A DNA stretch of 64,000 bases from an uncultured Candidatus Saccharibacteria bacterium (lineage in GTDB: Bacteria; Patescibacteriota; Minisyncoccia; Phycocordibacterales; JACOZG01), in assembly GCA_964648765.1 (NCBI GenBank), contig CAZYLF010000002.1:3537-67536 (forward strand), given 5' to 3'. Shown piece by piece: positions 1-64,000 of the stretch. The stretch's first letter is position 1. Each line of letters starts with the position of its first letter. The notes beneath the pieces are model-generated. The model worked only from the letters and a program-made list of their open reading frames with translations, was not told the DNA's origin and made no database searches. Made by a program: the position numbers and the translations under genes.

Positions 1-2
1 GC

Positions 3-221
3 GACACATACAAACTCCGGGGTTTCGATACCTTCTCAAGTGAGTGGTACGATCTCGAGGGAGAATACGACAATGAGGCTGCGGCTAAAGCGGCGGCGAA
101 GCACCGCTTAGCCAACCTGGAGAGGACTCAACCAGCCAGGACCTCAGGCGGACAGAACGGAATCCAGGATCGAGTCTTCATCGTCCGTCCCGACGGAAGT
201 CAGTATCGATACTCTGAATGA
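3..221 (+). CDS. 3' end (72 codons) of a gene starting upstream of the window; hypothetical protein
   Basis: Frame 3 is open from the window edge to TGA at 219-221 (…NGIQDRVFIVRPDGSQYRYSE*), and a hairpin+T-run terminator follows. It is absent from the ORF track because there is no start codon in the window. Confidence 0.4.
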   Translation, partial: DTYKLRGFDTFSSEWYDLEGEYDNEAAAKAAAKHRLANLERTQPARTSGGQNGIQDRVFIVRPDGSQYRYSE

Positions 222-237
222 CAAGAGACTGTCGCAA

Positions 238-273
238 GCCGCCATGTACCTTATGGTACAAGGCGGTTTTTTT
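238..273 (+). terminator. rho-independent terminator
   Basis: gccgccatgtacc-ttat-ggtacaaggcgg hairpin followed by T7. Confidence 0.6.
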
Positions 274-290
274 GTTGCCGAAAATGCCCC

Positions 291-320
291 TTGACAAGTG
301 TGTGTATAATATGCTAAAAT
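291..320 (+). promoter_or_regulatory. sigma70-like promoter (TTGACA-N18-tgcTAAAAT)
   Basis: TTGACA at 291-296 and extended -10 atgcTAAAAT at 311-320, upstream of the 390 gene. Confidence 0.5.
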
Positions 321-389
321 AGCCACGGAAATGTTCGGTAAGGTTGTGATTTGATAATCACGATTAAGCCGTAAAAAGGAGGTAAAAAA

Positions 390-596
390 ATGGGCGGACT
401 GATTATCGCTGCCAAATTTATTGTGGGGCTCTGTGTGGGGCTCTTCATTGGGTACGTGACAGAAAAATACATGGAGTCTGAATCTGGGGTAAATAAGTGC
501 CACTGTGGTTGGGACGCAGACGGTCGTACGTGGGGGTTCTGCGGCCAATGTGGCAAAAAAAGAGGAGAGCATATGCAAATCAAATCCCACTGTTAA
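390..596 (+). CDS. small membrane-anchored Cys-rich (zinc-ribbon-like) protein, 68 aa
   Basis: Strong SD AAGGAGGT 7 nt upstream of the ATG. It has an N-terminal TM helix and a CxC…CxxC motif. The antisense 165-aa ORF is rejected. Confidence 0.6.
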   Translation: MGGLIIAAKFIVGLCVGLFIGYVTEKYMESESGVNKCHCGWDADGRTWGFCGQCGKKRGEHMQIKSHC

Positions 597-692
597 CCGA
601 AGAGTTTGGGAGGTCTCACTAAAACCTCCCCCGATACTCAAGTGTGTACTTGGGCTGATGATCCTAAAAAGGTGAAATCAGGAAATTGATCT

Positions 693-1103
693 TTGGAAAA
701 ACGAAGGGAGAAATTAATGATCTGCGGTACGATTTCAGTTGAAAAGAAGCGTTTGCTTCTCTGCCATTTGATGGCTTTGGTCGGTGGCGTAATTGTTCAG
801 ATTGCGTTCCTTGGTTTTGCGAATGAAGTCAGTATCTGGGCCGGAAATGATGTGGACGGAACAGTCTTGCCATTCTTTTTAGCCGGCATACTGCTATCCA
901 TCTTCTACATTCCAGCTCGACCAATCCTCAAAACAAAGGATGCTTGGCTGTGGACGATCCTTATTTCATCCTTTGCTGGAATGGTGATTGTCTTGCAAGT
1001 ATTGGGCATCATGAGTAAAGGGTTGCTTCTTTATTCAGGCGGAATCCTACTCGTGGCAACACTTATGACAACATTTATCGTAGATCCAGAAGGTAATGTA
1101 TAG
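693..1103 (+). CDS. hypothetical integral membrane protein, 136 aa
   Basis: RBS gaaggga precedes the start; 4 predicted TM helices; terminator directly downstream. Confidence 0.55.
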   Translation: MEKRREKLMICGTISVEKKRLLLCHLMALVGGVIVQIAFLGFANEVSIWAGNDVDGTVLPFFLAGILLSIFYIPARPILKTKDAWLWTILISSFAGMVIVLQVLGIMSKGLLLYSGGILLVATLMTTFIVDPEGNV

Positions 1104-1137
1104 CAATAACCTTACCTGATCACAATTCTAACCATCG

Positions 1138-1170
1138 CCGACGCACCCAATGCGTCGGCTTTTTTCTTTT
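1138..1170 (+). terminator. rho-independent terminator
   Basis: gccgacgca-ccca-tgcgtcggc hairpin followed by a T-run. Confidence 0.7.
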
Positions 1171-1394
1171 TAATTTTCCTGCATCAACTTCGTAATCTCC
1201 GCTTGGTGCAATTGCATTACTTGCTGAGCGGCGGTTTGTTGGTCGAGGCCGGTTTTGGTTTTGGCTTCAATTTCGCCAGCGATTTTTTTAAAAAGTTCGG
1301 GATTCTTATTCACCATTTTTAAAACCATATCCACCTGCCCCTCCGGCACCCCCTGCGCCTTCAACATCTTCTTCAAAAAAAAATCTTTAAACAT
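1170..1394 (-). CDS. hypothetical small protein, 74 aa
   Basis: ORF with a K/E-rich helical sequence; weak evidence. Confidence 0.4.
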   Translation of the reverse strand: MFKDFFLKKMLKAQGVPEGQVDMVLKMVNKNPELFKKIAGEIEAKTKTGLDQQTAAQQVMQLHQAEITKLMQEN

Positions 1395-1448
1395 GTTGCC
1401 GAGTGTACCAAATTTATGCTATTTTTACCAAATCGGTTTGTGAAGAAA

Positions 1449-1524
1449 GGGCCCTTAGCTCATTTGGTAGAGCGCATCCATGGCATGGATGAGGCGACCG
1501 GTTCGATCCCGGTAGGGTCCACCA
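1449..1524 (+). tRNA. tRNA-Ala(GGC): tRNA-Ala (anticodon GGC), CCA encoded
   Basis: Cloverleaf is gggccct/agggtcc acceptor with the G3·U70 Ala identity pair. D arm is gctc-atttggta-gagc. Anticodon stem catcc/ggatg carries loop atGGCat. T arm is accgg-ttcgatc-ccggt, followed by ACCA. Confidence 0.9.
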
Positions 1525-1528
1525 CATT

Positions 1529-2875
1529 GTGCAATCAATCACGCAAATTGAGAAAGATAAATTAGAATGGCGAGAAAGAATATTTTCCGCTCCTTTACTG
1601 CGTCTTTTAATCAGCTTCACCGTCCCCTCTTTTATCTCTATTGCCGCGGTTTTTCTTTTTGGTGTTGTAGACACTTACTTCGCCTCCAAGCTTGGCACCA
1701 CCGCGCTAGCCGCCATGGGGGCAAGCTTTCCTGTGCTCTTTATGATTACCACTATTGGTCTCGGACTTGGGGTAGGAACATTAAGCTACATTGCCCCAAA
1801 AATTGGAAGGAGCGAGTTTAACCAAGCAGCTCTAGCCACAGGTCACGGCATAATTTTTATCTTAATCGTCTCGGCAATTATTGCCGTTATTGGATTTTTT
1901 GCCTCTGACATCTATCTTCAAAGTCTGGGAGTTGAGGCGGGTGTTTTTGATCTTGCAAAAACTTACAACAACATTGTTATCTATGGCGCTTTTTTATACA
2001 TTCTCCCAATCGTGCTCGCGGCCATGATCCGAGCCAGTGGCAATGCCAACATGCCAGCTATAATCATGGGAATTGGCTGTTTACTTAATATAATTTTAGA
2101 TCCCATTTTGATGTTTGGTTTAGGACCAGCTCCACGTCTTGAGTTAGCCGGCGCTGCATATGCCACTGTGGCCTCGGCAGCGGTTGCAGGGATAATTGGA
2201 CTCATCTATATGATTCGAGAGCGGATGATCCGCTTTGATTGGACAGGCTTAACAAATTCACTGAAGCACATTTCTTACGTCGGCGGGTTATCAACATTTA
2301 GTAACTTATTATTACCATTCGCTTTTTCCCTCATTACTATGAAGTTAGCTGGTTTTGGTACTGGGGTGATAGGGGGCGCCGGTTTAGGCATGAAGCTTGA
2401 ACCACTATTACTAGCTCTACCTATTGCCATGACCGCTTCAGTGCCGCCAATTGTGGGGATCACCTGGGGCGCAAACAATATTGTCCGCACTCGGCAAACT
2501 ATCAAACTAGCTAATAAAATTGTTTTTGTTTGGCAATTAATAGTTGCGGCAATAATCTGGATTTTAGCCGGATCAATAGTGTCTTTATTCACGCAGGAAG
2601 CGTCAGTGGCAGAAAGTGCTATTTTATATTTACGATTAATTAGTTTAACTTACGGATTCGAGGGTATGTTATTTGTAATTTCATCTTCACTTAATGCCAT
2701 CGGCAAACCCATCCCCTCTTTTTTAATCAACAGCATACGTCTCTTAATTTTAGTTTCTCTGTTATATATTTTTTCCACAGGCTTTTCAATGCTTTGGGTT
2801 TATGGCACAATAATGGCAAGTAATATTACTGCTGGCATACTCGCATTATGGATACAAAAATACATTATAAAATAA
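1529..2875 (+). CDS. MATE family efflux transporter (12-TM), 448 aa
   Basis: Length and 12 hydrophobic segments match the MATE/MurJ-like superfamily. The start lies 5 nt after the tRNA with no SD, so the start is uncertain. Confidence 0.7.
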   Translation: MQSITQIEKDKLEWRERIFSAPLLRLLISFTVPSFISIAAVFLFGVVDTYFASKLGTTALAAMGASFPVLFMITTIGLGLGVGTLSYIAPKIGRSEFNQAALATGHGIIFILIVSAIIAVIGFFASDIYLQSLGVEAGVFDLAKTYNNIVIYGAFLYILPIVLAAMIRASGNANMPAIIMGIGCLLNIILDPILMFGLGPAPRLELAGAAYATVASAAVAGIIGLIYMIRERMIRFDWTGLTNSLKHISYVGGLSTFSNLLLPFAFSLITMKLAGFGTGVIGGAGLGMKLEPLLLALPIAMTASVPPIVGITWGANNIVRTRQTIKLANKIVFVWQLIVAAIIWILAGSIVSLFTQEASVAESAILYLRLISLTYGFEGMLFVISSSLNAIGKPIPSFLINSIRLLILVSLLYIFSTGFSMLWVYGTIMASNITAGILALWIQKYIIK

Positions 2876-3228
2876 TTGCCGATTGCGTCGCGACAATTCA
2901 TGCTGCTTATAACATCTACCTACTTGCTGGGTCGATAATTTCAATTGCGATACCAGGATATGCCCCCTTCCACATTGCGGTTGTATTCATCAACGTTACC
3001 ATCAACCATTTCATTGGTGGCTGTCCGCTTACTCAACTTGAACGTTTTTACCGATTCCAACATGACGAAAATTGCCTATTTGGAGAAACATTTTACGGGC
3101 ATTATTTTTTTGACAAGATTCTTGGTATTGAAGCCACTAAACGCCAAGTCACGCTCTTTCTCTTTTTTACTAAGGTCTTACCGGTAGTTATTCCGATCTC
3201 GGTAGTTATAAAGACTATTCTGAAATAG
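2848..3228 (+). CDS. hypothetical small membrane protein, 126 aa
   Basis: Hydrophobic ORF that overlaps the MATE 3' end and converges with the end of the 834-aa gene by 50 nt. Confidence 0.35.
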   Translation: MDTKIHYKIIADCVATIHAAYNIYLLAGSIISIAIPGYAPFHIAVVFINVTINHFIGGCPLTQLERFYRFQHDENCLFGETFYGHYFFDKILGIEATKRQVTLFLFFTKVLPVVIPISVVIKTILK

Positions 3229-5682
3229 ATTGTTGGGATCATACTGCTGTTTGAGTGCAAAGAATTTTTCTGCTTGTGGGTAAGATTTATTAAACTGGGC
3301 TTTAGTGGCGTGAAGTTCATAAGCGAGATAAAATTTTCCTCCACAGCTGATCGCCAAGTCTATTAACTCACCTACCATCTGCGAGGCATCCGCATAACTC
3401 TCAATATCTCTTCCGCGATTACAGTAAAACATCAGTGAAAAGCAGTCTTCACTCGCGTAAGTAAGGAGGACTTTACTGTCTCCGGCAATAAAGCGCACCG
3501 TTGCTCCAATCACATTGGCATCGTGACGAGTGAGGATAGCTCGGGCTTGAGTCACAAAAGTTTGGAACTTATCAAGCGGAATAAAATATTCCTGCACATA
3601 ATCTACGTTGTAATGGGAATAACGATCAAGAAATTTAAGTGGCGTGGCTGGCGGCCGCTTAGCATTGTTGGTTGTTAATAATACCTTTTTTCCAAATTGA
3701 GAGGCGAGACCCCTTTCTAAACGCCAACAAGCGCTTTTCAACTTAGGAAAATTTCGAGAAAATCCTAAGAAAAATTTATCTCTTAAAACATTCCTTTCGT
3801 CTGTAAGAGCTATTGGTGAAGCTGTTTGGGTTTTTTTGTGGGTGACGATAGACGCCTCAAGAAGTAAGTTAGTGGGCACAATAGACAATCGCGCCGCAAA
3901 TAGTCGCAAGTCGGGGTCTGATTTTCTTAAATCAAAAAAGTACTTGGGGAGATCTTCAACTGGCATAATAGCCATGGTTTGTTCTAAAAATTCATTATCA
4001 ATTAGCTGTAGAGTGACCTCAAGCACAAGTCCAAGGAGGCCGTAGCCTCCAATTACACCGTAGAATAATTCAGGAGATTCCGTAGGTGATACGGTTTTAA
4101 TAGTGCCATCTGCAAAAAGCACACGTAGTGAGAGTATGGTGGTGCTGATAGTGCAAGTGGCAATTTGCCGCCCATGGATATTAGCGGCGATTGATCCTCC
4201 CACAGTAAAATCTATAGACGATTGCATCGCAGCCACCGCTAAGCCCGCTGGATTAATAATGCGATGAACCTCGTCCCAAGTAGTACCGCTACGTACGGTG
4301 ATTATTTTTTTACTAGGATCAAAAGAAACAACACCTCGATATTCTCTCAAATTAATTAGGTGAGAAAGTGGTGCAAATTGTTGCCCTCCCTGACTTTGGC
4401 TAGCACCACAAATCGCTACCGTTTGATGCTTTTCTGTTTTCTTAACAATATCAACAATCTCCTCTTCTTTAGTTGGAGTACTAACTTTATTTACATACCA
4501 TTTTCTTACATGATGCTTATCAGTAACGCCGACATGTGTAGGTTTAAGTTCAAAAAATTTATCGCCCTGGCCGCTATTAAAAAATTTAGGGTAACAAGGG
4601 AAAAAGCATAAATGTTCTGCAATATATTCTAGCGAGGACGGCGCCACGCCCTCACGATTAGGCACGGGGGTGAGTGACGTGGTGCCACCACGCGCCGCAT
4701 CAATCCCCAACTTCCGCTGCCCTCTCACAAACACTGCTGGATCATCAACCAAAATTGGGTATAGCCAGTAGGTTAACTCAGAACATTCCATGCCAATTCT
4801 CTTATATTGAGTTGGCAAATATTTATCATAGAGCTTGCCAATTGCTTGGCACTCCTTAAAGCGGTCAATGTTGTAAGTTCGAAATCGTCGAGCCAAAAGT
4901 TTACGAAGTGGGAGGCTTGGACGCTTTCTGATTTGATCAAGTAAATCCTGGGATTTAAACGCGCGAGTCGATGACCCAATCACCTGGTCAATATCTTTTG
5001 ATAGTAGCGTACAAAGTTGATAAAAAATTCTGTATATAAGTGGGATGGAGAGAACTTTAATCGAAGTATGCTTAATAATTGTACGAAGATAAGAAAAACG
5101 ACTTTGAACTGGATAACTATTTTGAAGGTTTCGCCACTTTTTTTCGAGTTCCGGATCACGGAAAGAAAAAATCGCACCACCCAAAGCGGTCGCAAATTTA
5201 AGCGGTCCAAAACTTACCATCGTGACATCCGCCACGCTGTTATTAAAAGTATCAAATCCAGTAAATACTTGAGCGCTATCTTCAATTAAAAATAATGAAT
5301 GCTTTTTAGCCCAATCAGCAATTTCCCCCAGATCATTTCGGCAACCAAACATATGCGTTATCACCACCGCTTTTATTTTAGGAGTTACAGCGCTCTCTAA
5401 ATCAGCGAGTGACGGCAATAGTGTGTCGGGTGAGACATCGCAACCGATAGGGATAATCTTGTGCGCCCGCACAATCTCAAGCATGCTCGGTATTGTCATC
5501 CCGGGCATAATAATCTCACTTTGTTCAGGAAAGTTTAAAGTAGACAGCAAAGCGTCAAAGCCGGTCCGAACTGAGAAACAAGGTTGGTATTTTTCTCCAA
5601 ACACTCCTCGAGGGCTGAAAAGATAGAGCGTCCCAAACGCTAAATCACGCCACCTAATATCAAGTAACTTTCTTGGATACAT
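3178..5682 (-). CDS. fusion protein: N-terminal DegT/DnrJ/EryC1-type PLP aminotransferase and C-terminal FAD-linked oxidase with an ALO-type C-terminal domain (GlcD/D-arabinono-1,4-lactone oxidase-like)
   Basis: N-terminal half carries …VVITHMFGCRNDLGEIADWAKKHSLFLIEDSAQ… and the SFGPLK PLP-lysine motif. C-terminal half has a PCMH FAD-binding region (VSFDPSKKIITVRSGTTWDEV…) and the ALO motif YPQAEKFFALKQQYDPNNLFQN. Confidence 0.8.
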   Translation of the reverse strand: MYPRKLLDIRWRDLAFGTLYLFSPRGVFGEKYQPCFSVRTGFDALLSTLNFPEQSEIIMPGMTIPSMLEIVRAHKIIPIGCDVSPDTLLPSLADLESAVTPKIKAVVITHMFGCRNDLGEIADWAKKHSLFLIEDSAQVFTGFDTFNNSVADVTMVSFGPLKFATALGGAIFSFRDPELEKKWRNLQNSYPVQSRFSYLRTIIKHTSIKVLSIPLIYRIFYQLCTLLSKDIDQVIGSSTRAFKSQDLLDQIRKRPSLPLRKLLARRFRTYNIDRFKECQAIGKLYDKYLPTQYKRIGMECSELTYWLYPILVDDPAVFVRGQRKLGIDAARGGTTSLTPVPNREGVAPSSLEYIAEHLCFFPCYPKFFNSGQGDKFFELKPTHVGVTDKHHVRKWYVNKVSTPTKEEEIVDIVKKTEKHQTVAICGASQSQGGQQFAPLSHLINLREYRGVVSFDPSKKIITVRSGTTWDEVHRIINPAGLAVAAMQSSIDFTVGGSIAANIHGRQIATCTISTTILSLRVLFADGTIKTVSPTESPELFYGVIGGYGLLGLVLEVTLQLIDNEFLEQTMAIMPVEDLPKYFFDLRKSDPDLRLFAARLSIVPTNLLLEASIVTHKKTQTASPIALTDERNVLRDKFFLGFSRNFPKLKSACWRLERGLASQFGKKVLLTTNNAKRPPATPLKFLDRYSHYNVDYVQEYFIPLDKFQTFVTQARAILTRHDANVIGATVRFIAGDSKVLLTYASEDCFSLMFYCNRGRDIESYADASQMVGELIDLAISCGGKFYLAYELHATKAQFNKSYPQAEKFFALKQQYDPNNLFQNSLYNYRDRNNYR

Positions 5683-5724
5683 CGCTCGATCCTAGCATAT
5701 TACATAAAAGAGAAAACAATTGAA

Positions 5725-6165
5725 TTAATCCCACCTCCACATCCGATCAATTCCCCAAAAGCGCCCAGCTTGAGTGGCGGCAAAAAATAACAAAACTAGT
5801 GCGTAAATAATATGCTCATCTACAATATACGCATGAGCGTTCGGATGTGGGTAATCAAGAATTACCAAATAGTAGAGAATCATCATACCTGCACCTAAGA
5901 GTGAACTTAGGCGCACAAAGGCTCCAAGAATTAAAGCGAGGCCAAGTAAAGTTAAACCCCACTCGTTTAAAAAGTTAGTGATGGGAAGAATGCTCTCACT
6001 GGCAAGCCAAGAGTAAAACCCGGTGAAGTTTTTCGCACCAGCCAAATAACCTGCAGCCGACCACTCGCTATCAAGTACTTTAGTAATACCTGCGTAGAAA
6101 AATAACCATCCCATTGCTACCCGAAGTAAGAGTAATATAAGTTTTGGGGTTTTATATAATTCCAT
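5725..6165 (-). CDS. DoxX family membrane protein
   Basis: 146 aa with 4 TM helices; DoxX-like pattern (GITKVLD…). Confidence 0.65.
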   Translation of the reverse strand: MELYKTPKLILLLLRVAMGWLFFYAGITKVLDSEWSAAGYLAGAKNFTGFYSWLASESILPITNFLNEWGLTLLGLALILGAFVRLSSLLGAGMMILYYLVILDYPHPNAHAYIVDEHIIYALVLLFFAATQAGRFWGIDRMWRWD

Positions 6166-6174
6166 ATTATTATT

Positions 6175-6729
6175 TTATTTTGATAAAACCTTCCCCTGCT
6201 CACGAATCATAATCTCTTTTACCATATCCGGACTACGCAAACCCCTGACCACAAACTCGTTCAATTCTCCCGCCGACTGAATACTTAAGTCACCATAGTG
6301 AAGCAAAGTCGGTAAGATTCCGTGTGAATTTATCGTAATATCTTGTACTGTTTCAAGTCTAATAGTTGCAATGTTACGCGAAAAAAATCCCCGCTGGTCT
6401 ATATCAATAATACGCTTATTGGTGATTTTAACCACATCAAGTGTGTAATCCGTAATCACGGCAAATCCCATAATCCAAATTACCAAAAACCATAACGAGC
6501 CAAAAAAGACCACATGGCCAAGAGAGATTTTGCCAGCAAAACTCCCAACCGTAACAGGTAAACTATTAATAATTAGCAAGATGATAAGCGGCAAGAGGAT
6601 TGCCAACGCAAGCGAAAGCAATTCTACCAAAATTAAAAACCAATGCTTACGCGCATCATGCACCACCAGCTCTCCCTCCTCTAAAATAATTGGGTTTGAG
6701 TATTTCATATAATCTGAAAGTAACTCCAA
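6175..6729 (-). CDS. membrane protein with bacterial PH domain (YdbS/YdbT-like bPH_2)
   Basis: Two N-terminal TM helices followed by a PH-like domain; family resemblance only. Confidence 0.55.
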   Translation of the reverse strand: MELLSDYMKYSNPIILEEGELVVHDARKHWFLILVELLSLALAILLPLIILLIINSLPVTVGSFAGKISLGHVVFFGSLWFLVIWIMGFAVITDYTLDVVKITNKRIIDIDQRGFFSRNIATIRLETVQDITINSHGILPTLLHYGDLSIQSAGELNEFVVRGLRSPDMVKEIMIREQGKVLSK

Positions 6730-6926
6730 ATCATCGCGCCCAAAGCCGCAAGCGACCCGAGATAATACACCGGTCGCGCTAATTTAATGGCTCTAACATC
6801 TCGACCATATCTCCCCCAGTGAAATGAGAGTACGATTGTGGCCACCAAAAATGCCAAAACTGCCGCCAACAGAAATAAGAAATATATTTGATCAACTAAA
6901 AATGTTTTGGTCATAAAAGTTGCCAA
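6705..6926 (-). CDS. small membrane protein, 73 aa
   Basis: Two TM helices; overlaps its neighbours by a few nt (operon-like). Confidence 0.4.
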   Translation of the reverse strand: MATFMTKTFLVDQIYFLFLLAAVLAFLVATIVLSFHWGRYGRDVRAIKLARPVYYLGSLAALGAMIWSYFQII

Positions 6927-7495
6927 GCTTTAATGGCTGCCACCGGGTAAATGAGCATTATAATATTAATAATTAAATTATCTTTTATCCACAGCGCAAG
7001 CAACACTTCAAGCAAAACAAAAAACAGTAGTGACTTTTTAACCGAGAGTTTGGCTGCAATTAGGAAGCCCATGATCATGGCTATCATGTCGCCAACGGAG
7101 TTTAAAATACTGTCGCCATAATAATCAAGAGATATTGTGGCTTCACGATATTTATTTATCACCATGTCGGTGTTCTCCAAAATCTCCCAGCCGCCCTCAA
7201 GCGCTACAGCGATTATTAATCTCGGACCCACCGGCAAACCACGCGCCACCAAATGAAGAAGCGCGTAAAAGCCTAAACCGTGCGTAACATGCGTAAGAGA
7301 GTAGTGGTCAGCGAGGCGTTGAGAGTTTTGTTGACTCCAGATATCTCCCGACCAAAGTCCGGGAACACCGCTTGGTCCCCAAGCAGTGCGGCCCATTTGG
7401 CCTAAGATTAGAGCAGTTGCAATAATTAATACCGTGCAGAAAAGAAAAGTTTTAACATATCTATTCGTCACTGTTGTCATCTTCACCTTCACCAC
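6911..7495 (-). CDS. DUF2585 (UPF0314) family membrane protein
   Basis: Multi-TM protein that resembles the UPF0314 family. Confidence 0.55.
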   Translation of the reverse strand: MVKVKMTTVTNRYVKTFLFCTVLIIATALILGQMGRTAWGPSGVPGLWSGDIWSQQNSQRLADHYSLTHVTHGLGFYALLHLVARGLPVGPRLIIAVALEGGWEILENTDMVINKYREATISLDYYGDSILNSVGDMIAMIMGFLIAAKLSVKKSLLFFVLLEVLLALWIKDNLIINIIMLIYPVAAIKAWQLL

Positions 7496-8090
7496 GAGTC
7501 TTGAATAACTTTATTGGACTTTGAGAAATTTTGCCGTCTACGTCTTTAGACACCGCGCGGTAAAAATACTGAGTCCCGCTTTCTAGATCATCAAGAGTAA
7601 ACGAATGGGTGAGAGATAGATCATCCTCAGAAACCTTAGACGCATCGCCCATCTCAATCTCAGTGCGAGTTTTGGTGTACCACACCATACCGTCAGCTTC
7701 TTTATTTGTCTTCCAGCTGATCATCACAGAATCTGTGCCACGCTCAGTAACTTTGAGCATTTCCACACCTGGTTTTTTGTTCTCAAACTTTAAAATTTTC
7801 CGACAACGAGCTGTTGGCTTTTCATATCCTTTTTTAATACAAAGTGGCTTTTTAACTTCTCTTCCGTCGGCTTGTCTCTGCGGCTTAATTTCAGTTCGCC
7901 CTGTCAACTCCTGAAGTTTGGCCCTTAATGCGTTAATCTGCTTAAAAATCTCTTCAATTTGCGCTTTTTTATTACTGTCAGAAATTGTCTCTTCTGCTTG
8001 AACATTTTGTGCTCCAGCAAAAAATACTACAGCCAAAAACAAAAAGGTTAATGTTATTTTTTTCATAACACTAATTATCTCACTTCTCAA
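7461..8090 (-). CDS. secreted protein with FN3/Ig-like domain and coiled-coil
   Basis: Signal peptide MKKITLTFLFLAVVFFAGAQNVQA; beta-rich C-terminal part resembles a fibronectin type III fold. Confidence 0.55.
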   Translation of the reverse strand: MRSEIISVMKKITLTFLFLAVVFFAGAQNVQAEETISDSNKKAQIEEIFKQINALRAKLQELTGRTEIKPQRQADGREVKKPLCIKKGYEKPTARCRKILKFENKKPGVEMLKVTERGTDSVMISWKTNKEADGMVWYTKTRTEIEMGDASKVSEDDLSLTHSFTLDDLESGTQYFYRAVSKDVDGKISQSPIKLFKTRGEGEDDNSDE

Positions 8091-8106
8091 ACTTTTGTCT
8101 ACAAAA

Positions 8107-9033
8107 CTAGTCGAATATTACAATTAGATACTTATCAATCTCGCGTTGTTCCACATCATAAAAATGGGCATCATCTTTGTGTAATTTAGCTGCCAGCTCC
8201 TCACCCACAAAACGCCAATGCCAAGGTTCAAACTGGTAATACGCATTATTTTCAGGATACGAAAGTACAAAGCCATAACGATAGGCGTTATCGAGTAACC
8301 ATTTATATGCCTCGGTTTTATCAATCCCCTCAAAAGCATTGCCTAGTAAAGCGGTAGTGAGGTCCACAGTTGTGCCAAGTTGGTGCTCTGAGTAACCTTG
8401 ATCGGCCGAGAATTGATTGGCTGTGCCAGCGCCATAAATAAATTTGTAACCATTTTTTACTGCGGTTTGCTCGCTAAAAGAGCGATATGCAGAGATGATT
8501 TTAAGATCATGACCGTCACGTTTAGCTCGACTTAATAAACGCTCAAGAAAAGGCAGTACCTTGGCGTGAATTTGCTCTTTATCGCCAACGGGGAAAATAT
8601 AATCAGAATCAATTTGTACCAAACGATCAGGCACATAATGCTCGTTTAAAAAGTAAACTTTAGAATATTTTTGTAAAAGTTCCTTATCGGTTTTACTTAA
8701 TTTATCTAGATTGGTAACGGTTTTTGAAATGTCTTTAATTTGATCCTCAAAATCATCATTGCGCTCGCGCTCTTCATCAAGTTCGTCATTTAATTCATCA
8801 TTAAACTCCTTTTCTTTTTCGAGATCCTGTTCAAGTTTAGCCACTTTAGCAGTAAAATCTTCAGTACTTGAAGCGAATTGCATTTTAGTTGCCTCGAGTT
8901 CAGCATTTGCCTTTTTGCCCTGAACATAGCTAAAACCCAAGCCCACGCCAAGGCCAATTGCCACGATCGTTAAGATTGAAAGATATACCTTTTCCTTACC
9001 TGCCATAGAGTCCGATTCTAGCATAGTTTCCAA
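8107..9033 (-). CDS. peptidase M15 family D-alanyl-D-alanine carboxypeptidase (VanY-like) with N-terminal TM and coiled-coil
   Basis: Motifs SEHQLGTTVDL and EPWHWRF match the M15B zinc-binding H/D/H arrangement. Confidence 0.75.
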   Translation of the reverse strand: METMLESDSMAGKEKVYLSILTIVAIGLGVGLGFSYVQGKKANAELEATKMQFASSTEDFTAKVAKLEQDLEKEKEFNDELNDELDEERERNDDFEDQIKDISKTVTNLDKLSKTDKELLQKYSKVYFLNEHYVPDRLVQIDSDYIFPVGDKEQIHAKVLPFLERLLSRAKRDGHDLKIISAYRSFSEQTAVKNGYKFIYGAGTANQFSADQGYSEHQLGTTVDLTTALLGNAFEGIDKTEAYKWLLDNAYRYGFVLSYPENNAYYQFEPWHWRFVGEELAAKLHKDDAHFYDVEQREIDKYLIVIFD

Positions 9034-9211
9034 AATAAGTTAAAACAAAAAGCTCCAGGGGCAATAAATAACCACGGGAGCTTAAGAGCGTCGGTGCAAA
9101 CCGATCAAAAAAAGAATAAACAAACCGAAAATGACGATATATAGAGAAAGACCTCCCGGTGGCATACTCGCCTCCTTTCTACATTCAATTTTAGCACCAC
9201 TTAACTACAAA

Positions 9212-9245
9212 AGAAAAAAGCGCGCGATTGTAACAATCGCGCGCT
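9212..9245 (-). terminator. rho-independent terminator (minus strand)
   Basis: Perfect palindrome agcgcgcgattg-taaca-atcgcgcgct with a T-run on the minus strand. Confidence 0.6.
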
Positions 9246-9264
9246 CGTACTTCAAAACACCAAA

Positions 9265-10176
9265 TTACGCAAACCTCACTCCATGAGCCTTTAGCCATTT
9301 CTTAAACTCTGGCACTCGACTCTTGTGAATAAAGATCCGATCGTTAAGATGGGTAATTGTCTTGCCCGCAAAAACCATTTTTTTGGTAGCTCTAATGTGG
9401 CGAGAGAAGAAAATCTCATATGACACAAACCCGAGCTTTTCAGAAATCCCTAGCACGGGGGTGTAATCCCATGGATACTCACGATCCGACTTGAGAATTA
9501 TCGCCCCAACCTCTTGCTTCCAAAGTTTGGCAAAAGTAATGCCAATACTTCCGCCGCAAACATTGGTATCCTTGAAAAGTCCAGAGCTATCTCGAGCCAT
9601 CGTTCTCACAAGTGGGTCCAATTTTTCGGGCATGTCTCGAAGCAGAAGATACTGATCTTTGAGCGGCTTCTTGACGTCAATCACCAAACCCTCAGCGTCA
9701 TCGAGTAATGTCATCCGATGAACATTCTTAGAGTCTGGGCGAAAATAATAAATCTCTTGGGTCATTACATCGCCCACAAAGGCAGCCACCACCTCACCAT
9801 TAATCACAAGTGAAAGCATGGTGCCAATGCCATCTGATTGCCGACGAATAAAAGCCTTAGTACCATCAAGTGGATCAACAGTGAAAAAAGCGTTCACACC
9901 TTTGATTGTGCACGGAATTGATAGGCCTCTCTCTTCTGCGATCACGCCATATCCTGGGAAGTTCTCACGAATAAAGCGGAGATACATTTCCTGAGCCGCA
10001 AGATCCGCACTGGTAAGATAATCTGCTTTACCATTCTTCTTCGGCTTCTCGGTAACATCAAACTTGAACTTTACTCGTCTGATCACCTTAATTGCTCGCC
10101 GCACAGCCTCTTTACCCAAAACTCCTACCGCACTGGGGGTTAACAACCCCGGCATTCGCAAAGTCTTCTTTGCCAT
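9265..10176 (-). CDS. inositol monophosphatase / CysQ-family phosphatase
   Basis: FTVDPLDGTKAF metal-binding motif and a C-terminal WDxxxG-like motif. Confidence 0.75.
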   Translation of the reverse strand: MAKKTLRMPGLLTPSAVGVLGKEAVRRAIKVIRRVKFKFDVTEKPKKNGKADYLTSADLAAQEMYLRFIRENFPGYGVIAEERGLSIPCTIKGVNAFFTVDPLDGTKAFIRRQSDGIGTMLSLVINGEVVAAFVGDVMTQEIYYFRPDSKNVHRMTLLDDAEGLVIDVKKPLKDQYLLLRDMPEKLDPLVRTMARDSSGLFKDTNVCGGSIGITFAKLWKQEVGAIILKSDREYPWDYTPVLGISEKLGFVSYEIFFSRHIRATKKMVFAGKTITHLNDRIFIHKSRVPEFKKWLKAHGVRFA

Positions 10177-10252
10177 GTCAAATCCTCCTTCTAAAGTTAA
10201 GGTTCTGTCTACCTCTTATCTACCACAAAACAACTAAAAAATCAATAGAGAA

Positions 10253-10600
10253 CTAGATCGGGAAATGTTTAGAGAATTGACCCACCACTGGGAGCTCCTT
10301 CTCTTTACCATTGAGAGCATTAATGATGCCAATAACTGCCAGAATCAATACCGCCAAATTGACGATATTTAAAATTGACCAGAAAGCATACGAGTATACT
10401 GCCATTCTTAAGAACCAACAAATGATGCTGATTGCAAAAAGCACTAAACCTTGCTTGATGTGAAATTTAACAAATGAGTTTTTGTTAGCGACTAAATAAG
10501 ACACAATCACCAACGGTCCAATGTAAGCAAGCACACTCATCAACTTATTTTGATCGTGACTTGTTACTGGCGTCGACTGCGAATTTATTGGTTGTTCCAT
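10253..10600 (-). CDS. small membrane protein (DUF4870-like)
   Basis: Three TM helices; weak family resemblance. Confidence 0.45.
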   Translation of the reverse strand: MEQPINSQSTPVTSHDQNKLMSVLAYIGPLVIVSYLVANKNSFVKFHIKQGLVLFAISIICWFLRMAVYSYAFWSILNIVNLAVLILAVIGIINALNGKEKELPVVGQFSKHFPI

Positions 10601-10605
10601 AATTA

Positions 10606-11046
10606 TTATTTATTTTTTTTAATATCCTCCCACACACCCACCACATTACCCTCCGTGTCTTTAACATAGGCATAATATCCCATGCCAGCGATCTCCTTTT
10701 TAGCCATTACTATTGTACCACCAGCGGCGGTAACTTTGCCAAGTGACTCATCAAGGTTTTGCACCACCACGGCCACGGTGGGTGTGGTGATAGGGAATTG
10801 GCCACCGCGCTTAAACATTCCGCCATTTATAAATCCTGGCTCCTTCCACATATTTTTTTCATCCACTGGACCGGTGTGAAGACCGACGTAATTAGATCCA
10901 TCGGGCATTGGCCAATCCATAGTGTTCCAACCGAAAGTGGATTCATAAAACTTTTTCGCCCTTTCCAAATCATCAGCCGGAATCTCAAAATGTTGAACTT
11001 TATCCATAAAATTTAAATTAGGTTTGTAACAGGATAATTTTAGCAT
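10606..11046 (-). CDS. VOC (glyoxalase/bleomycin-resistance) family protein
   Basis: βαβββ VOC fold pattern. The true start is probably the internal Met (MDKVQHF, ~11007), because a -10-like tatgctaaaat lies inside the 5' end of the ORF. Confidence 0.6.
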   Translation of the reverse strand: MLKLSCYKPNLNFMDKVQHFEIPADDLERAKKFYESTFGWNTMDWPMPDGSNYVGLHTGPVDEKNMWKEPGFINGGMFKRGGQFPITTPTVAVVVQNLDESLGKVTAAGGTIVMAKKEIAGMGYYAYVKDTEGNVVGVWEDIKKNK

Positions 11047-11102
11047 AAAAATACCGCCCGGATCACTAGGACCCAGGCGGCGAAATATCTTACACGACTT
11101 GT

Positions 11103-11606
11103 TTACTTCCCTAGACTATAGTCTGGGACAAGACATTCCTTATCAGTCCTGACTTCACGGACCGGCACGTAGCCACGAGGAACATCCAAAAAATTTGCCT
11201 GAAGTACCCACACTTCACCAAGCATAGAGTGCCGAACAATTTGCCCAGCATTGAAGCCCGACCAAGTTCGGCACTTGGTCTTAGCCATACTGGGATATCG
11301 ACCCGTAACTGCGTCACTGAAAGAATTATGGTTGATCAGCCACGGTTCGCCAACAACACCGCATGAGGCATCTACTCGGCATCCCTGCGGGATGAAAAAC
11401 TTTATCTGGTTACCATCTGTGGTAGTGTGAGCAACAACTCCAGAATCCACATCTCCCCAGAGAAGTGAGAAACTCCCATGTTTCTTGTAAAACACAGTAT
11501 CACCAACACCGCTAAGTATGAGGTGACCTCCCATGTTTACTTCCAACATTCCATGGACAACAATAAATGATGGTGGAGTAACCCGGAACAACGTGGTGGC
11601 CGACAT
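11103..11606 (-). CDS. hypothetical protein, 167 aa
   Basis: ORF with a Gly-rich beta-type sequence; no family recognised. Confidence 0.45.
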   Translation of the reverse strand: MSATTLFRVTPPSFIVVHGMLEVNMGGHLILSGVGDTVFYKKHGSFSLLWGDVDSGVVAHTTTDGNQIKFFIPQGCRVDASCGVVGEPWLINHNSFSDAVTGRYPSMAKTKCRTWSGFNAGQIVRHSMLGEVWVLQANFLDVPRGYVPVREVRTDKECLVPDYSLGK

Positions 11607-11806
11607 AAGTCTAACCTCCTATTTTAAGGAACCCTTCGTGGCCCGGCCATCAACCGTAACCACTAACCAACTACTACAATTCGTTGGCTTACTTAACTGC
11701 TTACATACTAGCAAATATATTAATAAATGTCAAGCGCTGATTTAATAAGCAAAAAACCCATAAAACAGAACGTTTTATGGGTTCTCGCTTGCACAAAGTT
11801 TAAAAA

Positions 11807-12007
11807 CTAAGCGCGGGTGACGTTGGTGGCGGCTGGGCCCTTCTCGCCATCGACTACTTCGAAAGAGAGAGTATCGCCAACCTTTAACTCATCGTAAGTC
11901 ACGCCTTGTAACTCCTTTGAATGAAAGAAGAGGTCCTTAGTCTCGCCATCGCGAGCGATAAAGCCAAATCCTTTTGGAGTTAAAGTCTTGATTGTTCCTG
12001 TTGCCAT
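11807..12007 (-). CDS. cold-shock protein (CspA family)
   Basis: KGFGFI RNP1 motif and an overall Csp sequence; 66 aa. Confidence 0.85.
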   Translation of the reverse strand: MATGTIKTLTPKGFGFIARDGETKDLFFHSKELQGVTYDELKVGDTLSFEVVDGEKGPAATNVTRA

Positions 12008-12136
12008 TTGATTTTTTTATAACTTTTTAAATATCCGCGGAAGTCGACTTTGCTGCTACTTCTTAGATTGCCGTATCATAACATAAAAACCCCGTAAAAG
12101 CACACTGTGCTTTTACGGGGCCCTAATTTCTCCTTT

Positions 12137-12733
12137 TTATTTAATTGCGGTTTGGAGAGTTACGCTTGCGCTCAATGCTCCGTCAATATCAAACGCACTA
12201 TTGCAAACATCAAGAAAGCTCCAACCCACATGCCAAGATAAGTGCCAATGTCCAGGCCAATTCAGCGGAATTTCCCCCGTTAGTCCTGGCGTGATGCCGT
12301 AACCCCAAAGATTATCTTTGATTTGATACTTCACTAAACCCTTAAATGTGTCTTCAATTGCGTAACTGACGTGGAAGACTTCGCCCACAATATCCACGCC
12401 AACTCGCCGACCAACTTTAGGATTATCCTCAAATGGATACCACCGCGCACCAAAACCCAAACTCTGTGCGCTACCAAATGGCTTGTCTACATCCACCGCG
12501 CCAGATTGCGCCAAAAGTTGAGCAAACTGGAGTCTAGTGTACACATCCACACCAGGCAGAACCTTGTCGTTCTCAAAACGTAACTCACTAAGCGGGAGCA
12601 AAATGCGCACATTTTTTCCGGCCACATTGGCCTTTACCTGTCGCACGCCACCTCCCAAGGCTGCACGGTTGCACCCTCCCACCAGGAGGATCAGACTTGG
12701 CAACATTGCCATTAAAATCATCACCCAATTCAT
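12137..12733 (-). CDS. putative lipoprotein, 198 aa
   Basis: Signal peptide with lipobox LLVGGC; beta-rich mature part. Confidence 0.5.
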   Translation of the reverse strand: MNWVMILMAMLPSLILLVGGCNRAALGGGVRQVKANVAGKNVRILLPLSELRFENDKVLPGVDVYTRLQFAQLLAQSGAVDVDKPFGSAQSLGFGARWYPFEDNPKVGRRVGVDIVGEVFHVSYAIEDTFKGLVKYQIKDNLWGYGITPGLTGEIPLNWPGHWHLSWHVGWSFLDVCNSAFDIDGALSASVTLQTAIK

Positions 12734-12869
12734 CCGACCCTCCTTTCGTTATAATAAAGGTCTCACTAAGAATTAAGCATGTGCTTGTTTTGATATTTAG
12801 TCAAATAAAAAACCGCGCTGGCAAATGCACCAGCGCGGCGATAATCAAAACCACATAACTAACAACTAA

Positions 12870-13424
12870 CTAGCGTCTATGGCCGGAGAAGGCTCCGAAA
12901 ATGTCTTCTAGCGTAGGAAACATTGGTCGCTCTCGCTCAAGAACAATTTGCCAGTTCTCCCTGATGCCAAGCCGCCCACTCTCCTCGTCAATCTTGCTCC
13001 GGGCTTCGTCCGAAAGTTCAAAATGAACGCAAGTAGCAGCGAGCGAATCCACCGCGTCCAGCATCAACCCCACCTTCTCCAACGCAGCAGTAGAAGTACA
13101 AGCTGCGCACTCACAAGGAGTAGGATCTTCTGGCTTAGTTTGATCGGGTGAGGCTTTCACGCCAAGATTGTCAATGACGGTGTGCATTCTCTTCTTCATA
13201 TGCTCCAGCGCAGCATCATTTCGAGCCTTTTTGATGGCATCTCGATCATCAATGAGACGATTTCGGAGAAAAACAAGCTTCCGAGTATAGGGATCCTCAA
13301 TCACTCCGAGAACCTTTTCTCCACGCTTAAGCTTGTCATCAATGCTCTTAACCTCCTCATCGGGAATGCCCTCTAGTGCCTTTTTCAGATCATCCATAAA
13401 CTTCGACATGTCCATCTCCTTCAA
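12870..13424 (-). CDS. member A of a 3-copy paralogous family of ~175-aa proteins (unknown function)
   Basis: It shares the M..(F/L)M.(W/D)L N-terminus, the EV(I/L)G(V/K)(I/L)(E/T)DPY.RKL motif and a C-terminal LGIRENWQIV motif with the ORFs at 49678..50205 and 52626..53102. Confidence 0.6.
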   Translation of the reverse strand: MKEMDMSKFMDDLKKALEGIPDEEVKSIDDKLKRGEKVLGVIEDPYTRKLVFLRNRLIDDRDAIKKARNDAALEHMKKRMHTVIDNLGVKASPDQTKPEDPTPCECAACTSTAALEKVGLMLDAVDSLAATCVHFELSDEARSKIDEESGRLGIRENWQIVLERERPMFPTLEDIFGAFSGHRR

Positions 13425-13507
13425 AGACCGCTACCTGTGAGCCTACGCGACTCACTCTGCCCATACATCTAGCATCCACCCCGATTTTTGTCAACACAAA
13501 TCTAATA

Positions 13508-13536
13508 TTGACAAAATGCAACTTTCCTACTAGTTT
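13508..13536 (+). promoter_or_regulatory. promoter TTGACA-N17-TAGTTT
   Basis: Matches the recurring promoter consensus. A divergent promoter for the 12870 gene lies on the other strand (TTGACA at ~13490-13495 on the minus strand). Confidence 0.55.
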
Positions 13537-13571
13537 ACGGTTAGGTTCATTTACATGAAAGGAGGAACCTA

Positions 13572-14834
13572 ATGATTCCGAAAAAAGTACACGTAGTAGG
13601 CGGCGGGACAATTTCCCACGTCAGGTCACATTTGGGACTTTGCGCTCCAGCATACGGTTCGACGGCTCGTTTTATCGCCACTCTGGCTCAACTTGAGTCA
13701 GAGGCAATGCAGATTGAACTCCATCTCACCAGGATGGCTGACCCAACGAGTCATATTGAAACCAGCGAAGACTTAAAAGAATTGGTTTTGGAATTGGTTG
13801 ATGATCCGCGGACCAGAATCATTTTCTGGAATCCGGCCATCGTTGATTTTGATGGCACAATTGGTAAAGTTACGTCTGACAAATATGCCACACGTCTCCA
13901 CACTTCGGATGAAGGCGGCAAACCCCTTAGCTACGAGATGCACCTCACACCTGCCGATAAATTGGTGGGGATGATAAGGAATGGTAGTGAGGGGCGCAGA
14001 CCACGCAAGGATATCTTCCTCGTGAGTTTTAAAACCACAGCTGGAGCCACACCTGAAGAACAGTATCTGGCCGGGCTTCATCTGCTTAAAAGCTCGAGTT
14101 CAAACTTGGTGTTGGCTAATGACGTGGTGACCCGGCACAATATGATTATTGTGCCTGAAGAAGCGGTTTACCATGAGACCAAAAGTCGCACAGATGCCAT
14201 TATGGCCTTGGTGCAGATGACCTATTTGCGCTCTCACCTCACCTTCACCAGAAGCACCGTGGTGGCTGGCGAACCTGTGGCTTGGGATTCTGAATTGGTC
14301 CCGCCGGTACTCCGCAAAGTTGTGGACTTCTGCATTGACCGCGGCGCGTACAAAAAGTTCCGCGGTGTTACAGCCGGGCACTTTGCGGTGAAGATTGATG
14401 ACACCACCTTTCTCACCTCACGTCGCAAAACTGACTTTAATGATATGAAGACAGTGGGCCTCGTGATGGTAAAAACGGATGGGCCGGACTCAATCATCGC
14501 CTACGGCTCCAAGCCGTCGGTGGGTGGGCAATCACAAAGGATTGTTTTCACTGATCACCCTGGCACTGATTGCATTGTGCACTTCCATTGCCCAATTAAA
14601 CCGGGCTCAATGGTACCAACGGTGTCACAGCGCGAATATGAGTGTGGTAGCCACGAGTGCGGTAAAAACACTTCTCGAGGGCTTGCTCAGTTTGGTAATT
14701 TGAAAGCGGTGTATCTGGATCAACATGGTCCGAATATCGTTTTCTCCAAGGATATCAACCCACAAGAAGTGATCGACTTTATCGAGGCCAACTTTGACCT
14801 CGAGAAAAAGACGGGTGGCTACAGCGTCACCTGA
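13572..14834 (+). CDS. two-domain protein: N-terminal Rossmann-like (VHVVGGGTISHV) and C-terminal class II aldolase/adducin-like domain
   Basis: RBS gaaaggagg precedes the start. C-terminal …FLTSRRKTDFNDMKTVGLVMV…GSKPSVGG…IVHFHCP resembles the class II aldolase/adducin N-terminal fold. Confidence 0.65.
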   Translation: MIPKKVHVVGGGTISHVRSHLGLCAPAYGSTARFIATLAQLESEAMQIELHLTRMADPTSHIETSEDLKELVLELVDDPRTRIIFWNPAIVDFDGTIGKVTSDKYATRLHTSDEGGKPLSYEMHLTPADKLVGMIRNGSEGRRPRKDIFLVSFKTTAGATPEEQYLAGLHLLKSSSSNLVLANDVVTRHNMIIVPEEAVYHETKSRTDAIMALVQMTYLRSHLTFTRSTVVAGEPVAWDSELVPPVLRKVVDFCIDRGAYKKFRGVTAGHFAVKIDDTTFLTSRRKTDFNDMKTVGLVMVKTDGPDSIIAYGSKPSVGGQSQRIVFTDHPGTDCIVHFHCPIKPGSMVPTVSQREYECGSHECGKNTSRGLAQFGNLKAVYLDQHGPNIVFSKDINPQEVIDFIEANFDLEKKTGGYSVT

Positions 14835-14902
14835 TCAACAAAGTTCTTTCTTCAAAAAAGCAATCCCGCGTTTGGAGTAATCCAAACGCGGGATTTTATT
14901 TT
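14805..14902. repeat. direct repeat copy 1 (gene 3' end + terminator), partner at 20630-20728
   Basis: …gggtggctacagcgtcacctgatcaacaaagttctttcttcaaaaaagcaatcccgcgtttggagtaatccaaacgcgggattttatttt matches the block at 20643-20728. Confidence 0.8.
14862..14902. terminator. bidirectional rho-independent terminator
   Basis: Perfect 15-bp stem aatcccgcgtttgga / tccaaacgcgggatt with loop gtaa; T-run on the + strand and A-rich on the other side. Confidence 0.8.
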
Positions 14903-14983
14903 GCATATATAAAAAAACCGCACCACCAGCCGAAGCTGTTGGTGCGGTATGACTACTTGTTTCTAAACTACAAATGGTTTGGC

Positions 14984-15292
14984 CTAGTTGCCGCGAACCT
15001 TTGTAAAGATCAAAACCTGGTCTCCTTCGTTCAGGGCGATGTCAAAGCTTGAAACTCTTTGTCCATTGAGCCGAACGTCCGAGGATGCATCAACCTTGCT
15101 CTCATACCCACTTGCCTTGAAAGCATCAACGATAGTGCTGCCCTCGGCAAGCTTGTACGCCTTCACCTGACCACCCGGAAATGCTCCCAACTTCATCTCA
15201 AACTTCTTCGCCGGAGCTTCTTTCTTCGCAACTTTCTTTCCGGTAACGCTACCACCCGCACTCTTCCGATTAGATGTCTTTGCCGTTGTCAT
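14984..15292 (-). CDS. ubiquitin-like beta-grasp protein (ThiS/MoaD-like) with Lys-rich disordered N-terminal extension; C-terminus …KVRGN
   Basis: The C-terminal ~70 aa (KLAEGSTIVDAFKASGY…VRLNGQRV…LNEGDQVLIFTKVRGN) follow the MoaD/ThiS/Ubl pattern. It is the last gene of the E2-JAB-E1 operon. Confidence 0.55.
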   Translation of the reverse strand: MTTAKTSNRKSAGGSVTGKKVAKKEAPAKKFEMKLGAFPGGQVKAYKLAEGSTIVDAFKASGYESKVDASSDVRLNGQRVSSFDIALNEGDQVLIFTKVRGN

Positions 15293-15320
15293 AACTTAAT
15301 CCTTTCCTCTAGAGTGTTCC

Positions 15321-16022
15321 CTACTTATACATTTGACCTACGACCATCGTAGGCTGTAACGAAAAGACCAATTCATTTTCAAGCTCGTCAGTGAGAGGTT
15401 TCCCCTCCTTGAGCTTGCTCTGAATTTGCTGCCACCGAATCAACTGCCAAACCGCCAAACCTGAGACAATTTCGGCAGTAGATCCAACTGTAATCGACGC
15501 TCCACACGCTGACACGGGTGCAACATCGTCACCGTAAAGAGTACTTTCCCACCCTTTGACCTGGGTGGGGGCATTGGGGTTTATGGTATAAACCCGCCCA
15601 CTATTTGCCCCCATTCTGGTCTCAATCATAAGTTTGACCGAGGGTTTCAAACGGATGCCTCTTTCCCAGATTTCCTTTCGAGATGCCATCGTGTCAGTCA
15701 ACAGAAAGACAACATCTCCCAATCTTTGTGAGCCATCTACTCGTTCTGGGTGAACAGTAACCTGAGTACCTGTTTGCTCCAGAATAATCTCCGCCAAGGC
15801 CTCTGTTTTTAACCGGCCAACATGATTGTTGCCAAAAGCTTGGTTAGGAATATTGTGCGCCTCAATCTTATCGGGATCCCAAATATCAATCTTGGATATC
15901 CCGAGTTTTGCCAACCCGATCGCAATTCGCGACCCCGTGGCTCCCACTCCGATCACACTAACTCTTTGCTCTCCAAATTGCTCTGGAGCAAAGACCTCGA
16001 GATGGCGTATGGTATCAAGCAT
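15321..16022 (-). CDS. ThiF/MoeB/HesA-family E1-like adenylyltransferase (short, adenylation domain only)
   Basis: Rossmann motif VIGVGATGSRIAIGLAKLG, DIWDPDKIEAHNIPNQ (the D.D.V..SNL.RQ motif) and a conserved Cys in VSACGAS. Confidence 0.8.
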   Translation of the reverse strand: MLDTIRHLEVFAPEQFGEQRVSVIGVGATGSRIAIGLAKLGISKIDIWDPDKIEAHNIPNQAFGNNHVGRLKTEALAEIILEQTGTQVTVHPERVDGSQRLGDVVFLLTDTMASRKEIWERGIRLKPSVKLMIETRMGANSGRVYTINPNAPTQVKGWESTLYGDDVAPVSACGASITVGSTAEIVSGLAVWQLIRWQQIQSKLKEGKPLTDELENELVFSLQPTMVVGQMYK

Positions 16023-16038
16023 CTTTTTCCTTTCATCA

Positions 16039-16809
16039 TTAATCGTCCGTCTGCTGATTAGGACTCATCCACGAAAAAGGTGTCCAGTATTTTTGCGGCT
16101 GCGGGGCGACAGTGATAAATGAATAAGCCTTCACTTTCTCCCGCATCTCCGCACGTAATTCAAACCACAGAGCACGCAACTCATCCAATGAAGGCAAAGC
16201 TGGGCCCCTTAAACGCCAGGGCACGTCATGAATTGCATATCCTCGTCGCCAGTCAAACAAAGACAGATTAACCTCTCCACGCCGATTAAAAATTCCTCGT
16301 AAGAAGAACTCCGAACCTCGGTCACGAAAGACGTCCATCTGTTCATCATCCTGAGTAGAAGGATAAACCGATCCATTAACATGAGAATGGCCCCAAAACC
16401 TGATATTGTTGAAGGCTTCTTCTCCCTTGGGTTTTCTGAGCAACTCCGAAGCAAAATTAAACAAACTATCAGTGGTGATTTCAGTATGTCCACCACTAAC
16501 CCCCTGGTTGAAAAGATAAACATCATTGACGATAGTTTGTCTTTTCTCCCGAACGGCGGTGCCCAACCAACCTACTTCGTACCCAATACCGCTCACGAAC
16601 GCATGCATCTTAAACATTGCAAGCGGTGTGACTTCCACCAAAGCTGAAATCTTGCGAGGCACCCGTAGTCTCTCAACCACGGTGGAAAATTGCTCAGGCT
16701 CATTAAACGTCACTCCTGTTTCCTCAGGATGTGTCCACCTGATCTGACGCAATTCTCGTTTAGGTTTTAACTTCCCTCCCTTTCCGACCACTCCTCTGTA
16801 ATTCCTCAT
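16039..16809 (-). CDS. JAB/MPN (JAMM) metalloprotease domain protein
   Basis: JAMM motif HSHVNGSVYPSTQD (HxH-x7-S-x2-D) in WGHSHVNGSVYPSTQDDEQM. Confidence 0.7.
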   Translation of the reverse strand: MRNYRGVVGKGGKLKPKRELRQIRWTHPEETGVTFNEPEQFSTVVERLRVPRKISALVEVTPLAMFKMHAFVSGIGYEVGWLGTAVREKRQTIVNDVYLFNQGVSGGHTEITTDSLFNFASELLRKPKGEEAFNNIRFWGHSHVNGSVYPSTQDDEQMDVFRDRGSEFFLRGIFNRRGEVNLSLFDWRRGYAIHDVPWRLRGPALPSLDELRALWFELRAEMREKVKAYSFITVAPQPQKYWTPFSWMSPNQQTDD

Positions 16810-16843
16810 AGCAAACTCTCCCTAGTAAGAGACAAAACAATAT

Positions 16844-18556
16844 CTAAGCGGCTTTTTCAGCAACTCGCAATTTCCCCATTGACTCAAGTATTGATGGATT
16901 CACTTTCTTACCATCAAACTCCTTGAGAAAATTTAGAGTCACAATAACCGCTGACTCAATTTCCAGACTTCCCAACAATTCAGGAACCACCAAACTTAAC
17001 TGACCGATACCTACTGCATCCTTTTCCGTTGCTCCCAATTGGGGAACATGTACCGCGCCAAATCTGTCGTGGTAAATTGGAAACGGATTAATGACCCTTA
17101 CTGCATCATCTCGAGTATTAAACTGGAGATGAAGAGGGCCAACTGAATATACTTGGTCAGTGCTTATGTCGGTGACCTCAAGTTGTGAGAAAACTACATG
17201 TAGGGTAGAACCCAACAAATTAATCTCTCGCACCTCTTTGAGTTTCCATAGCTTCTCCAGCTCATTATGAACTTTACTTGCCACTTCTTGGGGTTTTAAA
17301 ACTCCCAGCGTATTAGCAAGCGCAGCATAGAAAACTGACCGACGATTGGCATCAATTTGGTTTAAAAGCTCAACTACTCTAGCTTTCAAACCATGCTCCC
17401 TCGTTTGACGATTTTGAGAATACAATACCTGAAACGCTCTGAGCGTTTCAGGTGATAGCGGCGCTCTTTCCTTCGGGTACTCCATCCTTGCTACAGCCCT
17501 AGGAAAAATTTGAAGGATTCTCTGATACGCATCATCCTCATTTACAGAATCAATAGCTTTCAGAGCAAAAAGAGTTGCTGCTTCAAACTCAAAATTCTGC
17601 AAAAGTTTAATGATCCAAGCGCCTTCACCCTGGCACCAATGTCCTTTAGATCGATCCACATGGGGATGACCGTACTCAGCTGCATAACGTTCATCACGGT
17701 GGAAAGGCCTACGAGTTAGATTAGAAAATGACGCATCAGCCTTGTCTCCAAAACTTAACGTCACCTTAAACTCACCTAACTCATAGAGTTGTTTACCGTC
17801 TCCACTTAACGCATACATTACATGGGTAAACAATATAAGTTTGTCCCCCTGAACCTCAACTTTTTTTATCTCAGGAATATTAGCCAAGAGTTTGATAGCC
17901 CTGTCTGACTCACTGGTGTTATTGGTTATGTCAGCAAATTGCCGATCCAATTCTCCCCGCTGAGCCATGTGTTGCTCTAACTCTGCGCGATGTGCGTGCA
18001 TGGACATCTTGATTCGCCCCAAAAGATCCCGATCGATTGGCGGAAATTCTCCCCGCTGGCATTGCTCCAAAGTGGGCAAACCAATGCGCAAAAATTTCAC
18101 CGCTTCCAAGAGTATCCCCCTATAGATGGCATTTCTGGATTTGCGATCAGAATAACGATCACTGTTTGCGCGAAACAGAAAATACAAGCTATTGCCGACC
18201 AGTTCGGCCATAACATCTCCTGTTTTCGGGTCCACAATCACCAATCCATCACCAGACGGTTCATACATTCTTTCGCCCGATTCACAAATTGCCATTGGGT
18301 GACCCCAAATTTTCTTTGGGGTTAACCTAACTGAGGCAACTTTTGACGGAGTCGCAAAAATGTTAATGACAAATCTGTTATCACGATTTTGTGGAGGAAT
18401 ATGCTTTTGCCTTTCTGTGTCATGCATACCATCATGAATTTCAATCTCATCCATGTATGCCAGCTTATCGCCCAAGACCTCCCTCGTGATACCCTCAAAA
18501 TCCTGTTGAGTCTCCAAACTTCTTGTCCAATCAGTAGTTTTAACCACCAAAGACAT
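16844..18556 (-). CDS. 570-aa protein with central E2/UBC-like domain (putative catalytic Cys in HPHV…GHWCQG)
   Basis: …YELGEFKVTLSFGDKADASFSNLTRRPFHRDERYAAEYGHPHVDRSKGHWCQGEGAWIIKLLQNF… matches the UBC HPN-x(5-7)-G-x-(I/W)C signature. The flanking N- and C-terminal domains are unrecognised. Confidence 0.55.
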   Translation of the reverse strand: MSLVVKTTDWTRSLETQQDFEGITREVLGDKLAYMDEIEIHDGMHDTERQKHIPPQNRDNRFVINIFATPSKVASVRLTPKKIWGHPMAICESGERMYEPSGDGLVIVDPKTGDVMAELVGNSLYFLFRANSDRYSDRKSRNAIYRGILLEAVKFLRIGLPTLEQCQRGEFPPIDRDLLGRIKMSMHAHRAELEQHMAQRGELDRQFADITNNTSESDRAIKLLANIPEIKKVEVQGDKLILFTHVMYALSGDGKQLYELGEFKVTLSFGDKADASFSNLTRRPFHRDERYAAEYGHPHVDRSKGHWCQGEGAWIIKLLQNFEFEAATLFALKAIDSVNEDDAYQRILQIFPRAVARMEYPKERAPLSPETLRAFQVLYSQNRQTREHGLKARVVELLNQIDANRRSVFYAALANTLGVLKPQEVASKVHNELEKLWKLKEVREINLLGSTLHVVFSQLEVTDISTDQVYSVGPLHLQFNTRDDAVRVINPFPIYHDRFGAVHVPQLGATEKDAVGIGQLSLVVPELLGSLEIESAVIVTLNFLKEFDGKKVNPSILESMGKLRVAEKAA

Positions 18557-18607
18557 GTTTTACCTCCTTTACATAGTTTAGTTTTCAAGGTCCCGTTACC
18601 TGTATAT

Positions 18608-18635
18608 TTACTAGCATATAGAAATAATTTGTCAA
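18608..18635 (-). promoter_or_regulatory. promoter (minus strand) TTGACA-N16-tgcTAGTAA for the E2-JAB-E1-Ubl operon
   Basis: Reverse complement of 18608-18635 reads TTGACAaattatttctatatgcTAGTAA. Confidence 0.5.
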
Positions 18636-18640
18636 TAGCT

Positions 18641-18676
18641 AAAATAAAAAGCCCCCACTTTTAGGACAGTGGGGGC
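18641..18676 (-). terminator. rho-independent terminator (minus strand) after the FAD monooxygenase gene
   Basis: gcccccactgtcctaaaagtgggggc hairpin plus T-run on the minus strand. Confidence 0.7.
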
Positions 18677-18698
18677 AAAATGACTTTGTGGGTCATTT

Positions 18699-20231
18699 TT
18701 ACCTAATTCGACGCGTTTTTTTGTACTCTGCAGCTCTCATGATCACTCCAAAAACCAAATCACCCAAAGAGTGGAGCATGCCGGGAATAACAATGGCGTT
18801 GGGATTTTCAGGAGTCTCAACTACACACCCAAATCCAAAGTAACCACGACTCAACCGTTCAGGTTTACGAGGATCAAATTCGTTTGACGCAAATTCGCCA
18901 TCGTAATCAAACAAGGCACATGCCTTTTTTGTGTCGTACGAACAACCCATCATCTCCATGGTTTCTTTGGAATGTTGGTAACCAATCAAGGTCATGATTC
19001 GATCGTACGGGAGCTGATCGAGAAATTTACCCTTTGGACCGAAAATTTGGATCACACCGCCATCAACTTCCCAGTGCTTCACATTGGAGATAATTTTACC
19101 TCCATATAATGCTCGGAAATAGTCATGACGGTATTCTGGCAAATCACCTTGATAATCAACCAAGTTCGGCCGAGATAAATCTCTGAATACCCGATAAACC
19201 CTTTCTCCACTCTCGACATAAGAATTTGGATTGAAAGTCGCCGCCTCGGGGTAATGAGTAAGGATTCGATAATCAACCTCATATCCATTGTCGATAAGTT
19301 TGTGAATCTGGTGGATCATTTCAGCGGTCGAGTTACCAAGACCGATAAGAATGAATCGCTTCCCCTTTGCCTCAGCTGGCCGGAGGAAATACTGCCACCG
19401 TGCACCCGCTTCACTCACCTTTGCAGTAGTAGTCATCCGTAAAGGATCGGAGATCGGTTTGGGTTTACCCATTCCAATCGCATTTATCACAATCGGATAT
19501 GTTGCCGTTTTACCACCCGCAAAACTCAGTAAATGCTTTAGCTTACCCGGCTTAATTCCAGTAACATTCTCAGTCACTGTTTTAAGGGTAGCCAAGTTAT
19601 CCAGAAAAATCCGCACCTCATCCCCATCTCCAGGTGCAGGCTCAAGGACATCCCCGAAAAACTGTAACCGTCGGGGATTATTGCGTGACAATCCATGGAC
19701 ATTATCTTGTGCCCAGATTCCTAATGGCCTACTCTTCTCATAAACCGTGATCTTTTCAAAGCCAACTCTTTGAAGTGCGGCTGAAACAAGGATCCCGGCT
19801 GCCCCATAACCAATTACGGCGACAGGAACACTTCTGAGTGATTGGGGTATACGGACATCGGTAAAGTAAACGCCTGACGCCCCCTCACCAATAAAATTGT
19901 TACCCTCAGCAATCCCGCTACTCGCAAGGGCTTTGCCAATACGACCATTTTCTTCATGTGATCCGTTATACGGAGAAGTCTCGGCGGGTTGTATGTGGGG
20001 GAGAGCCAAAGCATAGTTGTCGATTAACCCGGTATCAGCGTTTGGTTGACGCAATACCAGATTCAACAGTGCGTTGCCAAAAAATCCCTGCTCAGCCAAT
20101 TTGTTAATAGCTGACAAATCAAAACCCTTGTCTTCAATAAACCTCCGAAGTAAACCCAAATCAAGCTGATCTGGCCTTCTAGCACCGAACATCTTTAATA
20201 GTTCAGCTGCTGTAGCTTTGGGGGTAGACAT
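18699..20231 (-). CDS. FAD-dependent monooxygenase (flavin-containing/N-hydroxylating monooxygenase-like) with ~130-aa N-terminal extension
   Basis: Two Rossmann dinucleotide motifs, VAVIGYGAAGILVSAAL and FILIGLGNSTAEM. Confidence 0.7.
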   Translation of the reverse strand: MSTPKATAAELLKMFGARRPDQLDLGLLRRFIEDKGFDLSAINKLAEQGFFGNALLNLVLRQPNADTGLIDNYALALPHIQPAETSPYNGSHEENGRIGKALASSGIAEGNNFIGEGASGVYFTDVRIPQSLRSVPVAVIGYGAAGILVSAALQRVGFEKITVYEKSRPLGIWAQDNVHGLSRNNPRRLQFFGDVLEPAPGDGDEVRIFLDNLATLKTVTENVTGIKPGKLKHLLSFAGGKTATYPIVINAIGMGKPKPISDPLRMTTTAKVSEAGARWQYFLRPAEAKGKRFILIGLGNSTAEMIHQIHKLIDNGYEVDYRILTHYPEAATFNPNSYVESGERVYRVFRDLSRPNLVDYQGDLPEYRHDYFRALYGGKIISNVKHWEVDGGVIQIFGPKGKFLDQLPYDRIMTLIGYQHSKETMEMMGCSYDTKKACALFDYDGEFASNEFDPRKPERLSRGYFGFGCVVETPENPNAIVIPGMLHSLGDLVFGVIMRAAEYKKTRRIR

Positions 20232-20281
20232 GGCATTTCCTCCTTTTTGACTTTATGACCTTGTTACGCTTAAGTGATGTT

Positions 20282-20530
20282 TCAGTTCAGAACTTTAACA
20301 TCAACAGCCCGAAGAAGACGGTTACCATTGGACACATCAAGTGAACCAATTAAAAAATCAACATTCAAACCCCTAGCAAGAGTTACGTCATCATGCGAAG
20401 ACGCAACAACAAACTTTAGCCTATCATACGAGCTGGCTTGATCTTTTACTCGCACAGTCCAATATCCTTTCTCTTTTTGGCCAGTATATCCAACCACAAA
20501 ACCTGTGTGTCGGCGGTTCTCCTCCACCAT
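20282..20530 (-). CDS. hypothetical small protein, 82 aa
   Basis: RBS aaagagg; beta-rich sequence; co-directional and upstream of the monooxygenase. Confidence 0.45.
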   Translation of the reverse strand: MVEENRRHTGFVVGYTGQKEKGYWTVRVKDQASSYDRLKFVVASSHDDVTLARGLNVDFLIGSLDVSNGNRLLRAVDVKVLN

Positions 20531-20629
20531 TATTCACCTCCTTTCTTGTTTAAGAACAACCTCTTTTATTCATGCATAATTTACCAATTTTGTCAATATG
20601 TAACTTAGAACAAAATCTCACTTGAGATG

Positions 20630-20728
20630 AGATAGCTGGTGGCTACAGCATCGCTTAAACTGTAAACAAAGTTCTTTAAGAAAAAACAATCCCGCGTTTG
20701 GAGTAATCCAAACGCGGGATTTTATTTT
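20630..20728. repeat. direct repeat copy 2 (includes a remnant of the 13572-14834 gene 3' end + identical terminator)
   Basis: …ctggtggctacagcatcgcttaaactgtaaacaaagttctttaagaaaaaacaatcccgcgtttggagtaatccaaacgcgggattttatttt. Confidence 0.8.
20688..20728. terminator. bidirectional terminator (identical copy of 14862-14902)
   Basis: Identical 34-nt palindrome plus T-run. Confidence 0.75.
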
Positions 20729-20736
20729 ATCATTGG

Positions 20737-20931
20737 CTATTTCCAGTTCACCCACTTTTGGTACAACACCCCGGCAAGAAAGATTACTCCAGTGAGCGCT
20801 ACCCACATCTTTGTCCTCTCACCCTCCTGACCATAATTCACAGCGAAGACGATAAAGAAAATAAAGAGGAGCAACACCGCAATCAAATGTAACAATCTGT
20901 TTGCCTTACCTGGCTCTTTGATATCAATCAC
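20737..20931 (-). CDS. small membrane protein, 64 aa
   Basis: Two TM helices; ORF only. Confidence 0.35.
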   Translation of the reverse strand: MIDIKEPGKANRLLHLIAVLLLFIFFIVFAVNYGQEGERTKMWVALTGVIFLAGVLYQKWVNWK

Positions 20932-21111
20932 ATGCTATCTCCTAAAAATGTTACTCAAAGTTAACTATTTATAAATTAACACATTATGGCAAAAAAGCAA
21001 ATATTAATAAAACCATAGCAATTTTGAATTTTTTTTGTTACTATCACGCTTGATATTCTGAAAGATGAATATCATATTCCGGCGTGGCGCAGTGGTAGCG
21101 CAGTCGCCTGT

Positions 21112-21693
21112 GGACAGGTTCTTGGCTTACAGATGGTATACTCAACTGAGTTATGCCACGAAAAGAAACAAGAACCTATGCTGATCGAGCAGCCTATATG
21201 GTAAGGGCCGTTTCTTTAAGAAGAATTAAGTTAAGGAAAATGGCTCGAGAATACAAAGGTGGTAAATGTGAAATTTGCGGTTACTCTAGATGTGAGCGAG
21301 CGCTAAGTTTCCATCATCGAGATCCTAAAAAGAAATCCTTCGGGATATCAGACAGAGGTCTAACGTATTCTTGGCAGAGGATAAAAAACGAAATTGATAA
21401 GTGTGTCCTCCTCTGCGCTAATTGTCATATGGAATTGCACGACGGTTTTACGCAGCTTCCCGCTGTAAAGCGGGTTGAAAAATGAGGTGAATTCGGTGAA
21501 GTCCCATGTGGATAATACCGAGCCGAGCCCGCCAACATCCGAAAGGTTGTGGCGGGAAGGTGTAGAGACTATCTCGCAAGAGAGTACTTCTCGCTAAATA
21601 AAATTAACGAGACGGAAGCGCCTCACATCCCACTCACTGAAAAGTGAAGGATGATGATCTAGTCCATCCCTTTAAGCAATTAGAGGATAAATG
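21112..21693 (+). other. group I self-splicing intron (putative) carrying an HNH homing endonuclease ORF
   Basis: It lies between the tRNA halves. The 3'-terminal G, the R/S-like elements (ggtgtagagactatc … gatgatctagtcc) and an internal HNH ORF support the call. The exact P1 and boundaries are unverified. Confidence 0.55.
21153..21485 (+). CDS. HNH homing endonuclease (intron-encoded)
   Basis: CEICG…HHRDPKKK…CANCH zinc-finger/HNH motif; 110 aa. Confidence 0.7.
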   Translation: MPRKETRTYADRAAYMVRAVSLRRIKLRKMAREYKGGKCEICGYSRCERALSFHHRDPKKKSFGISDRGLTYSWQRIKNEIDKCVLLCANCHMELHDGFTQLPAVKRVEK

Positions 21694-21719
21694 TAAGCGA
21701 TTGGTCGTAGGTTCGAATC

Positions 21720-23390
21720 CTACCGCCGGAGCCTGACTGACAAAAGTGGCACATGATGCCACTTTTGTTGTATTTGGCCTGGCTTTTTAGAGGTTCGAGC
21801 GTGCTCTATTTCCTGCATAATAGCTTCTCGTGCTTTTATGAGGCTCAAAAAGAAAGAACTGTAGGAAAGCTGGATCTTTTTGTCGGAAATGGTGAGGTTC
21901 GAGCCAAGGCATGCGAGTATCGCTCTTTTGGTCTTTTCATCTCCATTTGCGTACCAAAGATGGGCGTAGCACGCAAAGTCAAAGGTTTGCTCTGATAGTT
22001 CTGCCCATTGTTCAACTGCCTTATTCTTAATCTTCAACTCGTCTTCAAGAAGGCCCTTCTTTCTGAGTAGGTCTGATTTTAAGGACTGATATTCCTGTTC
22101 GCCAATGATGGTTCGAGCCTTGTTGGATGGTGCGGTGAAGTTTAAGGTTAAAGACTGCAGCTGCTGCGTTACTTCTTCACACTCCTTGTGTTTGGTCCTT
22201 ATTGCAATTGAATCACTCTCGGCCTCAGTCTTGCGGACCTCATGAACATGGCGGACCGCCCAGTCACGATACTCTTCTGAAATTCTTATATCTTTAAGGA
22301 TCGCTCCAATCTGTAGATGTAGCAGTTTTACTTCTACATGCTTTTCAGTACAACCGGCATCATATCTCTTTTTGGTGCAGTTATAGTAGACATAATGATG
22401 GACGTTGCCGTTCTTGCATCGCTTTACTTTTGCTTGAGCTGTAATACTACAACCACAGGTGGCGCATTTCATAAGACCAGTAAAAGCAAACATTCGCTCC
22501 TCATGTCGTGGGCGTGGTTGATTGCTTCGGCCCATAATTTTTTGGACCCTATCAAATTCCTCTTTGGTAACCATTGGCTCATGCGCTCCTTTATTCCAAT
22601 TACCACTGTGTAGCGGAAACTCAAACCAACCGTAATAAAATGGATTCCCTAGGACTGCATAAATTGCTGATCGAGAAAGATGTTCGCCGCCAATGTTTCT
22701 ACGTGGGACCGTCCGGAGATTCAATTGCTTTCTTGAAATATTCCAAATCTGGGCCATTGAATAGTTGCCGGTAAGAGCAAGGTCAAAAAGTCTTCGGACC
22801 AAGGGAAACCTTTCAGGATCTCTTTCCAAAGTCTTATAACCCTTTTGCTTGTTTGGAGTATTGAGGTATCCGATTGGTGCGCCACTTGGCATCCAGCCAT
22901 CTCTCACTTTCTTTTGCAGACCTCGCTTCACATTCACTGATAGGTCTCGAATAAACTGGTTGGCCATTCCAAGTTCCACCTGCATCATGAGGACGTTGTC
23001 TGTCGGATAATAGGTTCGGCCGAAGGTGACGATCTGGGATATCGCACTCTGCTGCAACATCCAGCTTATCTGGCCACCATCGACAGGATTACGGGCTAGG
23101 CGGTCCAGTTTCCAGCACAGGATGCCATTGGCTTCGCCTTTATAGATTCTTTCAAGCATTGAGTTGAATACTTTCCTGCCTGGCTTCTTGGCTGATTGTG
23201 ATTCTTCAAGGATATCCAGGATTTGTAGACCTTGATCCTTTGCAATCTTCATAAGCTCGTCTTTCTGAGCATCTATGGACGCCGCTTGACGGTCTTCTGC
23301 CTCGCTGGATTTACGTGCGTAGAGGAAATATTTAATTGGTTGATTTGTCTGGTTCATTGTTTGTTTGTGTGTCAGATATGTGGGTCTCAT
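21720..23390 (-). CDS. large serine recombinase (resolvase/invertase N-domain + recombinase domain + zinc ribbon)
   Basis: N-terminal YARKSSEAEDRQ…SIDAQ catalytic Ser region, central recombinase domain and C-terminal CATCGC…C cluster. The stop overlaps the tRNA 3' exon by ~12 nt. Confidence 0.85.
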   Translation of the reverse strand: MRPTYLTHKQTMNQTNQPIKYFLYARKSSEAEDRQAASIDAQKDELMKIAKDQGLQILDILEESQSAKKPGRKVFNSMLERIYKGEANGILCWKLDRLARNPVDGGQISWMLQQSAISQIVTFGRTYYPTDNVLMMQVELGMANQFIRDLSVNVKRGLQKKVRDGWMPSGAPIGYLNTPNKQKGYKTLERDPERFPLVRRLFDLALTGNYSMAQIWNISRKQLNLRTVPRRNIGGEHLSRSAIYAVLGNPFYYGWFEFPLHSGNWNKGAHEPMVTKEEFDRVQKIMGRSNQPRPRHEERMFAFTGLMKCATCGCSITAQAKVKRCKNGNVHHYVYYNCTKKRYDAGCTEKHVEVKLLHLQIGAILKDIRISEEYRDWAVRHVHEVRKTEAESDSIAIRTKHKECEEVTQQLQSLTLNFTAPSNKARTIIGEQEYQSLKSDLLRKKGLLEDELKIKNKAVEQWAELSEQTFDFACYAHLWYANGDEKTKRAILACLGSNLTISDKKIQLSYSSFFLSLIKAREAIMQEIEHARTSKKPGQIQQKWHHVPLLSVRLRR

Positions 23391-24231
23391 TTACTGGCTC
23401 TGCCCATTTTTCGCCGTTTTTAAAGGGTGGTTCCGTAGTATCTGATTGGATACTACTGACTTCCCGTAAATTTCCCGTTATATCGGGAAAATTATCTCCG
23501 TTTTCTGTGGGTCTCACTACCTCACTTAAGGGTATGTTTCCTTCATAGGCTGTCTGGACGACATCATGCCCAGAAGGGTCTTGAATAGCAACTTCTAGTG
23601 GTAGCTGCCACTTATGCATTTTTCTTTTAAGAACATCTCCAATGCTAGTTAAAGAATTCGGGGATTTATTATTTTGGTTAGTTAGAGTATCTACGTTAAT
23701 ACTACGGTTCCTGCGTTTTCGGATACTACGGAGATGTATATCTGGATACTGCGCAACTGAATCTTTAAGTTTGAGACGCCCTTTAACATGGGCAATGCTT
23801 TTCCAAAAATCGACCGACTTAAAGTAGTACAGGTTCAGAGTTTTGAATCCACTCTTTGTCTGAACCACACCAAGGATGCTGCACTCAACAAGAAGCCGGA
23901 CCGCATTGGCAACATAGTTTCTATTCTTCTCCCCAGTTAAGTCTTGAATCGTGGTTAAGCTTGGCCAGGCGACTTGTGTCTGTGTATTTCCATGTTTCAA
24001 GATTGCGCAGTAAACAAGCGTGCAGAGCTTTGGCAACTTTTCCATATAGCCATGCTCTACAAATTCATTCTCCACGAAAAATCGAGTAGGCTTTCTCTTA
24101 CCGCGCAATAAGGACCGGTCAATCTGATTCTTCAGTTCCTCGATCTTCGCCTTGTGGTAGGCATGAGCTATCTCCACTTTCTTTTTCTTCGGGTCCAACC
24201 ACTCGAGGAAATACTTCTCGTTGTTGTTCAT
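23332..24231 (-). CDS. putative replication initiator / winged-helix DNA-binding protein
   Basis: wHTH-like segment LCTLVYCAILKHGNTQTQVAWPSLTTIQDLTGEKNRNYVANAVRLL; located next to the iteron-like array. The start may be the internal Met (24045). Confidence 0.45.
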   Translation of the reverse strand: MNNNEKYFLEWLDPKKKKVEIAHAYHKAKIEELKNQIDRSLLRGKRKPTRFFVENEFVEHGYMEKLPKLCTLVYCAILKHGNTQTQVAWPSLTTIQDLTGEKNRNYVANAVRLLVECSILGVVQTKSGFKTLNLYYFKSVDFWKSIAHVKGRLKLKDSVAQYPDIHLRSIRKRRNRSINVDTLTNQNNKSPNSLTSIGDVLKRKMHKWQLPLEVAIQDPSGHDVVQTAYEGNIPLSEVVRPTENGDNFPDITGNLREVSSIQSDTTEPPFKNGEKWAEPVNETHISDTQTNNEPDKSTN

Positions 24232-24388
24232 ATTCTGTAAGCCACACCTTTTTCACAGGCCGATAGACAAGATCAAAGACCGTCAGGAGTTTGGTAGCTT
24301 CTTCAACAAGAATTTCATCTGATGGAACCTCGCCATGTTCCTGGCGATAGATCTCTCGATATTCATCTAGTGCTTGTTTACTTAGCAT
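24119..24388 (-). CDS. small protein homologous to the 33511..33735 ORF (function unknown); C-terminal part overlaps next gene
   Basis: N-terminal 45 aa (DEYREIYRQEHGEVPSDEILVEEATKLLTVFDLVYRPVKK) align with ESFQVLYKTHFNKDISRAEAVEKGTKLLTLMKAVYKPMTKE. Confidence 0.45.
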   Translation of the reverse strand: MLSKQALDEYREIYRQEHGEVPSDEILVEEATKLLTVFDLVYRPVKKVWLTEYEQQREVFPRVVGPEEKESGDSSCLPQGEDRGTEESD

Positions 24389-24499
24389 GATGGTGTAGTG
24401 TTTGGTTAATAATTTCGACCTTTAGTCTCTTCCAGAAATAGAAAGAGCTGAGTCCCAGTTGCAAGTGACTCAGCTCTTTCCATGCAACTGGATGTTATG

Positions 24500-24860
24500 T
24501 ATCGTAGATCCTATTTCGTGCAAAATTGCGTGCATTACTTTGGGACCATCCGATTTGTCTATTCTGAGGCCCTATATTTTCCTAATTGCAGGAATTACTT
24601 CGGACCAAAGAACTATCTAATCCTAGTGCTTAAAAAAAGCAAAACATGGTGTATTACTTTTTATGGCTAGGATTATGGATTTATCCTAAGGTGTATAAAG
24701 TTCCTAACTGTAGGAATTACTCTTACCCCCCGAGGACTGTCTTAATCCTATTGTCTAAAAAGTGAAAAATGCGTTGCATTACTTTCATCTCCTCGGACAG
24801 TCATATCCTAAGAGCAAATGTAGTGCATTTCGGTGTGCATTACTTTTCCTTTAGGACCAG
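24500..24860. repeat. iteron-like array: 6 degenerate tandem repeats of ~61 bp each containing ATCCTA and TGC(G)TGCATTACTTT motifs
   Basis: kGCATTACTTy occurs at 24531, 24591, 24651, 24714, 24776 and 24836. ATCCTA occurs at ~24507, 24619, 24682, 24744 and 24805. The array lies in the intergenic region upstream of the rep-like/recombinase genes. Confidence 0.7.
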
Positions 24861-24975
24861 GTAAGTATGAGGTCCGAAGAAGTGCAAATTAGTGGGTATT
24901 GGCCGAGACAACGTAAAAAGCCCTGAATAGGCTTGGAAAAGCGTACACAGGGCTGTTTAGGGTCAAATTCGGTGT

Positions 24976-27900
24976 CTACAATATGTTCTCTCGCAATAAA
25001 TAAGCTATTACCGAAGCCTTTTCCAAGAGGAAATCCAAAATGATGAGAATCTGATTTTTTAACTGCGGATTAGTCTTGATCTTTTGCCGATTTTTAAGAA
25101 TGTAACTCCTCACAAGATTCTCCAGATAATAAACAGTGTTTACTTCTAGTTCCTTACGAGAAAGATCTGGATTCTTCTGTAGCAAATCACTAATCCAAGC
25201 AATACCCTCAGGAACAAAATTACTACCTATATCATTCAGAAGTTTTGTCAAAGCATACAAGACAGGGGTATTACCTCCCATATCTTCAGATACTTTCTTA
25301 AAGAAAGTCTTTTCTCTGTCTTTCAGAGAGCGCCATTCTTTCGCCCCTTTCTTCCATTGCAATGCTAGGAGGTATTTATGAACAACACTTTCAGCGTATC
25401 TAAGGTGATTTTCATCTGAGCATAGTTCCACAATCTTCGGATAGAAAACCTTCCAAACAGTCCAAAATTCTTCGTATTGATTTATAGAATCTTCCGCAAT
25501 AACAAACGCTTCTAGTACATCAGCCACAGCTTTCCTTCGCCTGAAATCACCAATGAGTTCCGTAAATGGCTTCACATACGTTTCAATTTCTTCTTTTGGA
25601 GAATAGAGGACAAAGTAAGCAAACTTATCTAAAAATCTATGTTCAAGCATATAGTCCAGACGCTCTTCCTTGTCCTCATTCTTAAATGCTTCTATGAGCA
25701 CAGGGCAAATTTCTCGTAAAAACTTCTTATGATTCTCGTCACTAGTTTTTAGCGGTACCAGCAGAAAAGCAGTTACGAGTATGCCGGGATCTATCTCTGC
25801 AACATTCTGTAGATCTGTATAAGAGAGTTGATTTGATAAGGCTTTATTGATCTGGGCTTTGCACTCTTTTTTAAAACGCTTTATGACAGAGATTGTAGAG
25901 AAGTCATATTTTTGTTTCTTTCGACTCTCTTCTCGAATAGACTCGCTTATTTCATCAAACTTAGGTTTAAGAAATAAGTACCCATGGAATATAGCTTTTG
26001 CATCCTCGGGACTTTCTGACCACAGATGTTGCAGAACTGCCGCGACCGCATAATCAGAGACTCGTTGGCTCATACCAATCGGATAGGAGTCGAAAAGAAC
26101 GAGAAGAAGTATCACTTTGATTTTTTCAGCATCCTTGGGAAACTTTTTGATCAATAGAGGAAGGACGTTAACTGATGCTTCTAATCCGTCGCCAACCTGA
26201 TATCGAAAACCTGCCTTCAAAGGCATAGATGCATAATCGAGTACTACTTTTTTACAAAACTCTGTATCCTTAGGAGACAGTTTGTCTGAGTAGTCTCGCA
26301 AAAGTACGGCACAGACATATGATGGAACTGACCGGTAGAATAATCTGAATTGACTCTCTTCGAGTTTATCTTTATCTAGCTGTTCCAGGATTGCTTTCGT
26401 TTCAGAAAGCGCGAGCACAGGATCATTTTCATATTGTGGGTAATTTTTTACTTCTTCCTTTCTTTCAAACTTATGACTCGACCATAATTGCAAAGGTGTA
26501 TATTTCAATGCTTCGGAACTTTTTGCCTGCGCTTCTTCACTGTGTTGTCTTAACTCTGGATCAATCTCAGGGTTGAAACTAATAAGAACTTGATCGTCTT
26601 TTTTCTCTGTAGTTATCTTCATTTTTCGACGATCCATTCTTGCCAAACAAAGTCTCCAGGTTTTATCACCATCAGTCTCTTTTGATTTGTTAGGTAGTTT
26701 TGCATAGTATTCATCAAGTATTTTCCATACCTCTTCCTGTCTAGTTTTAGACACTTCTTCCGCTTCGCCCTCATTCGCAAATAACTGATAGTTAAGTGCC
26801 TGATTTTCAAGTGAGTGATTACGATGCTTATCTTCACAAGTCTGCAGCCTCTCGTTCTTGAATAAGCCCATTGGATCATGGGCCATCGAGTAAGTGAACT
26901 TCGCACTACTCATATCGAGGTACATTCTTGAAGAATCAAAGAAAAAGAAATCCTTAGTTCTGAAAAGAATTTTTGCAATATTGAATAGCTTCGACGGTTC
27001 GGCAAGAACAGCGCTGACTACTACTGCAGTAATCGAGACGGATCGAGAATTTTTGATGAGATAAAGGCACCACTTCTCTACAACTTCAGGATCCCAGGTT
27101 TTTGCTATACCGAGCAACCAATGCTCCAGAGCCATATGAATAGATTCAAGTAATGGTGGAGCAACCTGCGTTCCCCGATATAAATTCCAAATTCTGTGAC
27201 AGGCATATTGTTTGATAGTTTGACCCGAAGCATCTACTACGACATCTATTTCTTCAGCTTCGTACTGCGCGAATTCTGATTTGGCAAAATACCCGATCGA
27301 CTTATTAGTAAATGCTAAAATAAAGTTGACCGTTTCCTGAGGGGCGACTTGCAACATCGTTCCTATTGGTGTCTGAAAAGCACTAGCTGGGTAATACTCA
27401 AGATGGCCCTCCGTGAGATCAAAGTATTGCTCTATGCCATTCCTGTAATCAGAATATGAATGCCTATCTTCACGAGGTTTATAAAACCAAAATAGATTTG
27501 CAAGTTTTATGATTTCTTTCGGAAGATGACGTGCAACTTCGGTGCTATTGATAATTGAAGAAAGCATCACTTTTACCAATTCGTAATATCGAGTTCGATG
27601 GGATGTATCCTGCGCGGCAATGACTCCATCTACAATTTCAGTCAACTCTTCTTTTATTTCCCCTGAGCCACTAAGAATAGTTCTGATGAGTTGCTCTTTG
27701 GAGCTATCACGAGAACTGAAGTAAAAATCATTCTTGGCTGTAAGGGTGTTGTAATAAAACAATGCAATCTGACTTGCTTCCTTAGTAGTTTCTCCTTGCT
27801 TATTACTTCGGTTCCAATCATCCAGTACTGGGAGGATGACATGCATATACATAAGTTGAAGCCTGTCCTTATGTTTGTTGACGAAAGCAATGGCAGAAGA

Positions 27901-29814
27901 CCACCCACTACCTTTAGGAGTCGTAAATATAGTTTCTAGTGTAAGTGCATTTGCTCGAGTTAAACCCAGACGATTCAAGAAATTGTCATCTACAGTCTTG
28001 CAGGCAATTCTCAGCAAGAAGAGAATTCTGTGTAGCAGTCTTTGTTCGATCTTGTAATTAACATTAACCACCCTAATCACTTTGGAAGAGCTTTCGACAG
28101 AAACGACTCGTTCAGGTTCCTTAAGTAATTCTTCTTCAAAAAGATCAAAGAATACTTTTGAATAATCTGAGAGGAGTACTGAGACTAAAACCTCATCTTT
28201 CCAATAATTCTCAACGGAACCATCTTGCACCGTAAATGCAATCAACTTCTTTGCTTTTTCATCACTTGCAAAAAGTTTGTCGGATAGCCAATTTCTAAAG
28301 GCACGTCGAATTGGAAGCGAACTACCTATTTCAGTGTAAAAATTATCGAAGCTGGTAGCAGTGCTAAAGGCCCTCTCGATAATCATATCTAAAGCCCACT
28401 CTTCATATACATCGTGTGTTATGAAGTATCCGCCAGCGTTTGAATCAAATTTGATAATCTCGCTCGCTTCTAGTTTCTGAAGCGCTTCATGATCAGATTC
28501 TCCAGTCCTAACGAAGAATCCTCCCTCATTTGCACGTTGCTTAGCGATCTTCAAAAAAGACTCTTCTCTTCGTCTGTGTAAATTATTTGATTGAAAACCT
28601 GAATTCTGGATCTGCTTCTTCCAAATAATTTCGCGAAAATCAGTATAGCTAATATCTGCCTTCGTCTCAGTATAATCCTGTAAATACTCACTCAGATAAA
28701 GTGGCGTTGAAAGAAGGCTTGCAAGTCTGTCATTTTTAGGAAGCTTGAATTTATGTGTCCTTGCGATTAATTCAATTTCTTCACTGGAAAGATGTGGAAT
28801 ATTCAGGGATGCAAAATTCGCTCCGTAGAATTCTTTTAGTTGGAAACGGAGATCATCAAGATAGTTATGTCGCACTGTAAAAATAACTTTCCAACCATTT
28901 GTGACTAACTCAGACAGAAACATTCTGAACACATCTTGGTCTTCGATTTCTGAAAGTCTTTCAGCCGAGTCAAAGACTACATACTTCTCATTGATATCTT
29001 TATGCTCAGCAATAAATTCTGCTGCAGTGATTTCTCCATAATCCTTGAAAAGTTGGTTTATATGGGAAGCACTTTTAAATTGTGTAACCTTAAAGACGAA
29101 AAAGGGTGTGGAATCCTTTACTGTTTCGTAAAGATCTTTTATTACCGCAGTTTTACCTACCCCTGCACCACCACTTAAAACCACAAGCGGAAAAGTTTGA
29201 GCGGTATCTTTAACACCACCCACAACAGAAGAACGGTCTAGTTTGATTGCACTTTTCCCAAAAGAGATCTCTGAACGGATAGGCTGAAGTACTGAATCAG
29301 TATATTTCTGGAGTTCAATAATGGAGTCGATGATGCCCTTCTTAAGACTAAAGAAATGTTGCGCGATACTAAAGTTCTCTTCGCAAACAAATGGCGATTC
29401 AAAGTAGCTTCCTGTCCGCCATTCGATCTCGACACCTTTTGACTTAGCGTGAGCTTCTATGTCCTTTTTGTATTGAGGATCTGTTTTCTTTTTGTCCTGT
29501 CCAAATTCTTGATTCGTATAGAAAATAATTTTATTTAGCTTCGGATGTCTCTCTTTGCCTTTATCGATGGATTCTTTAAAGTCGGCAGTATGTTGAGAGA
29601 GCGCTGTCGTATAAAATTTCGACTGCCAACCTACAACTAAGCCATTCTGTTCAACAGGATTGGTTTCGATACCAGCATGATTCTTGAACCTAAAAACACC
29701 AATATTTTTATTAAACTCCTTGCAAAATAAAAGATAACAAAGTCGTTCAAAAGCCCCTTGCTTATTACTACTAAATTTCGCACCGAAGTTGTCCCAATTC
29801 ACTTCCTGAATCAT
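24976..29814 (-). CDS. 1612-aa STAND-type P-loop NTPase (Avs-like architecture): putative N-terminal PD-(D/E)xK-like nuclease, central NTPase, long C-terminal helical repeat region
   Basis: Walker A VVLSGGAGVGKTAV, Walker B KYVVFDSAE, sensor VIFTVRHNY (hhhTxR) and then ~1250 aa of helical repeats. The first ~130 aa (…GIETNP…VVGWQSKF…) are a possible E…QxK nuclease-like core, which is speculative. Confidence 0.75.
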   Translation of the reverse strand: MIQEVNWDNFGAKFSSNKQGAFERLCYLLFCKEFNKNIGVFRFKNHAGIETNPVEQNGLVVGWQSKFYTTALSQHTADFKESIDKGKERHPKLNKIIFYTNQEFGQDKKKTDPQYKKDIEAHAKSKGVEIEWRTGSYFESPFVCEENFSIAQHFFSLKKGIIDSIIELQKYTDSVLQPIRSEISFGKSAIKLDRSSVVGGVKDTAQTFPLVVLSGGAGVGKTAVIKDLYETVKDSTPFFVFKVTQFKSASHINQLFKDYGEITAAEFIAEHKDINEKYVVFDSAERLSEIEDQDVFRMFLSELVTNGWKVIFTVRHNYLDDLRFQLKEFYGANFASLNIPHLSSEEIELIARTHKFKLPKNDRLASLLSTPLYLSEYLQDYTETKADISYTDFREIIWKKQIQNSGFQSNNLHRRREESFLKIAKQRANEGGFFVRTGESDHEALQKLEASEIIKFDSNAGGYFITHDVYEEWALDMIIERAFSTATSFDNFYTEIGSSLPIRRAFRNWLSDKLFASDEKAKKLIAFTVQDGSVENYWKDEVLVSVLLSDYSKVFFDLFEEELLKEPERVVSVESSSKVIRVVNVNYKIEQRLLHRILFLLRIACKTVDDNFLNRLGLTRANALTLETIFTTPKGSGWSSAIAFVNKHKDRLQLMYMHVILPVLDDWNRSNKQGETTKEASQIALFYYNTLTAKNDFYFSSRDSSKEQLIRTILSGSGEIKEELTEIVDGVIAAQDTSHRTRYYELVKVMLSSIINSTEVARHLPKEIIKLANLFWFYKPREDRHSYSDYRNGIEQYFDLTEGHLEYYPASAFQTPIGTMLQVAPQETVNFILAFTNKSIGYFAKSEFAQYEAEEIDVVVDASGQTIKQYACHRIWNLYRGTQVAPPLLESIHMALEHWLLGIAKTWDPEVVEKWCLYLIKNSRSVSITAVVVSAVLAEPSKLFNIAKILFRTKDFFFFDSSRMYLDMSSAKFTYSMAHDPMGLFKNERLQTCEDKHRNHSLENQALNYQLFANEGEAEEVSKTRQEEVWKILDEYYAKLPNKSKETDGDKTWRLCLARMDRRKMKITTEKKDDQVLISFNPEIDPELRQHSEEAQAKSSEALKYTPLQLWSSHKFERKEEVKNYPQYENDPVLALSETKAILEQLDKDKLEESQFRLFYRSVPSYVCAVLLRDYSDKLSPKDTEFCKKVVLDYASMPLKAGFRYQVGDGLEASVNVLPLLIKKFPKDAEKIKVILLLVLFDSYPIGMSQRVSDYAVAAVLQHLWSESPEDAKAIFHGYLFLKPKFDEISESIREESRKKQKYDFSTISVIKRFKKECKAQINKALSNQLSYTDLQNVAEIDPGILVTAFLLVPLKTSDENHKKFLREICPVLIEAFKNEDKEERLDYMLEHRFLDKFAYFVLYSPKEEIETYVKPFTELIGDFRRRKAVADVLEAFVIAEDSINQYEEFWTVWKVFYPKIVELCSDENHLRYAESVVHKYLLALQWKKGAKEWRSLKDREKTFFKKVSEDMGGNTPVLYALTKLLNDIGSNFVPEGIAWISDLLQKNPDLSRKELEVNTVYYLENLVRSYILKNRQKIKTNPQLKNQILIILDFLLEKASVIAYLLRENIL

Positions 29815-29819
29815 CGTAT

Positions 29820-30983
29820 TTACCGATTTCCTTTTGCTCGATTGTGTGTCTTACACAACATTTCGCAATTTTTAATATCGGTCTTTCCACCCTTACTCCA
29901 GGCCGAGACATGGTCGGCATCCATATCTGCTAGACTCCAAATCTTATCTTTGTTCGCATCGTGACCGATCGCACAATGTGAACAGTTAGAAGTACCTTTC
30001 TTCTTTGCGGCAGCAGTTTGAGCTTCATAGACTGAACGTTTGGTTGAGTCCTCAAATACTCGAACTTCAAGTAGTTTTGTTTCGACCTCTCCTCCTAAAA
30101 CATACTCAAAAATACCTTTGCGATTTTTTACAAAACCGTCGGCATAGAGTTTCTGAACCGTAGCAGATACTTTAGCGGGATTATATTTTTTCTTATGATA
30201 CGTTTGGTAGAGTCTATTCCACTCAAGGCCTTTCATCTCGCTTTCAACTTCAGTAAATGTAGTTGAAATCCAATCAATAACAATTTCGAAATGCTTTTTT
30301 AGCTCGGTAATGTTTTTGTCGTTGCGATGCTTGCTCATGTAACTATCGATATCACCACCAGAAACCCAATCTAAGGCTCGTTCCAAATATGCCTGGCGTT
30401 TAATATCACCTGCAATGTACGCACTCCATTTCTGGACGTTAGCGTTCTGACTGTTACTAAATTCTTCACGCGCAAGTGTGACAAATGGTCCAGAATATAC
30501 CGCATTAAGAATCTCTTGTTCGGTTAAAGGAACTCCCGCAATATTGATAGTCTTAAACCAGTCTTTGATCTCCGGCTCATCACCCTCACATACATATACC
30601 AACAACTTAGTATTCATGATTTGCTCTCGTTGGCTCTCAGCCATGCCGCTGTAGTACTGTTCATGGCCATTCCTATCTTTGACAGCAAACTTTCCTGTCA
30701 CAAAGCGGCCAATACTTGTGATACGCTGCTGACCATCTAACACCTCAAACTTATCTTTGCCAGCTTGATTAAAATAAATTAAACCTATTGGGTAACCTTT
30801 CAAAATTGAGTCAATCACAGCAACGTCACGCTTACCATCAGCATAAATATAATTACGTTGATACTCTGGTTGAATAGTTAATTTTCCAGATAGACCAAAC
30901 AACCCCTTTCCTTCGAGTTCGTTGTAGACGAAGCCGTCGCAAACTTCTCTAATTGTAATGTCATTTTTTAAGGTTGTTTTCAT
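29820..30983 (-). CDS. DUF262 (ParB-like nuclease/NTPase) – HNH endonuclease fusion (GmrSD/SspE-like architecture)
   Basis: [19 protein letters not shown] motif; C-terminal CSHCAIGH…[12 protein letters not shown]…[17 protein letters not shown] motif. Confidence 0.8.
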
Positions 30984-30985
30984 AA

Positions 30986-32107
30986 TTATTTTTTCTTATG
31001 TTTGATAAATAACTTTTTAAATGTTTCTTTGCCATTTATATAGGTACTACGTCCGTAAACACCTTCAGGATCCTGACCAATTCCTCGGTTTGCACCAAGT
31101 ATCTCAAACTGCTCAGAAGAATATTTGTCCATAAAACTTATCGGCACGCCAATAACACCACCATAGTCGCTTGGGATCGCATCTACATACGAAACATCAA
31201 TGGCATCGTAATTATCATATTTATCATATGATGTTTTACCCTGCATTTTTTTGTTGAACTTTAAGTTATCTTCCATACTCATTAAGCTGAGTGGTTGATG
31301 TCTTCGCCCATGATCCAAATTAGTGTACCAACGCACACCCTGGACTCTCGTGATATAAACTTTTTTACCTTGTTCATTTACCTTTATTTCACGTACCTGG
31401 TCTAGATTAGCTATCGCCTCAGGTATTTCGTAAAACATAGCTCCACCGTTCACTTTTGCATTATTGCCAAACCATACTTTGTTTGCCTTAATCATAGGAA
31501 AAACTTCTTTGTATGTAATCGCGTTCATATTTCCAATGATCAAAAATTGCTTTTCGTAATCAAAAAGTTGCGTAATGTATTCACGAAATAAACTAAATGG
31601 AGGATTGGTGACTACAATGTCAGACTGTTTGAGTAACTCAACACATTCATCACTTCTAAAATCACCATCGCCCTCAAGCGGAGACCACTCGTTATTTTTG
31701 TTAGCTCTAAGTTGCTTAGCAATATCTTCTAGTGTAAAAGAACCATCGCCATCAACATCACCAACCTCGTTAATAATAAATTTGTTAGCAACAACTTTTG
31801 GTCGCCCTTTGACTGGTTTGAGGGTAACGTCATCGCCGAATAGTGTTATTTGAGTGTTCGCAACTGGAGAGGGTTTGTAACTAGTTGTAATAAGTCTTTT
31901 TAGTCCTAAACGATTAAAATTCAAGACGAAGTAACGAAAAAAGTTACTTTCAAACGGGTCATCACAGTTACTGTAAATTACCTTACCTTTAAAAGTATTC
32001 GGGTTATATTCAAGATATGATTCCACCTCTTTTTGAATATCAGAAAATTGAGTATAAAACTCATCATTTTTTGCTTTTTTTGCGTCTCTTAGATTCTTGT
32101 TTGCCAT
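30986..32107 (-). CDS. N6-adenine DNA methyltransferase (gamma-class; DEFYT motif X, NPPF motif IV)
   Basis: NDEFYTQF and [11 protein letters not shown] motifs. The start is set at MANKN (32107), which avoids overlap with the Fic gene; the ORF track extends to 32206. Confidence 0.75.
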
Positions 32108-32111
32108 AAAT

Positions 32112-33014
32112 TTATTTCTGTTTGCCAGGGCTATAAACAAACCCTTCTGCAATCTTCCAAACACCTTTCTCTCGGAAAGCTGGGATGTTTTGACGACGAG
32201 CGGCATTAGTTAGCGCAGATGCTGATGCGTGGCTTGTCTTTGCATAATCAGAAAGAGTAACGATCTTCTCGCCCTTAAGATAAGTAATTCTTTTGTGGAG
32301 TGATTCGGTAAGAGAAAGCGCGAGGATCTTTTCCATCTTCTTTGCAGTCTTCTTGTCTCGATATTCAGCAAAGGTGCTGTAATAATCCTTTTTTTCTTTG
32401 TCTCGAATGATAATTCCAGGGAAACCAAGTCTCTGGAGTTGGTAATTTATAAGTACACGACCAATACGACCATTGCCATCACAGAATGGGTGAATAGTTT
32501 CAAATTCAAGGTGGAATTTTGCAATCCTGTCTACAAAAAATGACTTAACATCAGCAACATACTCTGACAAAAGTGCATCAATCATTTTTTCTACTTGTTC
32601 AGGGGCCGGAGCAACGTGTGTACCAACTCTCACATATTCACCGATCTTTCTGAAACGACCGGCAATATCATCTTTAATCCCGCCAATAAGCATTTGGTGG
32701 AGGAATAAAATAACTTCTCTGTTTACTTCAGTTTCTTGAGATTTATTTCTAATGTAAGCAACAACTCGAGCAAGATTCTTAGCCTCGAACACTTCTCGGA
32801 CCGAAACTTCACGAGCTACTTCCATTTCCAAAAGAATCTTTTCCGTCTCCTGGAGAGTAAGGGTTGAGTTTTCGATGGCGTTTGAGTTATAAACCGCCTC
32901 GGCAACCTCCGCCTCATCTACCATAACCAAAAGTGACTCTTTTCCTTTTTTAAGAGCTTCGTATTCGGTCTTGAGGTTTTGGATTCTATTTACGAGGGGT
33001 TTTGTAATTGCCAT
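32112..33014 (-). CDS. Fic/Doc family protein (AMPylase-type Fic motif)
   Basis: Canonical Fic motif HPFCDGNGRIGR. Confidence 0.85.
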   Translation of the reverse strand: MAITKPLVNRIQNLKTEYEALKKGKESLLVMVDEAEVAEAVYNSNAIENSTLTLQETEKILLEMEVAREVSVREVFEAKNLARVVAYIRNKSQETEVNREVILFLHQMLIGGIKDDIAGRFRKIGEYVRVGTHVAPAPEQVEKMIDALLSEYVADVKSFFVDRIAKFHLEFETIHPFCDGNGRIGRVLINYQLQRLGFPGIIIRDKEKKDYYSTFAEYRDKKTAKKMEKILALSLTESLHKRITYLKGEKIVTLSDYAKTSHASASALTNAARRQNIPAFREKGVWKIAEGFVYSPGKQK

Positions 33015-33039
33015 ATGTTTTAGTTAATTAACCTTTAAT

Positions 33040-33068
33040 ATTATAGGGTTTTCACTACTTCTTGTCAA
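33040..33068 (-). promoter_or_regulatory. promoter (minus strand) TTGACA-N17-TATAAT driving the Fic-MTase-HNH-STAND operon
   Basis: Reverse complement reads TTGACAagaagtagtgaaaacccTATAAT. Confidence 0.6.
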
Positions 33069-33197
33069 TTTTTAGTGAATGATAGGCTATTTTAGCACCT
33101 TATTCACTAGTTTTTGCTATATAACCCAGTAATCTAAGGTACTTATAAGGTGTGGTAAGGCCTTTACTTTTTTGACTTCTAGGAATAATGTTGCGAC

Positions 33198-33506
33198 ATG
33201 AGTCAATTATTAATATCAGTTGTAGGAGGTCTTCTTGTTATAATCATCGCTGCTATATTCGGCCTTGGTGGGAACACAAAGGTAACTGTCCATGGTGGTG
33301 GAAGGGTTAAGAAGACAGGAAAATGGATAATCATTATCTCGGTAGTGATGTTTTTCATAGGACTTTCCCTATGCAAAAAGAGTGATCCAACTCAGTGGGG
33401 CTTTGATCTAAATATTTCCTCTACTCTCTACGGCGTTACAATCATGCTCTACAGTGGATTATTTTTTGTTGTCGGTAAAATTGTAGCCTGGTTTCAAAGA
33501 CCATAA
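33198..33506 (+). CDS. small membrane protein, 102 aa
   Basis: Three TM helices. Confidence 0.45.
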   Translation: MSQLLISVVGGLLVIIIAAIFGLGGNTKVTVHGGGRVKKTGKWIIIISVVMFFIGLSLCKKSDPTQWGFDLNISSTLYGVTIMLYSGLFFVVGKIVAWFQRP

Positions 33507-33510
33507 ACTT

Positions 33511-33735
33511 ATGCAGCTCGCAGACAAAGACATCGAGAGTTTTCAGGTGCTGTATAAAACGCATTTCAATAAAGATATTTCGCGTGCAGAGGCAGTAGAA
33601 AAAGGCACCAAGCTCTTAACATTGATGAAAGCTGTTTATAAACCCATGACCAAGGAACAGTTCGATGCTATCCAGAAACGGAGAAAAGATACATTACCAG
33701 CTTTGATTAAAAGACTGGAACAAGATCAACTCTGA
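33511..33735 (+). CDS. small protein homologous to the 24119..24388 ORF
   Basis: See the alignment above; 74 aa. Confidence 0.5.
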   Translation: MQLADKDIESFQVLYKTHFNKDISRAEAVEKGTKLLTLMKAVYKPMTKEQFDAIQKRRKDTLPALIKRLEQDQL

Positions 33736-34115
33736 AACTCTACCTCGAACGGATACATTCCCATTCCGCAAGTTCCTTGGAGTGTGCCGAGTTTGCCTTC
33801 ACCAATATCAATATCAGTTGAACCTGTTTGTGGAAGCGATTTGCTTATACCCATACTTGGAATTCGAACTGATGATGAACAGTCAAAGGTTCCTTTAGTG
33901 TTGAATCTGATGATTGTTGGAATACCGGCTTTTGCAATACTCTTTCGGGGTTGATATCCACCCCTCGCAGTTATTTCGATAATCTGCTTTCCGTCTACAA
34001 CGCTAACGTTGTTTGCATTTGCCACCTGTCCAGTGTCACCACCACTTCTGGTGAGCATAAAAGCTCCACCGATGAGGACTACTGCTACAATAATTGAGAT
34101 AATAGTTGCTTTCAT
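33726..34115 (-). CDS. membrane-anchored periplasmic beta-sandwich (cupredoxin/CopC-like?) protein
   Basis: N-terminal TM anchor then a beta-rich domain with a GTCGMGMYPFEVEF Met/Cys-rich end. The start is set at the internal Met, which follows TATAAT-N8 (leaderless-like). Confidence 0.45.
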   Translation of the reverse strand: MKATIISIIVAVVLIGGAFMLTRSGGDTGQVANANNVSVVDGKQIIEITARGGYQPRKSIAKAGIPTIIRFNTKGTFDCSSSVRIPSMGISKSLPQTGSTDIDIGEGKLGTLQGTCGMGMYPFEVEFQS

Positions 34116-34128
34116 AATTGGAATTATA

Positions 34129-35160
34129 CTAGAAGTTAAAGACTGGCGGAATAACCCCAATCACGACCAAACTATTAATAAGATTGAAGAGAGCGAACAT
34201 GATCACGATCAGTCCTGCCGTCTTGAAGAAGATACCTGCCTTTGAACTCTTTTGAATACTGAACGAGCTGAAGCTGATGAGAGCCAGGACCGGCAACGTA
34301 CCGAGTGCGAATGCGAGCATGGTAAGTCCTCCGGTGAGAAAACTTCCTGTGGTAAGGGTATAAAGCTGCATCGATTGAGTGAATCCGCATGGCAGGAAGA
34401 AGGTTGCAATACCAACGAGAAGCGGCGTGAGAGTGTGATTGAACTTCGATACACCATGAGCATGCTTGGCGATAAACTTCGGCATTGATGGCTGAAGTTT
34501 CTTGGCCCAGTGAAATGTGTCGAGGAGATTGATACCAAGGATAAGCATGACGATACCAATTATCAAACTCAATACAAATGTTGCAGAAGTGTTGAGTGTG
34601 AACGCCGATCCAATAGCACCTATAACTCCACCCAGGACAAAGAATGAGGCGATTCGTCCGGCATGGAACATGAGCTGAGGTCGAACCTTGTCACCCTCTT
34701 TGGCGAAAGTGGCGGACATCGATAGGACCAGACCACCGACAACTGCCATACAAGTTGAAAGCGATGCGATAATACCGATCACAAATGCGGTCCCGTAAGT
34801 TACGTTGCCTGCACTGACAAGATTTACAATTCCCATTTTCTGCAGCACTACGAAGAGCACCGCGAAGCCTAGTGCGATCGGGACGGCAATCTTGAAGTCT
34901 CCCCATTTGGCATTGTGCTGCTGTTTTTCAACCGAGACAGTATAGCCATGAGGTTTGAGCGGTATGGTGAGTTCCTCTGCAATCTGCTCCGGTGTCTTAC
35001 CACCAAAGTCTCCGGTGACTTCCATTGAATGGTGCTTTAGACTTAATTTAACATGGGTGACATTTGGCAAATCTCCAATCTCGCTTTCGGTCATAAGTAC
35101 ACATGCGTTGCAGTGCATTCCATGTACGTGAAAGGTGTATTTTTGTGTTTGTGTAGTCAT
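34129..35160 (-). CDS. heavy-metal-associated (HMA) domain fused to a multi-TM membrane domain (DsbD/CcdA- or TauE-like)
   Basis: N-terminal HVHGMHCNACV HMA motif followed by ~8 TM helices. Confidence 0.65.
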   Translation of the reverse strand: MTTQTQKYTFHVHGMHCNACVLMTESEIGDLPNVTHVKLSLKHHSMEVTGDFGGKTPEQIAEELTIPLKPHGYTVSVEKQQHNAKWGDFKIAVPIALGFAVLFVVLQKMGIVNLVSAGNVTYGTAFVIGIIASLSTCMAVVGGLVLSMSATFAKEGDKVRPQLMFHAGRIASFFVLGGVIGAIGSAFTLNTSATFVLSLIIGIVMLILGINLLDTFHWAKKLQPSMPKFIAKHAHGVSKFNHTLTPLLVGIATFFLPCGFTQSMQLYTLTTGSFLTGGLTMLAFALGTLPVLALISFSSFSIQKSSKAGIFFKTAGLIVIMFALFNLINSLVVIGVIPPVFNF

Positions 35161-35174
35161 TGGTAATTTCAGTC

Positions 35175-35390
35175 TTATCTCTGCTCTCTTTCAAGTTGTC
35201 GACGATAGAGAGCGCATACACCGGCTGAGATCGAGATGAGCGTGAGAACGATGGCATCATTGATGCAGTGCTGATACGTAAAGCCCCAGATAGTTCCGCC
35301 TTCGCCTGCAAGCCATGCGCCGATAAGCGCTAGTGCTCCCCAGATTGCCGTTGCGATTGATACTCCATGGATAAATGATGATTTTTTCAT
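35175..35390 (-). CDS. small membrane protein, 71 aa
   Basis: Two TM helices. Confidence 0.4.
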   Translation of the reverse strand: MKKSSFIHGVSIATAIWGALALIGAWLAGEGGTIWGFTYQHCINDAIVLTLISISAGVCALYRRQLEREQR

Positions 35391-35420
35391 AAGATTTATG
35401 TTAATTATTTTTAAATAAGT

Positions 35421-36062
35421 TTACTTGTACCACTGAACATACCAAGACTGCATCTGCTGAATCTCCTTTGATTGTGAGGAGATAATGTTCTTTGCGAGCT
35501 GCTGCATTTCAGGACGATTTGTACCTGACTGAAGCATGTTCGCCATCATGATCGCCAACTGGTGATGCGGAATCATTTCCTCGATAAATGCCTTGTCAAA
35601 ATCAGAGGCGTTTTCTAGTGCTGTCATATCCTCCTGTCCACCCATGTGCATTCCATATCCAGACATCATGCCGCCACCCATCATTCCTGTGCTTACCTTT
35701 GGCACAGCGCTTCCGAACCAATCCTGGTACCAGCCATTCATACTTTGAATCTCCGTTGTCTGAGCTGCAATAATGGCCGTTGCTAGAGTTTTAATTTCAG
35801 GATGCTTTGCTTTTTGAAGCGCAAGGTTTGCCATGGCGATAGCTCCCTCATGGTGAGGAATCATCTGCTCGATAAAGTGTTTGTCGATGGTGCTGGCGAC
35901 TTGGTTATTTCCAGGCACTCTTTGGTCATACGATGAGTTATTTCGCCAGTTCATCATTCCGTAGCCTCCATATCGAAACATCGGAGTGAGCACTGAAACA
36001 AGAAGAATTCCAATAACTATTCCTCCTATTCCATATAATATTTTGTTGTTTTGATTGTTCAT
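35421..36062 (-). CDS. DUF305 family protein (duplicated HH(E/Q)xAI motifs)
   Basis: MIPHHEGAIAMA and MIPHHQLAIMMA repeats are typical of DUF305, which is associated with copper resistance. Confidence 0.7.
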   Translation of the reverse strand: MNNQNNKILYGIGGIVIGILLVSVLTPMFRYGGYGMMNWRNNSSYDQRVPGNNQVASTIDKHFIEQMIPHHEGAIAMANLALQKAKHPEIKTLATAIIAAQTTEIQSMNGWYQDWFGSAVPKVSTGMMGGGMMSGYGMHMGGQEDMTALENASDFDKAFIEEMIPHHQLAIMMANMLQSGTNRPEMQQLAKNIISSQSKEIQQMQSWYVQWYK

Positions 36063-36085
36063 ATTTTTGTAGTTAGATTAATAAG

Positions 36086-36286
36086 TTACTCTCCGGCGTA
36101 CTTCACAGGATCGGCTGTGAAATGATTCTTGCAGTGGATAGCGCAAAAGTAATAGGTTTTACCTTTGTAGTCTGCGCTTGCCTTAATACTGTCTGCATCA
36201 AGTTCCATTCCGCAGACCAAGTCGAAAGCAACTGCCGGATCAAGATTTTTATACTTTTTATTGCCTTTAAGCTTTTTTGTTTGCAT
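36086..36286 (-). CDS. YHS/TRASH-domain small metal-binding protein
   Basis: VCGMELD…YYFCAIHC motif. Confidence 0.65.
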   Translation of the reverse strand: MQTKKLKGNKKYKNLDPAVAFDLVCGMELDADSIKASADYKGKTYYFCAIHCKNHFTADPVKYAGE

Positions 36287-36399
36287 AGATTTTTGAGATT
36301 AGAAATAGTAATAGAAGCTCTATGCAAAGAGGGGCTGTTTTCAAATAATGAAAGCCAACGGGTAATTTTCCGAGGACGACTAAGTTGCCGTTCTGGATC

Positions 36400-36720
36400 A
36401 AGTCGTACTCGACATAATATCCGACTGGCTAGGATAGAATCTCGATGTTTTATGTAAAGGAATCCTAGGCTGAGAAATACAGCAAATAGAAGCGCGAGTA
36501 AGAAAATAAATGGAACTGATGGGACCACGCTGAAGAACGATATGAATGCTTGGATGTGATGGACCGACATTGCCGCAATGTTTTCCGGACATGGTGTATT
36601 GTCTACGGCCGATGCAATACAACCAGTGGCATGATTAGCCCCATGACTCATTGAGGTAAAACCGAACACCCCTATTACCAGGACACTTGTGATTATTAGT
36701 AATGAGAGGAGTTTTTTCAT
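36400..36720 (-). CDS. small secreted/membrane His/Cys-rich protein (N-terminal part of ORF 36103..36720)
   Basis: Signal/TM then SMSHGANHATGCIASAVDNTPCPENIAAMSVHH. The ORF reads on through the YHS gene in another frame, and that tail looks non-coding, so the 3' end is uncertain. Confidence 0.35.
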
Positions 36721-39053
36721 TATAGTTTTTTAGCTTTAATTCGGAGCGAGTTCGACACCACAGACACCGACGACATTGCCATAGCAAAGCCCGCGAATAC
36801 TGGATTCAAAAGCCAACCGAAGACCGGATACAATGCCCCTGCTGCAAGCGGAATACCCACAATGTTGTAGATGAAAGCCCAGAAAAGATTCTGTTTGATT
36901 CCACGCATGGTTATTTTCGAAAGCTTGATAGCTTTCACGAGCTTTGAAATATCTCCACCAAGGAGCGTAATACCGGCCGATTCTATCGCTACGTCAGTTC
37001 CGGTCCCCATGGCAATACCAACATCAGCCTGGGCGAGCGCAGGGGCATCGTTTACGCCATCACCTGCCATTGCAACCACTCGACCCTGTGATTGCAGCTC
37101 CTGAATCTTTTTCAATTTATCTTCAGGAAGCACGTGAGCAACTACATCATCGATGCCGACAAGAGATGCAATGTACTTAGCGGCCTTTTCATCATCCCCA
37201 GTAAGCATAACCACTTTAATACCGAGAGTGTGGAGATTCTTTACGGCCTCAACTGATTCAGCTTTTATTTCATCAGCAACCATAACAAAGCCGAGGACTT
37301 TCTCTTTGGTAGCTAGAATGACAGGTGTTTTTCCTTGAGAAGTAAACTCATTAAGTTTTGCGGTATCAAAAGGAATTTTGAGATCACTTACAAGTTTTGC
37401 GTTTCCAACAAAGTATTCGGTGCCATTGATCGAACCCTTGAGTCCTTTGCCTTGTATGCCTTCAAAATTTGAAATATCTGAAATAGAAATATTCTTTTCT
37501 TGTGCGTAGCTCACGATCGCATGTGCAATCGGATGTTCTGATCTCTTTTCTAGTGAAGCAAGAATCGAAACAAGTTCTTCGTCTTTAATATCAGAAAGAT
37601 TTTGTGTATCGACAAGAGTTGGCTTGCCCTTAGTAATGGTTCCTGTCTTATCAACCACAACTGTATTTACCTTATGGAGTTTCTCAAGTGTTGCCGCATC
37701 TTTGATAAGAATGCCTTCCTTGGCTCCTTTACCGACTCCAACAATGATCGCTGTGGGTGTAGCTAAGCCGAGAGCACATGGACATGCAATTACGAGAATG
37801 CCGACAAATGATACAAGGCCAAATGACAGTGCCTGTGAAAATCCTAGATATTGCGAGCCGAAGATAAGCCATGCGCCAAGTGTTAGAAATGCGATTACCA
37901 AAACAATAGGCACAAAGACTGATGAGATTTTATCTGCGAGTGCCTGAATCGGCGCTTTGCTACCCTGAGCATCTTCGACCATCTTAATTATCTGAGCGAG
38001 AAGCGTTTCGGACCCGACTTTTGTAGCTTTAAATGTAAATGAGCCACTTGTATTGATAGTTCCGGATACTACGCTGTCACCAATCTTTTTCTGGGCTGGC
38101 ATAGGCTCTCCTGTGACCATTGATTCATCGATGAACGAGCTACCTTCGGTGATAACACCGTCCACCGGAATCTTTGCGCCTGGTTTAACGATGATAAGAT
38201 CTCCATGTTTTACCTCATTTACCGAAATCTCCACTTCCTTTCCATCACGAATAACCAAGGCTGTTTTAGCTTGGAGATTGAGGAGTTTTTCTATAGCGTC
38301 ACCTGTCTTTATTTTCGATCGAGCTTCAAGATATTTACCGAGAGCAATAAAGGTAATGACCACAATCGTTACATCGTAATACTGATAGTCGACGTTTATA
38401 AATGGTCGCAGTGCTTCCTCAAAAGCGGTAACCGCAAAGCTGTATAAAAAGGCTGCTGTGGTTCCAATACCGATCAGCGTATCCATGTTTGCCTTGCCGT
38501 ATCGAAGGAATCTGTAAAAGCCAAGTAGGTATGGCTTGCCGACAACGAAGAGGATATATGTCGCTAATATTGGGAGAAGATGATGGATAAACTCTTTGAT
38601 GGTGTAACTCATTTCACCTACGACTCCGTATTGTGCAAGGATATCCCAACCCATAACCAGCGCAGCAAAGATAGCGATTGGAATTGCAGAAAGCAGCATT
38701 GTTCGCATACCTGCAACCTCCGCTAGTTTCTCTTTCTTTGATTGATTGAGTCCAAGGTGTGTAGCGTGCTCATCGGCAGACATGCCCATCTCTTCTGCCG
38801 ATTGACCACCATGATCATGCGACATCTCTTGTTGATCTAGAGCCAGGGAGTAACCGAGGGGTTCTATCTTCTTTGAAAGCTCTTGTGCACTCGTTTTTGA
38901 TTCATCAAAAGCTACTTTAGCCTTTTCGGTTCCATAGTTTACTTCAGCAGAGTGGACCCCTTCAGTCTTCTTGAAAGTCTTCTCGATAATACCAGCGCAA
39001 GAAGCGCAATGCATTCCTTTTACTCTGTAAGTTTTAGTTTGAGGATGATTCAT
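36720..39053 (-). CDS. copA: copper-translocating P1B-type ATPase
   Basis: HMA GMHCASCAG, CPC motif IACPCALGLATP, DKTGTIT and GDGVNDAP. The start is placed at MNHPQT (39053), which abuts the csoR stop. Confidence 0.9.
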   Translation of the reverse strand: MNHPQTKTYRVKGMHCASCAGIIEKTFKKTEGVHSAEVNYGTEKAKVAFDESKTSAQELSKKIEPLGYSLALDQQEMSHDHGGQSAEEMGMSADEHATHLGLNQSKKEKLAEVAGMRTMLLSAIPIAIFAALVMGWDILAQYGVVGEMSYTIKEFIHHLLPILATYILFVVGKPYLLGFYRFLRYGKANMDTLIGIGTTAAFLYSFAVTAFEEALRPFINVDYQYYDVTIVVITFIALGKYLEARSKIKTGDAIEKLLNLQAKTALVIRDGKEVEISVNEVKHGDLIIVKPGAKIPVDGVITEGSSFIDESMVTGEPMPAQKKIGDSVVSGTINTSGSFTFKATKVGSETLLAQIIKMVEDAQGSKAPIQALADKISSVFVPIVLVIAFLTLGAWLIFGSQYLGFSQALSFGLVSFVGILVIACPCALGLATPTAIIVGVGKGAKEGILIKDAATLEKLHKVNTVVVDKTGTITKGKPTLVDTQNLSDIKDEELVSILASLEKRSEHPIAHAIVSYAQEKNISISDISNFEGIQGKGLKGSINGTEYFVGNAKLVSDLKIPFDTAKLNEFTSQGKTPVILATKEKVLGFVMVADEIKAESVEAVKNLHTLGIKVVMLTGDDEKAAKYIASLVGIDDVVAHVLPEDKLKKIQELQSQGRVVAMAGDGVNDAPALAQADVGIAMGTGTDVAIESAGITLLGGDISKLVKAIKLSKITMRGIKQNLFWAFIYNIVGIPLAAGALYPVFGWLLNPVFAGFAMAMSSVSVVSNSLRIKAKKL

Positions 39054-39057
39054 ATTT

Positions 39058-39330
39058 TTATTTGCGCTTAAGCTTATAAACCTTAAGGATTTCATCGACA
39101 GCCTTCTTTTCACTGCCATGCTTCATTTGATGAACAACGTGTGTTGAAAGATGGTTCTCAAGAACCAAGTCCTCAATGCCGGTGAGTGCCTCTTTAATGG
39201 CGGACACTTGGGTGATAATGTCGATACAATATTTTTCCTCCTCAACCATCTTTTGCAAACCTCTGATTTGTCCCTCAGTAATTTTTAATCGGCGAATAGC
39301 TTTTGTTTTGATATCTTGTCTCATATACAT
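39058..39330 (-). CDS. csoR: CsoR/RcnR-family metal-sensing transcriptional repressor
   Basis: 90-aa helical protein with the conserved C…H…C (YCIDI…HLSTHVVH) CsoR pattern; lies upstream of copA. Confidence 0.75.
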   Translation of the reverse strand: MYMRQDIKTKAIRRLKITEGQIRGLQKMVEEEKYCIDIITQVSAIKEALTGIEDLVLENHLSTHVVHQMKHGSEKKAVDEILKVYKLKRK

Positions 39331-39335
39331 ACATA

Positions 39336-39352
39336 ATACCCCCTAGGGGTAT
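39336..39352. promoter_or_regulatory. candidate CsoR operator (GC-tract palindrome ATACCCCCTAGGGGTAT)
   Basis: Near-perfect inverted repeat immediately upstream of the csoR start. It resembles known CsoR operators (TACCC-N-GGGTA type). Confidence 0.55.
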
Positions 39353-39609
39353 AGGAGTCAATCGCAAGATATCAACATTTTTTAAACCAGAGCCAGCTGT
39401 TCGCTTGTTGGCCGGACCAAAGGATAGATCCCATCCTTCAAATTAGGGATGTAATGGTAGTTACTTGTGGTCCTGAAATAGGTAGTTATTTCATCAACAA
39501 CGCGGAGCAAAATTAAGCGCCCATTGAGGGCGTTTTAATTTTGCGAACGGCGGAGCAATAAAGATTAGACACTGTGTTTTACCTTTTAAATTGAGTCTTT
39601 TTATGGTTA

Positions 39610-39639
39610 TTGACAAGTATAGTAACTTCGTGTATAATG
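39610..39639 (+). promoter_or_regulatory. promoter TTGACA-N18-TATAAT
   Basis: Consensus hexamers upstream of the 39720 gene. Confidence 0.6.
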
Positions 39640-39719
39640 CGACACAGAGCATAAGGTTATCTTGGGTATAACCCCCAAACCTACGTTCATTCACAAAACT
39701 TTAAATAGGGAGGTCAGAG

Positions 39720-40184
39720 ATGAGATTACCTGATGAGAATCGCTCTATCGCACTTGGTACGTTGTTCCAATTACCCATGATAGGCATCTACCTCACAATC
39801 ATCTATCTATACGAACCACTAGTTAAGGTGTCGCCGTGGATCTGGTTGTCTCACGCAGGTTTTGTCCTTTTTTGCTACTGTCTCGTACACTTGTATGTAA
39901 TGAGGAAAAGAGACAATCAGCTGATAGTAACAGGACCTTTTCGGTACACCAGGCACCCTATGTACACTGGCATAATGCTGATGAATTTGCAGTTCTGGTT
40001 ACCCTTCCCCGTCTCGTTCGCACCGTCGTTCATTTTTATTCAACTTGCTTTTGTTGGTTGCCTTATTATGGCGGCCTACTTCCAAGAGAAGGAAACGGTC
40101 GCGAGATTTGGTAAGATAGCGGAAGAATATTATGAAAGAACTCCTCGGTTGTTCTTTCTCTATCCGCTAATCCGAACTGGATGA
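39720..40184 (+). CDS. isoprenylcysteine carboxyl methyltransferase (ICMT)/phospholipid methyltransferase family membrane protein
   Basis: RBS agggagg; TM helices; C-terminal motif YTRHPMYTG. Confidence 0.7.
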   Translation: MRLPDENRSIALGTLFQLPMIGIYLTIIYLYEPLVKVSPWIWLSHAGFVLFCYCLVHLYVMRKRDNQLIVTGPFRYTRHPMYTGIMLMNLQFWLPFPVSFAPSFIFIQLAFVGCLIMAAYFQEKETVARFGKIAEEYYERTPRLFFLYPLIRTG

Positions 40185-40349
40185 TACTACAGCCGCCCCA
40201 GCGAAAAGTCGCTCCCGGGCGGCTTTTCTTTTTAATAATTTTCTCCGACAAATTGAGAGCTAATCATTTTCTTTACCTCCATCCAACTCTGTGCTAGTTA
40301 TTTAGTCAGATGTTTGGACACAATAACGACATTTAAAAAGGAGCCCAAC

Positions 40350-40697
40350 ATGTCGAATCCAAGAGGAGGAAGTCCAATAAATCCGCACTTCTTCAACACA
40401 CCAGAAAATGAGCAAGTGGTCAGCAGAAAAGTTTGGACGGAAGACGAAATTCTTAAAATATGGGAGCAATCAGCTGGAGAATTACGCGGTTTCCAGGCCC
40501 ACCTTCAACCAAAATCTCCAATCACTGCCAGCCAACTTGGTTTAGCCCTACAACTGGCAAACGCTGAATTCGAACGATTACGGGATAGCCGAGCTAATCA
40601 TTCAAGTGGTCGTCGGTGTGAAAATTGTAGTGCCCCTCTCCCTTCAGGACACACGGCCATTTACTGCTCGAATGAATGTGCACATGACGATGCCTAA
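40350..40697 (+). CDS. hypothetical protein with C-terminal zinc ribbon (CENCSAPLP…CSNEC)
   Basis: RBS aaaaggag; the start is set at MSNPRGG. Confidence 0.5.
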   Translation: MSNPRGGSPINPHFFNTPENEQVVSRKVWTEDEILKIWEQSAGELRGFQAHLQPKSPITASQLGLALQLANAEFERLRDSRANHSSGRRCENCSAPLPSGHTAIYCSNECAHDDA

Positions 40698-40983
40698 TCC
40701 TTACCCCTGCCCCAGAGATCACATCAAAGGGGCTTTTTTCTTTAGTTGACGCAGATTAAGAATTTGCTAAGATGTTGAGGTAACGTTCTTTGACAACAGA
40801 ATATATATCAAGAGTGAGCTGAGGGAATGGCCCGATGAAGCTCCGACAACCTGCCCCATAATCTGTGGGCAAGGTGCCAAATCCAACCCCTGCGGGAAGA
40901 TATCTATCTGTTTAAAGTAATTCAATAGAAACAACACCGCACTCGCGGTGTTGTTTCGTGTTTATCTTTAATAAGGAGAGAAA

Positions 40984-41640
40984 ATGGAAGATCTAAACCT
41001 CGATGAGAGAAAAAATGACTTGCTTGGCGAGCTTGATTATTTAAACTCTTTTATCGGTCTGGCAAAATCTTTTATCACAGAAAGTAGGACCAAGAAAATG
41101 TTGACTGACATTCAAAATGACATCTTTATCATCCAAGCCAACGTCGCCAGCCCAACCAACGTAAGATACTTACCGGAAAATATTGGTCGTCAACGTATCA
41201 TTGATATTCAAAAAGAAACCTTTTACATCGAAAAGGGCCTTAGGAATATCAACCACTTCATCATTCCTGAAGGTACTACTGCGGCCTCAGCTGTTAATTG
41301 TGTCAGGACAATCGCTAGAAAGGTTGAAAGAAAAATTGTTGGCTACCTTAAGCAACCGAGCACCTTATCTATGTACCTTGATCAAGTCGCCTGCTTGATG
41401 TTTGCTCTGAGTCGCCAGATTAACCAAAAACAGGGCATTCAAGAAAAGGCTCCGAGTTATTTTGTTTCTAGAAACCTTAAGTCAAACAAAGGAGATCGTC
41501 ATGGACAGAAAAGAAATGGGTCTAAAGAATCTGCAAAAATGCGCGCAAAAAATGGAAGAGGTCAAAAAGCAGGCCGATCAAAGGAGAGAAGAAGAATTTC
41601 GTCTCCGAGAAGCCGAACGCCAAGAAACCGAAAAAAATAG
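40984..41640 (+). CDS. hypothetical protein; highly basic C-terminal tail overlaps next gene (3' end uncertain)
   Basis: RBS taaggagag. The last ~45 aa are K/R-rich and overlap the 41501 gene in another frame. Confidence 0.45.
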   Translation: MEDLNLDERKNDLLGELDYLNSFIGLAKSFITESRTKKMLTDIQNDIFIIQANVASPTNVRYLPENIGRQRIIDIQKETFYIEKGLRNINHFIIPEGTTAASAVNCVRTIARKVERKIVGYLKQPSTLSMYLDQVACLMFALSRQINQKQGIQEKAPSYFVSRNLKSNKGDRHGQKRNGSKESAKMRAKNGRGQKAGRSKERRRISSPRSRTPRNRKK

Positions 41641-42028
41641 ACGAGAGTGGTTGCGCCAAAATGAAATTCCTGCCAGGGAAGCCGCAACCACCATCTGGCG
41701 GTGGTACAAAGACCTTATTGTTCTACCGGAGTTTCAGAAAATCACGACGTCGATGAAAAAGATTAATCACGCATGGTTGGCTGTCTCTCGAGAGATCAAG
41801 GTCAGTAACATTGCTGGTTACGGAAGTTTTTTTGAAGGAACCTACCTCTTTACTCTTGATATCCGAGAAAATAAATTGCACATACACAGACTGGTAAAAT
41901 ACGGCAAAAGCAAGATGATAGATACGATGGAGGATCTTCTCCGTTTGGTGCCAATCCCCATCCTGATTGAGTTTGCCAAGACCATAACTGATGACAGCAT
42001 TTGGGACGTTATCAATTTTGAGACTTGA
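41501..42028 (+). CDS. hypothetical protein with N-terminal E/K/R-rich coiled coil
   Basis: Strong RBS aaaggag 6 nt before ATG at 41501. Confidence 0.55.
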   Translation: MDRKEMGLKNLQKCAQKMEEVKKQADQRREEEFRLREAERQETEKNRREWLRQNEIPAREAATTIWRWYKDLIVLPEFQKITTSMKKINHAWLAVSREIKVSNIAGYGSFFEGTYLFTLDIRENKLHIHRLVKYGKSKMIDTMEDLLRLVPIPILIEFAKTITDDSIWDVINFET

Positions 42029-42042
42029 CCCCATCGGAACAA

Positions 42043-42090
42043 CCGCGTCAGAAGTAGGCCTCCAAGCCTGCCTCTGACGCGGTTTTTTAT
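42043..42090 (+). terminator. rho-independent terminator
   Basis: ccgcgtcagaagtaggcc…ggcctgcctctgacgcgg hairpin plus T6. Confidence 0.7.
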
Positions 42091-42182
42091 TTCAAATCCA
42101 GTGCGTAGATATAGCTGCCTTACTCTCGTTAGGGTAAAAACGCCGGAGCCAAACCAAAAATAAATCATGATATAATTCAGGC

Positions 42183-42455
42183 ATGATAAAAGATCCGCTA
42201 CATGAGATAGAGAATGCCACAATGAGGGCGAATCATTTTATGAGAGACAAAACTCGGAGTGTGTTTAGTCGGTACCCAGTGATCTTCTCCTTCTTAGTCC
42301 TGTTTGGAGTGATGTCTGTTTTGCACGGCTTTGATGAGGTTATTTTTAAAATCCCACTACTGCAAAATCACCCGATAATCGTTTTCATAATTGGCCTCTT
42401 TATTTTAATCTTTACTGGCACCTTATATAAACGTCTCCAAAAAAGGATTGATTAA
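42183..42455 (+). CDS. small membrane protein, 90 aa
   Basis: Two TM helices. Confidence 0.45.
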   Translation: MIKDPLHEIENATMRANHFMRDKTRSVFSRYPVIFSFLVLFGVMSVLHGFDEVIFKIPLLQNHPIIVFIIGLFILIFTGTLYKRLQKRID

Positions 42456-42466
42456 GCCGAAAATAT

Positions 42467-43006
42467 TTAATCGGCCTTAAGAATAATCTTTGCCACTTCG
42501 CGGGCTATTGTTTCCGGTGTCTTGTTGTCTGTATCTACGATCGGTAAATTATATCGTTCAAAAACTTTGCGGAGTTCGGGTAAAAACGAAACGCACTGCT
42601 CCACAAACTCATCAAGTGAGACTCCCGCGGCTCTCTCAATTTCCTTCCGGCTTTCAGGGGTCACATGCCGGCCGTATAGACGCTTTTTTAAAGCATCCAC
42701 AGACGCATCCAATAATATAATTTGCGCTGGAACATCTTTGTCTGGATTATGAATCTTTTTAAATTGCTCTGGATTCGTAAAGCCAGTTATAACAGTATTT
42801 TTGCCAGTTAGCGCATTTAAATTTGCTATATCAATCCAATGTCGCGTCTCGGCATCGAGCCACACTTGTCCCCCACCATCGGGCACACCCCTTTCATCAA
42901 TGTCGCGAACTTCATACTCGTCTGCTGGTAATATTTTTTTAAGATGTTCAAGAATTGATGTTTTACCCACACCAGAACTTCCTGAAATAAAATAGATTTT
43001 AATCAT
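42467..43006 (-). CDS. P-loop NTPase/kinase (AAA_18 / nucleoside-kinase-like)
   Basis: Walker A ISGSSGVGKTS in a 179-aa protein. Confidence 0.6.
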   Translation of the reverse strand: MIKIYFISGSSGVGKTSILEHLKKILPADEYEVRDIDERGVPDGGGQVWLDAETRHWIDIANLNALTGKNTVITGFTNPEQFKKIHNPDKDVPAQIILLDASVDALKKRLYGRHVTPESRKEIERAAGVSLDEFVEQCVSFLPELRKVFERYNLPIVDTDNKTPETIAREVAKIILKAD

Positions 43007-43019
43007 ATTGGTTTAATTA

Positions 43020-43241
43020 TTACCGATGCCCGCAACCCGCCCAGCAGCAGGGTCGGCGCATTCCGCCAGCAAGCTTGGAGAGTGCCTTCTCAATTCGGAT
43101 CAGCCTAGTCTCGGCTTTTTTACCGGAAGTGACCCAACAGATCCACTCATTACGCGCGAGCGGTGTGATATCCTCCCACACCACTAGAGCTCTTGGGGTT
43201 TCCGTTATGGCCTTTCGGAAATCCTCTGGTAATTTATGCAT
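43020..43241 (-). CDS. YdeI/OmpD-associated family small protein
   Basis: Resembles the PF13376 pattern (…RNEWICWVTSGKKAETRLIRIEK…). Confidence 0.5.
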   Translation of the reverse strand: MHKLPEDFRKAITETPRALVVWEDITPLARNEWICWVTSGKKAETRLIRIEKALSKLAGGMRRPCCWAGCGHR

Positions 43242-43380
43242 AACTCTATTTTATCATTAAAACAGCTTTACAGATCAGAAAAAAAGTTCCGGTAGCTCAT
43301 TTGACAAAGACGGAGTAAATATGCTAGTTAAATAGTGGTGTTTTTGGGATTCGATGTTCTTTTCACAGAAAGAGGAAAAA

Positions 43381-44139
43381 ATGAAGAAGGAATTGTGGTC
43401 ACGGTTGCAGGGTTATCAGTTTGAAAATTTGGTCTCACCCAGTCTGCTGGATCAGATCAAGAGTGTCTTTGTTGGGTCAAATCCATCAATGAAGGCATTT
43501 GCAGGGAAACTCTCTCGCAAGCTGGGCTGGACCACCTCTTTTGCCATGAGAGCAATCGAGGAGTACAAGAGGTTTGTCTATCTTGGTATTGTAAGTGATT
43601 CTGGTGTTACTCCGTCAAGAATAATTGATCAAGTCTGGCACGAGCATCAACTTTTTACTCGGGCATATCGAGAGTTTTGTAATGACGTACTCCGTAAAAA
43701 TTTTGATCACTTTCCGGAACTAGTTCCGATTGATGAACAAACGAGTGCCTTCCAAGATCAATACACCGAGACAGTTGCCCTTTACCAGCGTGAGTTCAAC
43801 TCTGCACCACCGGCCGACATATGGGCAACAACCAAGTTTAAAACTGAAAAGAAAGTAGGGGTTGTTAAACGCTCAACTGCGGTTACACAACCTGCACCTT
43901 CTTCACCCCATGATTCATGCGGATCAGATGATCTGCCGCTGCACATGCTTTGGCATGACACAAATCATCACTCTCGAAGTAGTCATACAGACTATAACGA
44001 GCCGATAGGCAATCACGTTCCTGATCACTCGCCTACCCACGACTCTCATCATAGTGATGTGGGGAGTGACAGTGGAAGCAGTGGTGATAGTGGTGGGGGC
44101 AGTTCCTGTTCTTCAAGCTGTGGCGGCGGAGGAGATTAG
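43381..44139 (+). CDS. glycine-rich-domain (GRDP/DUF1399)-like protein with S/G/H/D low-complexity tail
   Basis: DQVWHEHQL motif; tail SDSGSSGDSGGGSSCSSSCGGGG. The start is set at MKKELW after the agaggaaaaa RBS. Confidence 0.5.
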   Translation: MKKELWSRLQGYQFENLVSPSLLDQIKSVFVGSNPSMKAFAGKLSRKLGWTTSFAMRAIEEYKRFVYLGIVSDSGVTPSRIIDQVWHEHQLFTRAYREFCNDVLRKNFDHFPELVPIDEQTSAFQDQYTETVALYQREFNSAPPADIWATTKFKTEKKVGVVKRSTAVTQPAPSSPHDSCGSDDLPLHMLWHDTNHHSRSSHTDYNEPIGNHVPDHSPTHDSHHSDVGSDSGSSGDSGGGSSCSSSCGGGGD

Positions 44140-44170
44140 CTAGATTCTAGACCTTTTTAGTAACTATTAG

Positions 44171-44205
44171 CACCGAGAGAATTATCTCTCGGTGCTTTTT
44201 ATTTA
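44171..44205 (+). terminator. rho-independent terminator
   Basis: gcaccgagagaattatctctcggtgc hairpin plus T-run. Confidence 0.7.
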
Positions 44206-44215
44206 AACTAAAGAA

Positions 44216-44244
44216 TTGACAAAAAAGTTGTTCTGTGCTAGTAA
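44216..44244 (+). promoter_or_regulatory. promoter TTGACA-N17-tgcTAGTAA
   Basis: Consensus match. Confidence 0.55.
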
Positions 44245-44334
44245 ATAGGTAGTCCAAAAAGTCATCAGACAAATCGTTCTGATGTGGTATCCGTGCCATC
44301 CACGGACCTGAACCAGTTAACGGCAGGAGGAAGA

Positions 44335-44880
44335 ATGTACATTGTTAAGACGTTAAAGAATGGTGTGCGAGTGTGGATCATCGTTCGTCGAAAGACCAAG
44401 GAACGTTTGCGGACCAAATGTTTCCGCGGCCTCGCTCAGCCGCTGGCGGGCAACTTCTCGCACTGGGAATCAGCTGAGGGACTGTTTAATGACCCCGAAA
44501 TGATGAAGCAGTTCTTGGCTGAACTCAGCGAGGTGTGGTCCGATCAAGACTTCAGCACTCACAGCGTTAGCCTGGTGCACACCACGCCTGTTGGATGGGA
44601 AAGTTCAGCTCCGCTTGAAAGCTATGCGCCAGAGGATCTCGAACGGTTTAAACCAAACCGCAAGAGTTCGGGTCTGCGAGTGAAGCCTACTCGCATTGAC
44701 CTGCTGGCCCCACAAACAAATGAGCTCACGATTGTGTATGAGTTCAAACCGGAAGATGGTCAAGCTGTCGCCATCATCCATTCCATTTACCCCGGCCGTG
44801 ATATTGGTAATTTGGATGGTGATGTGACCAACCGAGAGAAGCGGATCTTCTTTGACTGGAATCATCCCGGGAAACCCTGA
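44335..44880 (+). CDS. hypothetical protein, 181 aa
   Basis: SD aggagga 6 nt upstream of the ATG at 44335; the ORF track start at 44284 lacks an RBS. Confidence 0.5.
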   Translation: MYIVKTLKNGVRVWIIVRRKTKERLRTKCFRGLAQPLAGNFSHWESAEGLFNDPEMMKQFLAELSEVWSDQDFSTHSVSLVHTTPVGWESSAPLESYAPEDLERFKPNRKSSGLRVKPTRIDLLAPQTNELTIVYEFKPEDGQAVAIIHSIYPGRDIGNLDGDVTNREKRIFFDWNHPGKP

Positions 44881-44907
44881 CAAAAAAGAAAGAAAGGATG
44901 GTAGAAA

Positions 44908-45219
44908 ATGCCAAGAAAGAAGGTACCCGAAACTCTTGGGAAACGTATCTTGATGGGGCTTTTCCATGGAGGATGTCGCACTTGGGAGGATCGCATGGTA
45001 TTACGGAATGAGGCGATAAGCCTTTATTTTAAAACCAGGGCGGTCAGGATGGACGATAAAGAGATCGTCTACGAGCCTGATGATTCAGAGGCTGTGGAGG
45101 CTCATAAGTGGTACGGTGGTCTACTGAATGTTATACGGCGAGCATCTGGTGAATTTAATGCGGAAGTAGACGCAGCCCAAAGATATCTAGAGACCAAACC
45201 AGAGACCGCCACTGTATAA
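44908..45219 (+). CDS. hypothetical protein, 103 aa
   Basis: RBS aaaggatgg. Confidence 0.5.
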   Translation: MPRKKVPETLGKRILMGLFHGGCRTWEDRMVLRNEAISLYFKTRAVRMDDKEIVYEPDDSEAVEAHKWYGGLLNVIRRASGEFNAEVDAAQRYLETKPETATV

Positions 45220-45246
45220 TTTATTTTCCAAACCACAGTAAAACAA

Positions 45247-45280
45247 AGCCCCGCAAATCATCGCGGGGCTTTTTCTTTTT
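45247..45280 (+). terminator. rho-independent terminator
   Basis: gccccgcaaatcatcgcggggc hairpin plus T-run. Confidence 0.75.
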
Positions 45281-45297
45281 CTAAAATCCCATAAAAA

Positions 45298-45306
45298 TGC
45301 TAGAAT
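45298..45306 (+). promoter_or_regulatory. extended -10 (TGcTAGAAT) placed 6 nt before ATG: leaderless-type promoter
   Basis: The same module recurs at 45998-46006 and 57697-57705. Confidence 0.45.
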
Positions 45307-45312
45307 CAAAAT

Positions 45313-45588
45313 ATGAATAAAAAAATAATTTATATTGTCATCATTTTAATAGTAATTATTGGCGGTTATTTTATTTCCAAACAAAAAGCGGTGGAACCGC
45401 CCACCGACTCCGACTCGCAATCCAAACTCAACATTAATGTGGTCTGCGAGAGCGCGCTGGCTTACATGACCTTCCCCGATCAAGTTAGCGCCGACAAATT
45501 TGTGGAAGAATGCAAAAATGGAGAACACCCTGACGTGATCGAACGCTACAAAGCCGACATGAATCTCGGCGATGGCGCTGCGATTTAA
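45313..45588 (+). CDS. small secreted/membrane-anchored protein, 91 aa
   Basis: N-terminal TM/signal segment; no SD (leaderless). Confidence 0.5.
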   Translation: MNKKIIYIVIILIVIIGGYFISKQKAVEPPTDSDSQSKLNINVVCESALAYMTFPDQVSADKFVEECKNGEHPDVIERYKADMNLGDGAAI

Positions 45589-45600
45589 AACGGCACTAGT

Positions 45601-45630
45601 TTGACAAAAAAGTAAATATTCATATAGTTA
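45601..45630 (+). promoter_or_regulatory. promoter TTGACA-N18-TAGTTA
   Basis: Consensus match. Confidence 0.5.
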
Positions 45631-45701
45631 CTTTAGATGAGATCTGCGATGAAATGTAAGTAATCGCCACATGCTGTTTTGATAAAATAAGGAAGTGAAA
45701 A

Positions 45702-45932
45702 ATGACCAAAGAAAAGTACCCACCAATTTCTCCTGGAACAAAGGTGAGGACTACCCAAGAGAACCCTTCTTCCATTAACCAGTGGACCAACGAAGGCCGC
45801 GCCAAGAAAAAATGGGGTATTCGAGGGAACGTCCTCGCTCATCACGACTCACATGGCCTGTGTTATGACGTACAACATGAAGACGGAACAAAGGGCTGTT
45901 ACGATCCCGCTGAACTGGCAGTTATACCATAA
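45702..45932 (+). CDS. hypothetical small protein, 76 aa
   Basis: RBS aaggaagtg. Confidence 0.5.
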   Translation: MTKEKYPPISPGTKVRTTQENPSSINQWTNEGRAKKKWGIRGNVLAHHDSHGLCYDVQHEDGTKGCYDPAELAVIP

Positions 45933-45997
45933 CCACCACCCACCGAAAGCCACACGGCTCTGGTCGGGTGGTTTTCTTTTTCTAAAATCCCCTAAAA

Positions 45998-46006
45998 TGC
46001 TATAAT
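45998..46006 (+). promoter_or_regulatory. extended -10 (TGcTATAAT) placed 6 nt before ATG: leaderless-type promoter
   Basis: Paralogous to the 45270-45312 module. Confidence 0.45.
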
Positions 46007-46012
46007 CAGCAT

Positions 46013-46318
46013 ATGCAAAACAAATCAATTAAGAATGCCATATTCGCGGCGGTTTATATTGCCGTGGTGGCAACAGTGATGTTTTATGGACCAAAATTAG
46101 CTGGCAAAGAGAACACTCCCGACACACTCCTCGCCCCTATCGCCATGATCTCCCTCCTCACGCTCTCCGTGGCTGTGATGGGTTATCTCTTCTTCTGGAC
46201 CCCGTTCGAACTTTACCAAAGTGGTGATAAATTGGGCGCCGTCAAAACCTTACTCCACACTATCGCTACATTTGGAGTTATCACCGTCATCTTTTTGGCG
46301 TTGCTGATTTTGATTTAA
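46013..46318 (+). CDS. small membrane protein, 101 aa
   Basis: Three TM helices; its 3' end is duplicated at 46979-47050. Confidence 0.5.
   Translation: MQNKSIKNAIFAAVYIAVVATVMFYGPKLAGKENTPDTLLAPIAMISLLTLSVAVMGYLFFWTPFELYQSGDKLGAVKTLLHTIATFGVITVIFLALLILI
46249..46318 (+). repeat. duplicated segment copy 1 (3' end of the 46013 gene)
   Basis: ctactccacactatcgctacatttggagttatcaccgtcatctttttggcgttgctgattttgatttaa. Confidence 0.8.
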
Positions 46319-46440
46319 GAGGCCTAAGGTTGAAAGTTAAACGTATTGACAAATAATTGCCGGTATGCTAGTCTGATTATTGCGGTTTTCTCTCTCCGCG
46401 AAACAGAGAGTGCTCTTTTATAGGAAGGAAAGGAGTTTCA

Positions 46441-46668
46441 ATGAATCTTGAGCTTGTGATTTTGTTGGTGCTGTATGCCCTCTTGGTTATTGGTGCAGTA
46501 CTCCTTGAGATATCTATAAGGGTTCTCAAGAGAAGTTGCGATTTTCCCAAATATCGCCGAATCTCGAGATGGGGTTGGCGAATCATAACAATCGCAATTA
46601 TGGGCATAAGTTTGCACATGGGCATCTTCATCTGGGTACATGACATACCCACCCCGTGGTTACCGTAA
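46441..46668 (+). CDS. small membrane protein, 75 aa
   Basis: RBS aaaggag; two TM helices. Confidence 0.45.
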   Translation: MNLELVILLVLYALLVIGAVLLEISIRVLKRSCDFPKYRRISRWGWRIITIAIMGISLHMGIFIWVHDIPTPWLP

Positions 46669-46708
46669 ACAAAATTTACTACCGCTTTTAGCTGAAAGGA
46701 GATAGGGA

Positions 46709-46894
46709 GTGACAATACTTTCTAAGTTCTTCAGACTTTTGCACGCAGTGTTCGTGTATTTTGTTTACGATTCACACAAACACAAGTGCCCTAACTGTAG
46801 TCATATATGGGAGCATGGTGACGAGTGTGCTGGGAGCCGAGAAGAACACACCTGTGTAAAATGCGGCACCCTTCAGTGTGAGAAGTACTTCTAA
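46709..46894 (+). CDS. small zinc-ribbon protein, 61 aa (GTG start)
   Basis: RBS aaaggag; CPNC…C…CVKC. Confidence 0.45.
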   Translation: MTILSKFFRLLHAVFVYFVYDSHKHKCPNCSHIWEHGDECAGSREEHTCVKCGTLQCEKYF

Positions 46895-46978
46895 ATATTA
46901 GAACATCAGTAAATCCATCAGGATTAACGAGGCCCTAGCGATAATATCAACGGGGCATTTTTCTTTTTTTAAATTCGC

Positions 46979-47050
46979 TACTCTTCCACACTATCGCTAC
47001 ATTTGGAGTTATCACCGTCATCTTTTTGGCGTTACTGATTTTGGTTTAAG
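46979..47050 (+). repeat. duplicated segment copy 2 (orphan gene-3'-end fragment, ~95% identical to 46249-46318)
   Basis: ctactcttccacactatcgctacatttggagttatcaccgtcatctttttggcgttactgattttggtttaa with no upstream ORF. Confidence 0.8.
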
Positions 47051-47117
47051 TTGACTTATTTATTTGATATGGTAGTATAGATATCGGCAATAGTGCCTTG
47101 AAAGAAAGAGGAAAAAG

Positions 47118-47411
47118 GTGGCGACAAGATTAGATCAAGACCTTGCAAATTTCCGGAACAAGTCTAGCTACTGGGAGCACGATGGAGCGTTCTCTGTTGA
47201 ACTTACGCCTGAGGCAGACATGGGCATTGTACCAAGCAGCGCAGAGATTCGCGGCAACACTGTCCATGTTCGACAAGGAAGAATCAAGCAAAAAATGGGC
47301 GCAATTCAATTTCATTCTGTCGAATCTCCATTTTATTGGGGTTACAAGTTTATCAAGGTCATCCGCGATGGAGATGGGAACTTACTTTGGGTAAATTATG
47401 ATCACAGATGA
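47118..47411 (+). CDS. hypothetical protein, 97 aa (GTG start)
   Basis: RBS agaggaaaaagg. Confidence 0.45.
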   Translation: MATRLDQDLANFRNKSSYWEHDGAFSVELTPEADMGIVPSSAEIRGNTVHVRQGRIKQKMGAIQFHSVESPFYWGYKFIKVIRDGDGNLLWVNYDHR

Positions 47412-47438
47412 TTCATGTCTGTCCATGGCCTACAATCA

Positions 47439-47480
47439 CCGGGCGTTAGCTTCGCTAACGCCCGGTTTTTTCTTTTTCTC
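47439..47480 (+). terminator. rho-independent terminator
   Basis: ccgggcgttagcttcgctaacgcccgg hairpin plus T-run. Confidence 0.75.
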
Positions 47481-47518
47481 ATTTGCCACTCATCCACAAA
47501 TAAGCTAACTTTAAACAA

Positions 47519-47896
47519 ATGCCACCGGAAAAAGATAAAAAGAGATTGTGGAGGGAGAGGAAGTTTATAGACATGTGGTCATTGGTGCACTTGTTCGCCG
47601 GCTTTGCGATTTGTGGTGCCTTAATGCTTTTAAATATTGAGGTCTACATTGCTTCGGCCATAGCCGTAGCCCTCTTAGTAAGTTGGGAAATTACGGAGAT
47701 TGTCACCAGAATTCACGAGCATGCATCCAACAGCTTAAGCGACGTGATCGTAGGTTACGCCGGCTTCTTCATCGCTCAACTTTACGTCTTCGCCTTTGGC
47801 GCCACCATGACTTGGCAACTCCCCCTCACCGTCGCCATCATCGCCATCGCCCTCGAAGTTTGGGGTGTCATCGACTTTTTGAATCGAAAGAGGTGA
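47519..47896 (+). CDS. small membrane protein, 125 aa
   Basis: Four TM helices. Confidence 0.5.
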   Translation: MPPEKDKKRLWRERKFIDMWSLVHLFAGFAICGALMLLNIEVYIASAIAVALLVSWEITEIVTRIHEHASNSLSDVIVGYAGFFIAQLYVFAFGATMTWQLPLTVAIIAIALEVWGVIDFLNRKR

Positions 47897-47933
47897 TTTA
47901 TGAATCCCGGTCGGTTGAAGTTAGAGATGTTTT

Positions 47934-48377
47934 TTGAGTATAATTATCCAAATGAGATTTTCTCGATTTTATTATCTCTACTGCTTAGTGTTTATTTTTG
48001 CTATCCCGGCACTCGCCCTAGGCTACCTAATTTATCCACTCATCGATAAGCAAAATCTATTAATCTTTATGATTGGGATAACCATTATAGGTAGTCTATG
48101 GGATGTTTGGGCCACTCGCCATGGCAAACGTGACCCAGTCTGGTTATGGCAGTTTAATAAAAAAGATACTCTCGGGCTAACGTTTTTGGGCTTACCAATC
48201 GAGGAGTATCTGTTTTATCTGGTCACTAGCGGTTACATTATTTTTACCTGGGAGTCCTTGAGGCTAGTCCAGGAGCTACCCGTGATGCAAACAATATTAC
48301 CTTGTGTGGCCGTTTGGACTTTATTTTTTATCGGCCTACCTTATGCTGTGGGGTATAAAAACAAGGATAAATTTTAA
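47934..48377 (+). CDS. lycopene-cyclase-domain (CrtYcd-like) membrane protein
   Basis: LPIEEYLFYL matches the PxEE(x)2FF motif of lycopene cyclase domain proteins. Confidence 0.5.
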   Translation: MSIIIQMRFSRFYYLYCLVFIFAIPALALGYLIYPLIDKQNLLIFMIGITIIGSLWDVWATRHGKRDPVWLWQFNKKDTLGLTFLGLPIEEYLFYLVTSGYIIFTWESLRLVQELPVMQTILPCVAVWTLFFIGLPYAVGYKNKDKF

Positions 48378-48379
48378 TT

Positions 48380-49156
48380 ATGAACAAGAAAAATAACACA
48401 TCGTGGGGGAAGGTGGCGGAGTGGTATGGTGAATATTTGGAAGGTGATGACACTTACCAAAGTAAAGTAATTTTGCCGAACTTAATTCGGCTTTTGAGCG
48501 ATCAAAAAAATAAAGAAAACCTGCCTGGCTCGCAGAGACGGGTTTTAGACCTCGCCTGTGGCCAGGGATTTTTTACAAAAGAAATCACAAAGCTCGGCGC
48601 CAACTGCGTTGGCGCCGACATTTCTCCTGAATTAATCGCGCAAGCGCGCAAACTTGTTCCTACCGCCAGTTTTTATATTACATCTGCCTCTGCACTCGCC
48701 TTTGCCAAGGATGGTGAATTCGATCTCGCCTACTGCATTCTCGCTCTCCAAAATATTGAAGACATCGCCAAAACTTTCGCCGAAGTGAAGCGAGTATTGA
48801 AGCCCGGCGGAAGATTCATCATGGTGCTTAATCACCCCACCTTCCGTGTGATTAAAGGTTCGAGTTGGGGTTATGACCCTGAAAATAATGCGCAATATCG
48901 TCGCATAGACACTTATCTCACCGCCGGCAAATTTGGCATTGAGATGAATCCCGGCGCGGAGAAAGTTGAACAAACCATCTCCTACCATCGCTCGCTCCAA
49001 GACTTCTTCAAACCGCTCACCAAAGCCGGGCTCAGTGTTACCCGCCTCGAGGAGTGGGTCTCACATAAAAAGAGCGCCCCCGGCCCCCGCCAAAAAGCTG
49101 AAGATAAAGCCCGCAAAGAGATTCCCCTGTTCTTAATGCTTGAAGCGCGAGGTTAA
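48380..49156 (+). CDS. class I SAM-dependent methyltransferase
   Basis: Motif I VLDLACGQGFF; post-I acidic residue D. Confidence 0.75.
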   Translation: MNKKNNTSWGKVAEWYGEYLEGDDTYQSKVILPNLIRLLSDQKNKENLPGSQRRVLDLACGQGFFTKEITKLGANCVGADISPELIAQARKLVPTASFYITSASALAFAKDGEFDLAYCILALQNIEDIAKTFAEVKRVLKPGGRFIMVLNHPTFRVIKGSSWGYDPENNAQYRRIDTYLTAGKFGIEMNPGAEKVEQTISYHRSLQDFFKPLTKAGLSVTRLEEWVSHKKSAPGPRQKAEDKARKEIPLFLMLEARG

Positions 49157-49203
49157 GTGTGGTAGTTATAGATGAGCAATGTTCATTTTTTTGGAGATAT
49201 AGA

Positions 49204-49569
49204 ATGTTGAATTTGGTAATTACCTTTAGGGAAAAAATCGTGCGCTTAGTTTCTAAGGGTGAAGGTGAGGTCAAAACTATCGTGGTGGCAACCGGAGAAG
49301 TGGTAGAGGCCACGGGAGAAGAGAAAGCAAAATTCGCTAAGTTTCCATTAGTTGGTGATAGTTACGCGGCTGGACCTGGGGCCGTTTACCCTGAGGATAT
49401 AATTAAACATTTCGACGAAGAAAGAAACTCCCTCACTTTTGAGAAAGGTTGGACTATATCAGGAGATGGGAAGATCTTCAGGATCACCTGTCCTGGTCGG
49501 AACATTGGGCGACTGCAATGCAATCTCCTGACTGAAAACATTGTGAGTATAAACTTCGTCAACTCCTAG
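49204..49569 (+). CDS. hypothetical protein, 121 aa
   Basis: The start is set at MLNLV after ggag; the ORF track start at 49159 is a GTG without an RBS. Confidence 0.45.
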   Translation: MLNLVITFREKIVRLVSKGEGEVKTIVVATGEVVEATGEEKAKFAKFPLVGDSYAAGPGAVYPEDIIKHFDEERNSLTFEKGWTISGDGKIFRITCPGRNIGRLQCNLLTENIVSINFVNS

Positions 49570-49589
49570 TTTCGTCTGTTAACCCAGAG

Positions 49590-49616
49590 CTCCGCAACAC
49601 ATCGCGGAGTTTTTTT
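49590..49616 (+). terminator. rho-independent terminator
   Basis: ctccgcaacacatcgcggag hairpin plus T7. Confidence 0.65.
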
Positions 49617-49639
49617 AAAAATAAAAATGGGGCTGGTCA

Positions 49640-49675
49640 TAAAATAAATTATGACCAGCCCCGTAAATTTCCAAT
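49640..49675 (-). terminator. rho-independent terminator (minus strand)
   Basis: ggggctggtcat…atgaccagcccc hairpin with a T-run on the minus strand. Confidence 0.65.
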
Positions 49676-49677
49676 AA

Positions 49678-50205
49678 CTACTTGCGACACATAGCACCGA
49701 GCAAGATGCCAAACGGTGGCATACCAAATCCCAAGCCGCCAATCGAGATTTCTGGTTCAGGTTCCTGAGGTATGGCTACAATTTGCCAACCCTTACGAAT
49801 GCCAATGTCCCCGCTTTTTTTATCCACCTTCTCTTGGCTTTCGGGAGGCAACTCCTCCCTCAAAGCAGCCCAAAAGAGGTTATCAATGGCGCTCTTTCTA
49901 GCAATGATGGATTCAATTTCACGCAGAGCTTTAGAAGCCATACTCCTGACGGACTCACCGTCATCCTCTCGGCCAGATCTGCTCTTTTCAGTTATTAGAT
50001 CCTCAGCATCACGTGCCAACTTCCTGGACATTTCCAAGATAGAATCAGTAAGAGTAAGACGCACGGTGTTCATGCGGCGAAGATCTGGGCTCTCCAACAC
50101 ACCAATTACTTCGTCACCTTCCTGAATATCATCAGGCGGCTCCATGATATCTGCCGGCCTGATAGACGCCATTGCATCTCGCAACCATCCCATTAACTTT
50201 GACAT
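49678..50205 (-). CDS. member B of the 3-copy paralogous family (unknown function)
   Basis: MSKLMGWLRD…EVIGVLESPDL…IGIRKGWQIVAI; placed upstream of the AAA ATPase. Confidence 0.6.
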   Translation of the reverse strand: MSKLMGWLRDAMASIRPADIMEPPDDIQEGDEVIGVLESPDLRRMNTVRLTLTDSILEMSRKLARDAEDLITEKSRSGREDDGESVRSMASKALREIESIIARKSAIDNLFWAALREELPPESQEKVDKKSGDIGIRKGWQIVAIPQEPEPEISIGGLGFGMPPFGILLGAMCRK

Positions 50206-50295
50206 GACTTGCCTCCCACTTAAATGTACATAGACAGATCTCCTTGATCTATCTCCGCTAATACAACTACCATACCCGGTGAGTTTATGTCAACT

Positions 50296-50334
50296 ACAAA
50301 AAAACGGGCCTGTCCGTGAAAACGAACAGGCCCG
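50296..50334 (-). terminator. rho-independent terminator (minus strand) after AAA ATPase gene
   Basis: cgggcctgttcgttttcacggacaggcccg hairpin plus T-run on the minus strand. Confidence 0.7.
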
Positions 50335-50363
50335 CGTACTAACTACAAAGAACAAAAAGTGGA

Positions 50364-51893
50364 TCAGCTAGCCGCAACGGCATGAGCACGACCATTACTG
50401 GCCACCTCCTCGCGAAGCGAGTCTGCAATACCACCAAGGGCATCAGCCAGAACTTGGCGGTGAACATGTGTCGTGTCCACCTTCTGGGGTTGGAAGAGAT
50501 TGAACTCGTCCGTAACCTCTTTGGCAACTGCGGCCAAATCCTCACCAGTGATCAAACCACCAACATCTCCAGTCCGACGGATCGACTCCAAGCGAGCTCG
50601 ACCCACCGTCTCACGCACTCGAGCGGGTACCTGACCAGCCAAAATAGACTTGGCCAAATCAAGATCTGTCCCCGGCTCAAGAGCCTCACCAGTGAACTCT
50701 TCAATCATCCGACCAACAGTTTCTTCATCGGGAGGCTTGACCTCAAGCACGAGATCAATACGACCAGGGCGCCGCATAGCAGCGTTAATCCGATCAGCAT
50801 GATTTGACGTAACAATCGTCATGATCTTGACGGCCTTGCCATCAATACCATCGAGCTGATTGAGGAGCTGGTTGACTGACTCGGTCCGCTCCAAACCAGC
50901 AATTCGATCCACATCTTCAGCAAACACCACCACTGGTTGATACTGCTGCGCATAACGCAGCGCCATCGGCAGTTCCGCTGAATTCTTGACGTAGATGAAG
51001 GTCCAGCCAGCCGCCGTTGCCGCGCGAGCCACATGACTCGCAAGCAACGTCTTGCCAACACCGTACTCACCCACAAAAGCCACACCACGCTTAAGCGACT
51101 CGCCCTTCGCCGCCAACTTTTCAGCATGACGGATCGGGACAAAGATATTGCGCTCAATCGCAGTGGAGAGCTCTCGACTAAAAATCGGTTGCTCGGGAGT
51201 GAGGCGGAAGAACTTGGGCATCGGCATCTTGATCGGTTGACCCGACTCATCATTGAAGGCAATGCTGAAGGCCTTGCCGCGATGCAAACTCTCCTTTTCT
51301 GCAATGTCTCGGATTGTGTCGAGCAAACGACGCAACCGCGACTCAAATCGACGTTCACATTTCACCTCGCACTGGAACACCATCCGACCATCCTTCATGG
51401 TCACACCAGTAGAGATGGTCGCCCCAGACATCGTGGCGAGAGCGAAAGTTCCCCAAGGTACTGAGGTGGTTTTCCCTACACCAATTTCAACATCAAATTG
51501 AGTTGGTGGGCAGCAACCAGCATCGCAACCGTTGTGGATCACCACGCCGAGTTCCCGCTGCAAGGCCTCGCGCAAAGCATAGGCCCCATCCCAAGGTGAT
51601 ACAGGCAGTTCAGTCACAAATCTGACCACTTGCCCTTCACTCTGCTGTTGACGCTTAAGAGCACTGATCACTTCTCCCAGATCCGCCCCCTCGGGAATCA
51701 AGATCTTGTCGCCCTCGCGGACAACTGTGGGATTGTAGACCTTGCCGTCTCCGGCAGTGCCACCAGCAAGTACCGCCAGAGCATTTACAAGACCTTGCGC
51801 CCGAGCGTCTCCACCAAACATCTTCCTGAGCATTTCCACTTCGTTCGACATAACTACGCTACTCCTTTCGTCATCTGTAACGCTCCTTAACAC
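50364..51893 (-). CDS. classical-clade AAA ATPase with ~250-aa N-terminal domain
   Basis: Walker A GEYGVGKTLLA, Walker B VVVFAEDVD and second region of homology TSNHADRINAAMRRPGRID. Confidence 0.85.
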   Translation of the reverse strand: MLRSVTDDERSSVVMSNEVEMLRKMFGGDARAQGLVNALAVLAGGTAGDGKVYNPTVVREGDKILIPEGADLGEVISALKRQQQSEGQVVRFVTELPVSPWDGAYALREALQRELGVVIHNGCDAGCCPPTQFDVEIGVGKTTSVPWGTFALATMSGATISTGVTMKDGRMVFQCEVKCERRFESRLRRLLDTIRDIAEKESLHRGKAFSIAFNDESGQPIKMPMPKFFRLTPEQPIFSRELSTAIERNIFVPIRHAEKLAAKGESLKRGVAFVGEYGVGKTLLASHVARAATAAGWTFIYVKNSAELPMALRYAQQYQPVVVFAEDVDRIAGLERTESVNQLLNQLDGIDGKAVKIMTIVTSNHADRINAAMRRPGRIDLVLEVKPPDEETVGRMIEEFTGEALEPGTDLDLAKSILAGQVPARVRETVGRARLESIRRTGDVGGLITGEDLAAVAKEVTDEFNLFQPQKVDTTHVHRQVLADALGGIADSLREEVASNGRAHAVAAS

Positions 51894-51909
51894 CTGGACC
51901 GCCCAAGCA

Positions 51910-52386
51910 TTAACTTACGTTTACACCTTGGTTCAATTCTTTTGCAACAATTTCCACCATACGGCGAACCACCAAAAGCCGAGCTTCACAATTATCGGGC
52001 AGACCGTCTATAAGTTCATCTGCCTCATCGATTGTGTTAATGTCGCCCAACTTTTGGGTAACCAATTGCTGAAGCTTGATTCGTAAAACCAATATCTCGG
52101 GGACATCAAGTCTCCAATCATTGAGGAAATCAGAAAGTTCAGATATGTCGGTATCTATTTCTAAATACCGACGAAGAACTACACTCCTGACCTCACTTCC
52201 AGCCGGACACTGATTGTACAGATAGTTTACACCACTAAGAGTTACTGCTTCCGGGATTCCCCTAATAATATCTTCTTGTTCCTCAAAAGGTAAACCTAGC
52301 GCAACAAGGACCTCTGAATGATTAATGTAGCTCGACTCAATGTCAATTTTACCAGCAATGGCTTCGGCTTCATCTTTAGTCCACAA
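51910..52386 (-). CDS. hypothetical acidic protein, 158 aa (first gene of operon with the AAA ATPase)
   Basis: There is a 16-nt gap to the ATPase gene; no recognised domain. Confidence 0.5.
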   Translation of the reverse strand: MWTKDEAEAIAGKIDIESSYINHSEVLVALGLPFEEQEDIIRGIPEAVTLSGVNYLYNQCPAGSEVRSVVLRRYLEIDTDISELSDFLNDWRLDVPEILVLRIKLQQLVTQKLGDINTIDEADELIDGLPDNCEARLLVVRRMVEIVAKELNQGVNVS

Positions 52387-52541
52387 AACATCCTCCCTTC
52401 TGAGTAAAATAGCCCGAAATCGACTGTCGATTTCAATGACCTGATCAACCTACACACCTAGCACGACTGTGTTTTTTTGTCAAATTCCACCGGCCCCCGC
52501 GGGGTATCACCTCAATGGGACTTTCATTATTTTAAATCAAT

Positions 52542-52570
52542 TTGACACTTATTTGTTTCTGAGTTAGTTA
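52542..52570 (+). promoter_or_regulatory. promoter TTGACA-N17-TAGTTA
   Basis: Consensus match upstream of paralog C. Confidence 0.55.
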
Positions 52571-52580
52571 TATAGATAGA

Positions 52581-52598
52581 GCAAATCACGTGATTTGC
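52581..52598. promoter_or_regulatory. perfect 18-bp palindrome GCAAATCACGTGATTTGC (candidate operator) between -10 and start codon
   Basis: Exact inverted repeat with a CACGTG core. Confidence 0.5.
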
Positions 52599-52625
52599 AA
52601 AGGACACTCATATAGGAGACGAGAC

Positions 52626-53102
52626 ATGCCAAATTTGATGAAGTGGCTGGGGGATGAATTGGAGACCATCAAGCAATCGGAGATTGAAGTTTCTCCCGGT
52701 GGCGATCTGGGAAGCGAAGAAGAAGAAGTCATCGGCAAACTCACCGACCCCTACCTCAAGAAGCTTTTTGTCTTTCGGACAATCTGGAGTGGTCGGTGCA
52801 AGACGGCAATGAGGGAACTCTCCCATCGAGCCGTTGAGATTATGGACGAGCCTCACAAAAAGGAGGACCATGACCCGACGACATGTGAAGAATGTTCGAT
52901 TAAGCGAGAGATGTTTATGATGCAGATAAAGTCAGAATTTATCAACAATTTCTTTTGGACGGCACTACGCCACGAGCTCACAGTCGAAGCGCAAGCTAAA
53001 ATGCTTGCGGCTGGTGGCCAGATTGGTGTTCTCAAAAACTGGGAAGTCGTAGCGGTCACTCCGACCCATCCGAACTTGAAAGAAATGCTGATGCGCACGT
53101 AA
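52626..53102 (+). CDS. member C of the 3-copy paralogous family (unknown function)
   Basis: MPNLMKWLGDE…EVIGKLTDPYLKKLFVF…IGVLKNWEVVAV. The start is set at the ATG after the aggagacgag RBS. Confidence 0.6.
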   Translation: MPNLMKWLGDELETIKQSEIEVSPGGDLGSEEEEVIGKLTDPYLKKLFVFRTIWSGRCKTAMRELSHRAVEIMDEPHKKEDHDPTTCEECSIKREMFMMQIKSEFINNFFWTALRHELTVEAQAKMLAAGGQIGVLKNWEVVAVTPTHPNLKEMLMRT

Positions 53103-53135
53103 CCCAACTACTAAATCGTTCTGTTTTCGATCACT

Positions 53136-53170
53136 GGCGACCGTATTACTACGGTCGCCTTTTTCTTTTC
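53136..53170 (+). terminator. rho-independent terminator
   Basis: ggcgaccgtattactacggtcgcc hairpin plus T-run. Confidence 0.75.
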
Positions 53171-53232
53171 CTCAAAATTTCTCAAATTTCTGCTACAATA
53201 AGCTAAAGTTTAAAAATTTAAATAAAATTAAT

Positions 53233-53613
53233 ATGGCAAAATATGTTGACGGATTTGTGCTTGTGGTGCCGGCGGATAAAGTGGCAGATTATAAAGTAAT
53301 GGCCGAGGAGGGCGCCAAAACTTGGATGGAGTGCGGGGCGTTAGAATATTATGAATGCCAGGGTGATGATCTCAAGCCTGCCAGCATGGGCCCAATGACA
53401 GCACTCTCCTTCCCCGAGCTCACCAACTTAAAGGACGGTGAGACGGTGTGGTTCTCGTTTATCACTTTCAACTCCCGCGAGCATCGCGATGAGGTTAATA
53501 AAAAAGTAATGGAGAAGATGGGCCAAGATGCCGAAAAGCACAAGGACTTCGTGATGCCCTTCGACATGAAGCGTATGGCCTACGGCGGCTTTAAGGTTGA
53601 GGTTAGTGGGTAG
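53233..53613 (+). CDS. DUF1428 family protein
   Basis: MAKYVDGFVLVVP… N-terminus is typical of DUF1428. Confidence 0.6.
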   Translation: MAKYVDGFVLVVPADKVADYKVMAEEGAKTWMECGALEYYECQGDDLKPASMGPMTALSFPELTNLKDGETVWFSFITFNSREHRDEVNKKVMEKMGQDAEKHKDFVMPFDMKRMAYGGFKVEVSG

Positions 53614-53766
53614 AGTTTCCCCCCTACAACTGCTTTACAAAGATTCTATCCTGTGGTAGCTTTGGGATTGGATATCTGTCATGTTGGCAGAACGCAAGCA
53701 ACTTATGGTGCTTGTAAGAGGAAAGCCCTTCCTAAACATGGGCAAGTTCTTGGCAAGGAGTTCCTT

Positions 53767-54162
53767 ATGGAACCTACAAAGAGGTTGGAAGTAGTTGGCG
53801 GACCATCAAAGTTCGATCTGATGAATGCGGTGTTTTTTAGAAAGCACCCGCGACAGTCGATCGAGCTGAAAATCTTGGATGAAAACGGCAAAGAAAAGAT
53901 AATCTCGTTTAATGTTGAATGCATTATGCCGTACGATCAAGGCAAGTCTCCTGGCGATGAAGGAAGTTCCTGGAGAATGTGTGGTTCAACGTACGATCTT
54001 GAATACAATCATCGGTCAGTCATAACGACTCACTGCCTACTCGATTACTCAACAAAAACCAGGGTTGGTTGGTTGGAGTCGTTAGGTCGTAAGTGGATGC
54101 GAGTCTACCACTCATTGGGCATTAAGTTTGCCTACGCAACAGAGGAAGATTTGTCTTGGTGA
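53767..54162 (+). CDS. hypothetical protein, 131 aa
   Basis: The start is set at MEPTK after aaggag; the track start at 53653 lacks an RBS. Confidence 0.45.
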   Translation: MEPTKRLEVVGGPSKFDLMNAVFFRKHPRQSIELKILDENGKEKIISFNVECIMPYDQGKSPGDEGSSWRMCGSTYDLEYNHRSVITTHCLLDYSTKTRVGWLESLGRKWMRVYHSLGIKFAYATEEDLSW

Positions 54163-54191
54163 ATAATTCCACCAATTAACTGAGCAAGATC

Positions 54192-54225
54192 GCCCCGCAA
54201 CTCACCGCGGGGCTTTTTTCTTTTC
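54192..54225 (+). terminator. rho-independent terminator
   Basis: gccccgcaactcaccgcggggc hairpin plus T-run; the same hairpin recurs at 54979. Confidence 0.75.
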
Positions 54226-54281
54226 TTTTCGATCTGTATCTTACTTCCACAACAGTCGTATAATCACTAAGATATTGAATA

Positions 54282-54309
54282 TTGACAAACTACCTAGGCA
54301 TGATAGTTT
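54282..54309 (+). promoter_or_regulatory. promoter TTGACA-N16-TAGTTT
   Basis: Consensus match. Confidence 0.5.
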
Positions 54310-54357
54310 GAAAGCAGAAATTGTGATCCAGAGTCATTCTGATTAAAGGAGGAGCGA

Positions 54358-54639
54358 ATGCCCCAAACTGTTTACTTGTGTGAAGTGTGTAAGGCTGTGT
54401 ATAAAAAACATGAAGACGCGGTGAAATGTGAAGCAAAAAAACCAAAGTATACTGTTGGTGAAAAAGTTTGTTTTGAATCTGCGGCGGGGGACCGCCTGGC
54501 TACCATAAAAGAGTGGTATGCCGAAGATCTCAGTTACCTTATGATAGATTGCACCCACGTAATAATGTATGTTGTCGAATGGGGAAGCGGCAGGATTGGT
54601 CGCGTCGCGGAAAATTTCCTTTCTCGCGCAACCCGTTAA
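54358..54639 (+). CDS. hypothetical Cys-containing small protein, 93 aa
   Basis: Strong RBS aaaggagga; CEVC…C. Confidence 0.5.
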   Translation: MPQTVYLCEVCKAVYKKHEDAVKCEAKKPKYTVGEKVCFESAAGDRLATIKEWYAEDLSYLMIDCTHVIMYVVEWGSGRIGRVAENFLSRATR

Positions 54640-54771
54640 TTGCTTCCTTCAGCAAAATTAACCGTCACATCTCTCAAGGTGCGGCGGTTTTTTCTTTTTA
54701 ATAAATGTCTAGTTGAAATCAATAAATAAATTAGTTACCTTAAATATGGAATAGTTCAAGAAAGGAGAACG

Positions 54772-54954
54772 ATGATGAGTCCACAATTACTGAAGTTGAT
54801 CGAGATGTCACGAGGTTACAAAATGAGCCGAGAGGAGAGACGGGCTCAGAGGGTCAGCTTTGCCTTTGGCAATGCGGCAATTGAGAATCCAAACATCACT
54901 CGCGAAATGGTAGAAAAGGAGGATCAAAAAATCCACCCTGAAGATTACAAGTAA
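54772..54954 (+). CDS. hypothetical small protein, 60 aa
   Basis: RBS gaaaggag. Confidence 0.45.
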   Translation: MMSPQLLKLIEMSRGYKMSREERRAQRVSFAFGNAAIENPNITREMVEKEDQKIHPEDYK

Positions 54955-54978
54955 CACAAAGTATTCACCTACCACCAA

Positions 54979-55009
54979 GCCCCGCAACTCACCGCGGGGC
55001 TTTTTCTTT
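54979..55009 (+). terminator. rho-independent terminator
   Basis: gccccgcaactcaccgcggggc hairpin plus T-run. Confidence 0.75.
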
Positions 55010-55044
55010 ATAGTTGATGTCAAGAGGAACCCTTGCTGTGGGTA

Positions 55045-55073
55045 TTGACAAGTTCTATTTGGAATGCTAGCAT
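55045..55073 (+). promoter_or_regulatory. promoter TTGACA-N17-tgcTAGCAT
   Basis: Consensus match. Confidence 0.5.
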
Positions 55074-55141
55074 CCAATAAGAGTTCCAGGGTCGTCCTGA
55101 GAACAATTTAACCCGCAGGATGCTCACGAAAGGAGCGCAAG

Positions 55142-55657
55142 ATGGGTAGTATATTGTCGCAGGTGTTGTTGGCACACAAGTTCATGCCAGTTCAGGGTAC
55201 AACCGAGAAGGTTGGAGTAGAAAAAAAGACAGTCTCGAAAGGTGCCCCGTTTACTTGGGACACCAACAACGGTGTGTCTGTGGTCTACGATGAGAATGGT
55301 CACCCTTGGATTGTGCGCGGAGAGTTCAATCCACGCCGCCTCTATATGAGCTATAAGGTTGATCTACTCACGCGAGGTGCATACGTCCCACACTCGAACG
55401 ATGGCGGGCAATACATCCAGATGATTGCCAGGACGGAAGAAGGGACTACACCATCACCCGCGAGAAAAATGAAAAGTCTATCTATCGTACTTGCCAAGAT
55501 TCTGGCTCGGGCAGAAAAGGTTGCAAACACTACAACCTCGGGTGGAGATAACCACATAGGAAAAATCATGGACCTGTGTGAACTCGGCCAATCAATTTGT
55601 TCCGAGAAAGACGAGGCTCATTTCCTGGAAGATCTTAATAAACTGATTTTGATCTGA
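55142..55657 (+). CDS. hypothetical protein, 171 aa
   Basis: RBS aaaggagcg. Confidence 0.5.
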   Translation: MGSILSQVLLAHKFMPVQGTTEKVGVEKKTVSKGAPFTWDTNNGVSVVYDENGHPWIVRGEFNPRRLYMSYKVDLLTRGAYVPHSNDGGQYIQMIARTEEGTTPSPARKMKSLSIVLAKILARAEKVANTTTSGGDNHIGKIMDLCELGQSICSEKDEAHFLEDLNKLILI

Positions 55658-55661
55658 AAAA

Positions 55662-55696
55662 GTTCAAAAGTGGGGCGATCAAAAATGATCGCCCCT
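55662..55696 (+). terminator. rho-independent terminator
   Basis: ggggcgatcaaaaatgatcgcccc hairpin plus T-rich tail. Confidence 0.7.
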
Positions 55697-55703
55697 TTCC
55701 TTT

Positions 55704-55768
55704 TTCATAAAACCCTGATTTCCCGCCCACTTTAGCATTTCTGGTGATGGGTTTCCAGCCGGTTGACA
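55704..55768. repeat. ~65-bp repeated promoter-region element, copy 1 (partner 56685-56744)
   Basis: ttttcataaaaccctgatttcccgcccactttagcatttctggtgatgggtttccagccggttgaca. Confidence 0.7.
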
Positions 55769-55790
55769 GGATGTATTTCCATGCTAGTTT
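55763..55790 (+). promoter_or_regulatory. promoter TTGACA-N16-tgcTAGTTT
   Basis: Consensus match. Confidence 0.5.
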
Positions 55791-55846
55791 GACATAAGTC
55801 TTGGAGACAATTGGGTCTCCAAACTTGAAAACAAAGGAGAAGTGGA

Positions 55847-56164
55847 ATGGCAAAAGAAAATGGGGTTCGCCCGATTACACCTGATGAGGTCGCATCCGTG
55901 AAGGAGAATATTCTACCAGATGCGATGATTGAGGCGTTCAATGAGATGATCGCTCGGCGTTGGAGTGGTGGTAAGTCCAAGTTTGCGTCGCATGAAATTG
56001 TAAGTCTAATGAAAGAAAAAGGACTTTCTGATGATGATATAAGCAATAATCGCTGGCGTGGTGTGCTCGATGTTTTTGAGAAGCATGGCTGGGATGTGGA
56101 GACTGACACCCCGTCATGGGACGAGAACGGCGAAGAAACGTTAACCTTCCGTAGAAAAAAATAG
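55847..56164 (+). CDS. hypothetical protein, 105 aa
   Basis: RBS aaaggagaag. Confidence 0.5.
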   Translation: MAKENGVRPITPDEVASVKENILPDAMIEAFNEMIARRWSGGKSKFASHEIVSLMKEKGLSDDDISNNRWRGVLDVFEKHGWDVETDTPSWDENGEETLTFRRKK

Positions 56165-56187
56165 TCTCGCTCTACCGCGGGGCAAAA

Positions 56188-56220
56188 AGCCGCTCTTGGG
56201 TTGAGAGCGGTTTTTCTTTT
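56188..56220 (+). terminator. rho-independent terminator
   Basis: agccgctct-tgggttg-agagcggtt hairpin plus T-run. Confidence 0.65.
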
Positions 56221-56257
56221 TCATATTTGATGTCAAGGTTACACCTTGCTAGAACTA

Positions 56258-56692
56258 CTATCCTGGATTAACTAGTAAATACGCGATTCCGACAGGAATT
56301 AGATACATTGATTGTATAATCCTGTCAGTGTCCTTTTTTCTGTATTCATTTCTGTCCCCACCGTTGTTTACATTTCCACCAATATAAAATTCCTCGCGTC
56401 TTTCAGGAGAAAAATAGTCTTTATCTGATTGATAAACACCAGCTCCTAAATATACACTAAATGAAAAAAATATTAATCCAAAAATAGCAAAGATTCTAGT
56501 AAAAAATTCTTGGTTAGTGAGAAAGACATAAAGAGGAAAAATAAAAAATAAAAAAATAAAAATTGCCGGAAATACTATAAATACAAGCGATACTTCTAGA
56601 TCATAGACTTTCATCAAAATAAGCCCGTAAGAAGAATATAGGATAGCTCCAGTTAGAAGAAGAATGGGGGTTACAAATTTTTTCATAACCAT
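56258..56692 (-). CDS. membrane protein, 144 aa
   Basis: Four TM helices, with a Gly/Asn-rich loop. Confidence 0.5.
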   Translation of the reverse strand: MVMKKFVTPILLLTGAILYSSYGLILMKVYDLEVSLVFIVFPAIFIFLFFIFPLYVFLTNQEFFTRIFAIFGLIFFSFSVYLGAGVYQSDKDYFSPERREEFYIGGNVNNGGDRNEYRKKDTDRIIQSMYLIPVGIAYLLVNPG

Positions 56693-56744
56693 TATTTTCC
56701 ACCCATTTTAGCATTTTTGGTGATGGGTTTCGAGTTGGTTGACA
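56685..56744. repeat. ~65-bp repeated promoter-region element, copy 2
   Basis: ttttcataaccattattttccacccattttagcatttttggtgatgggtttcgagttggttgaca. Confidence 0.7.
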
Positions 56745-56767
56745 AATATGTACTTATATGATAAGAT
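56739..56767 (+). promoter_or_regulatory. promoter TTGACA-N17-TAAGAT
   Basis: Consensus match. Confidence 0.5.
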
Positions 56768-56832
56768 TACAGAGGAGACGGAGCTAATGTGGCTCAAAAT
56801 CAGTACATTTAAACCTAAAGAGGAGAAAACTC

Positions 56833-57621
56833 ATGTGCAAGGCGATATATTTTGCCGGTGTGGCTCTGGTTATTTATTGGGTGCTACTTCAGACGCAAAA
56901 CGACAAAAGAGCGAATGATACACCCGTATCTGCGACAGAATACCAGACTGAGAAGGCGTCTCATATTCGCGAGATCCCGCCAAAGTCAGGAGCAACTGAA
57001 GTTGGTTACCAGGCAGTGGTGCCCCAATGGAAGTGGGTTGAAGTCTTAAACGAAGAGCCTGTCGTTCAGCGTTTCAGAAACAGTAACTACGAACTGACCA
57101 CAGGCAGAAATTGCGGAATCGAATTCGGCGGCTTGGTCACAGTTAAAGAGGTGCTGGGAGACAACTTGCTCGTGGAATACACAGCTCCCGGAAATCCCCT
57201 AGGCACGCCATGTCCATCAGGAGTAAGATTCAACATGAGCACAACGGAGTTTGGTACGATGAGCGACCATTACGTTGTGATCCGCGACACCATTGAATCC
57301 GAGAAAGAATTGGTTAAGCGACTGCTTGCCCAAAATTTCTACGGTGAAAAGAAAGACGCGGGCAACTGGCACTGGATCGAGGTAGTAAACATTGACCCAG
57401 TCGTCCAGAATTATTCCAACGTCAACAGTTATCTCTCCTACGGTGACACGTGTGGTGCCGGGCGATCCGACCACGGAGATGACAGCTACACCATCGAGGG
57501 CGGAACTATCCAGGTCAGAGGTATGGAGGGCAGCATGGTACTCTACGAGTACACTGCTTATGGCAAACCATTGGGAACGCCATGTCCATCTGGAGTTCTC
57601 TTCTTCGGTGGAGTAAAGTAA
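56833..57621 (+). CDS. membrane-anchored/secreted protein made of two tandem homologous ~100-aa domains each ending …PLGTPCPSGV
   Basis: Repeat 1 is WKWVEVLNEEPVVQRF…GNPLGTPCPSGVRF. Repeat 2 is WHWIEVVNIDPVVQNY…GKPLGTPCPSGVLF. The RBS is agaggagaa. Confidence 0.6.
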   Translation: MCKAIYFAGVALVIYWVLLQTQNDKRANDTPVSATEYQTEKASHIREIPPKSGATEVGYQAVVPQWKWVEVLNEEPVVQRFRNSNYELTTGRNCGIEFGGLVTVKEVLGDNLLVEYTAPGNPLGTPCPSGVRFNMSTTEFGTMSDHYVVIRDTIESEKELVKRLLAQNFYGEKKDAGNWHWIEVVNIDPVVQNYSNVNSYLSYGDTCGAGRSDHGDDSYTIEGGTIQVRGMEGSMVLYEYTAYGKPLGTPCPSGVLFFGGVK

Positions 57622-57643
57622 ATAAAAAGGAAAGGGAAAACGA

Positions 57644-57676
57644 GAGGCAATCAAGGATGATTGCCTCTTTCTTTTT
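57644..57676 (+). terminator. rho-independent terminator
   Basis: gaggcaatcaaggatgattgcctc hairpin plus T-run. Confidence 0.7.
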
Positions 57677-57711
57677 GTAAATTTATATTTAACTTTTGCT
57701 ATACTGAAAAT

Positions 57712-58632
57712 ATGCAAAATCAAAAAATTGTTCCGCATTTGTGGTTTGATAAGGAGGCGAAGGAAGCGGCAGGGTTTTATGCGACGTTGTTTTCCGCCCA
57801 CGGCGAATCGAGTGTGGATAATGTGACCACGCTCCACGACACGCCGTCGGGTGACTGTGACATTGTGTCGTTTACTTTGGCTGGGCAAAAGTTTATGGCC
57901 ATCTCGGCCGGCCCGTACTTTAAGATCAATCCGTCCATTTCTTTTTTCGTTAACTTCGATCCATCACGTAACCCTAAGGCTGAAGAAGACTTGAACGCTT
58001 TGTGGGCCGGGCTCTCGGCGGGAGGCAAGGCGCTGATGCCGCTCGATAAATATCCATTTAGCCAGCGCTATGGTTGGATCCAAGATAAGTATGGCGTCTC
58101 GTGGCAATTAATGCTCACTGATCCGAGTGGCGAGCCGCGACCGTTTATTGTGCCATCACTGATGTTTACCCAAAGTGTGGCCAGCAAAGCAGAAGAAGCC
58201 ACGGATTTTTATTTATCTGTTTTTAAGAATAGTAAGAGGGGCGCGCTGGCGCGTTATCCGGCTGGCATGGCGCCCGACAAAGAAGGTACGCTGATGTTCA
58301 CCGACTTTATACTTGAGGGTCAGTGGTTTGCGGCGATGGACTCGGCTCACGCTCACGAATTTATTTTTACTGAAGCAGTTTCTCTGATCGTCAATTGTGA
58401 GGATCAAAAAGAGATTGATTATTATTGGGAAAAGTTGAGCGCCGTGCCGGAGAGTGAGCAATGCGGCTGGCTGAAGGATAAATACGGCGTCTCGTGGCAG
58501 ATCACCTCGCGCGCGATGGACGAGATGATGAAGAATGGTGACCAGGCCAAAATCAACCGCCTCACCCAATCGCTCCTCAAAATGAAGAAGATTGATATAG
58601 CTGAATTGGAGAAGGCTGCAGAGGGGAAGTAA
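57712..58632 (+). CDS. tandem two-domain VOC-superfamily protein (PhnB/3-demethylubiquinone-9 3-methyltransferase-like domains)
   Basis: [23 protein letters not shown] is the typical start of a PF06983-like domain; a second repeat follows at [10 protein letters not shown]…. The start is set at the ATG 6 nt after tgcTATACT (leaderless); the track start at 57661 lies inside the terminator. Confidence 0.65.
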
Positions 58633-58778
58633 CCCTTGACAAATACATTTATATAAACTACAATCGAGAGCAGAAGCTCCTTGAATTTGGAGTCTCAATT
58701 TTAGCTGCAACTAGTCTCAATGTGAGTTAGTTGGAACAGCTAAATCTGTAAAAACGGTCAATTTAAAAGGAGAAAAAA

Positions 58779-59582
58779 ATGGCCGAACAACAGACCCCCA
58801 AGCTGATCGGGGTGTTAGCAGAACATCAGCAATACTTTGGGGCAATGTCGAAAGGTGACGCCCAGTGGGTCATCCAAAACACAGCCACAGCAATTGCCCT
58901 CTTTGTGAGCGCTGTTAAAATGCGAAACAAGGGCAAATCAATCATTGGTTCGCTAGTAAGAAATATTCAACAGAAATCGAAAAATATCTGGTGGACCGCT
59001 GTCGCTCATTCGGAAGAATATGCTAGCGCACTTAGGATGATGAAGGTAGATATCGATACCTTGAAAAACAAAAGAATGGTGATCAAAGTCACTACGACAA
59101 TAGGTGTCGTCTACCTCGTACCTGAACATACTTGCGGTTCCCCTTATGGTGGTGATTGGCAAATGATTCTGCAGGCCAGACTTGAGTACGGCGAGCAGAC
59201 CCAAATTGGCGGCGGTACAACCAGCGTTCACATCCTTGAGGATGAGATGTTCGCCGAGGTCATGCAGGCCATTGTAGAAAATAAAACAGAGATCGTATCT
59301 GAGCGCTGGAGATTTAATCAACCTGTCGCGAAACCAGCCACTCCTCCGTCCTCTGGAAACAATGATCTCACAGTAGTAAGCGAGGTTATCAGAGATTGGA
59401 GGAACGGTGCTGGTGTGGGGGTTGTTGTACCAACAATTTTGGGTATGCTTGAGCAATTAATGCGCGCATACCAGAATGATTTTTCGGCAGACAAAGCTAT
59501 GGAAGCACTTGGAGACTTATCCAAAACTGCGATGCAAATTCGAGAAAATATCTCGAAAGCTAAGTCAGTTGCTCAATCTTGA
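58779..59582 (+). CDS. hypothetical protein, 267 aa
   Basis: RBS aaaaggagaaaaaa. Confidence 0.5.
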   Translation: MAEQQTPKLIGVLAEHQQYFGAMSKGDAQWVIQNTATAIALFVSAVKMRNKGKSIIGSLVRNIQQKSKNIWWTAVAHSEEYASALRMMKVDIDTLKNKRMVIKVTTTIGVVYLVPEHTCGSPYGGDWQMILQARLEYGEQTQIGGGTTSVHILEDEMFAEVMQAIVENKTEIVSERWRFNQPVAKPATPPSSGNNDLTVVSEVIRDWRNGAGVGVVVPTILGMLEQLMRAYQNDFSADKAMEALGDLSKTAMQIRENISKAKSVAQS

Positions 59583-59597
59583 TTCAAATCCAACAAG

Positions 59598-59627
59598 GCC
59601 CCACCCACGGTGGGGCCTTTAATTTTG
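59598..59627 (+). terminator. rho-independent terminator
   Basis: ggccccacccacggtggggcc hairpin plus T-rich tail. Confidence 0.65.
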
Positions 59628-59739
59628 TAAAACCACGAAGAAGTAATTTGACTCCCCAACTAATTTGGCGTAGTTTGGATGTGGATGATTGATGCCTGAC
59701 GACATCAACAAATGACCTTTGTTTTGGGAGGAAATAGTC

Positions 59740-59934
59740 ATGTCAGAAAGATCCAAAACTAAAGTGAACTTCAAGGCAGTCGCAGCAATGGTGATACTGC
59801 TTGGAATCGGCTTTATTGGTGGCGCAATGTGGTGTCTGTTTTATATCCAAAGTTCGCTAGGTCCAAACTATGACCACAACCCCGAAAACAATGTTTCCAC
59901 AGCCGAAGCCATGAAAAATCTGGAGAAACTGTGA
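59740..59934 (+). CDS. small membrane protein, 64 aa
   Basis: RBS gggagg; the start is set at MSERSK. Confidence 0.45.
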   Translation: MSERSKTKVNFKAVAAMVILLGIGFIGGAMWCLFYIQSSLGPNYDHNPENNVSTAEAMKNLEKL

Positions 59935-59940
59935 TCACCA

Positions 59941-59996
59941 CCCCGCGACGTCGTCGCGGGGTTTTTGTTTGTGAAAAAGTAAGAAAAATGGTAGTA
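59941..59996 (+). repeat. terminator–promoter module copy 1 (CCCCGCGACGTCGTCGCGGGG hairpin + tttgtttgtgaaaaagtaagaaaaatggTAGTAA)
   Basis: Near-identical to 61347-61397; the hairpin alone recurs at 60561-60582. Confidence 0.75.
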
Positions 59997-60109
59997 AGAG
60001 GGTTGGAGAACCTTGTCCAATTTGGAGAAAAAAGATGGGAAGAAAGAGGAGTCCAAGAAAGATGTTCCGTATTCCATACTATTTTTAATGAAGTCAGAAG
60101 GAGAATCTG

Positions 60110-60544
60110 ATGAAGATTAAAGTTCGTGAGATGAAGCTTTCGGATTGGGAGGGTGGGTTACGGGATGTATTGGCCAACCTAAGCACAGTAGAGAGAATTC
60201 CAAAAAGGAAGTACGAGCAGATCTTTAAGGATCGTCGTAAAACTGGTCACCACACTTTTGTGGCAGAAGTAGATGGACAGATTGTGGGTACAGCCACGCT
60301 CATTGTGGGCTACAAATTACTCCGAGGTGGAGTACGATCCGGACGAGTGTCTGATGTGGCCACGCATCCCAATTGGCAGCGGCGAGGTGTTGGCCGAGCT
60401 CTAATGAAGAAGATCATTAAAGTTGCCAAAGCTCAAAACTGCTACAAGTTGACTCTTAATTGCCAAGAGAAGAACGTTGAGTTTTATGAGAATTTTGGCT
60501 TCACACGACACGAAGTGTCTATGAGGAATTGCTCCATTAAATGA
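60110..60544 (+). CDS. GNAT family N-acetyltransferase
   Basis: Motif A QRRGVGRALMKKI; RBS gaaggag. Confidence 0.7.
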   Translation: MKIKVREMKLSDWEGGLRDVLANLSTVERIPKRKYEQIFKDRRKTGHHTFVAEVDGQIVGTATLIVGYKLLRGGVRSGRVSDVATHPNWQRRGVGRALMKKIIKVAKAQNCYKLTLNCQEKNVEFYENFGFTRHEVSMRNCSIK

Positions 60545-60560
60545 TCGTTCATTTACCACA

Positions 60561-60590
60561 CCCCGCGACGTACGTCGCGGGGTTTTTTCT
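60561..60590 (+). terminator. rho-independent terminator
   Basis: ccccgcgacgtacgtcgcgggg hairpin plus T-run. Confidence 0.8.
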
Positions 60591-60657
60591 TGCTCATAAT
60601 TGCGCAAAATGCTAGTACATAATTAGTTATTTAGGACAAAACATAGGAGGTATTGAA

Positions 60658-61332
60658 ATGAGTAGACCGAAAATTTTGGTTTTGGCTTCTGGCACAGCAG
60701 AAGGTGGTGGTTCAGGATTTGAAAATTTAGTAAAAGCTTCTCGTGGTGGAGTTCTGGAAGCTGAAATTGTGGCGGTGGTATCTAATTATCAAAGTGGAGG
60801 AGTGAGAATGCGGGCCAACAAGCTTGGCATCCCTTTTATCCACTTTCCGGCCCCTTGGGACGCAACAAGTTATCAGAATTTGGCCCAGGAATCTGGAGCA
60901 GAATTTTTTGCCAGTTCAGGCTGGTTAAAGTTGATTACTGGACTTGATCCAAACACCAACTTTAATTCGCAAACCGTCTTCAATATCCATCCAGCTCCCC
61001 TGCCACAATTTGGTGGGAGAGGTTTCTTTGGTCAACATGTCCACGAGCGAGTCCTGGCCGCATTCCGTGAGCGTCAGATTTCACACTCTGCGGTATGCAT
61101 GCACTTTGTGACTGGTGAGTATGATCTTGGGCCAATCTTTTTTCATTGCCCGGTTGAGATTAAGGAAGATGACACGCCAAGTACGCTACAAGCTCGAGTT
61201 AACCGAATCGAGCACATTTATCAGCCAGCGGTCACCAATATGGTGGTTAATGGTTCGATCAAATGGGATGGTGTTAATCCCCAATCACTGGCCCTCCCAC
61301 GAGACTACTCAATCAGTCGAGAAATTTGCTAA
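60658..61332 (+). CDS. formyltransferase-domain protein (PurN/Fmt-like)
   Basis: N-terminal KILVLASG…, and the FNIHPAPLPQFGGRG formyl-transferase active-site motif (N…H…D). Confidence 0.65.
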   Translation: MSRPKILVLASGTAEGGGSGFENLVKASRGGVLEAEIVAVVSNYQSGGVRMRANKLGIPFIHFPAPWDATSYQNLAQESGAEFFASSGWLKLITGLDPNTNFNSQTVFNIHPAPLPQFGGRGFFGQHVHERVLAAFRERQISHSAVCMHFVTGEYDLGPIFFHCPVEIKEDDTPSTLQARVNRIEHIYQPAVTNMVVNGSIKWDGVNPQSLALPRDYSISREIC

Positions 61333-61346
61333 AGTTTTATCCCCCA

Positions 61347-61397
61347 CCCCGCGACGTACGTCGCGGGGTTTTTGTTTGTGAAAAAGTGAGAAAAATG
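61347..61397 (+). repeat. terminator–promoter module copy 2
   Basis: ccccgcgacgtacgtcgcggggtttttgtttgtgaaaaagtgagaaaaatggtagttaa. Confidence 0.75.
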
Positions 61398-61450
61398 GTA
61401 GTTAATAGTTAGAGTTAATTGAACAATGGACATTAATAAGGAGATCGATC

Positions 61451-61822
61451 ATGTTGCCAGTAATCAAGGTTTGGGGTTTGGACGGAAAACAATCTGAAGA
61501 TGACCTGAGGATACTACATCAGAAAATTGTTGCGGCAGTGGTGGGTGTGAGCGAACTAGAATGCAAAGATGAGAACGATATGACGGTTCTCTTCCCCACT
61601 GATCTGATGAAGTACGGTCAGGGTCAAGAAATTATTGTTGAAATTTCTGGCCTTTTTGGAAAAAATGCCCAGAAGCAATGGGTACAAAATCGCCTAGCCA
61701 GAGACGTTGGAATCACAATTGCTTCCCTTTATTCTGAAGCCTGCGTGGATGTAATGGTTCAACTACCACTTACATCCCAGCTTGGGTTTTGGTCTAACAT
61801 CAACTACTCGTGGCCCCCGTGA
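61451..61822 (+). CDS. hypothetical protein, 123 aa
   Basis: RBS taaggagat. Confidence 0.5.
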   Translation: MLPVIKVWGLDGKQSEDDLRILHQKIVAAVVGVSELECKDENDMTVLFPTDLMKYGQGQEIIVEISGLFGKNAQKQWVQNRLARDVGITIASLYSEACVDVMVQLPLTSQLGFWSNINYSWPP

Positions 61823-61868
61823 TGACGCCGAAGGAGTAAACAAGATCACCAAACAAGGAGATAAGTTT

Positions 61869-62330
61869 ATGAATGGGAGAGTTGAGGCAATCTGCATCTG
61901 CGCAGTGGCAGGTGCTCCAATGCAACTAGTTTCAAAGGTTGAAGCCATTGTAGGTCAAGGGTTAATGGGCGACAGATACGCCACTGGCGAAGGTAGCTTT
62001 AACAAAGGGAAACCAGGAGAACGCCAAGTGACGTTGATCAACGAAATATTTTTTGCAGGTAGCGGCTTTGGGTACGCCGACAGTCGACGCAACATTGTAA
62101 CAAGTGGTGTTGAATTGGTGTGGCTAATCGGGAGAAATTTTGAAATTGGTAATGCTCGATTCCGAGGTGTGAAATACTGCGATCCCTGCACTCGCCCGAG
62201 CAAGTTGGCCGGTAAACAAAAAAGTTTTAGAGAGACCTTCTTTGATCGCGGAGGAATTATTGCAGAAGTCATCGAGGGTGGTCTGATTAAACAAGGAGAC
62301 TTGATCATCCCACCGACAAAAGGGTATTAA
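61869..62330 (+). CDS. MOSC domain-containing protein
   Basis: MOSC pattern with the conserved Cys (…GVKYCDPCTRPS…). The start is set at MNGRVE after the caaggag RBS. Confidence 0.6.
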   Translation: MNGRVEAICICAVAGAPMQLVSKVEAIVGQGLMGDRYATGEGSFNKGKPGERQVTLINEIFFAGSGFGYADSRRNIVTSGVELVWLIGRNFEIGNARFRGVKYCDPCTRPSKLAGKQKSFRETFFDRGGIIAEVIEGGLIKQGDLIIPPTKGY

Positions 62331-62336
62331 CGCCCA

Positions 62337-62366
62337 CCCCGCACCACAATGGTGCGGGGCTTTTTA
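62337..62366 (+). terminator. rho-independent terminator
   Basis: ccccgcaccacaatggtgcgggg hairpin plus T-run. Confidence 0.75.
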
Positions 62367-62450
62367 TATTCAGATTTTAACAATGGTAATAATTTTAATC
62401 ACCAAACGGCATAGGATATAGCTAGTTTAATAAAAAAATAATAAATATAT

Positions 62451-62681
62451 ATGACAACAATAATCAACACACCGCCAACAACAAATGTAACCCACGAGAA
62501 TGCAGATTCTGGTTTAGGAGTATTACTCGGGGTAATAATCGGCATTATTGCGATTGTGCTTTTCTTTGTTTACGCCTTTCCTCAAGCTCGCATAAACACT
62601 ACACCAGAAACAAACAACGTAGATTTTAATGTAACCGTTCCTACCCCAGCCCCAATCGCTCCCATTACCAACACAAACTAA
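62451..62681 (+). CDS. small membrane protein, 76 aa
   Basis: Single TM helix; A/T-rich context. Confidence 0.4.
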   Translation: MTTIINTPPTTNVTHENADSGLGVLLGVIIGIIAIVLFFVYAFPQARINTTPETNNVDFNVTVPTPAPIAPITNTN

Positions 62682-62735
62682 ATAATACCCACTTGCTATT
62701 TTGTCGGTCAATTTTGATCATGCTATAATTTAGAC

Positions 62736-63719
62736 ATGAAAAAATTAACATTATCTTTAATCGTTTTGGCGGGACTTGGTTTGGGATTTATTTCAACTGA
62801 AAAAGTTGATGCTCAAACTCCTCCCACCTGCGACTTTACGAGAGATTTAGATGTGGGTGACACTGGTGAGGATGTGCTTTGTTTACAAAAGTTTTTAAAC
62901 GCGGGTGGCTTTATCATTACCAGCACTGGCGCTGGCTCGCCCGGTAATGAAACTGACCTTTTTGGCACACTTACTAAAGAAGCTTTGGCCAAATGGCAAA
63001 CCGCTCAGGGGCTCTCCCCTGCTAGCGGTTACTTTGGTCCTAAGTCACGTGCGACCTACAAAACTCCCGGCACGCCGGCCGTAAATCCTGCTTCCCCTTC
63101 AACAGCCACTCCAGGGATGCCATCAATTCAAGAAGTTGTAGCCAAATTAAGTGAATACGCTGACTTAATTAAAAAGCTCCAAGATGAAAATGCCGAGCTA
63201 AAACAAAATACGAGCCAAGGCAGTGGCAACGACACCGTAAGAGAGATGCTAAAAGATGCTCACAATATGGTTGAGGATGCTGAAGATGCAATCGACGACG
63301 CAGAGGACGATGGTGAGGATGTGAGCGAAGATAAGGACAATCTGAGCGATGCAGAAGAAGAAATTTCTGATGGTCTTATCGCTTTCATTGAAGAAGATTA
63401 TGTGAAGGCTGAAAGTCATGCTGAGGACGCAATTGAGGCACTTGAGGATATTATTAGTGACTTAGGCGGCGATGAAGAGGACGCTCAAGACGCCCTTGAT
63501 GATGCTGAAGAAGCTATTGATGATGCTAAAGATGAAATCAATGAAGCCGATGACGACGATGATGATGTAGATGAGGCTGAAGATTTACTCGACGATGCGG
63601 AAGATAAATTTGAAGATGCGGAAGATGCCTTTGATGATGAGGACTTCGACGACGCTATCGAGCTTGCTGAAGAGGCTCAAGACCTTGCCGAACAAGCTGT
63701 GGACGCCATCGGGAATTAG
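62736..63719 (+). CDS. secreted peptidoglycan-binding-domain protein with long poly-acidic (D/E-rich) C-terminal tail
   Basis: Signal peptide, then a PG_binding_1-like segment (DVGDTGEDVLCLQKFLN…GYFGPKSRATY), then ~170 aa that are >50% D/E. Confidence 0.65.
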   Translation: MKKLTLSLIVLAGLGLGFISTEKVDAQTPPTCDFTRDLDVGDTGEDVLCLQKFLNAGGFIITSTGAGSPGNETDLFGTLTKEALAKWQTAQGLSPASGYFGPKSRATYKTPGTPAVNPASPSTATPGMPSIQEVVAKLSEYADLIKKLQDENAELKQNTSQGSGNDTVREMLKDAHNMVEDAEDAIDDAEDDGEDVSEDKDNLSDAEEEISDGLIAFIEEDYVKAESHAEDAIEALEDIISDLGGDEEDAQDALDDAEEAIDDAKDEINEADDDDDDVDEAEDLLDDAEDKFEDAEDAFDDEDFDDAIELAEEAQDLAEQAVDAIGN

Positions 63720-63744
63720 TTAATAATTTATTTTAAAACAACAA

Positions 63745-63775
63745 TGCTCCAATCCGGGGCATTTTTGTTTTATTA
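63745..63775 (+). terminator. rho-independent terminator
   Basis: atgctccaatccggggcat hairpin plus T-run. Confidence 0.55.
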
Positions 63776-63793
63776 AACTGCTATAATAATCTA

Positions 63794-64000
63794 ATGAATG
63801 AAAATTATGAGGTACAGAAAAATACAGAATTTATATCCCTTGCAACAGAGTTAAGTGTGGAAATAAGTGGTGAGAGATTCCCTTTCCCAGGTATTGATCC
63901 AGATGCTTACCTCAAACTTAAAGCAGTTGATGCCGAGTATCCCGGCTACACTACTCCCACCGATGAACTGATCACTAGATTGGAAAATGAGGGATTTAAA
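63794..64000 (+). CDS. 5' part of a gene continuing beyond window end; hypothetical
   Basis: ATG follows a TATAAT element and the frame stays open to the window edge (MNENYEVQKNTEF…). Confidence 0.4.
   Translation, partial: MNENYEVQKNTEFISLATELSVEISGERFPFPGIDPDAYLKLKAVDAEYPGYTTPTDELITRLENEGFK

Follow-up and report, generated by a model that had tools for sequence, protein, structure and literature searches.

An intact avs4 gene in a recombinase-flanked defence island of a Patescibacteria genome

Gene content of the locus

The window (the whole stretch of DNA analysed, 64,000 nucleotides long) carries on its minus strand a very large ORF that starts with an ATG and runs without interruption from 29814 to 24976 (Table 1). 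An ORF of 1612 aa had already been proposed here in a sequence-only reading, which gave no strand; the ORF proved to be intact, and all of the motifs named in that reading were found at their places when their positions were re-read in the translation. The choice of start codon is supported by the N-terminus, MIQEVNWDNF, which agrees with the consensus of the family to which we assign the protein (Avs4), as well as by the alignments with EcAvs4 and with the NCBIfam model, which begin at residues 5–6.

The gene, hereafter avs4, closes a compact run of four defence genes, preceded by those for a Fic-domain protein, an EcoRI-type methylase and a GmrSD_N-HNH endonuclease; the stop codon of the latter lies 5 nt ahead of the avs4 ATG. 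A perfect match to the sigma-70-type promoter consensus, the sole such match in 24300–33800, precedes the start codon of the Fic gene by 25 nt and is likely to drive a transcript of all four genes. Judging by gene spacing and consensus scans, avs4 is probably co-transcribed with the Fic gene and the type II restriction-modification pair. The GC content of this island is 0.38–0.40, compared to 0.42–0.46 in its flanks, and a mobility module with a large serine recombinase adjoins it. The avs4 gene is carried as cargo on this recombinase-flanked island of low GC, in a genome of the Patescibacteria (Paceibacterota). A search for direct or inverted att-site repeats bounding the island returned only short, possibly chance matches, and the neighbouring proteins at 16039–20231 had no PDB or Pfam match. 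Tandem Repeats Finder found nothing in the intergenic segment 24200–25000; a degenerate periodicity of ~61 nt is visible there by alignment.

Table 1. Features of the avs4 locus, in window coordinates
Feature	Position	Strand	Basis or remark
Putative sigma-70-type promoter (TTGACA, 17 nt spacer, TATAAT)	33040..33068	-	12/12 consensus match
Fic-domain protein, 300 aa, heading the cluster	32112..33014	-	Pfam Fic 2.3e-20; PADLOC PDC-S04 6.3e-37, SoFic 3e-26
EcoRI-type N6-adenine DNA methyltransferase, 373 aa (start ATG at 32107)	30986..32107	-	Pfam EcoRI_methylase 1e-120; PADLOC MTase_II
GmrSD_N (DUF262) + HNH endonuclease, 387 aa	29820..30983	-	Pfam GmrSD_N 9.9e-23, HNH 1.3e-06; PADLOC REase_II 1.9e-85, full length
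avs4 ORF, 1612 aa	24976..29814 (with stop codon)	-	predicted single-gene Avs4 defence system
N-terminal effector domain, residues 1 to ~170	29305..29814	-	homology to the PD-(D/E)xK nuclease domain (Mrr-like) of EcAvs4
E50 (in GIETNP), acidic, putative metal ligand of the nuclease	29665..29667	-	conservation; alignment with EcAvs4 E49; putative catalytic role
Q64-S65-K66, QxK variant of the (D/E)xK motif	29617..29625	-	conservation; alignment with EcAvs4 Q63-S-K65
STAND NTPase / oligomerisation module, residues ~196-500	28315..29229	-	sub-threshold Pfam NACHT and nSTAND3; ~41% identity to EcAvs4
Walker A / P-loop GGAGVGKT, residues 215-222	29149..29172	-	motif position and conservation
Walker B VVFDSAE, residues 279-285	28960..28980	-	motif position and conservation
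T313-V-R315, sensor-1-type TxR motif of STAND NTPases	28870..28878	-	conservation; FTTRNNY at the aligned place in EcAvs4
C-terminal sensor of alpha-helical repeats with three inserted beta-hairpins, residues 501-1612; putative portal-binding domain	24979..28314	-	AF2 and Foldseek
Hairpin and subsequent T-run resembling a terminator, 42 nt beyond the avs4 stop codon	24918..24934	-	consensus match only
HTH_36 protein	23332-24231	-	Pfam HTH_36 3.8e-08; part of mobility module 21720..24231
Large serine recombinase	21720-23390	-	Pfam Resolvase, Recombinase, Zn_ribbon_recom; NCBIfam XisF/Ccr-like matches; part of mobility module 21720..24231

Assignment to the Avs4 family

Two family models and one structure identify the protein. 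The NCBIfam equivalog NF041815 ('AVAST type 4 anti-phage nuclease Avs4') matched with 2051.7 bits against a cutoff of 1500, aligning ORF residues 6–1612 with model positions 1–1579 of 1579, and the PADLOC Avs4 model PDLC02169 scored 1964.3 bits over positions 3–1570 of 1570. In the PDB, chain A of 8DGF ('ATP-binding protein Avs4', bound to the PhiV-1 portal) was matched with E = 0 and 1354 bits in one collinear stretch (ORF residues 5–1612 against EcAvs4 4–1587). Across ORF residues 5–971 (922 aligned columns) the protein is 45.8% identical to EcAvs4, with 53% in the nuclease, 41% in the NTPase and 46% in the first part of the sensor that this range covers. Annotated avs4 genes of 35 plasmids from E. 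coli and Salmonella encode proteins 42.4% identical over residues 6–1612. Homologues already named 'AVAST type 4 anti-phage nuclease Avs4' at NCBI reach 79%. The sequence-only reading, which saw an Avs-like STAND NTPase whose N-terminus may hold a nuclease, is thus upheld and can be sharpened to Avs4.

Domains and conserved motifs

Conservation was counted in a MAFFT alignment of the ORF with 115 full-length homologues that are 50–94% identical to it (n=116). In the central module, G215, G220, K221 and T222 of Walker A, D282 and E285 of Walker B, and T313 and R315 of the TxR motif (FTVRHNY, residues 312–318) are each present in 116/116 sequences, which confirms the STAND core defined by these three motifs in the sequence-only reading; being near-invariant across the family, they are not chance matches. 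The Pfam NACHT model (PF05729) reached 22.7 bits at residues 210–353, below its gathering cutoff of 26.7, so the module is a STAND NTPase but not a NACHT member at the Pfam level.

The E...QxK core suspected in the first ~130 aa aligns residue for residue with GIETNP...IIGWQSKF of EcAvs4 and is conserved family-wide (GIETNP at residues 48–53 and VVGWQSKF at 60–67 here): E50 and Q64 occur in 116/116 sequences each, K66 in 112/116 (R in the other four), and E23 in 111/116. The domain is ~53% identical to EcAvs4 residues 4–212, and 8dgf_A was the best PDB match of its model in Foldseek (E 2.8e-16). The AF2 model itself is of low confidence (pLDDT 62.8); its predicted order of elements, alpha-beta-beta-alpha-beta-alpha-beta, is compatible with a PD-(D/E)xK core. 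Pfam nuclease families gave no match at E <= 0.1 for the whole protein, nor at E <= 10 (e.g. Mrr_cat) when the first 170 aa of five family members were searched. For these reasons the assignment leans on two things, the 53% identity shared with the nuclease domain of EcAvs4 and the literature, where that domain is called Mrr-like; together they support a putative Mrr-like nuclease. Q63 and K65 of EcAvs4 are reportedly catalytic, as judged from mutants by Gao et al. in Science in 2022.

The C-terminal part, earlier described as helical-repeat-like, is indeed predominantly helical: the AF2 model of residues 501–1612 (1112 aa) contains 69% helix and 5% strand, with a mean pLDDT of 84.6 and a pTM of 0.67. 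In a Foldseek search of the PDB this model matched 8dgf_B/A with E 1.1e-68, a query-normalised TM of 0.77 and 42% identity over 1118 columns. The remaining matches had a TM of at most ~0.27, the next ones being generic HEAT/importin solenoids with a TM of ~0.2. Alignment with, and superposition on, the Avs4 sensor extend up to the last residue of the ORF.

Apparent mobility of avs4

At the most closely related locus (L003), nucleotide homology of 91% spans window positions 24977–29805, essentially the ORF alone, and the Avs4 protein is 94% identical compared to 44–82% for adjacent chromosomal genes. Neighbour genes differ at every related locus. The Fic protein, methyltransferase and endonuclease of the window had no match among the flanking ORFs of five related loci (L003–L007); being absent from all five (0/5), they were rejected as conserved partners of Avs4. 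By this comparison of gene neighbourhoods, Avs4 here behaves as a single-gene system without conserved partner genes, and avs4 appears to move as a single-gene cassette.

Among GenBank sequences from the same host group, full-length homologues 78–79% identical to the ORF (e.g. P0007, JAIETH010000001.1 and JAZKIP010000010.1) often have a large serine recombinase nearby, as is the case here, but have other neighbour genes and do not have the Fic-methyltransferase-endonuclease set of the window. The record of P0007 is titled 'MAG: AVAST type 4 anti-phage nuclease Avs4 [Patescibacteria group bacterium]'.

Discussion

We conclude that the ORF is an intact and ordinary member of the well-studied Avs4 family, with every motif conserved and a sensor of the Avs4 fold, and that it shows no departure from what is known of that family. 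By homology to EcAvs4, it very likely encodes a working Avs4 (AVAST type 4): a pattern-recognition receptor of the STAND NTPase class that acts against phages as a single protein, by the portal-triggered nuclease mechanism.

The two proteins have the same three-domain architecture and nearly equal lengths (1612 and 1587 aa), and they have in common the sensor fold, the TxR and both Walker motifs, and E...QxK in the nuclease. They differ in sequence, being only 42–46% identical, and in two indels: a 19-aa insert after residue ~110 of EcAvs4 is absent from the protein described here, while one of ~23 aa at residues 566–588 of the latter is absent from EcAvs4. They also differ in host, a Patescibacteria (CPR) bacterium as opposed to an enterobacterium or its plasmids. 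Avs1–3 (e.g. SeAvs3, PDB 8DGC) and other Avs proteins follow a common logic of N-terminal effector, STAND NTPase and C-terminal repeat sensor, in which binding of a conserved phage protein by the sensor leads to tetramerisation, as we propose for the present protein. The target of Avs1–3 is the large terminase, and their effector is often a Cap4 nuclease or one of other kinds; none of these proteins matched the ORF in the PDB sequence search or in fold by Foldseek, where only 8DGF passed thresholds. Avs11 also senses the portal, yet is unrelated to Avs4 in sequence and structure (PMC13581612). With the fold of Mrr-type PD-(D/E)xK restriction nucleases (Pfam Mrr_cat), the order of elements in the low-confidence model is compatible, as is the E...QxK motif, but those enzymes act as stand-alone modification-dependent restriction systems, whereas the Avs4 domain would be an effector activated by oligomerisation.

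The low identity to EcAvs4 and the indels, of which the insertion at residues 566–588 is one example, might also be read as signs of a sensor that has diverged to recognise a non-portal phage protein, or only those portals that belong to a restricted set of Patescibacteria phages, with the oligomerisation-activated nuclease being retained; a target can be common to Avs families that are unrelated, and can differ between related ones (PMC13581612). We regard this as unlikely, given that the model superposes on the portal-bound EcAvs4 sensor along 1118 columns and that the protein falls into the NCBIfam equivalog class far above its cutoff. Moreover, Avs1–4 bind terminase and portal folds directly and recognise conserved folds rather than sequences (PMC13581612), so broad portal recognition is to be expected in spite of such divergence. 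Portal specificity is nevertheless an extrapolation, as the sensor is only ~42–46% identical to that of EcAvs4 and little is known about Patescibacteria phages. It is doubtful, though conceivable, that two further things hold together: that the sensor is tuned to the portals, or to another protein, of largely unknown CPR phages; and that Fic, methyltransferase, endonuclease and Avs4 are made from a single transcript with one promoter, within a serine-recombinase element that also bears a widely shared copper-resistance module, as a co-regulated multi-layer cassette spreading among CPR bacteria.

An avs4 copy that is decaying or inactive, a passive passenger of the mobile island, is a still less probable explanation. 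The low-GC DNA seems to have been acquired horizontally, and an abortive-infection nuclease might be ill tolerated by Patescibacteria with their small genomes; against this, the 1612 codons are unbroken and full length relative to the family model, all nucleotide-binding and putative catalytic residues are kept, and full-length relatives 62–94% identical occur on several Patescibacteria contigs, which points to purifying selection. The least credible reading, to which we give practically no weight, is that of a STAND NTPase in a housekeeping role, for instance a MalT/LuxR-type regulator of transcription with a C-terminal HTH, the alternative named in the sequence-only reading. Only generic P-loop/STAND features (the sub-threshold NACHT, AAA_16 and similar Pfam matches) fit it. 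Pfam shows neither signature, and no HTH, LuxR/GerE or other DNA-binding domain anywhere in the protein; the match to Avs4 models and to the Avs4 structure is end to end, and the setting is a defence island with a Fic gene, a restriction-modification pair and an adjoining serine recombinase. The full-length match to the Avs4 equivalog already refutes it.

For the preferred reading of a functional Avs4, we infer portal specificity, tetramerisation, DNA cleavage and protection from the behaviour of EcAvs4. In an uninfected cell the protein would be an inactive monomer. Upon expression of the portal by a tailed phage, the ~1100-aa alpha-helical sensor would wrap around it, and ATP bound at the Walker A/B site (K221, D282/E285 and R315) would allow the STAND module to drive assembly of a tetramer. 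Tetramer formation would pair the N-terminal Mrr-like PD-(D/E)xK domains into active sites (E50, Q64-x-K66), which may then cut double-stranded DNA indiscriminately and abort the infection at the cell's expense. This is similar to what was described for Avs4, where the phage portal acts as the activator, the effector (called 'Mrr') mediates tetramerisation with two dimers giving active sites, and immunity comes about via nucleic-acid degradation (bioRxiv 10.64898/2026.08.25.746987).

Both the Avs4 family and its Patescibacteria members are already known, homologues from Patescibacteria MAGs bearing the Avs4 name, and the finding has little consequence beyond correct annotation, as NCBI's pipeline would assign this name automatically. 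No paper dedicated to Avs/AVAST in Patescibacteria or CPR bacteria came up in a literature search. The interest is modest and rather ecological: an intact abortive-infection NLR-like sensor is retained in episymbiotic bacteria with very small genomes, and Avs4 seems to pass from one CPR lineage to another as a cassette of a single gene near serine recombinases. If portals of CPR phages could be matched to Avs4, this would provide a handle on an almost unstudied phage-host system.

Family assignment and sequence conservation

The avs4 gene is one unbroken ORF running from an ATG at 29814 to a stop at 24976. The conserved N-terminus supports this start codon, as do alignments starting at residue 5-6. 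By sequence, we identify the 1612-aa product as Avs4: the NCBIfam equivalog NF041815 ('AVAST type 4 anti-phage nuclease Avs4') is matched over model positions 1-1579 of 1579 at 2051.7 bits (cutoff 1500); the PADLOC Avs4 model matches end to end at 1964 bits; and E. coli Avs4 (EcAvs4) bound to the PhiV-1 portal (PDB 8DGF) is the sole match among all PDB sequences, aligning in one stretch (E 0, residues 5-1612 vs 4-1587). Counted over 922 columns of the alignment to 8DGF, identity to EcAvs4 is 45.8% (53% in the nuclease, 41% in the NTPase and 46% in the first half of the sensor). Searching plasmids with tblastn returned 39 records, 32 from E. coli and three from Salmonella, each <60% identical; the matches listed carry annotated avs4 genes and are 42.4% identical over residues 6-1612. 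Pfam by itself would not be sufficient to name the family, giving only sub-threshold NACHT, AAA_16 and nSTAND3 matches around residues 204-354 and none outside that region. The sequence-only reading of an Avs-like STAND NTPase was right, and these full-length matches place it in Avs4.

The intact ORF and all five motifs quoted in that reading were confirmed by ORF reading, by mapping to residues, and by conservation across the protein and 115 full-length homologues (50-94% identity, from ~5.8 billion proteins searched; see table).

Genes, sequence features and avs4 motifs in the window
Feature	Position	Strand	Evidence or remarks
Fic protein	33014-32112	-	Pfam Fic; PADLOC PDC-S04 / SoFic
EcoRI-type adenine methyltransferase	32107-30986	-	Pfam 1e-120
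GmrSD_N + HNH endonuclease	30983-29820	-	PADLOC REase_II 1.9e-85
avs4	29814-24976	-	NF041815, PADLOC Avs4, 8DGF
Proposed nuclease core, E23	avs4 residue 23		E23 111/116
Proposed nuclease core, GIETNP	avs4 residues 48-53		E50 116/116
Proposed nuclease core, VVGWQSKF	avs4 residues 60-67		Q64 116/116; K66 112/116, R in the remaining sequences
Walker A, GGAGVGKT	avs4 residues 215-222		G215, G220, K221, T222 116/116
Walker B, VVFDSAE	avs4 residues 279-285		D282, E285 116/116
FTVRHNY, containing sensor-1-type TxR	avs4 residues 312-318		T313, R315 116/116
Copper module	33732-39354		CsoR-like repressor, P-type ATPase, DUF305, HMA-DsbD_2, cupredoxin
Copper-resistance P-type ATPase	36720-39119
Degenerate repeat array	24500-24866		six units, ~61 nt each, between avs4 stop and HTH_36 gene
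Hairpin	24438-24483		17 nt
Stand-alone HNH-domain ORF	21153-21485	+	110 aa; Pfam 21.5 vs cutoff 21.4 (borderline); just outside serine recombinase gene
Inverted repeat	20681-20728		22 nt
ThiF/E1-like four-gene cluster	15321-20231	-	directly beyond recombinase module
AAA ATPase and 158-aa ORF	50364-52386		ATPase 509 aa; weak IetA/TRIP13-like PADLOC matches (3e-10); in highest-GC segment of the window (0.525)
SAM (S-box) riboswitch	40802-40906		66.6 bits, E 2.6e-13
Cob_adeno_trans (PduO-type adenosyltransferase) ORF	40984-41640		just downstream of the riboswitch
DegT/DnrJ-type aminotransferase + FAD_binding_4 + ALO (arabinonolactone-oxidase-like) fusion	3178-5682	-	834 aa
tRNA-Ala(GGC)	1449-1524

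Domain structure and proposed mechanism

Our AlphaFold2 model of the N-terminal 195 aa is of low confidence (pLDDT 62.8), so we base the nuclease assignment on the invariant motif and on homology to EcAvs4, which has an effector termed Mrr (bioRxiv 10.64898/2026.08.25.746987). The model places helices at 18-33, 76-89 and 114-125 and strands at 54-56, 59-64, 95-100 and 129-134, an order consistent with a PD-(D/E)xK core, with E23 on the first helix, E50 ahead of the hairpin and Q64-x-K66 ending the second strand. In a Foldseek search of the PDB, 8dgf_A/B were the only significant matches (E 2.8e-16 and 8.7e-14).

Residues 501-1612 are modelled well (pLDDT 84.6, pTM 0.67) as 69% helix with three beta-hairpin insertions, and superpose on the portal-bound EcAvs4 chains (E 1e-68, TM 0.77, 1118 aligned columns); the remaining PDB matches are generic HEAT/importin-like solenoids (TM ~0.27 or less). 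The helical-repeat-like C-terminus described from sequence is thereby borne out as an EcAvs4-like sensor. A MalT/LuxR-type regulator, the reading that would have spoken against Avs, is excluded because Pfam finds no C-terminal HTH in the protein.

Avs1-4 recognise large terminase and portal folds through direct binding (PMC13581612). Avs4 is activated by the phage portal; Avs3, Avs4 and Avs7 tetramerise via their Cap4 or Mrr nuclease domains, the active sites being formed by two dimers, and these effectors protect the cell by degrading nucleic acids (bioRxiv 10.64898/2026.08.25.746987). Since every needed element is intact here, homology suggests as the most likely function that the portal would trigger the protein, the NTPase would gate the response, and oligomerisation would activate the nuclease, leading to DNA degradation, i.e. 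abortive infection.

A compact defence gene cluster

avs4 closes a row of four minus-strand genes separated by successive gaps of 4, 2 and 5 nt. Upstream of the Fic gene, 25 nt from its start, is a predicted sigma-70 promoter of perfect consensus (TTGACA-17-TATAAT), the sole 12/12 match in the region scanned; at the other end, a terminator-like hairpin comes after the avs4 stop. Fic, methylase, endonuclease (29820-33068 with the promoter) and avs4 look co-transcribed as one operon of four genes that combines several defence systems. The stretch from 24 to 34 kb has a GC content of 0.38-0.40, vs 0.42-0.46 around it. The pairing of the methylase with a DUF262/GmrSD_N-HNH enzyme is an unusual restriction-modification architecture.

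Downstream of avs4, 575 nt of intergenic sequence contain periodic repeats; the genes for an HTH_36 protein and a large serine recombinase are also on this side. The repeat units share an invariant core, G-N-ATTACT-Y (24532, 24592, 24651, 24714, 24776 and 24837, all + strand), and each has a TCCTA-like submotif; this 9-mer pattern recurs just eight times in the remaining 63.6 kb, both strands counted. TRF did not detect the array. Iterons are one possibility for these units, sites bound by the HTH_36 protein or the recombinase another. The independent Logan assemblies SRR14271331 and SRR14271332 match the window at 100% identity, and both end at 24649, inside the array, which points to assembly breaks induced by the repeats or to strain variation at the recombinase-module junction.

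Host and apparent mobility

The closest named Avs4 relatives come from Patescibacteria MAGs (78-79% identity, one already labelled Avs4 by NCBI) and Candidatus Buchananbacteria (62%). The adjoining copper-resistance P-type ATPase is 87-96% identical to proteins of CPR MAGs named Candidatus Paceibacterota, Taylorbacteria, Ryanbacteria, Nomurabacteria and 'Patescibacteria group'. At the closest related locus, L003, Avs4 is 94% identical (91% nt), and nucleotide homology spans 24977-29805, essentially the ORF alone; copper genes beside it share only 44-82% protein identity with ours. The Fic, methylase and endonuclease genes occur in none of five related avs4 loci. In four Paceibacterota genomes (L008-L011), a NERD-domain gene, not the Fic-RM-Avs4 block, comes after the copper module, which is 83% nt identical to ours. 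Therefore, avs4 acts like a self-contained cassette inserted into a variable hotspot, which is what one would expect of a defence system made of a single gene. A large serine recombinase lies within a few kb of avs4 at three loci (the window, L003 and L004).

The cupredoxin end of the copper module is such a hotspot, holding the NERD gene in L008-L011 and Fic-RM-Avs4 here, and the copper cluster may itself be mobile cargo common to Patescibacteria. In L008, L009 and L011, its other side is flanked by a serine recombinase and HTH_36 pair, 41% and 33% identical to that of the window. Downstream of the module, L010 carries a diversity-generating-retroelement-like pair (bAvd + RVT_1 reverse transcriptase, 10692-12145), absent from the window.

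Elsewhere in the window, the 15321-20231 cluster encodes a 233-aa ThiF/E1-like protein, of which PADLOC E1-E2 matches cover the E1 part only, and three proteins (256, 570 and 510 aa) that match nothing in Pfam or the PDB. In the 510-aa protein there is no more than a weak Rossmann/ThiF-like motif at the N-terminus. The cluster could represent an uncharacterised operon of the ubiquitin-like-conjugation or defence type. The Cob_adeno_trans gene is an unusual downstream partner for a SAM riboswitch.

We conclude that this avs4 is an ordinary member, of the kind that automatic annotation can name, of a family whose structure and mechanism have been characterised; only two aspects are mildly notable, its CPR host and its place in an apparent compact operon of several defence systems on an island flanked by a recombinase.
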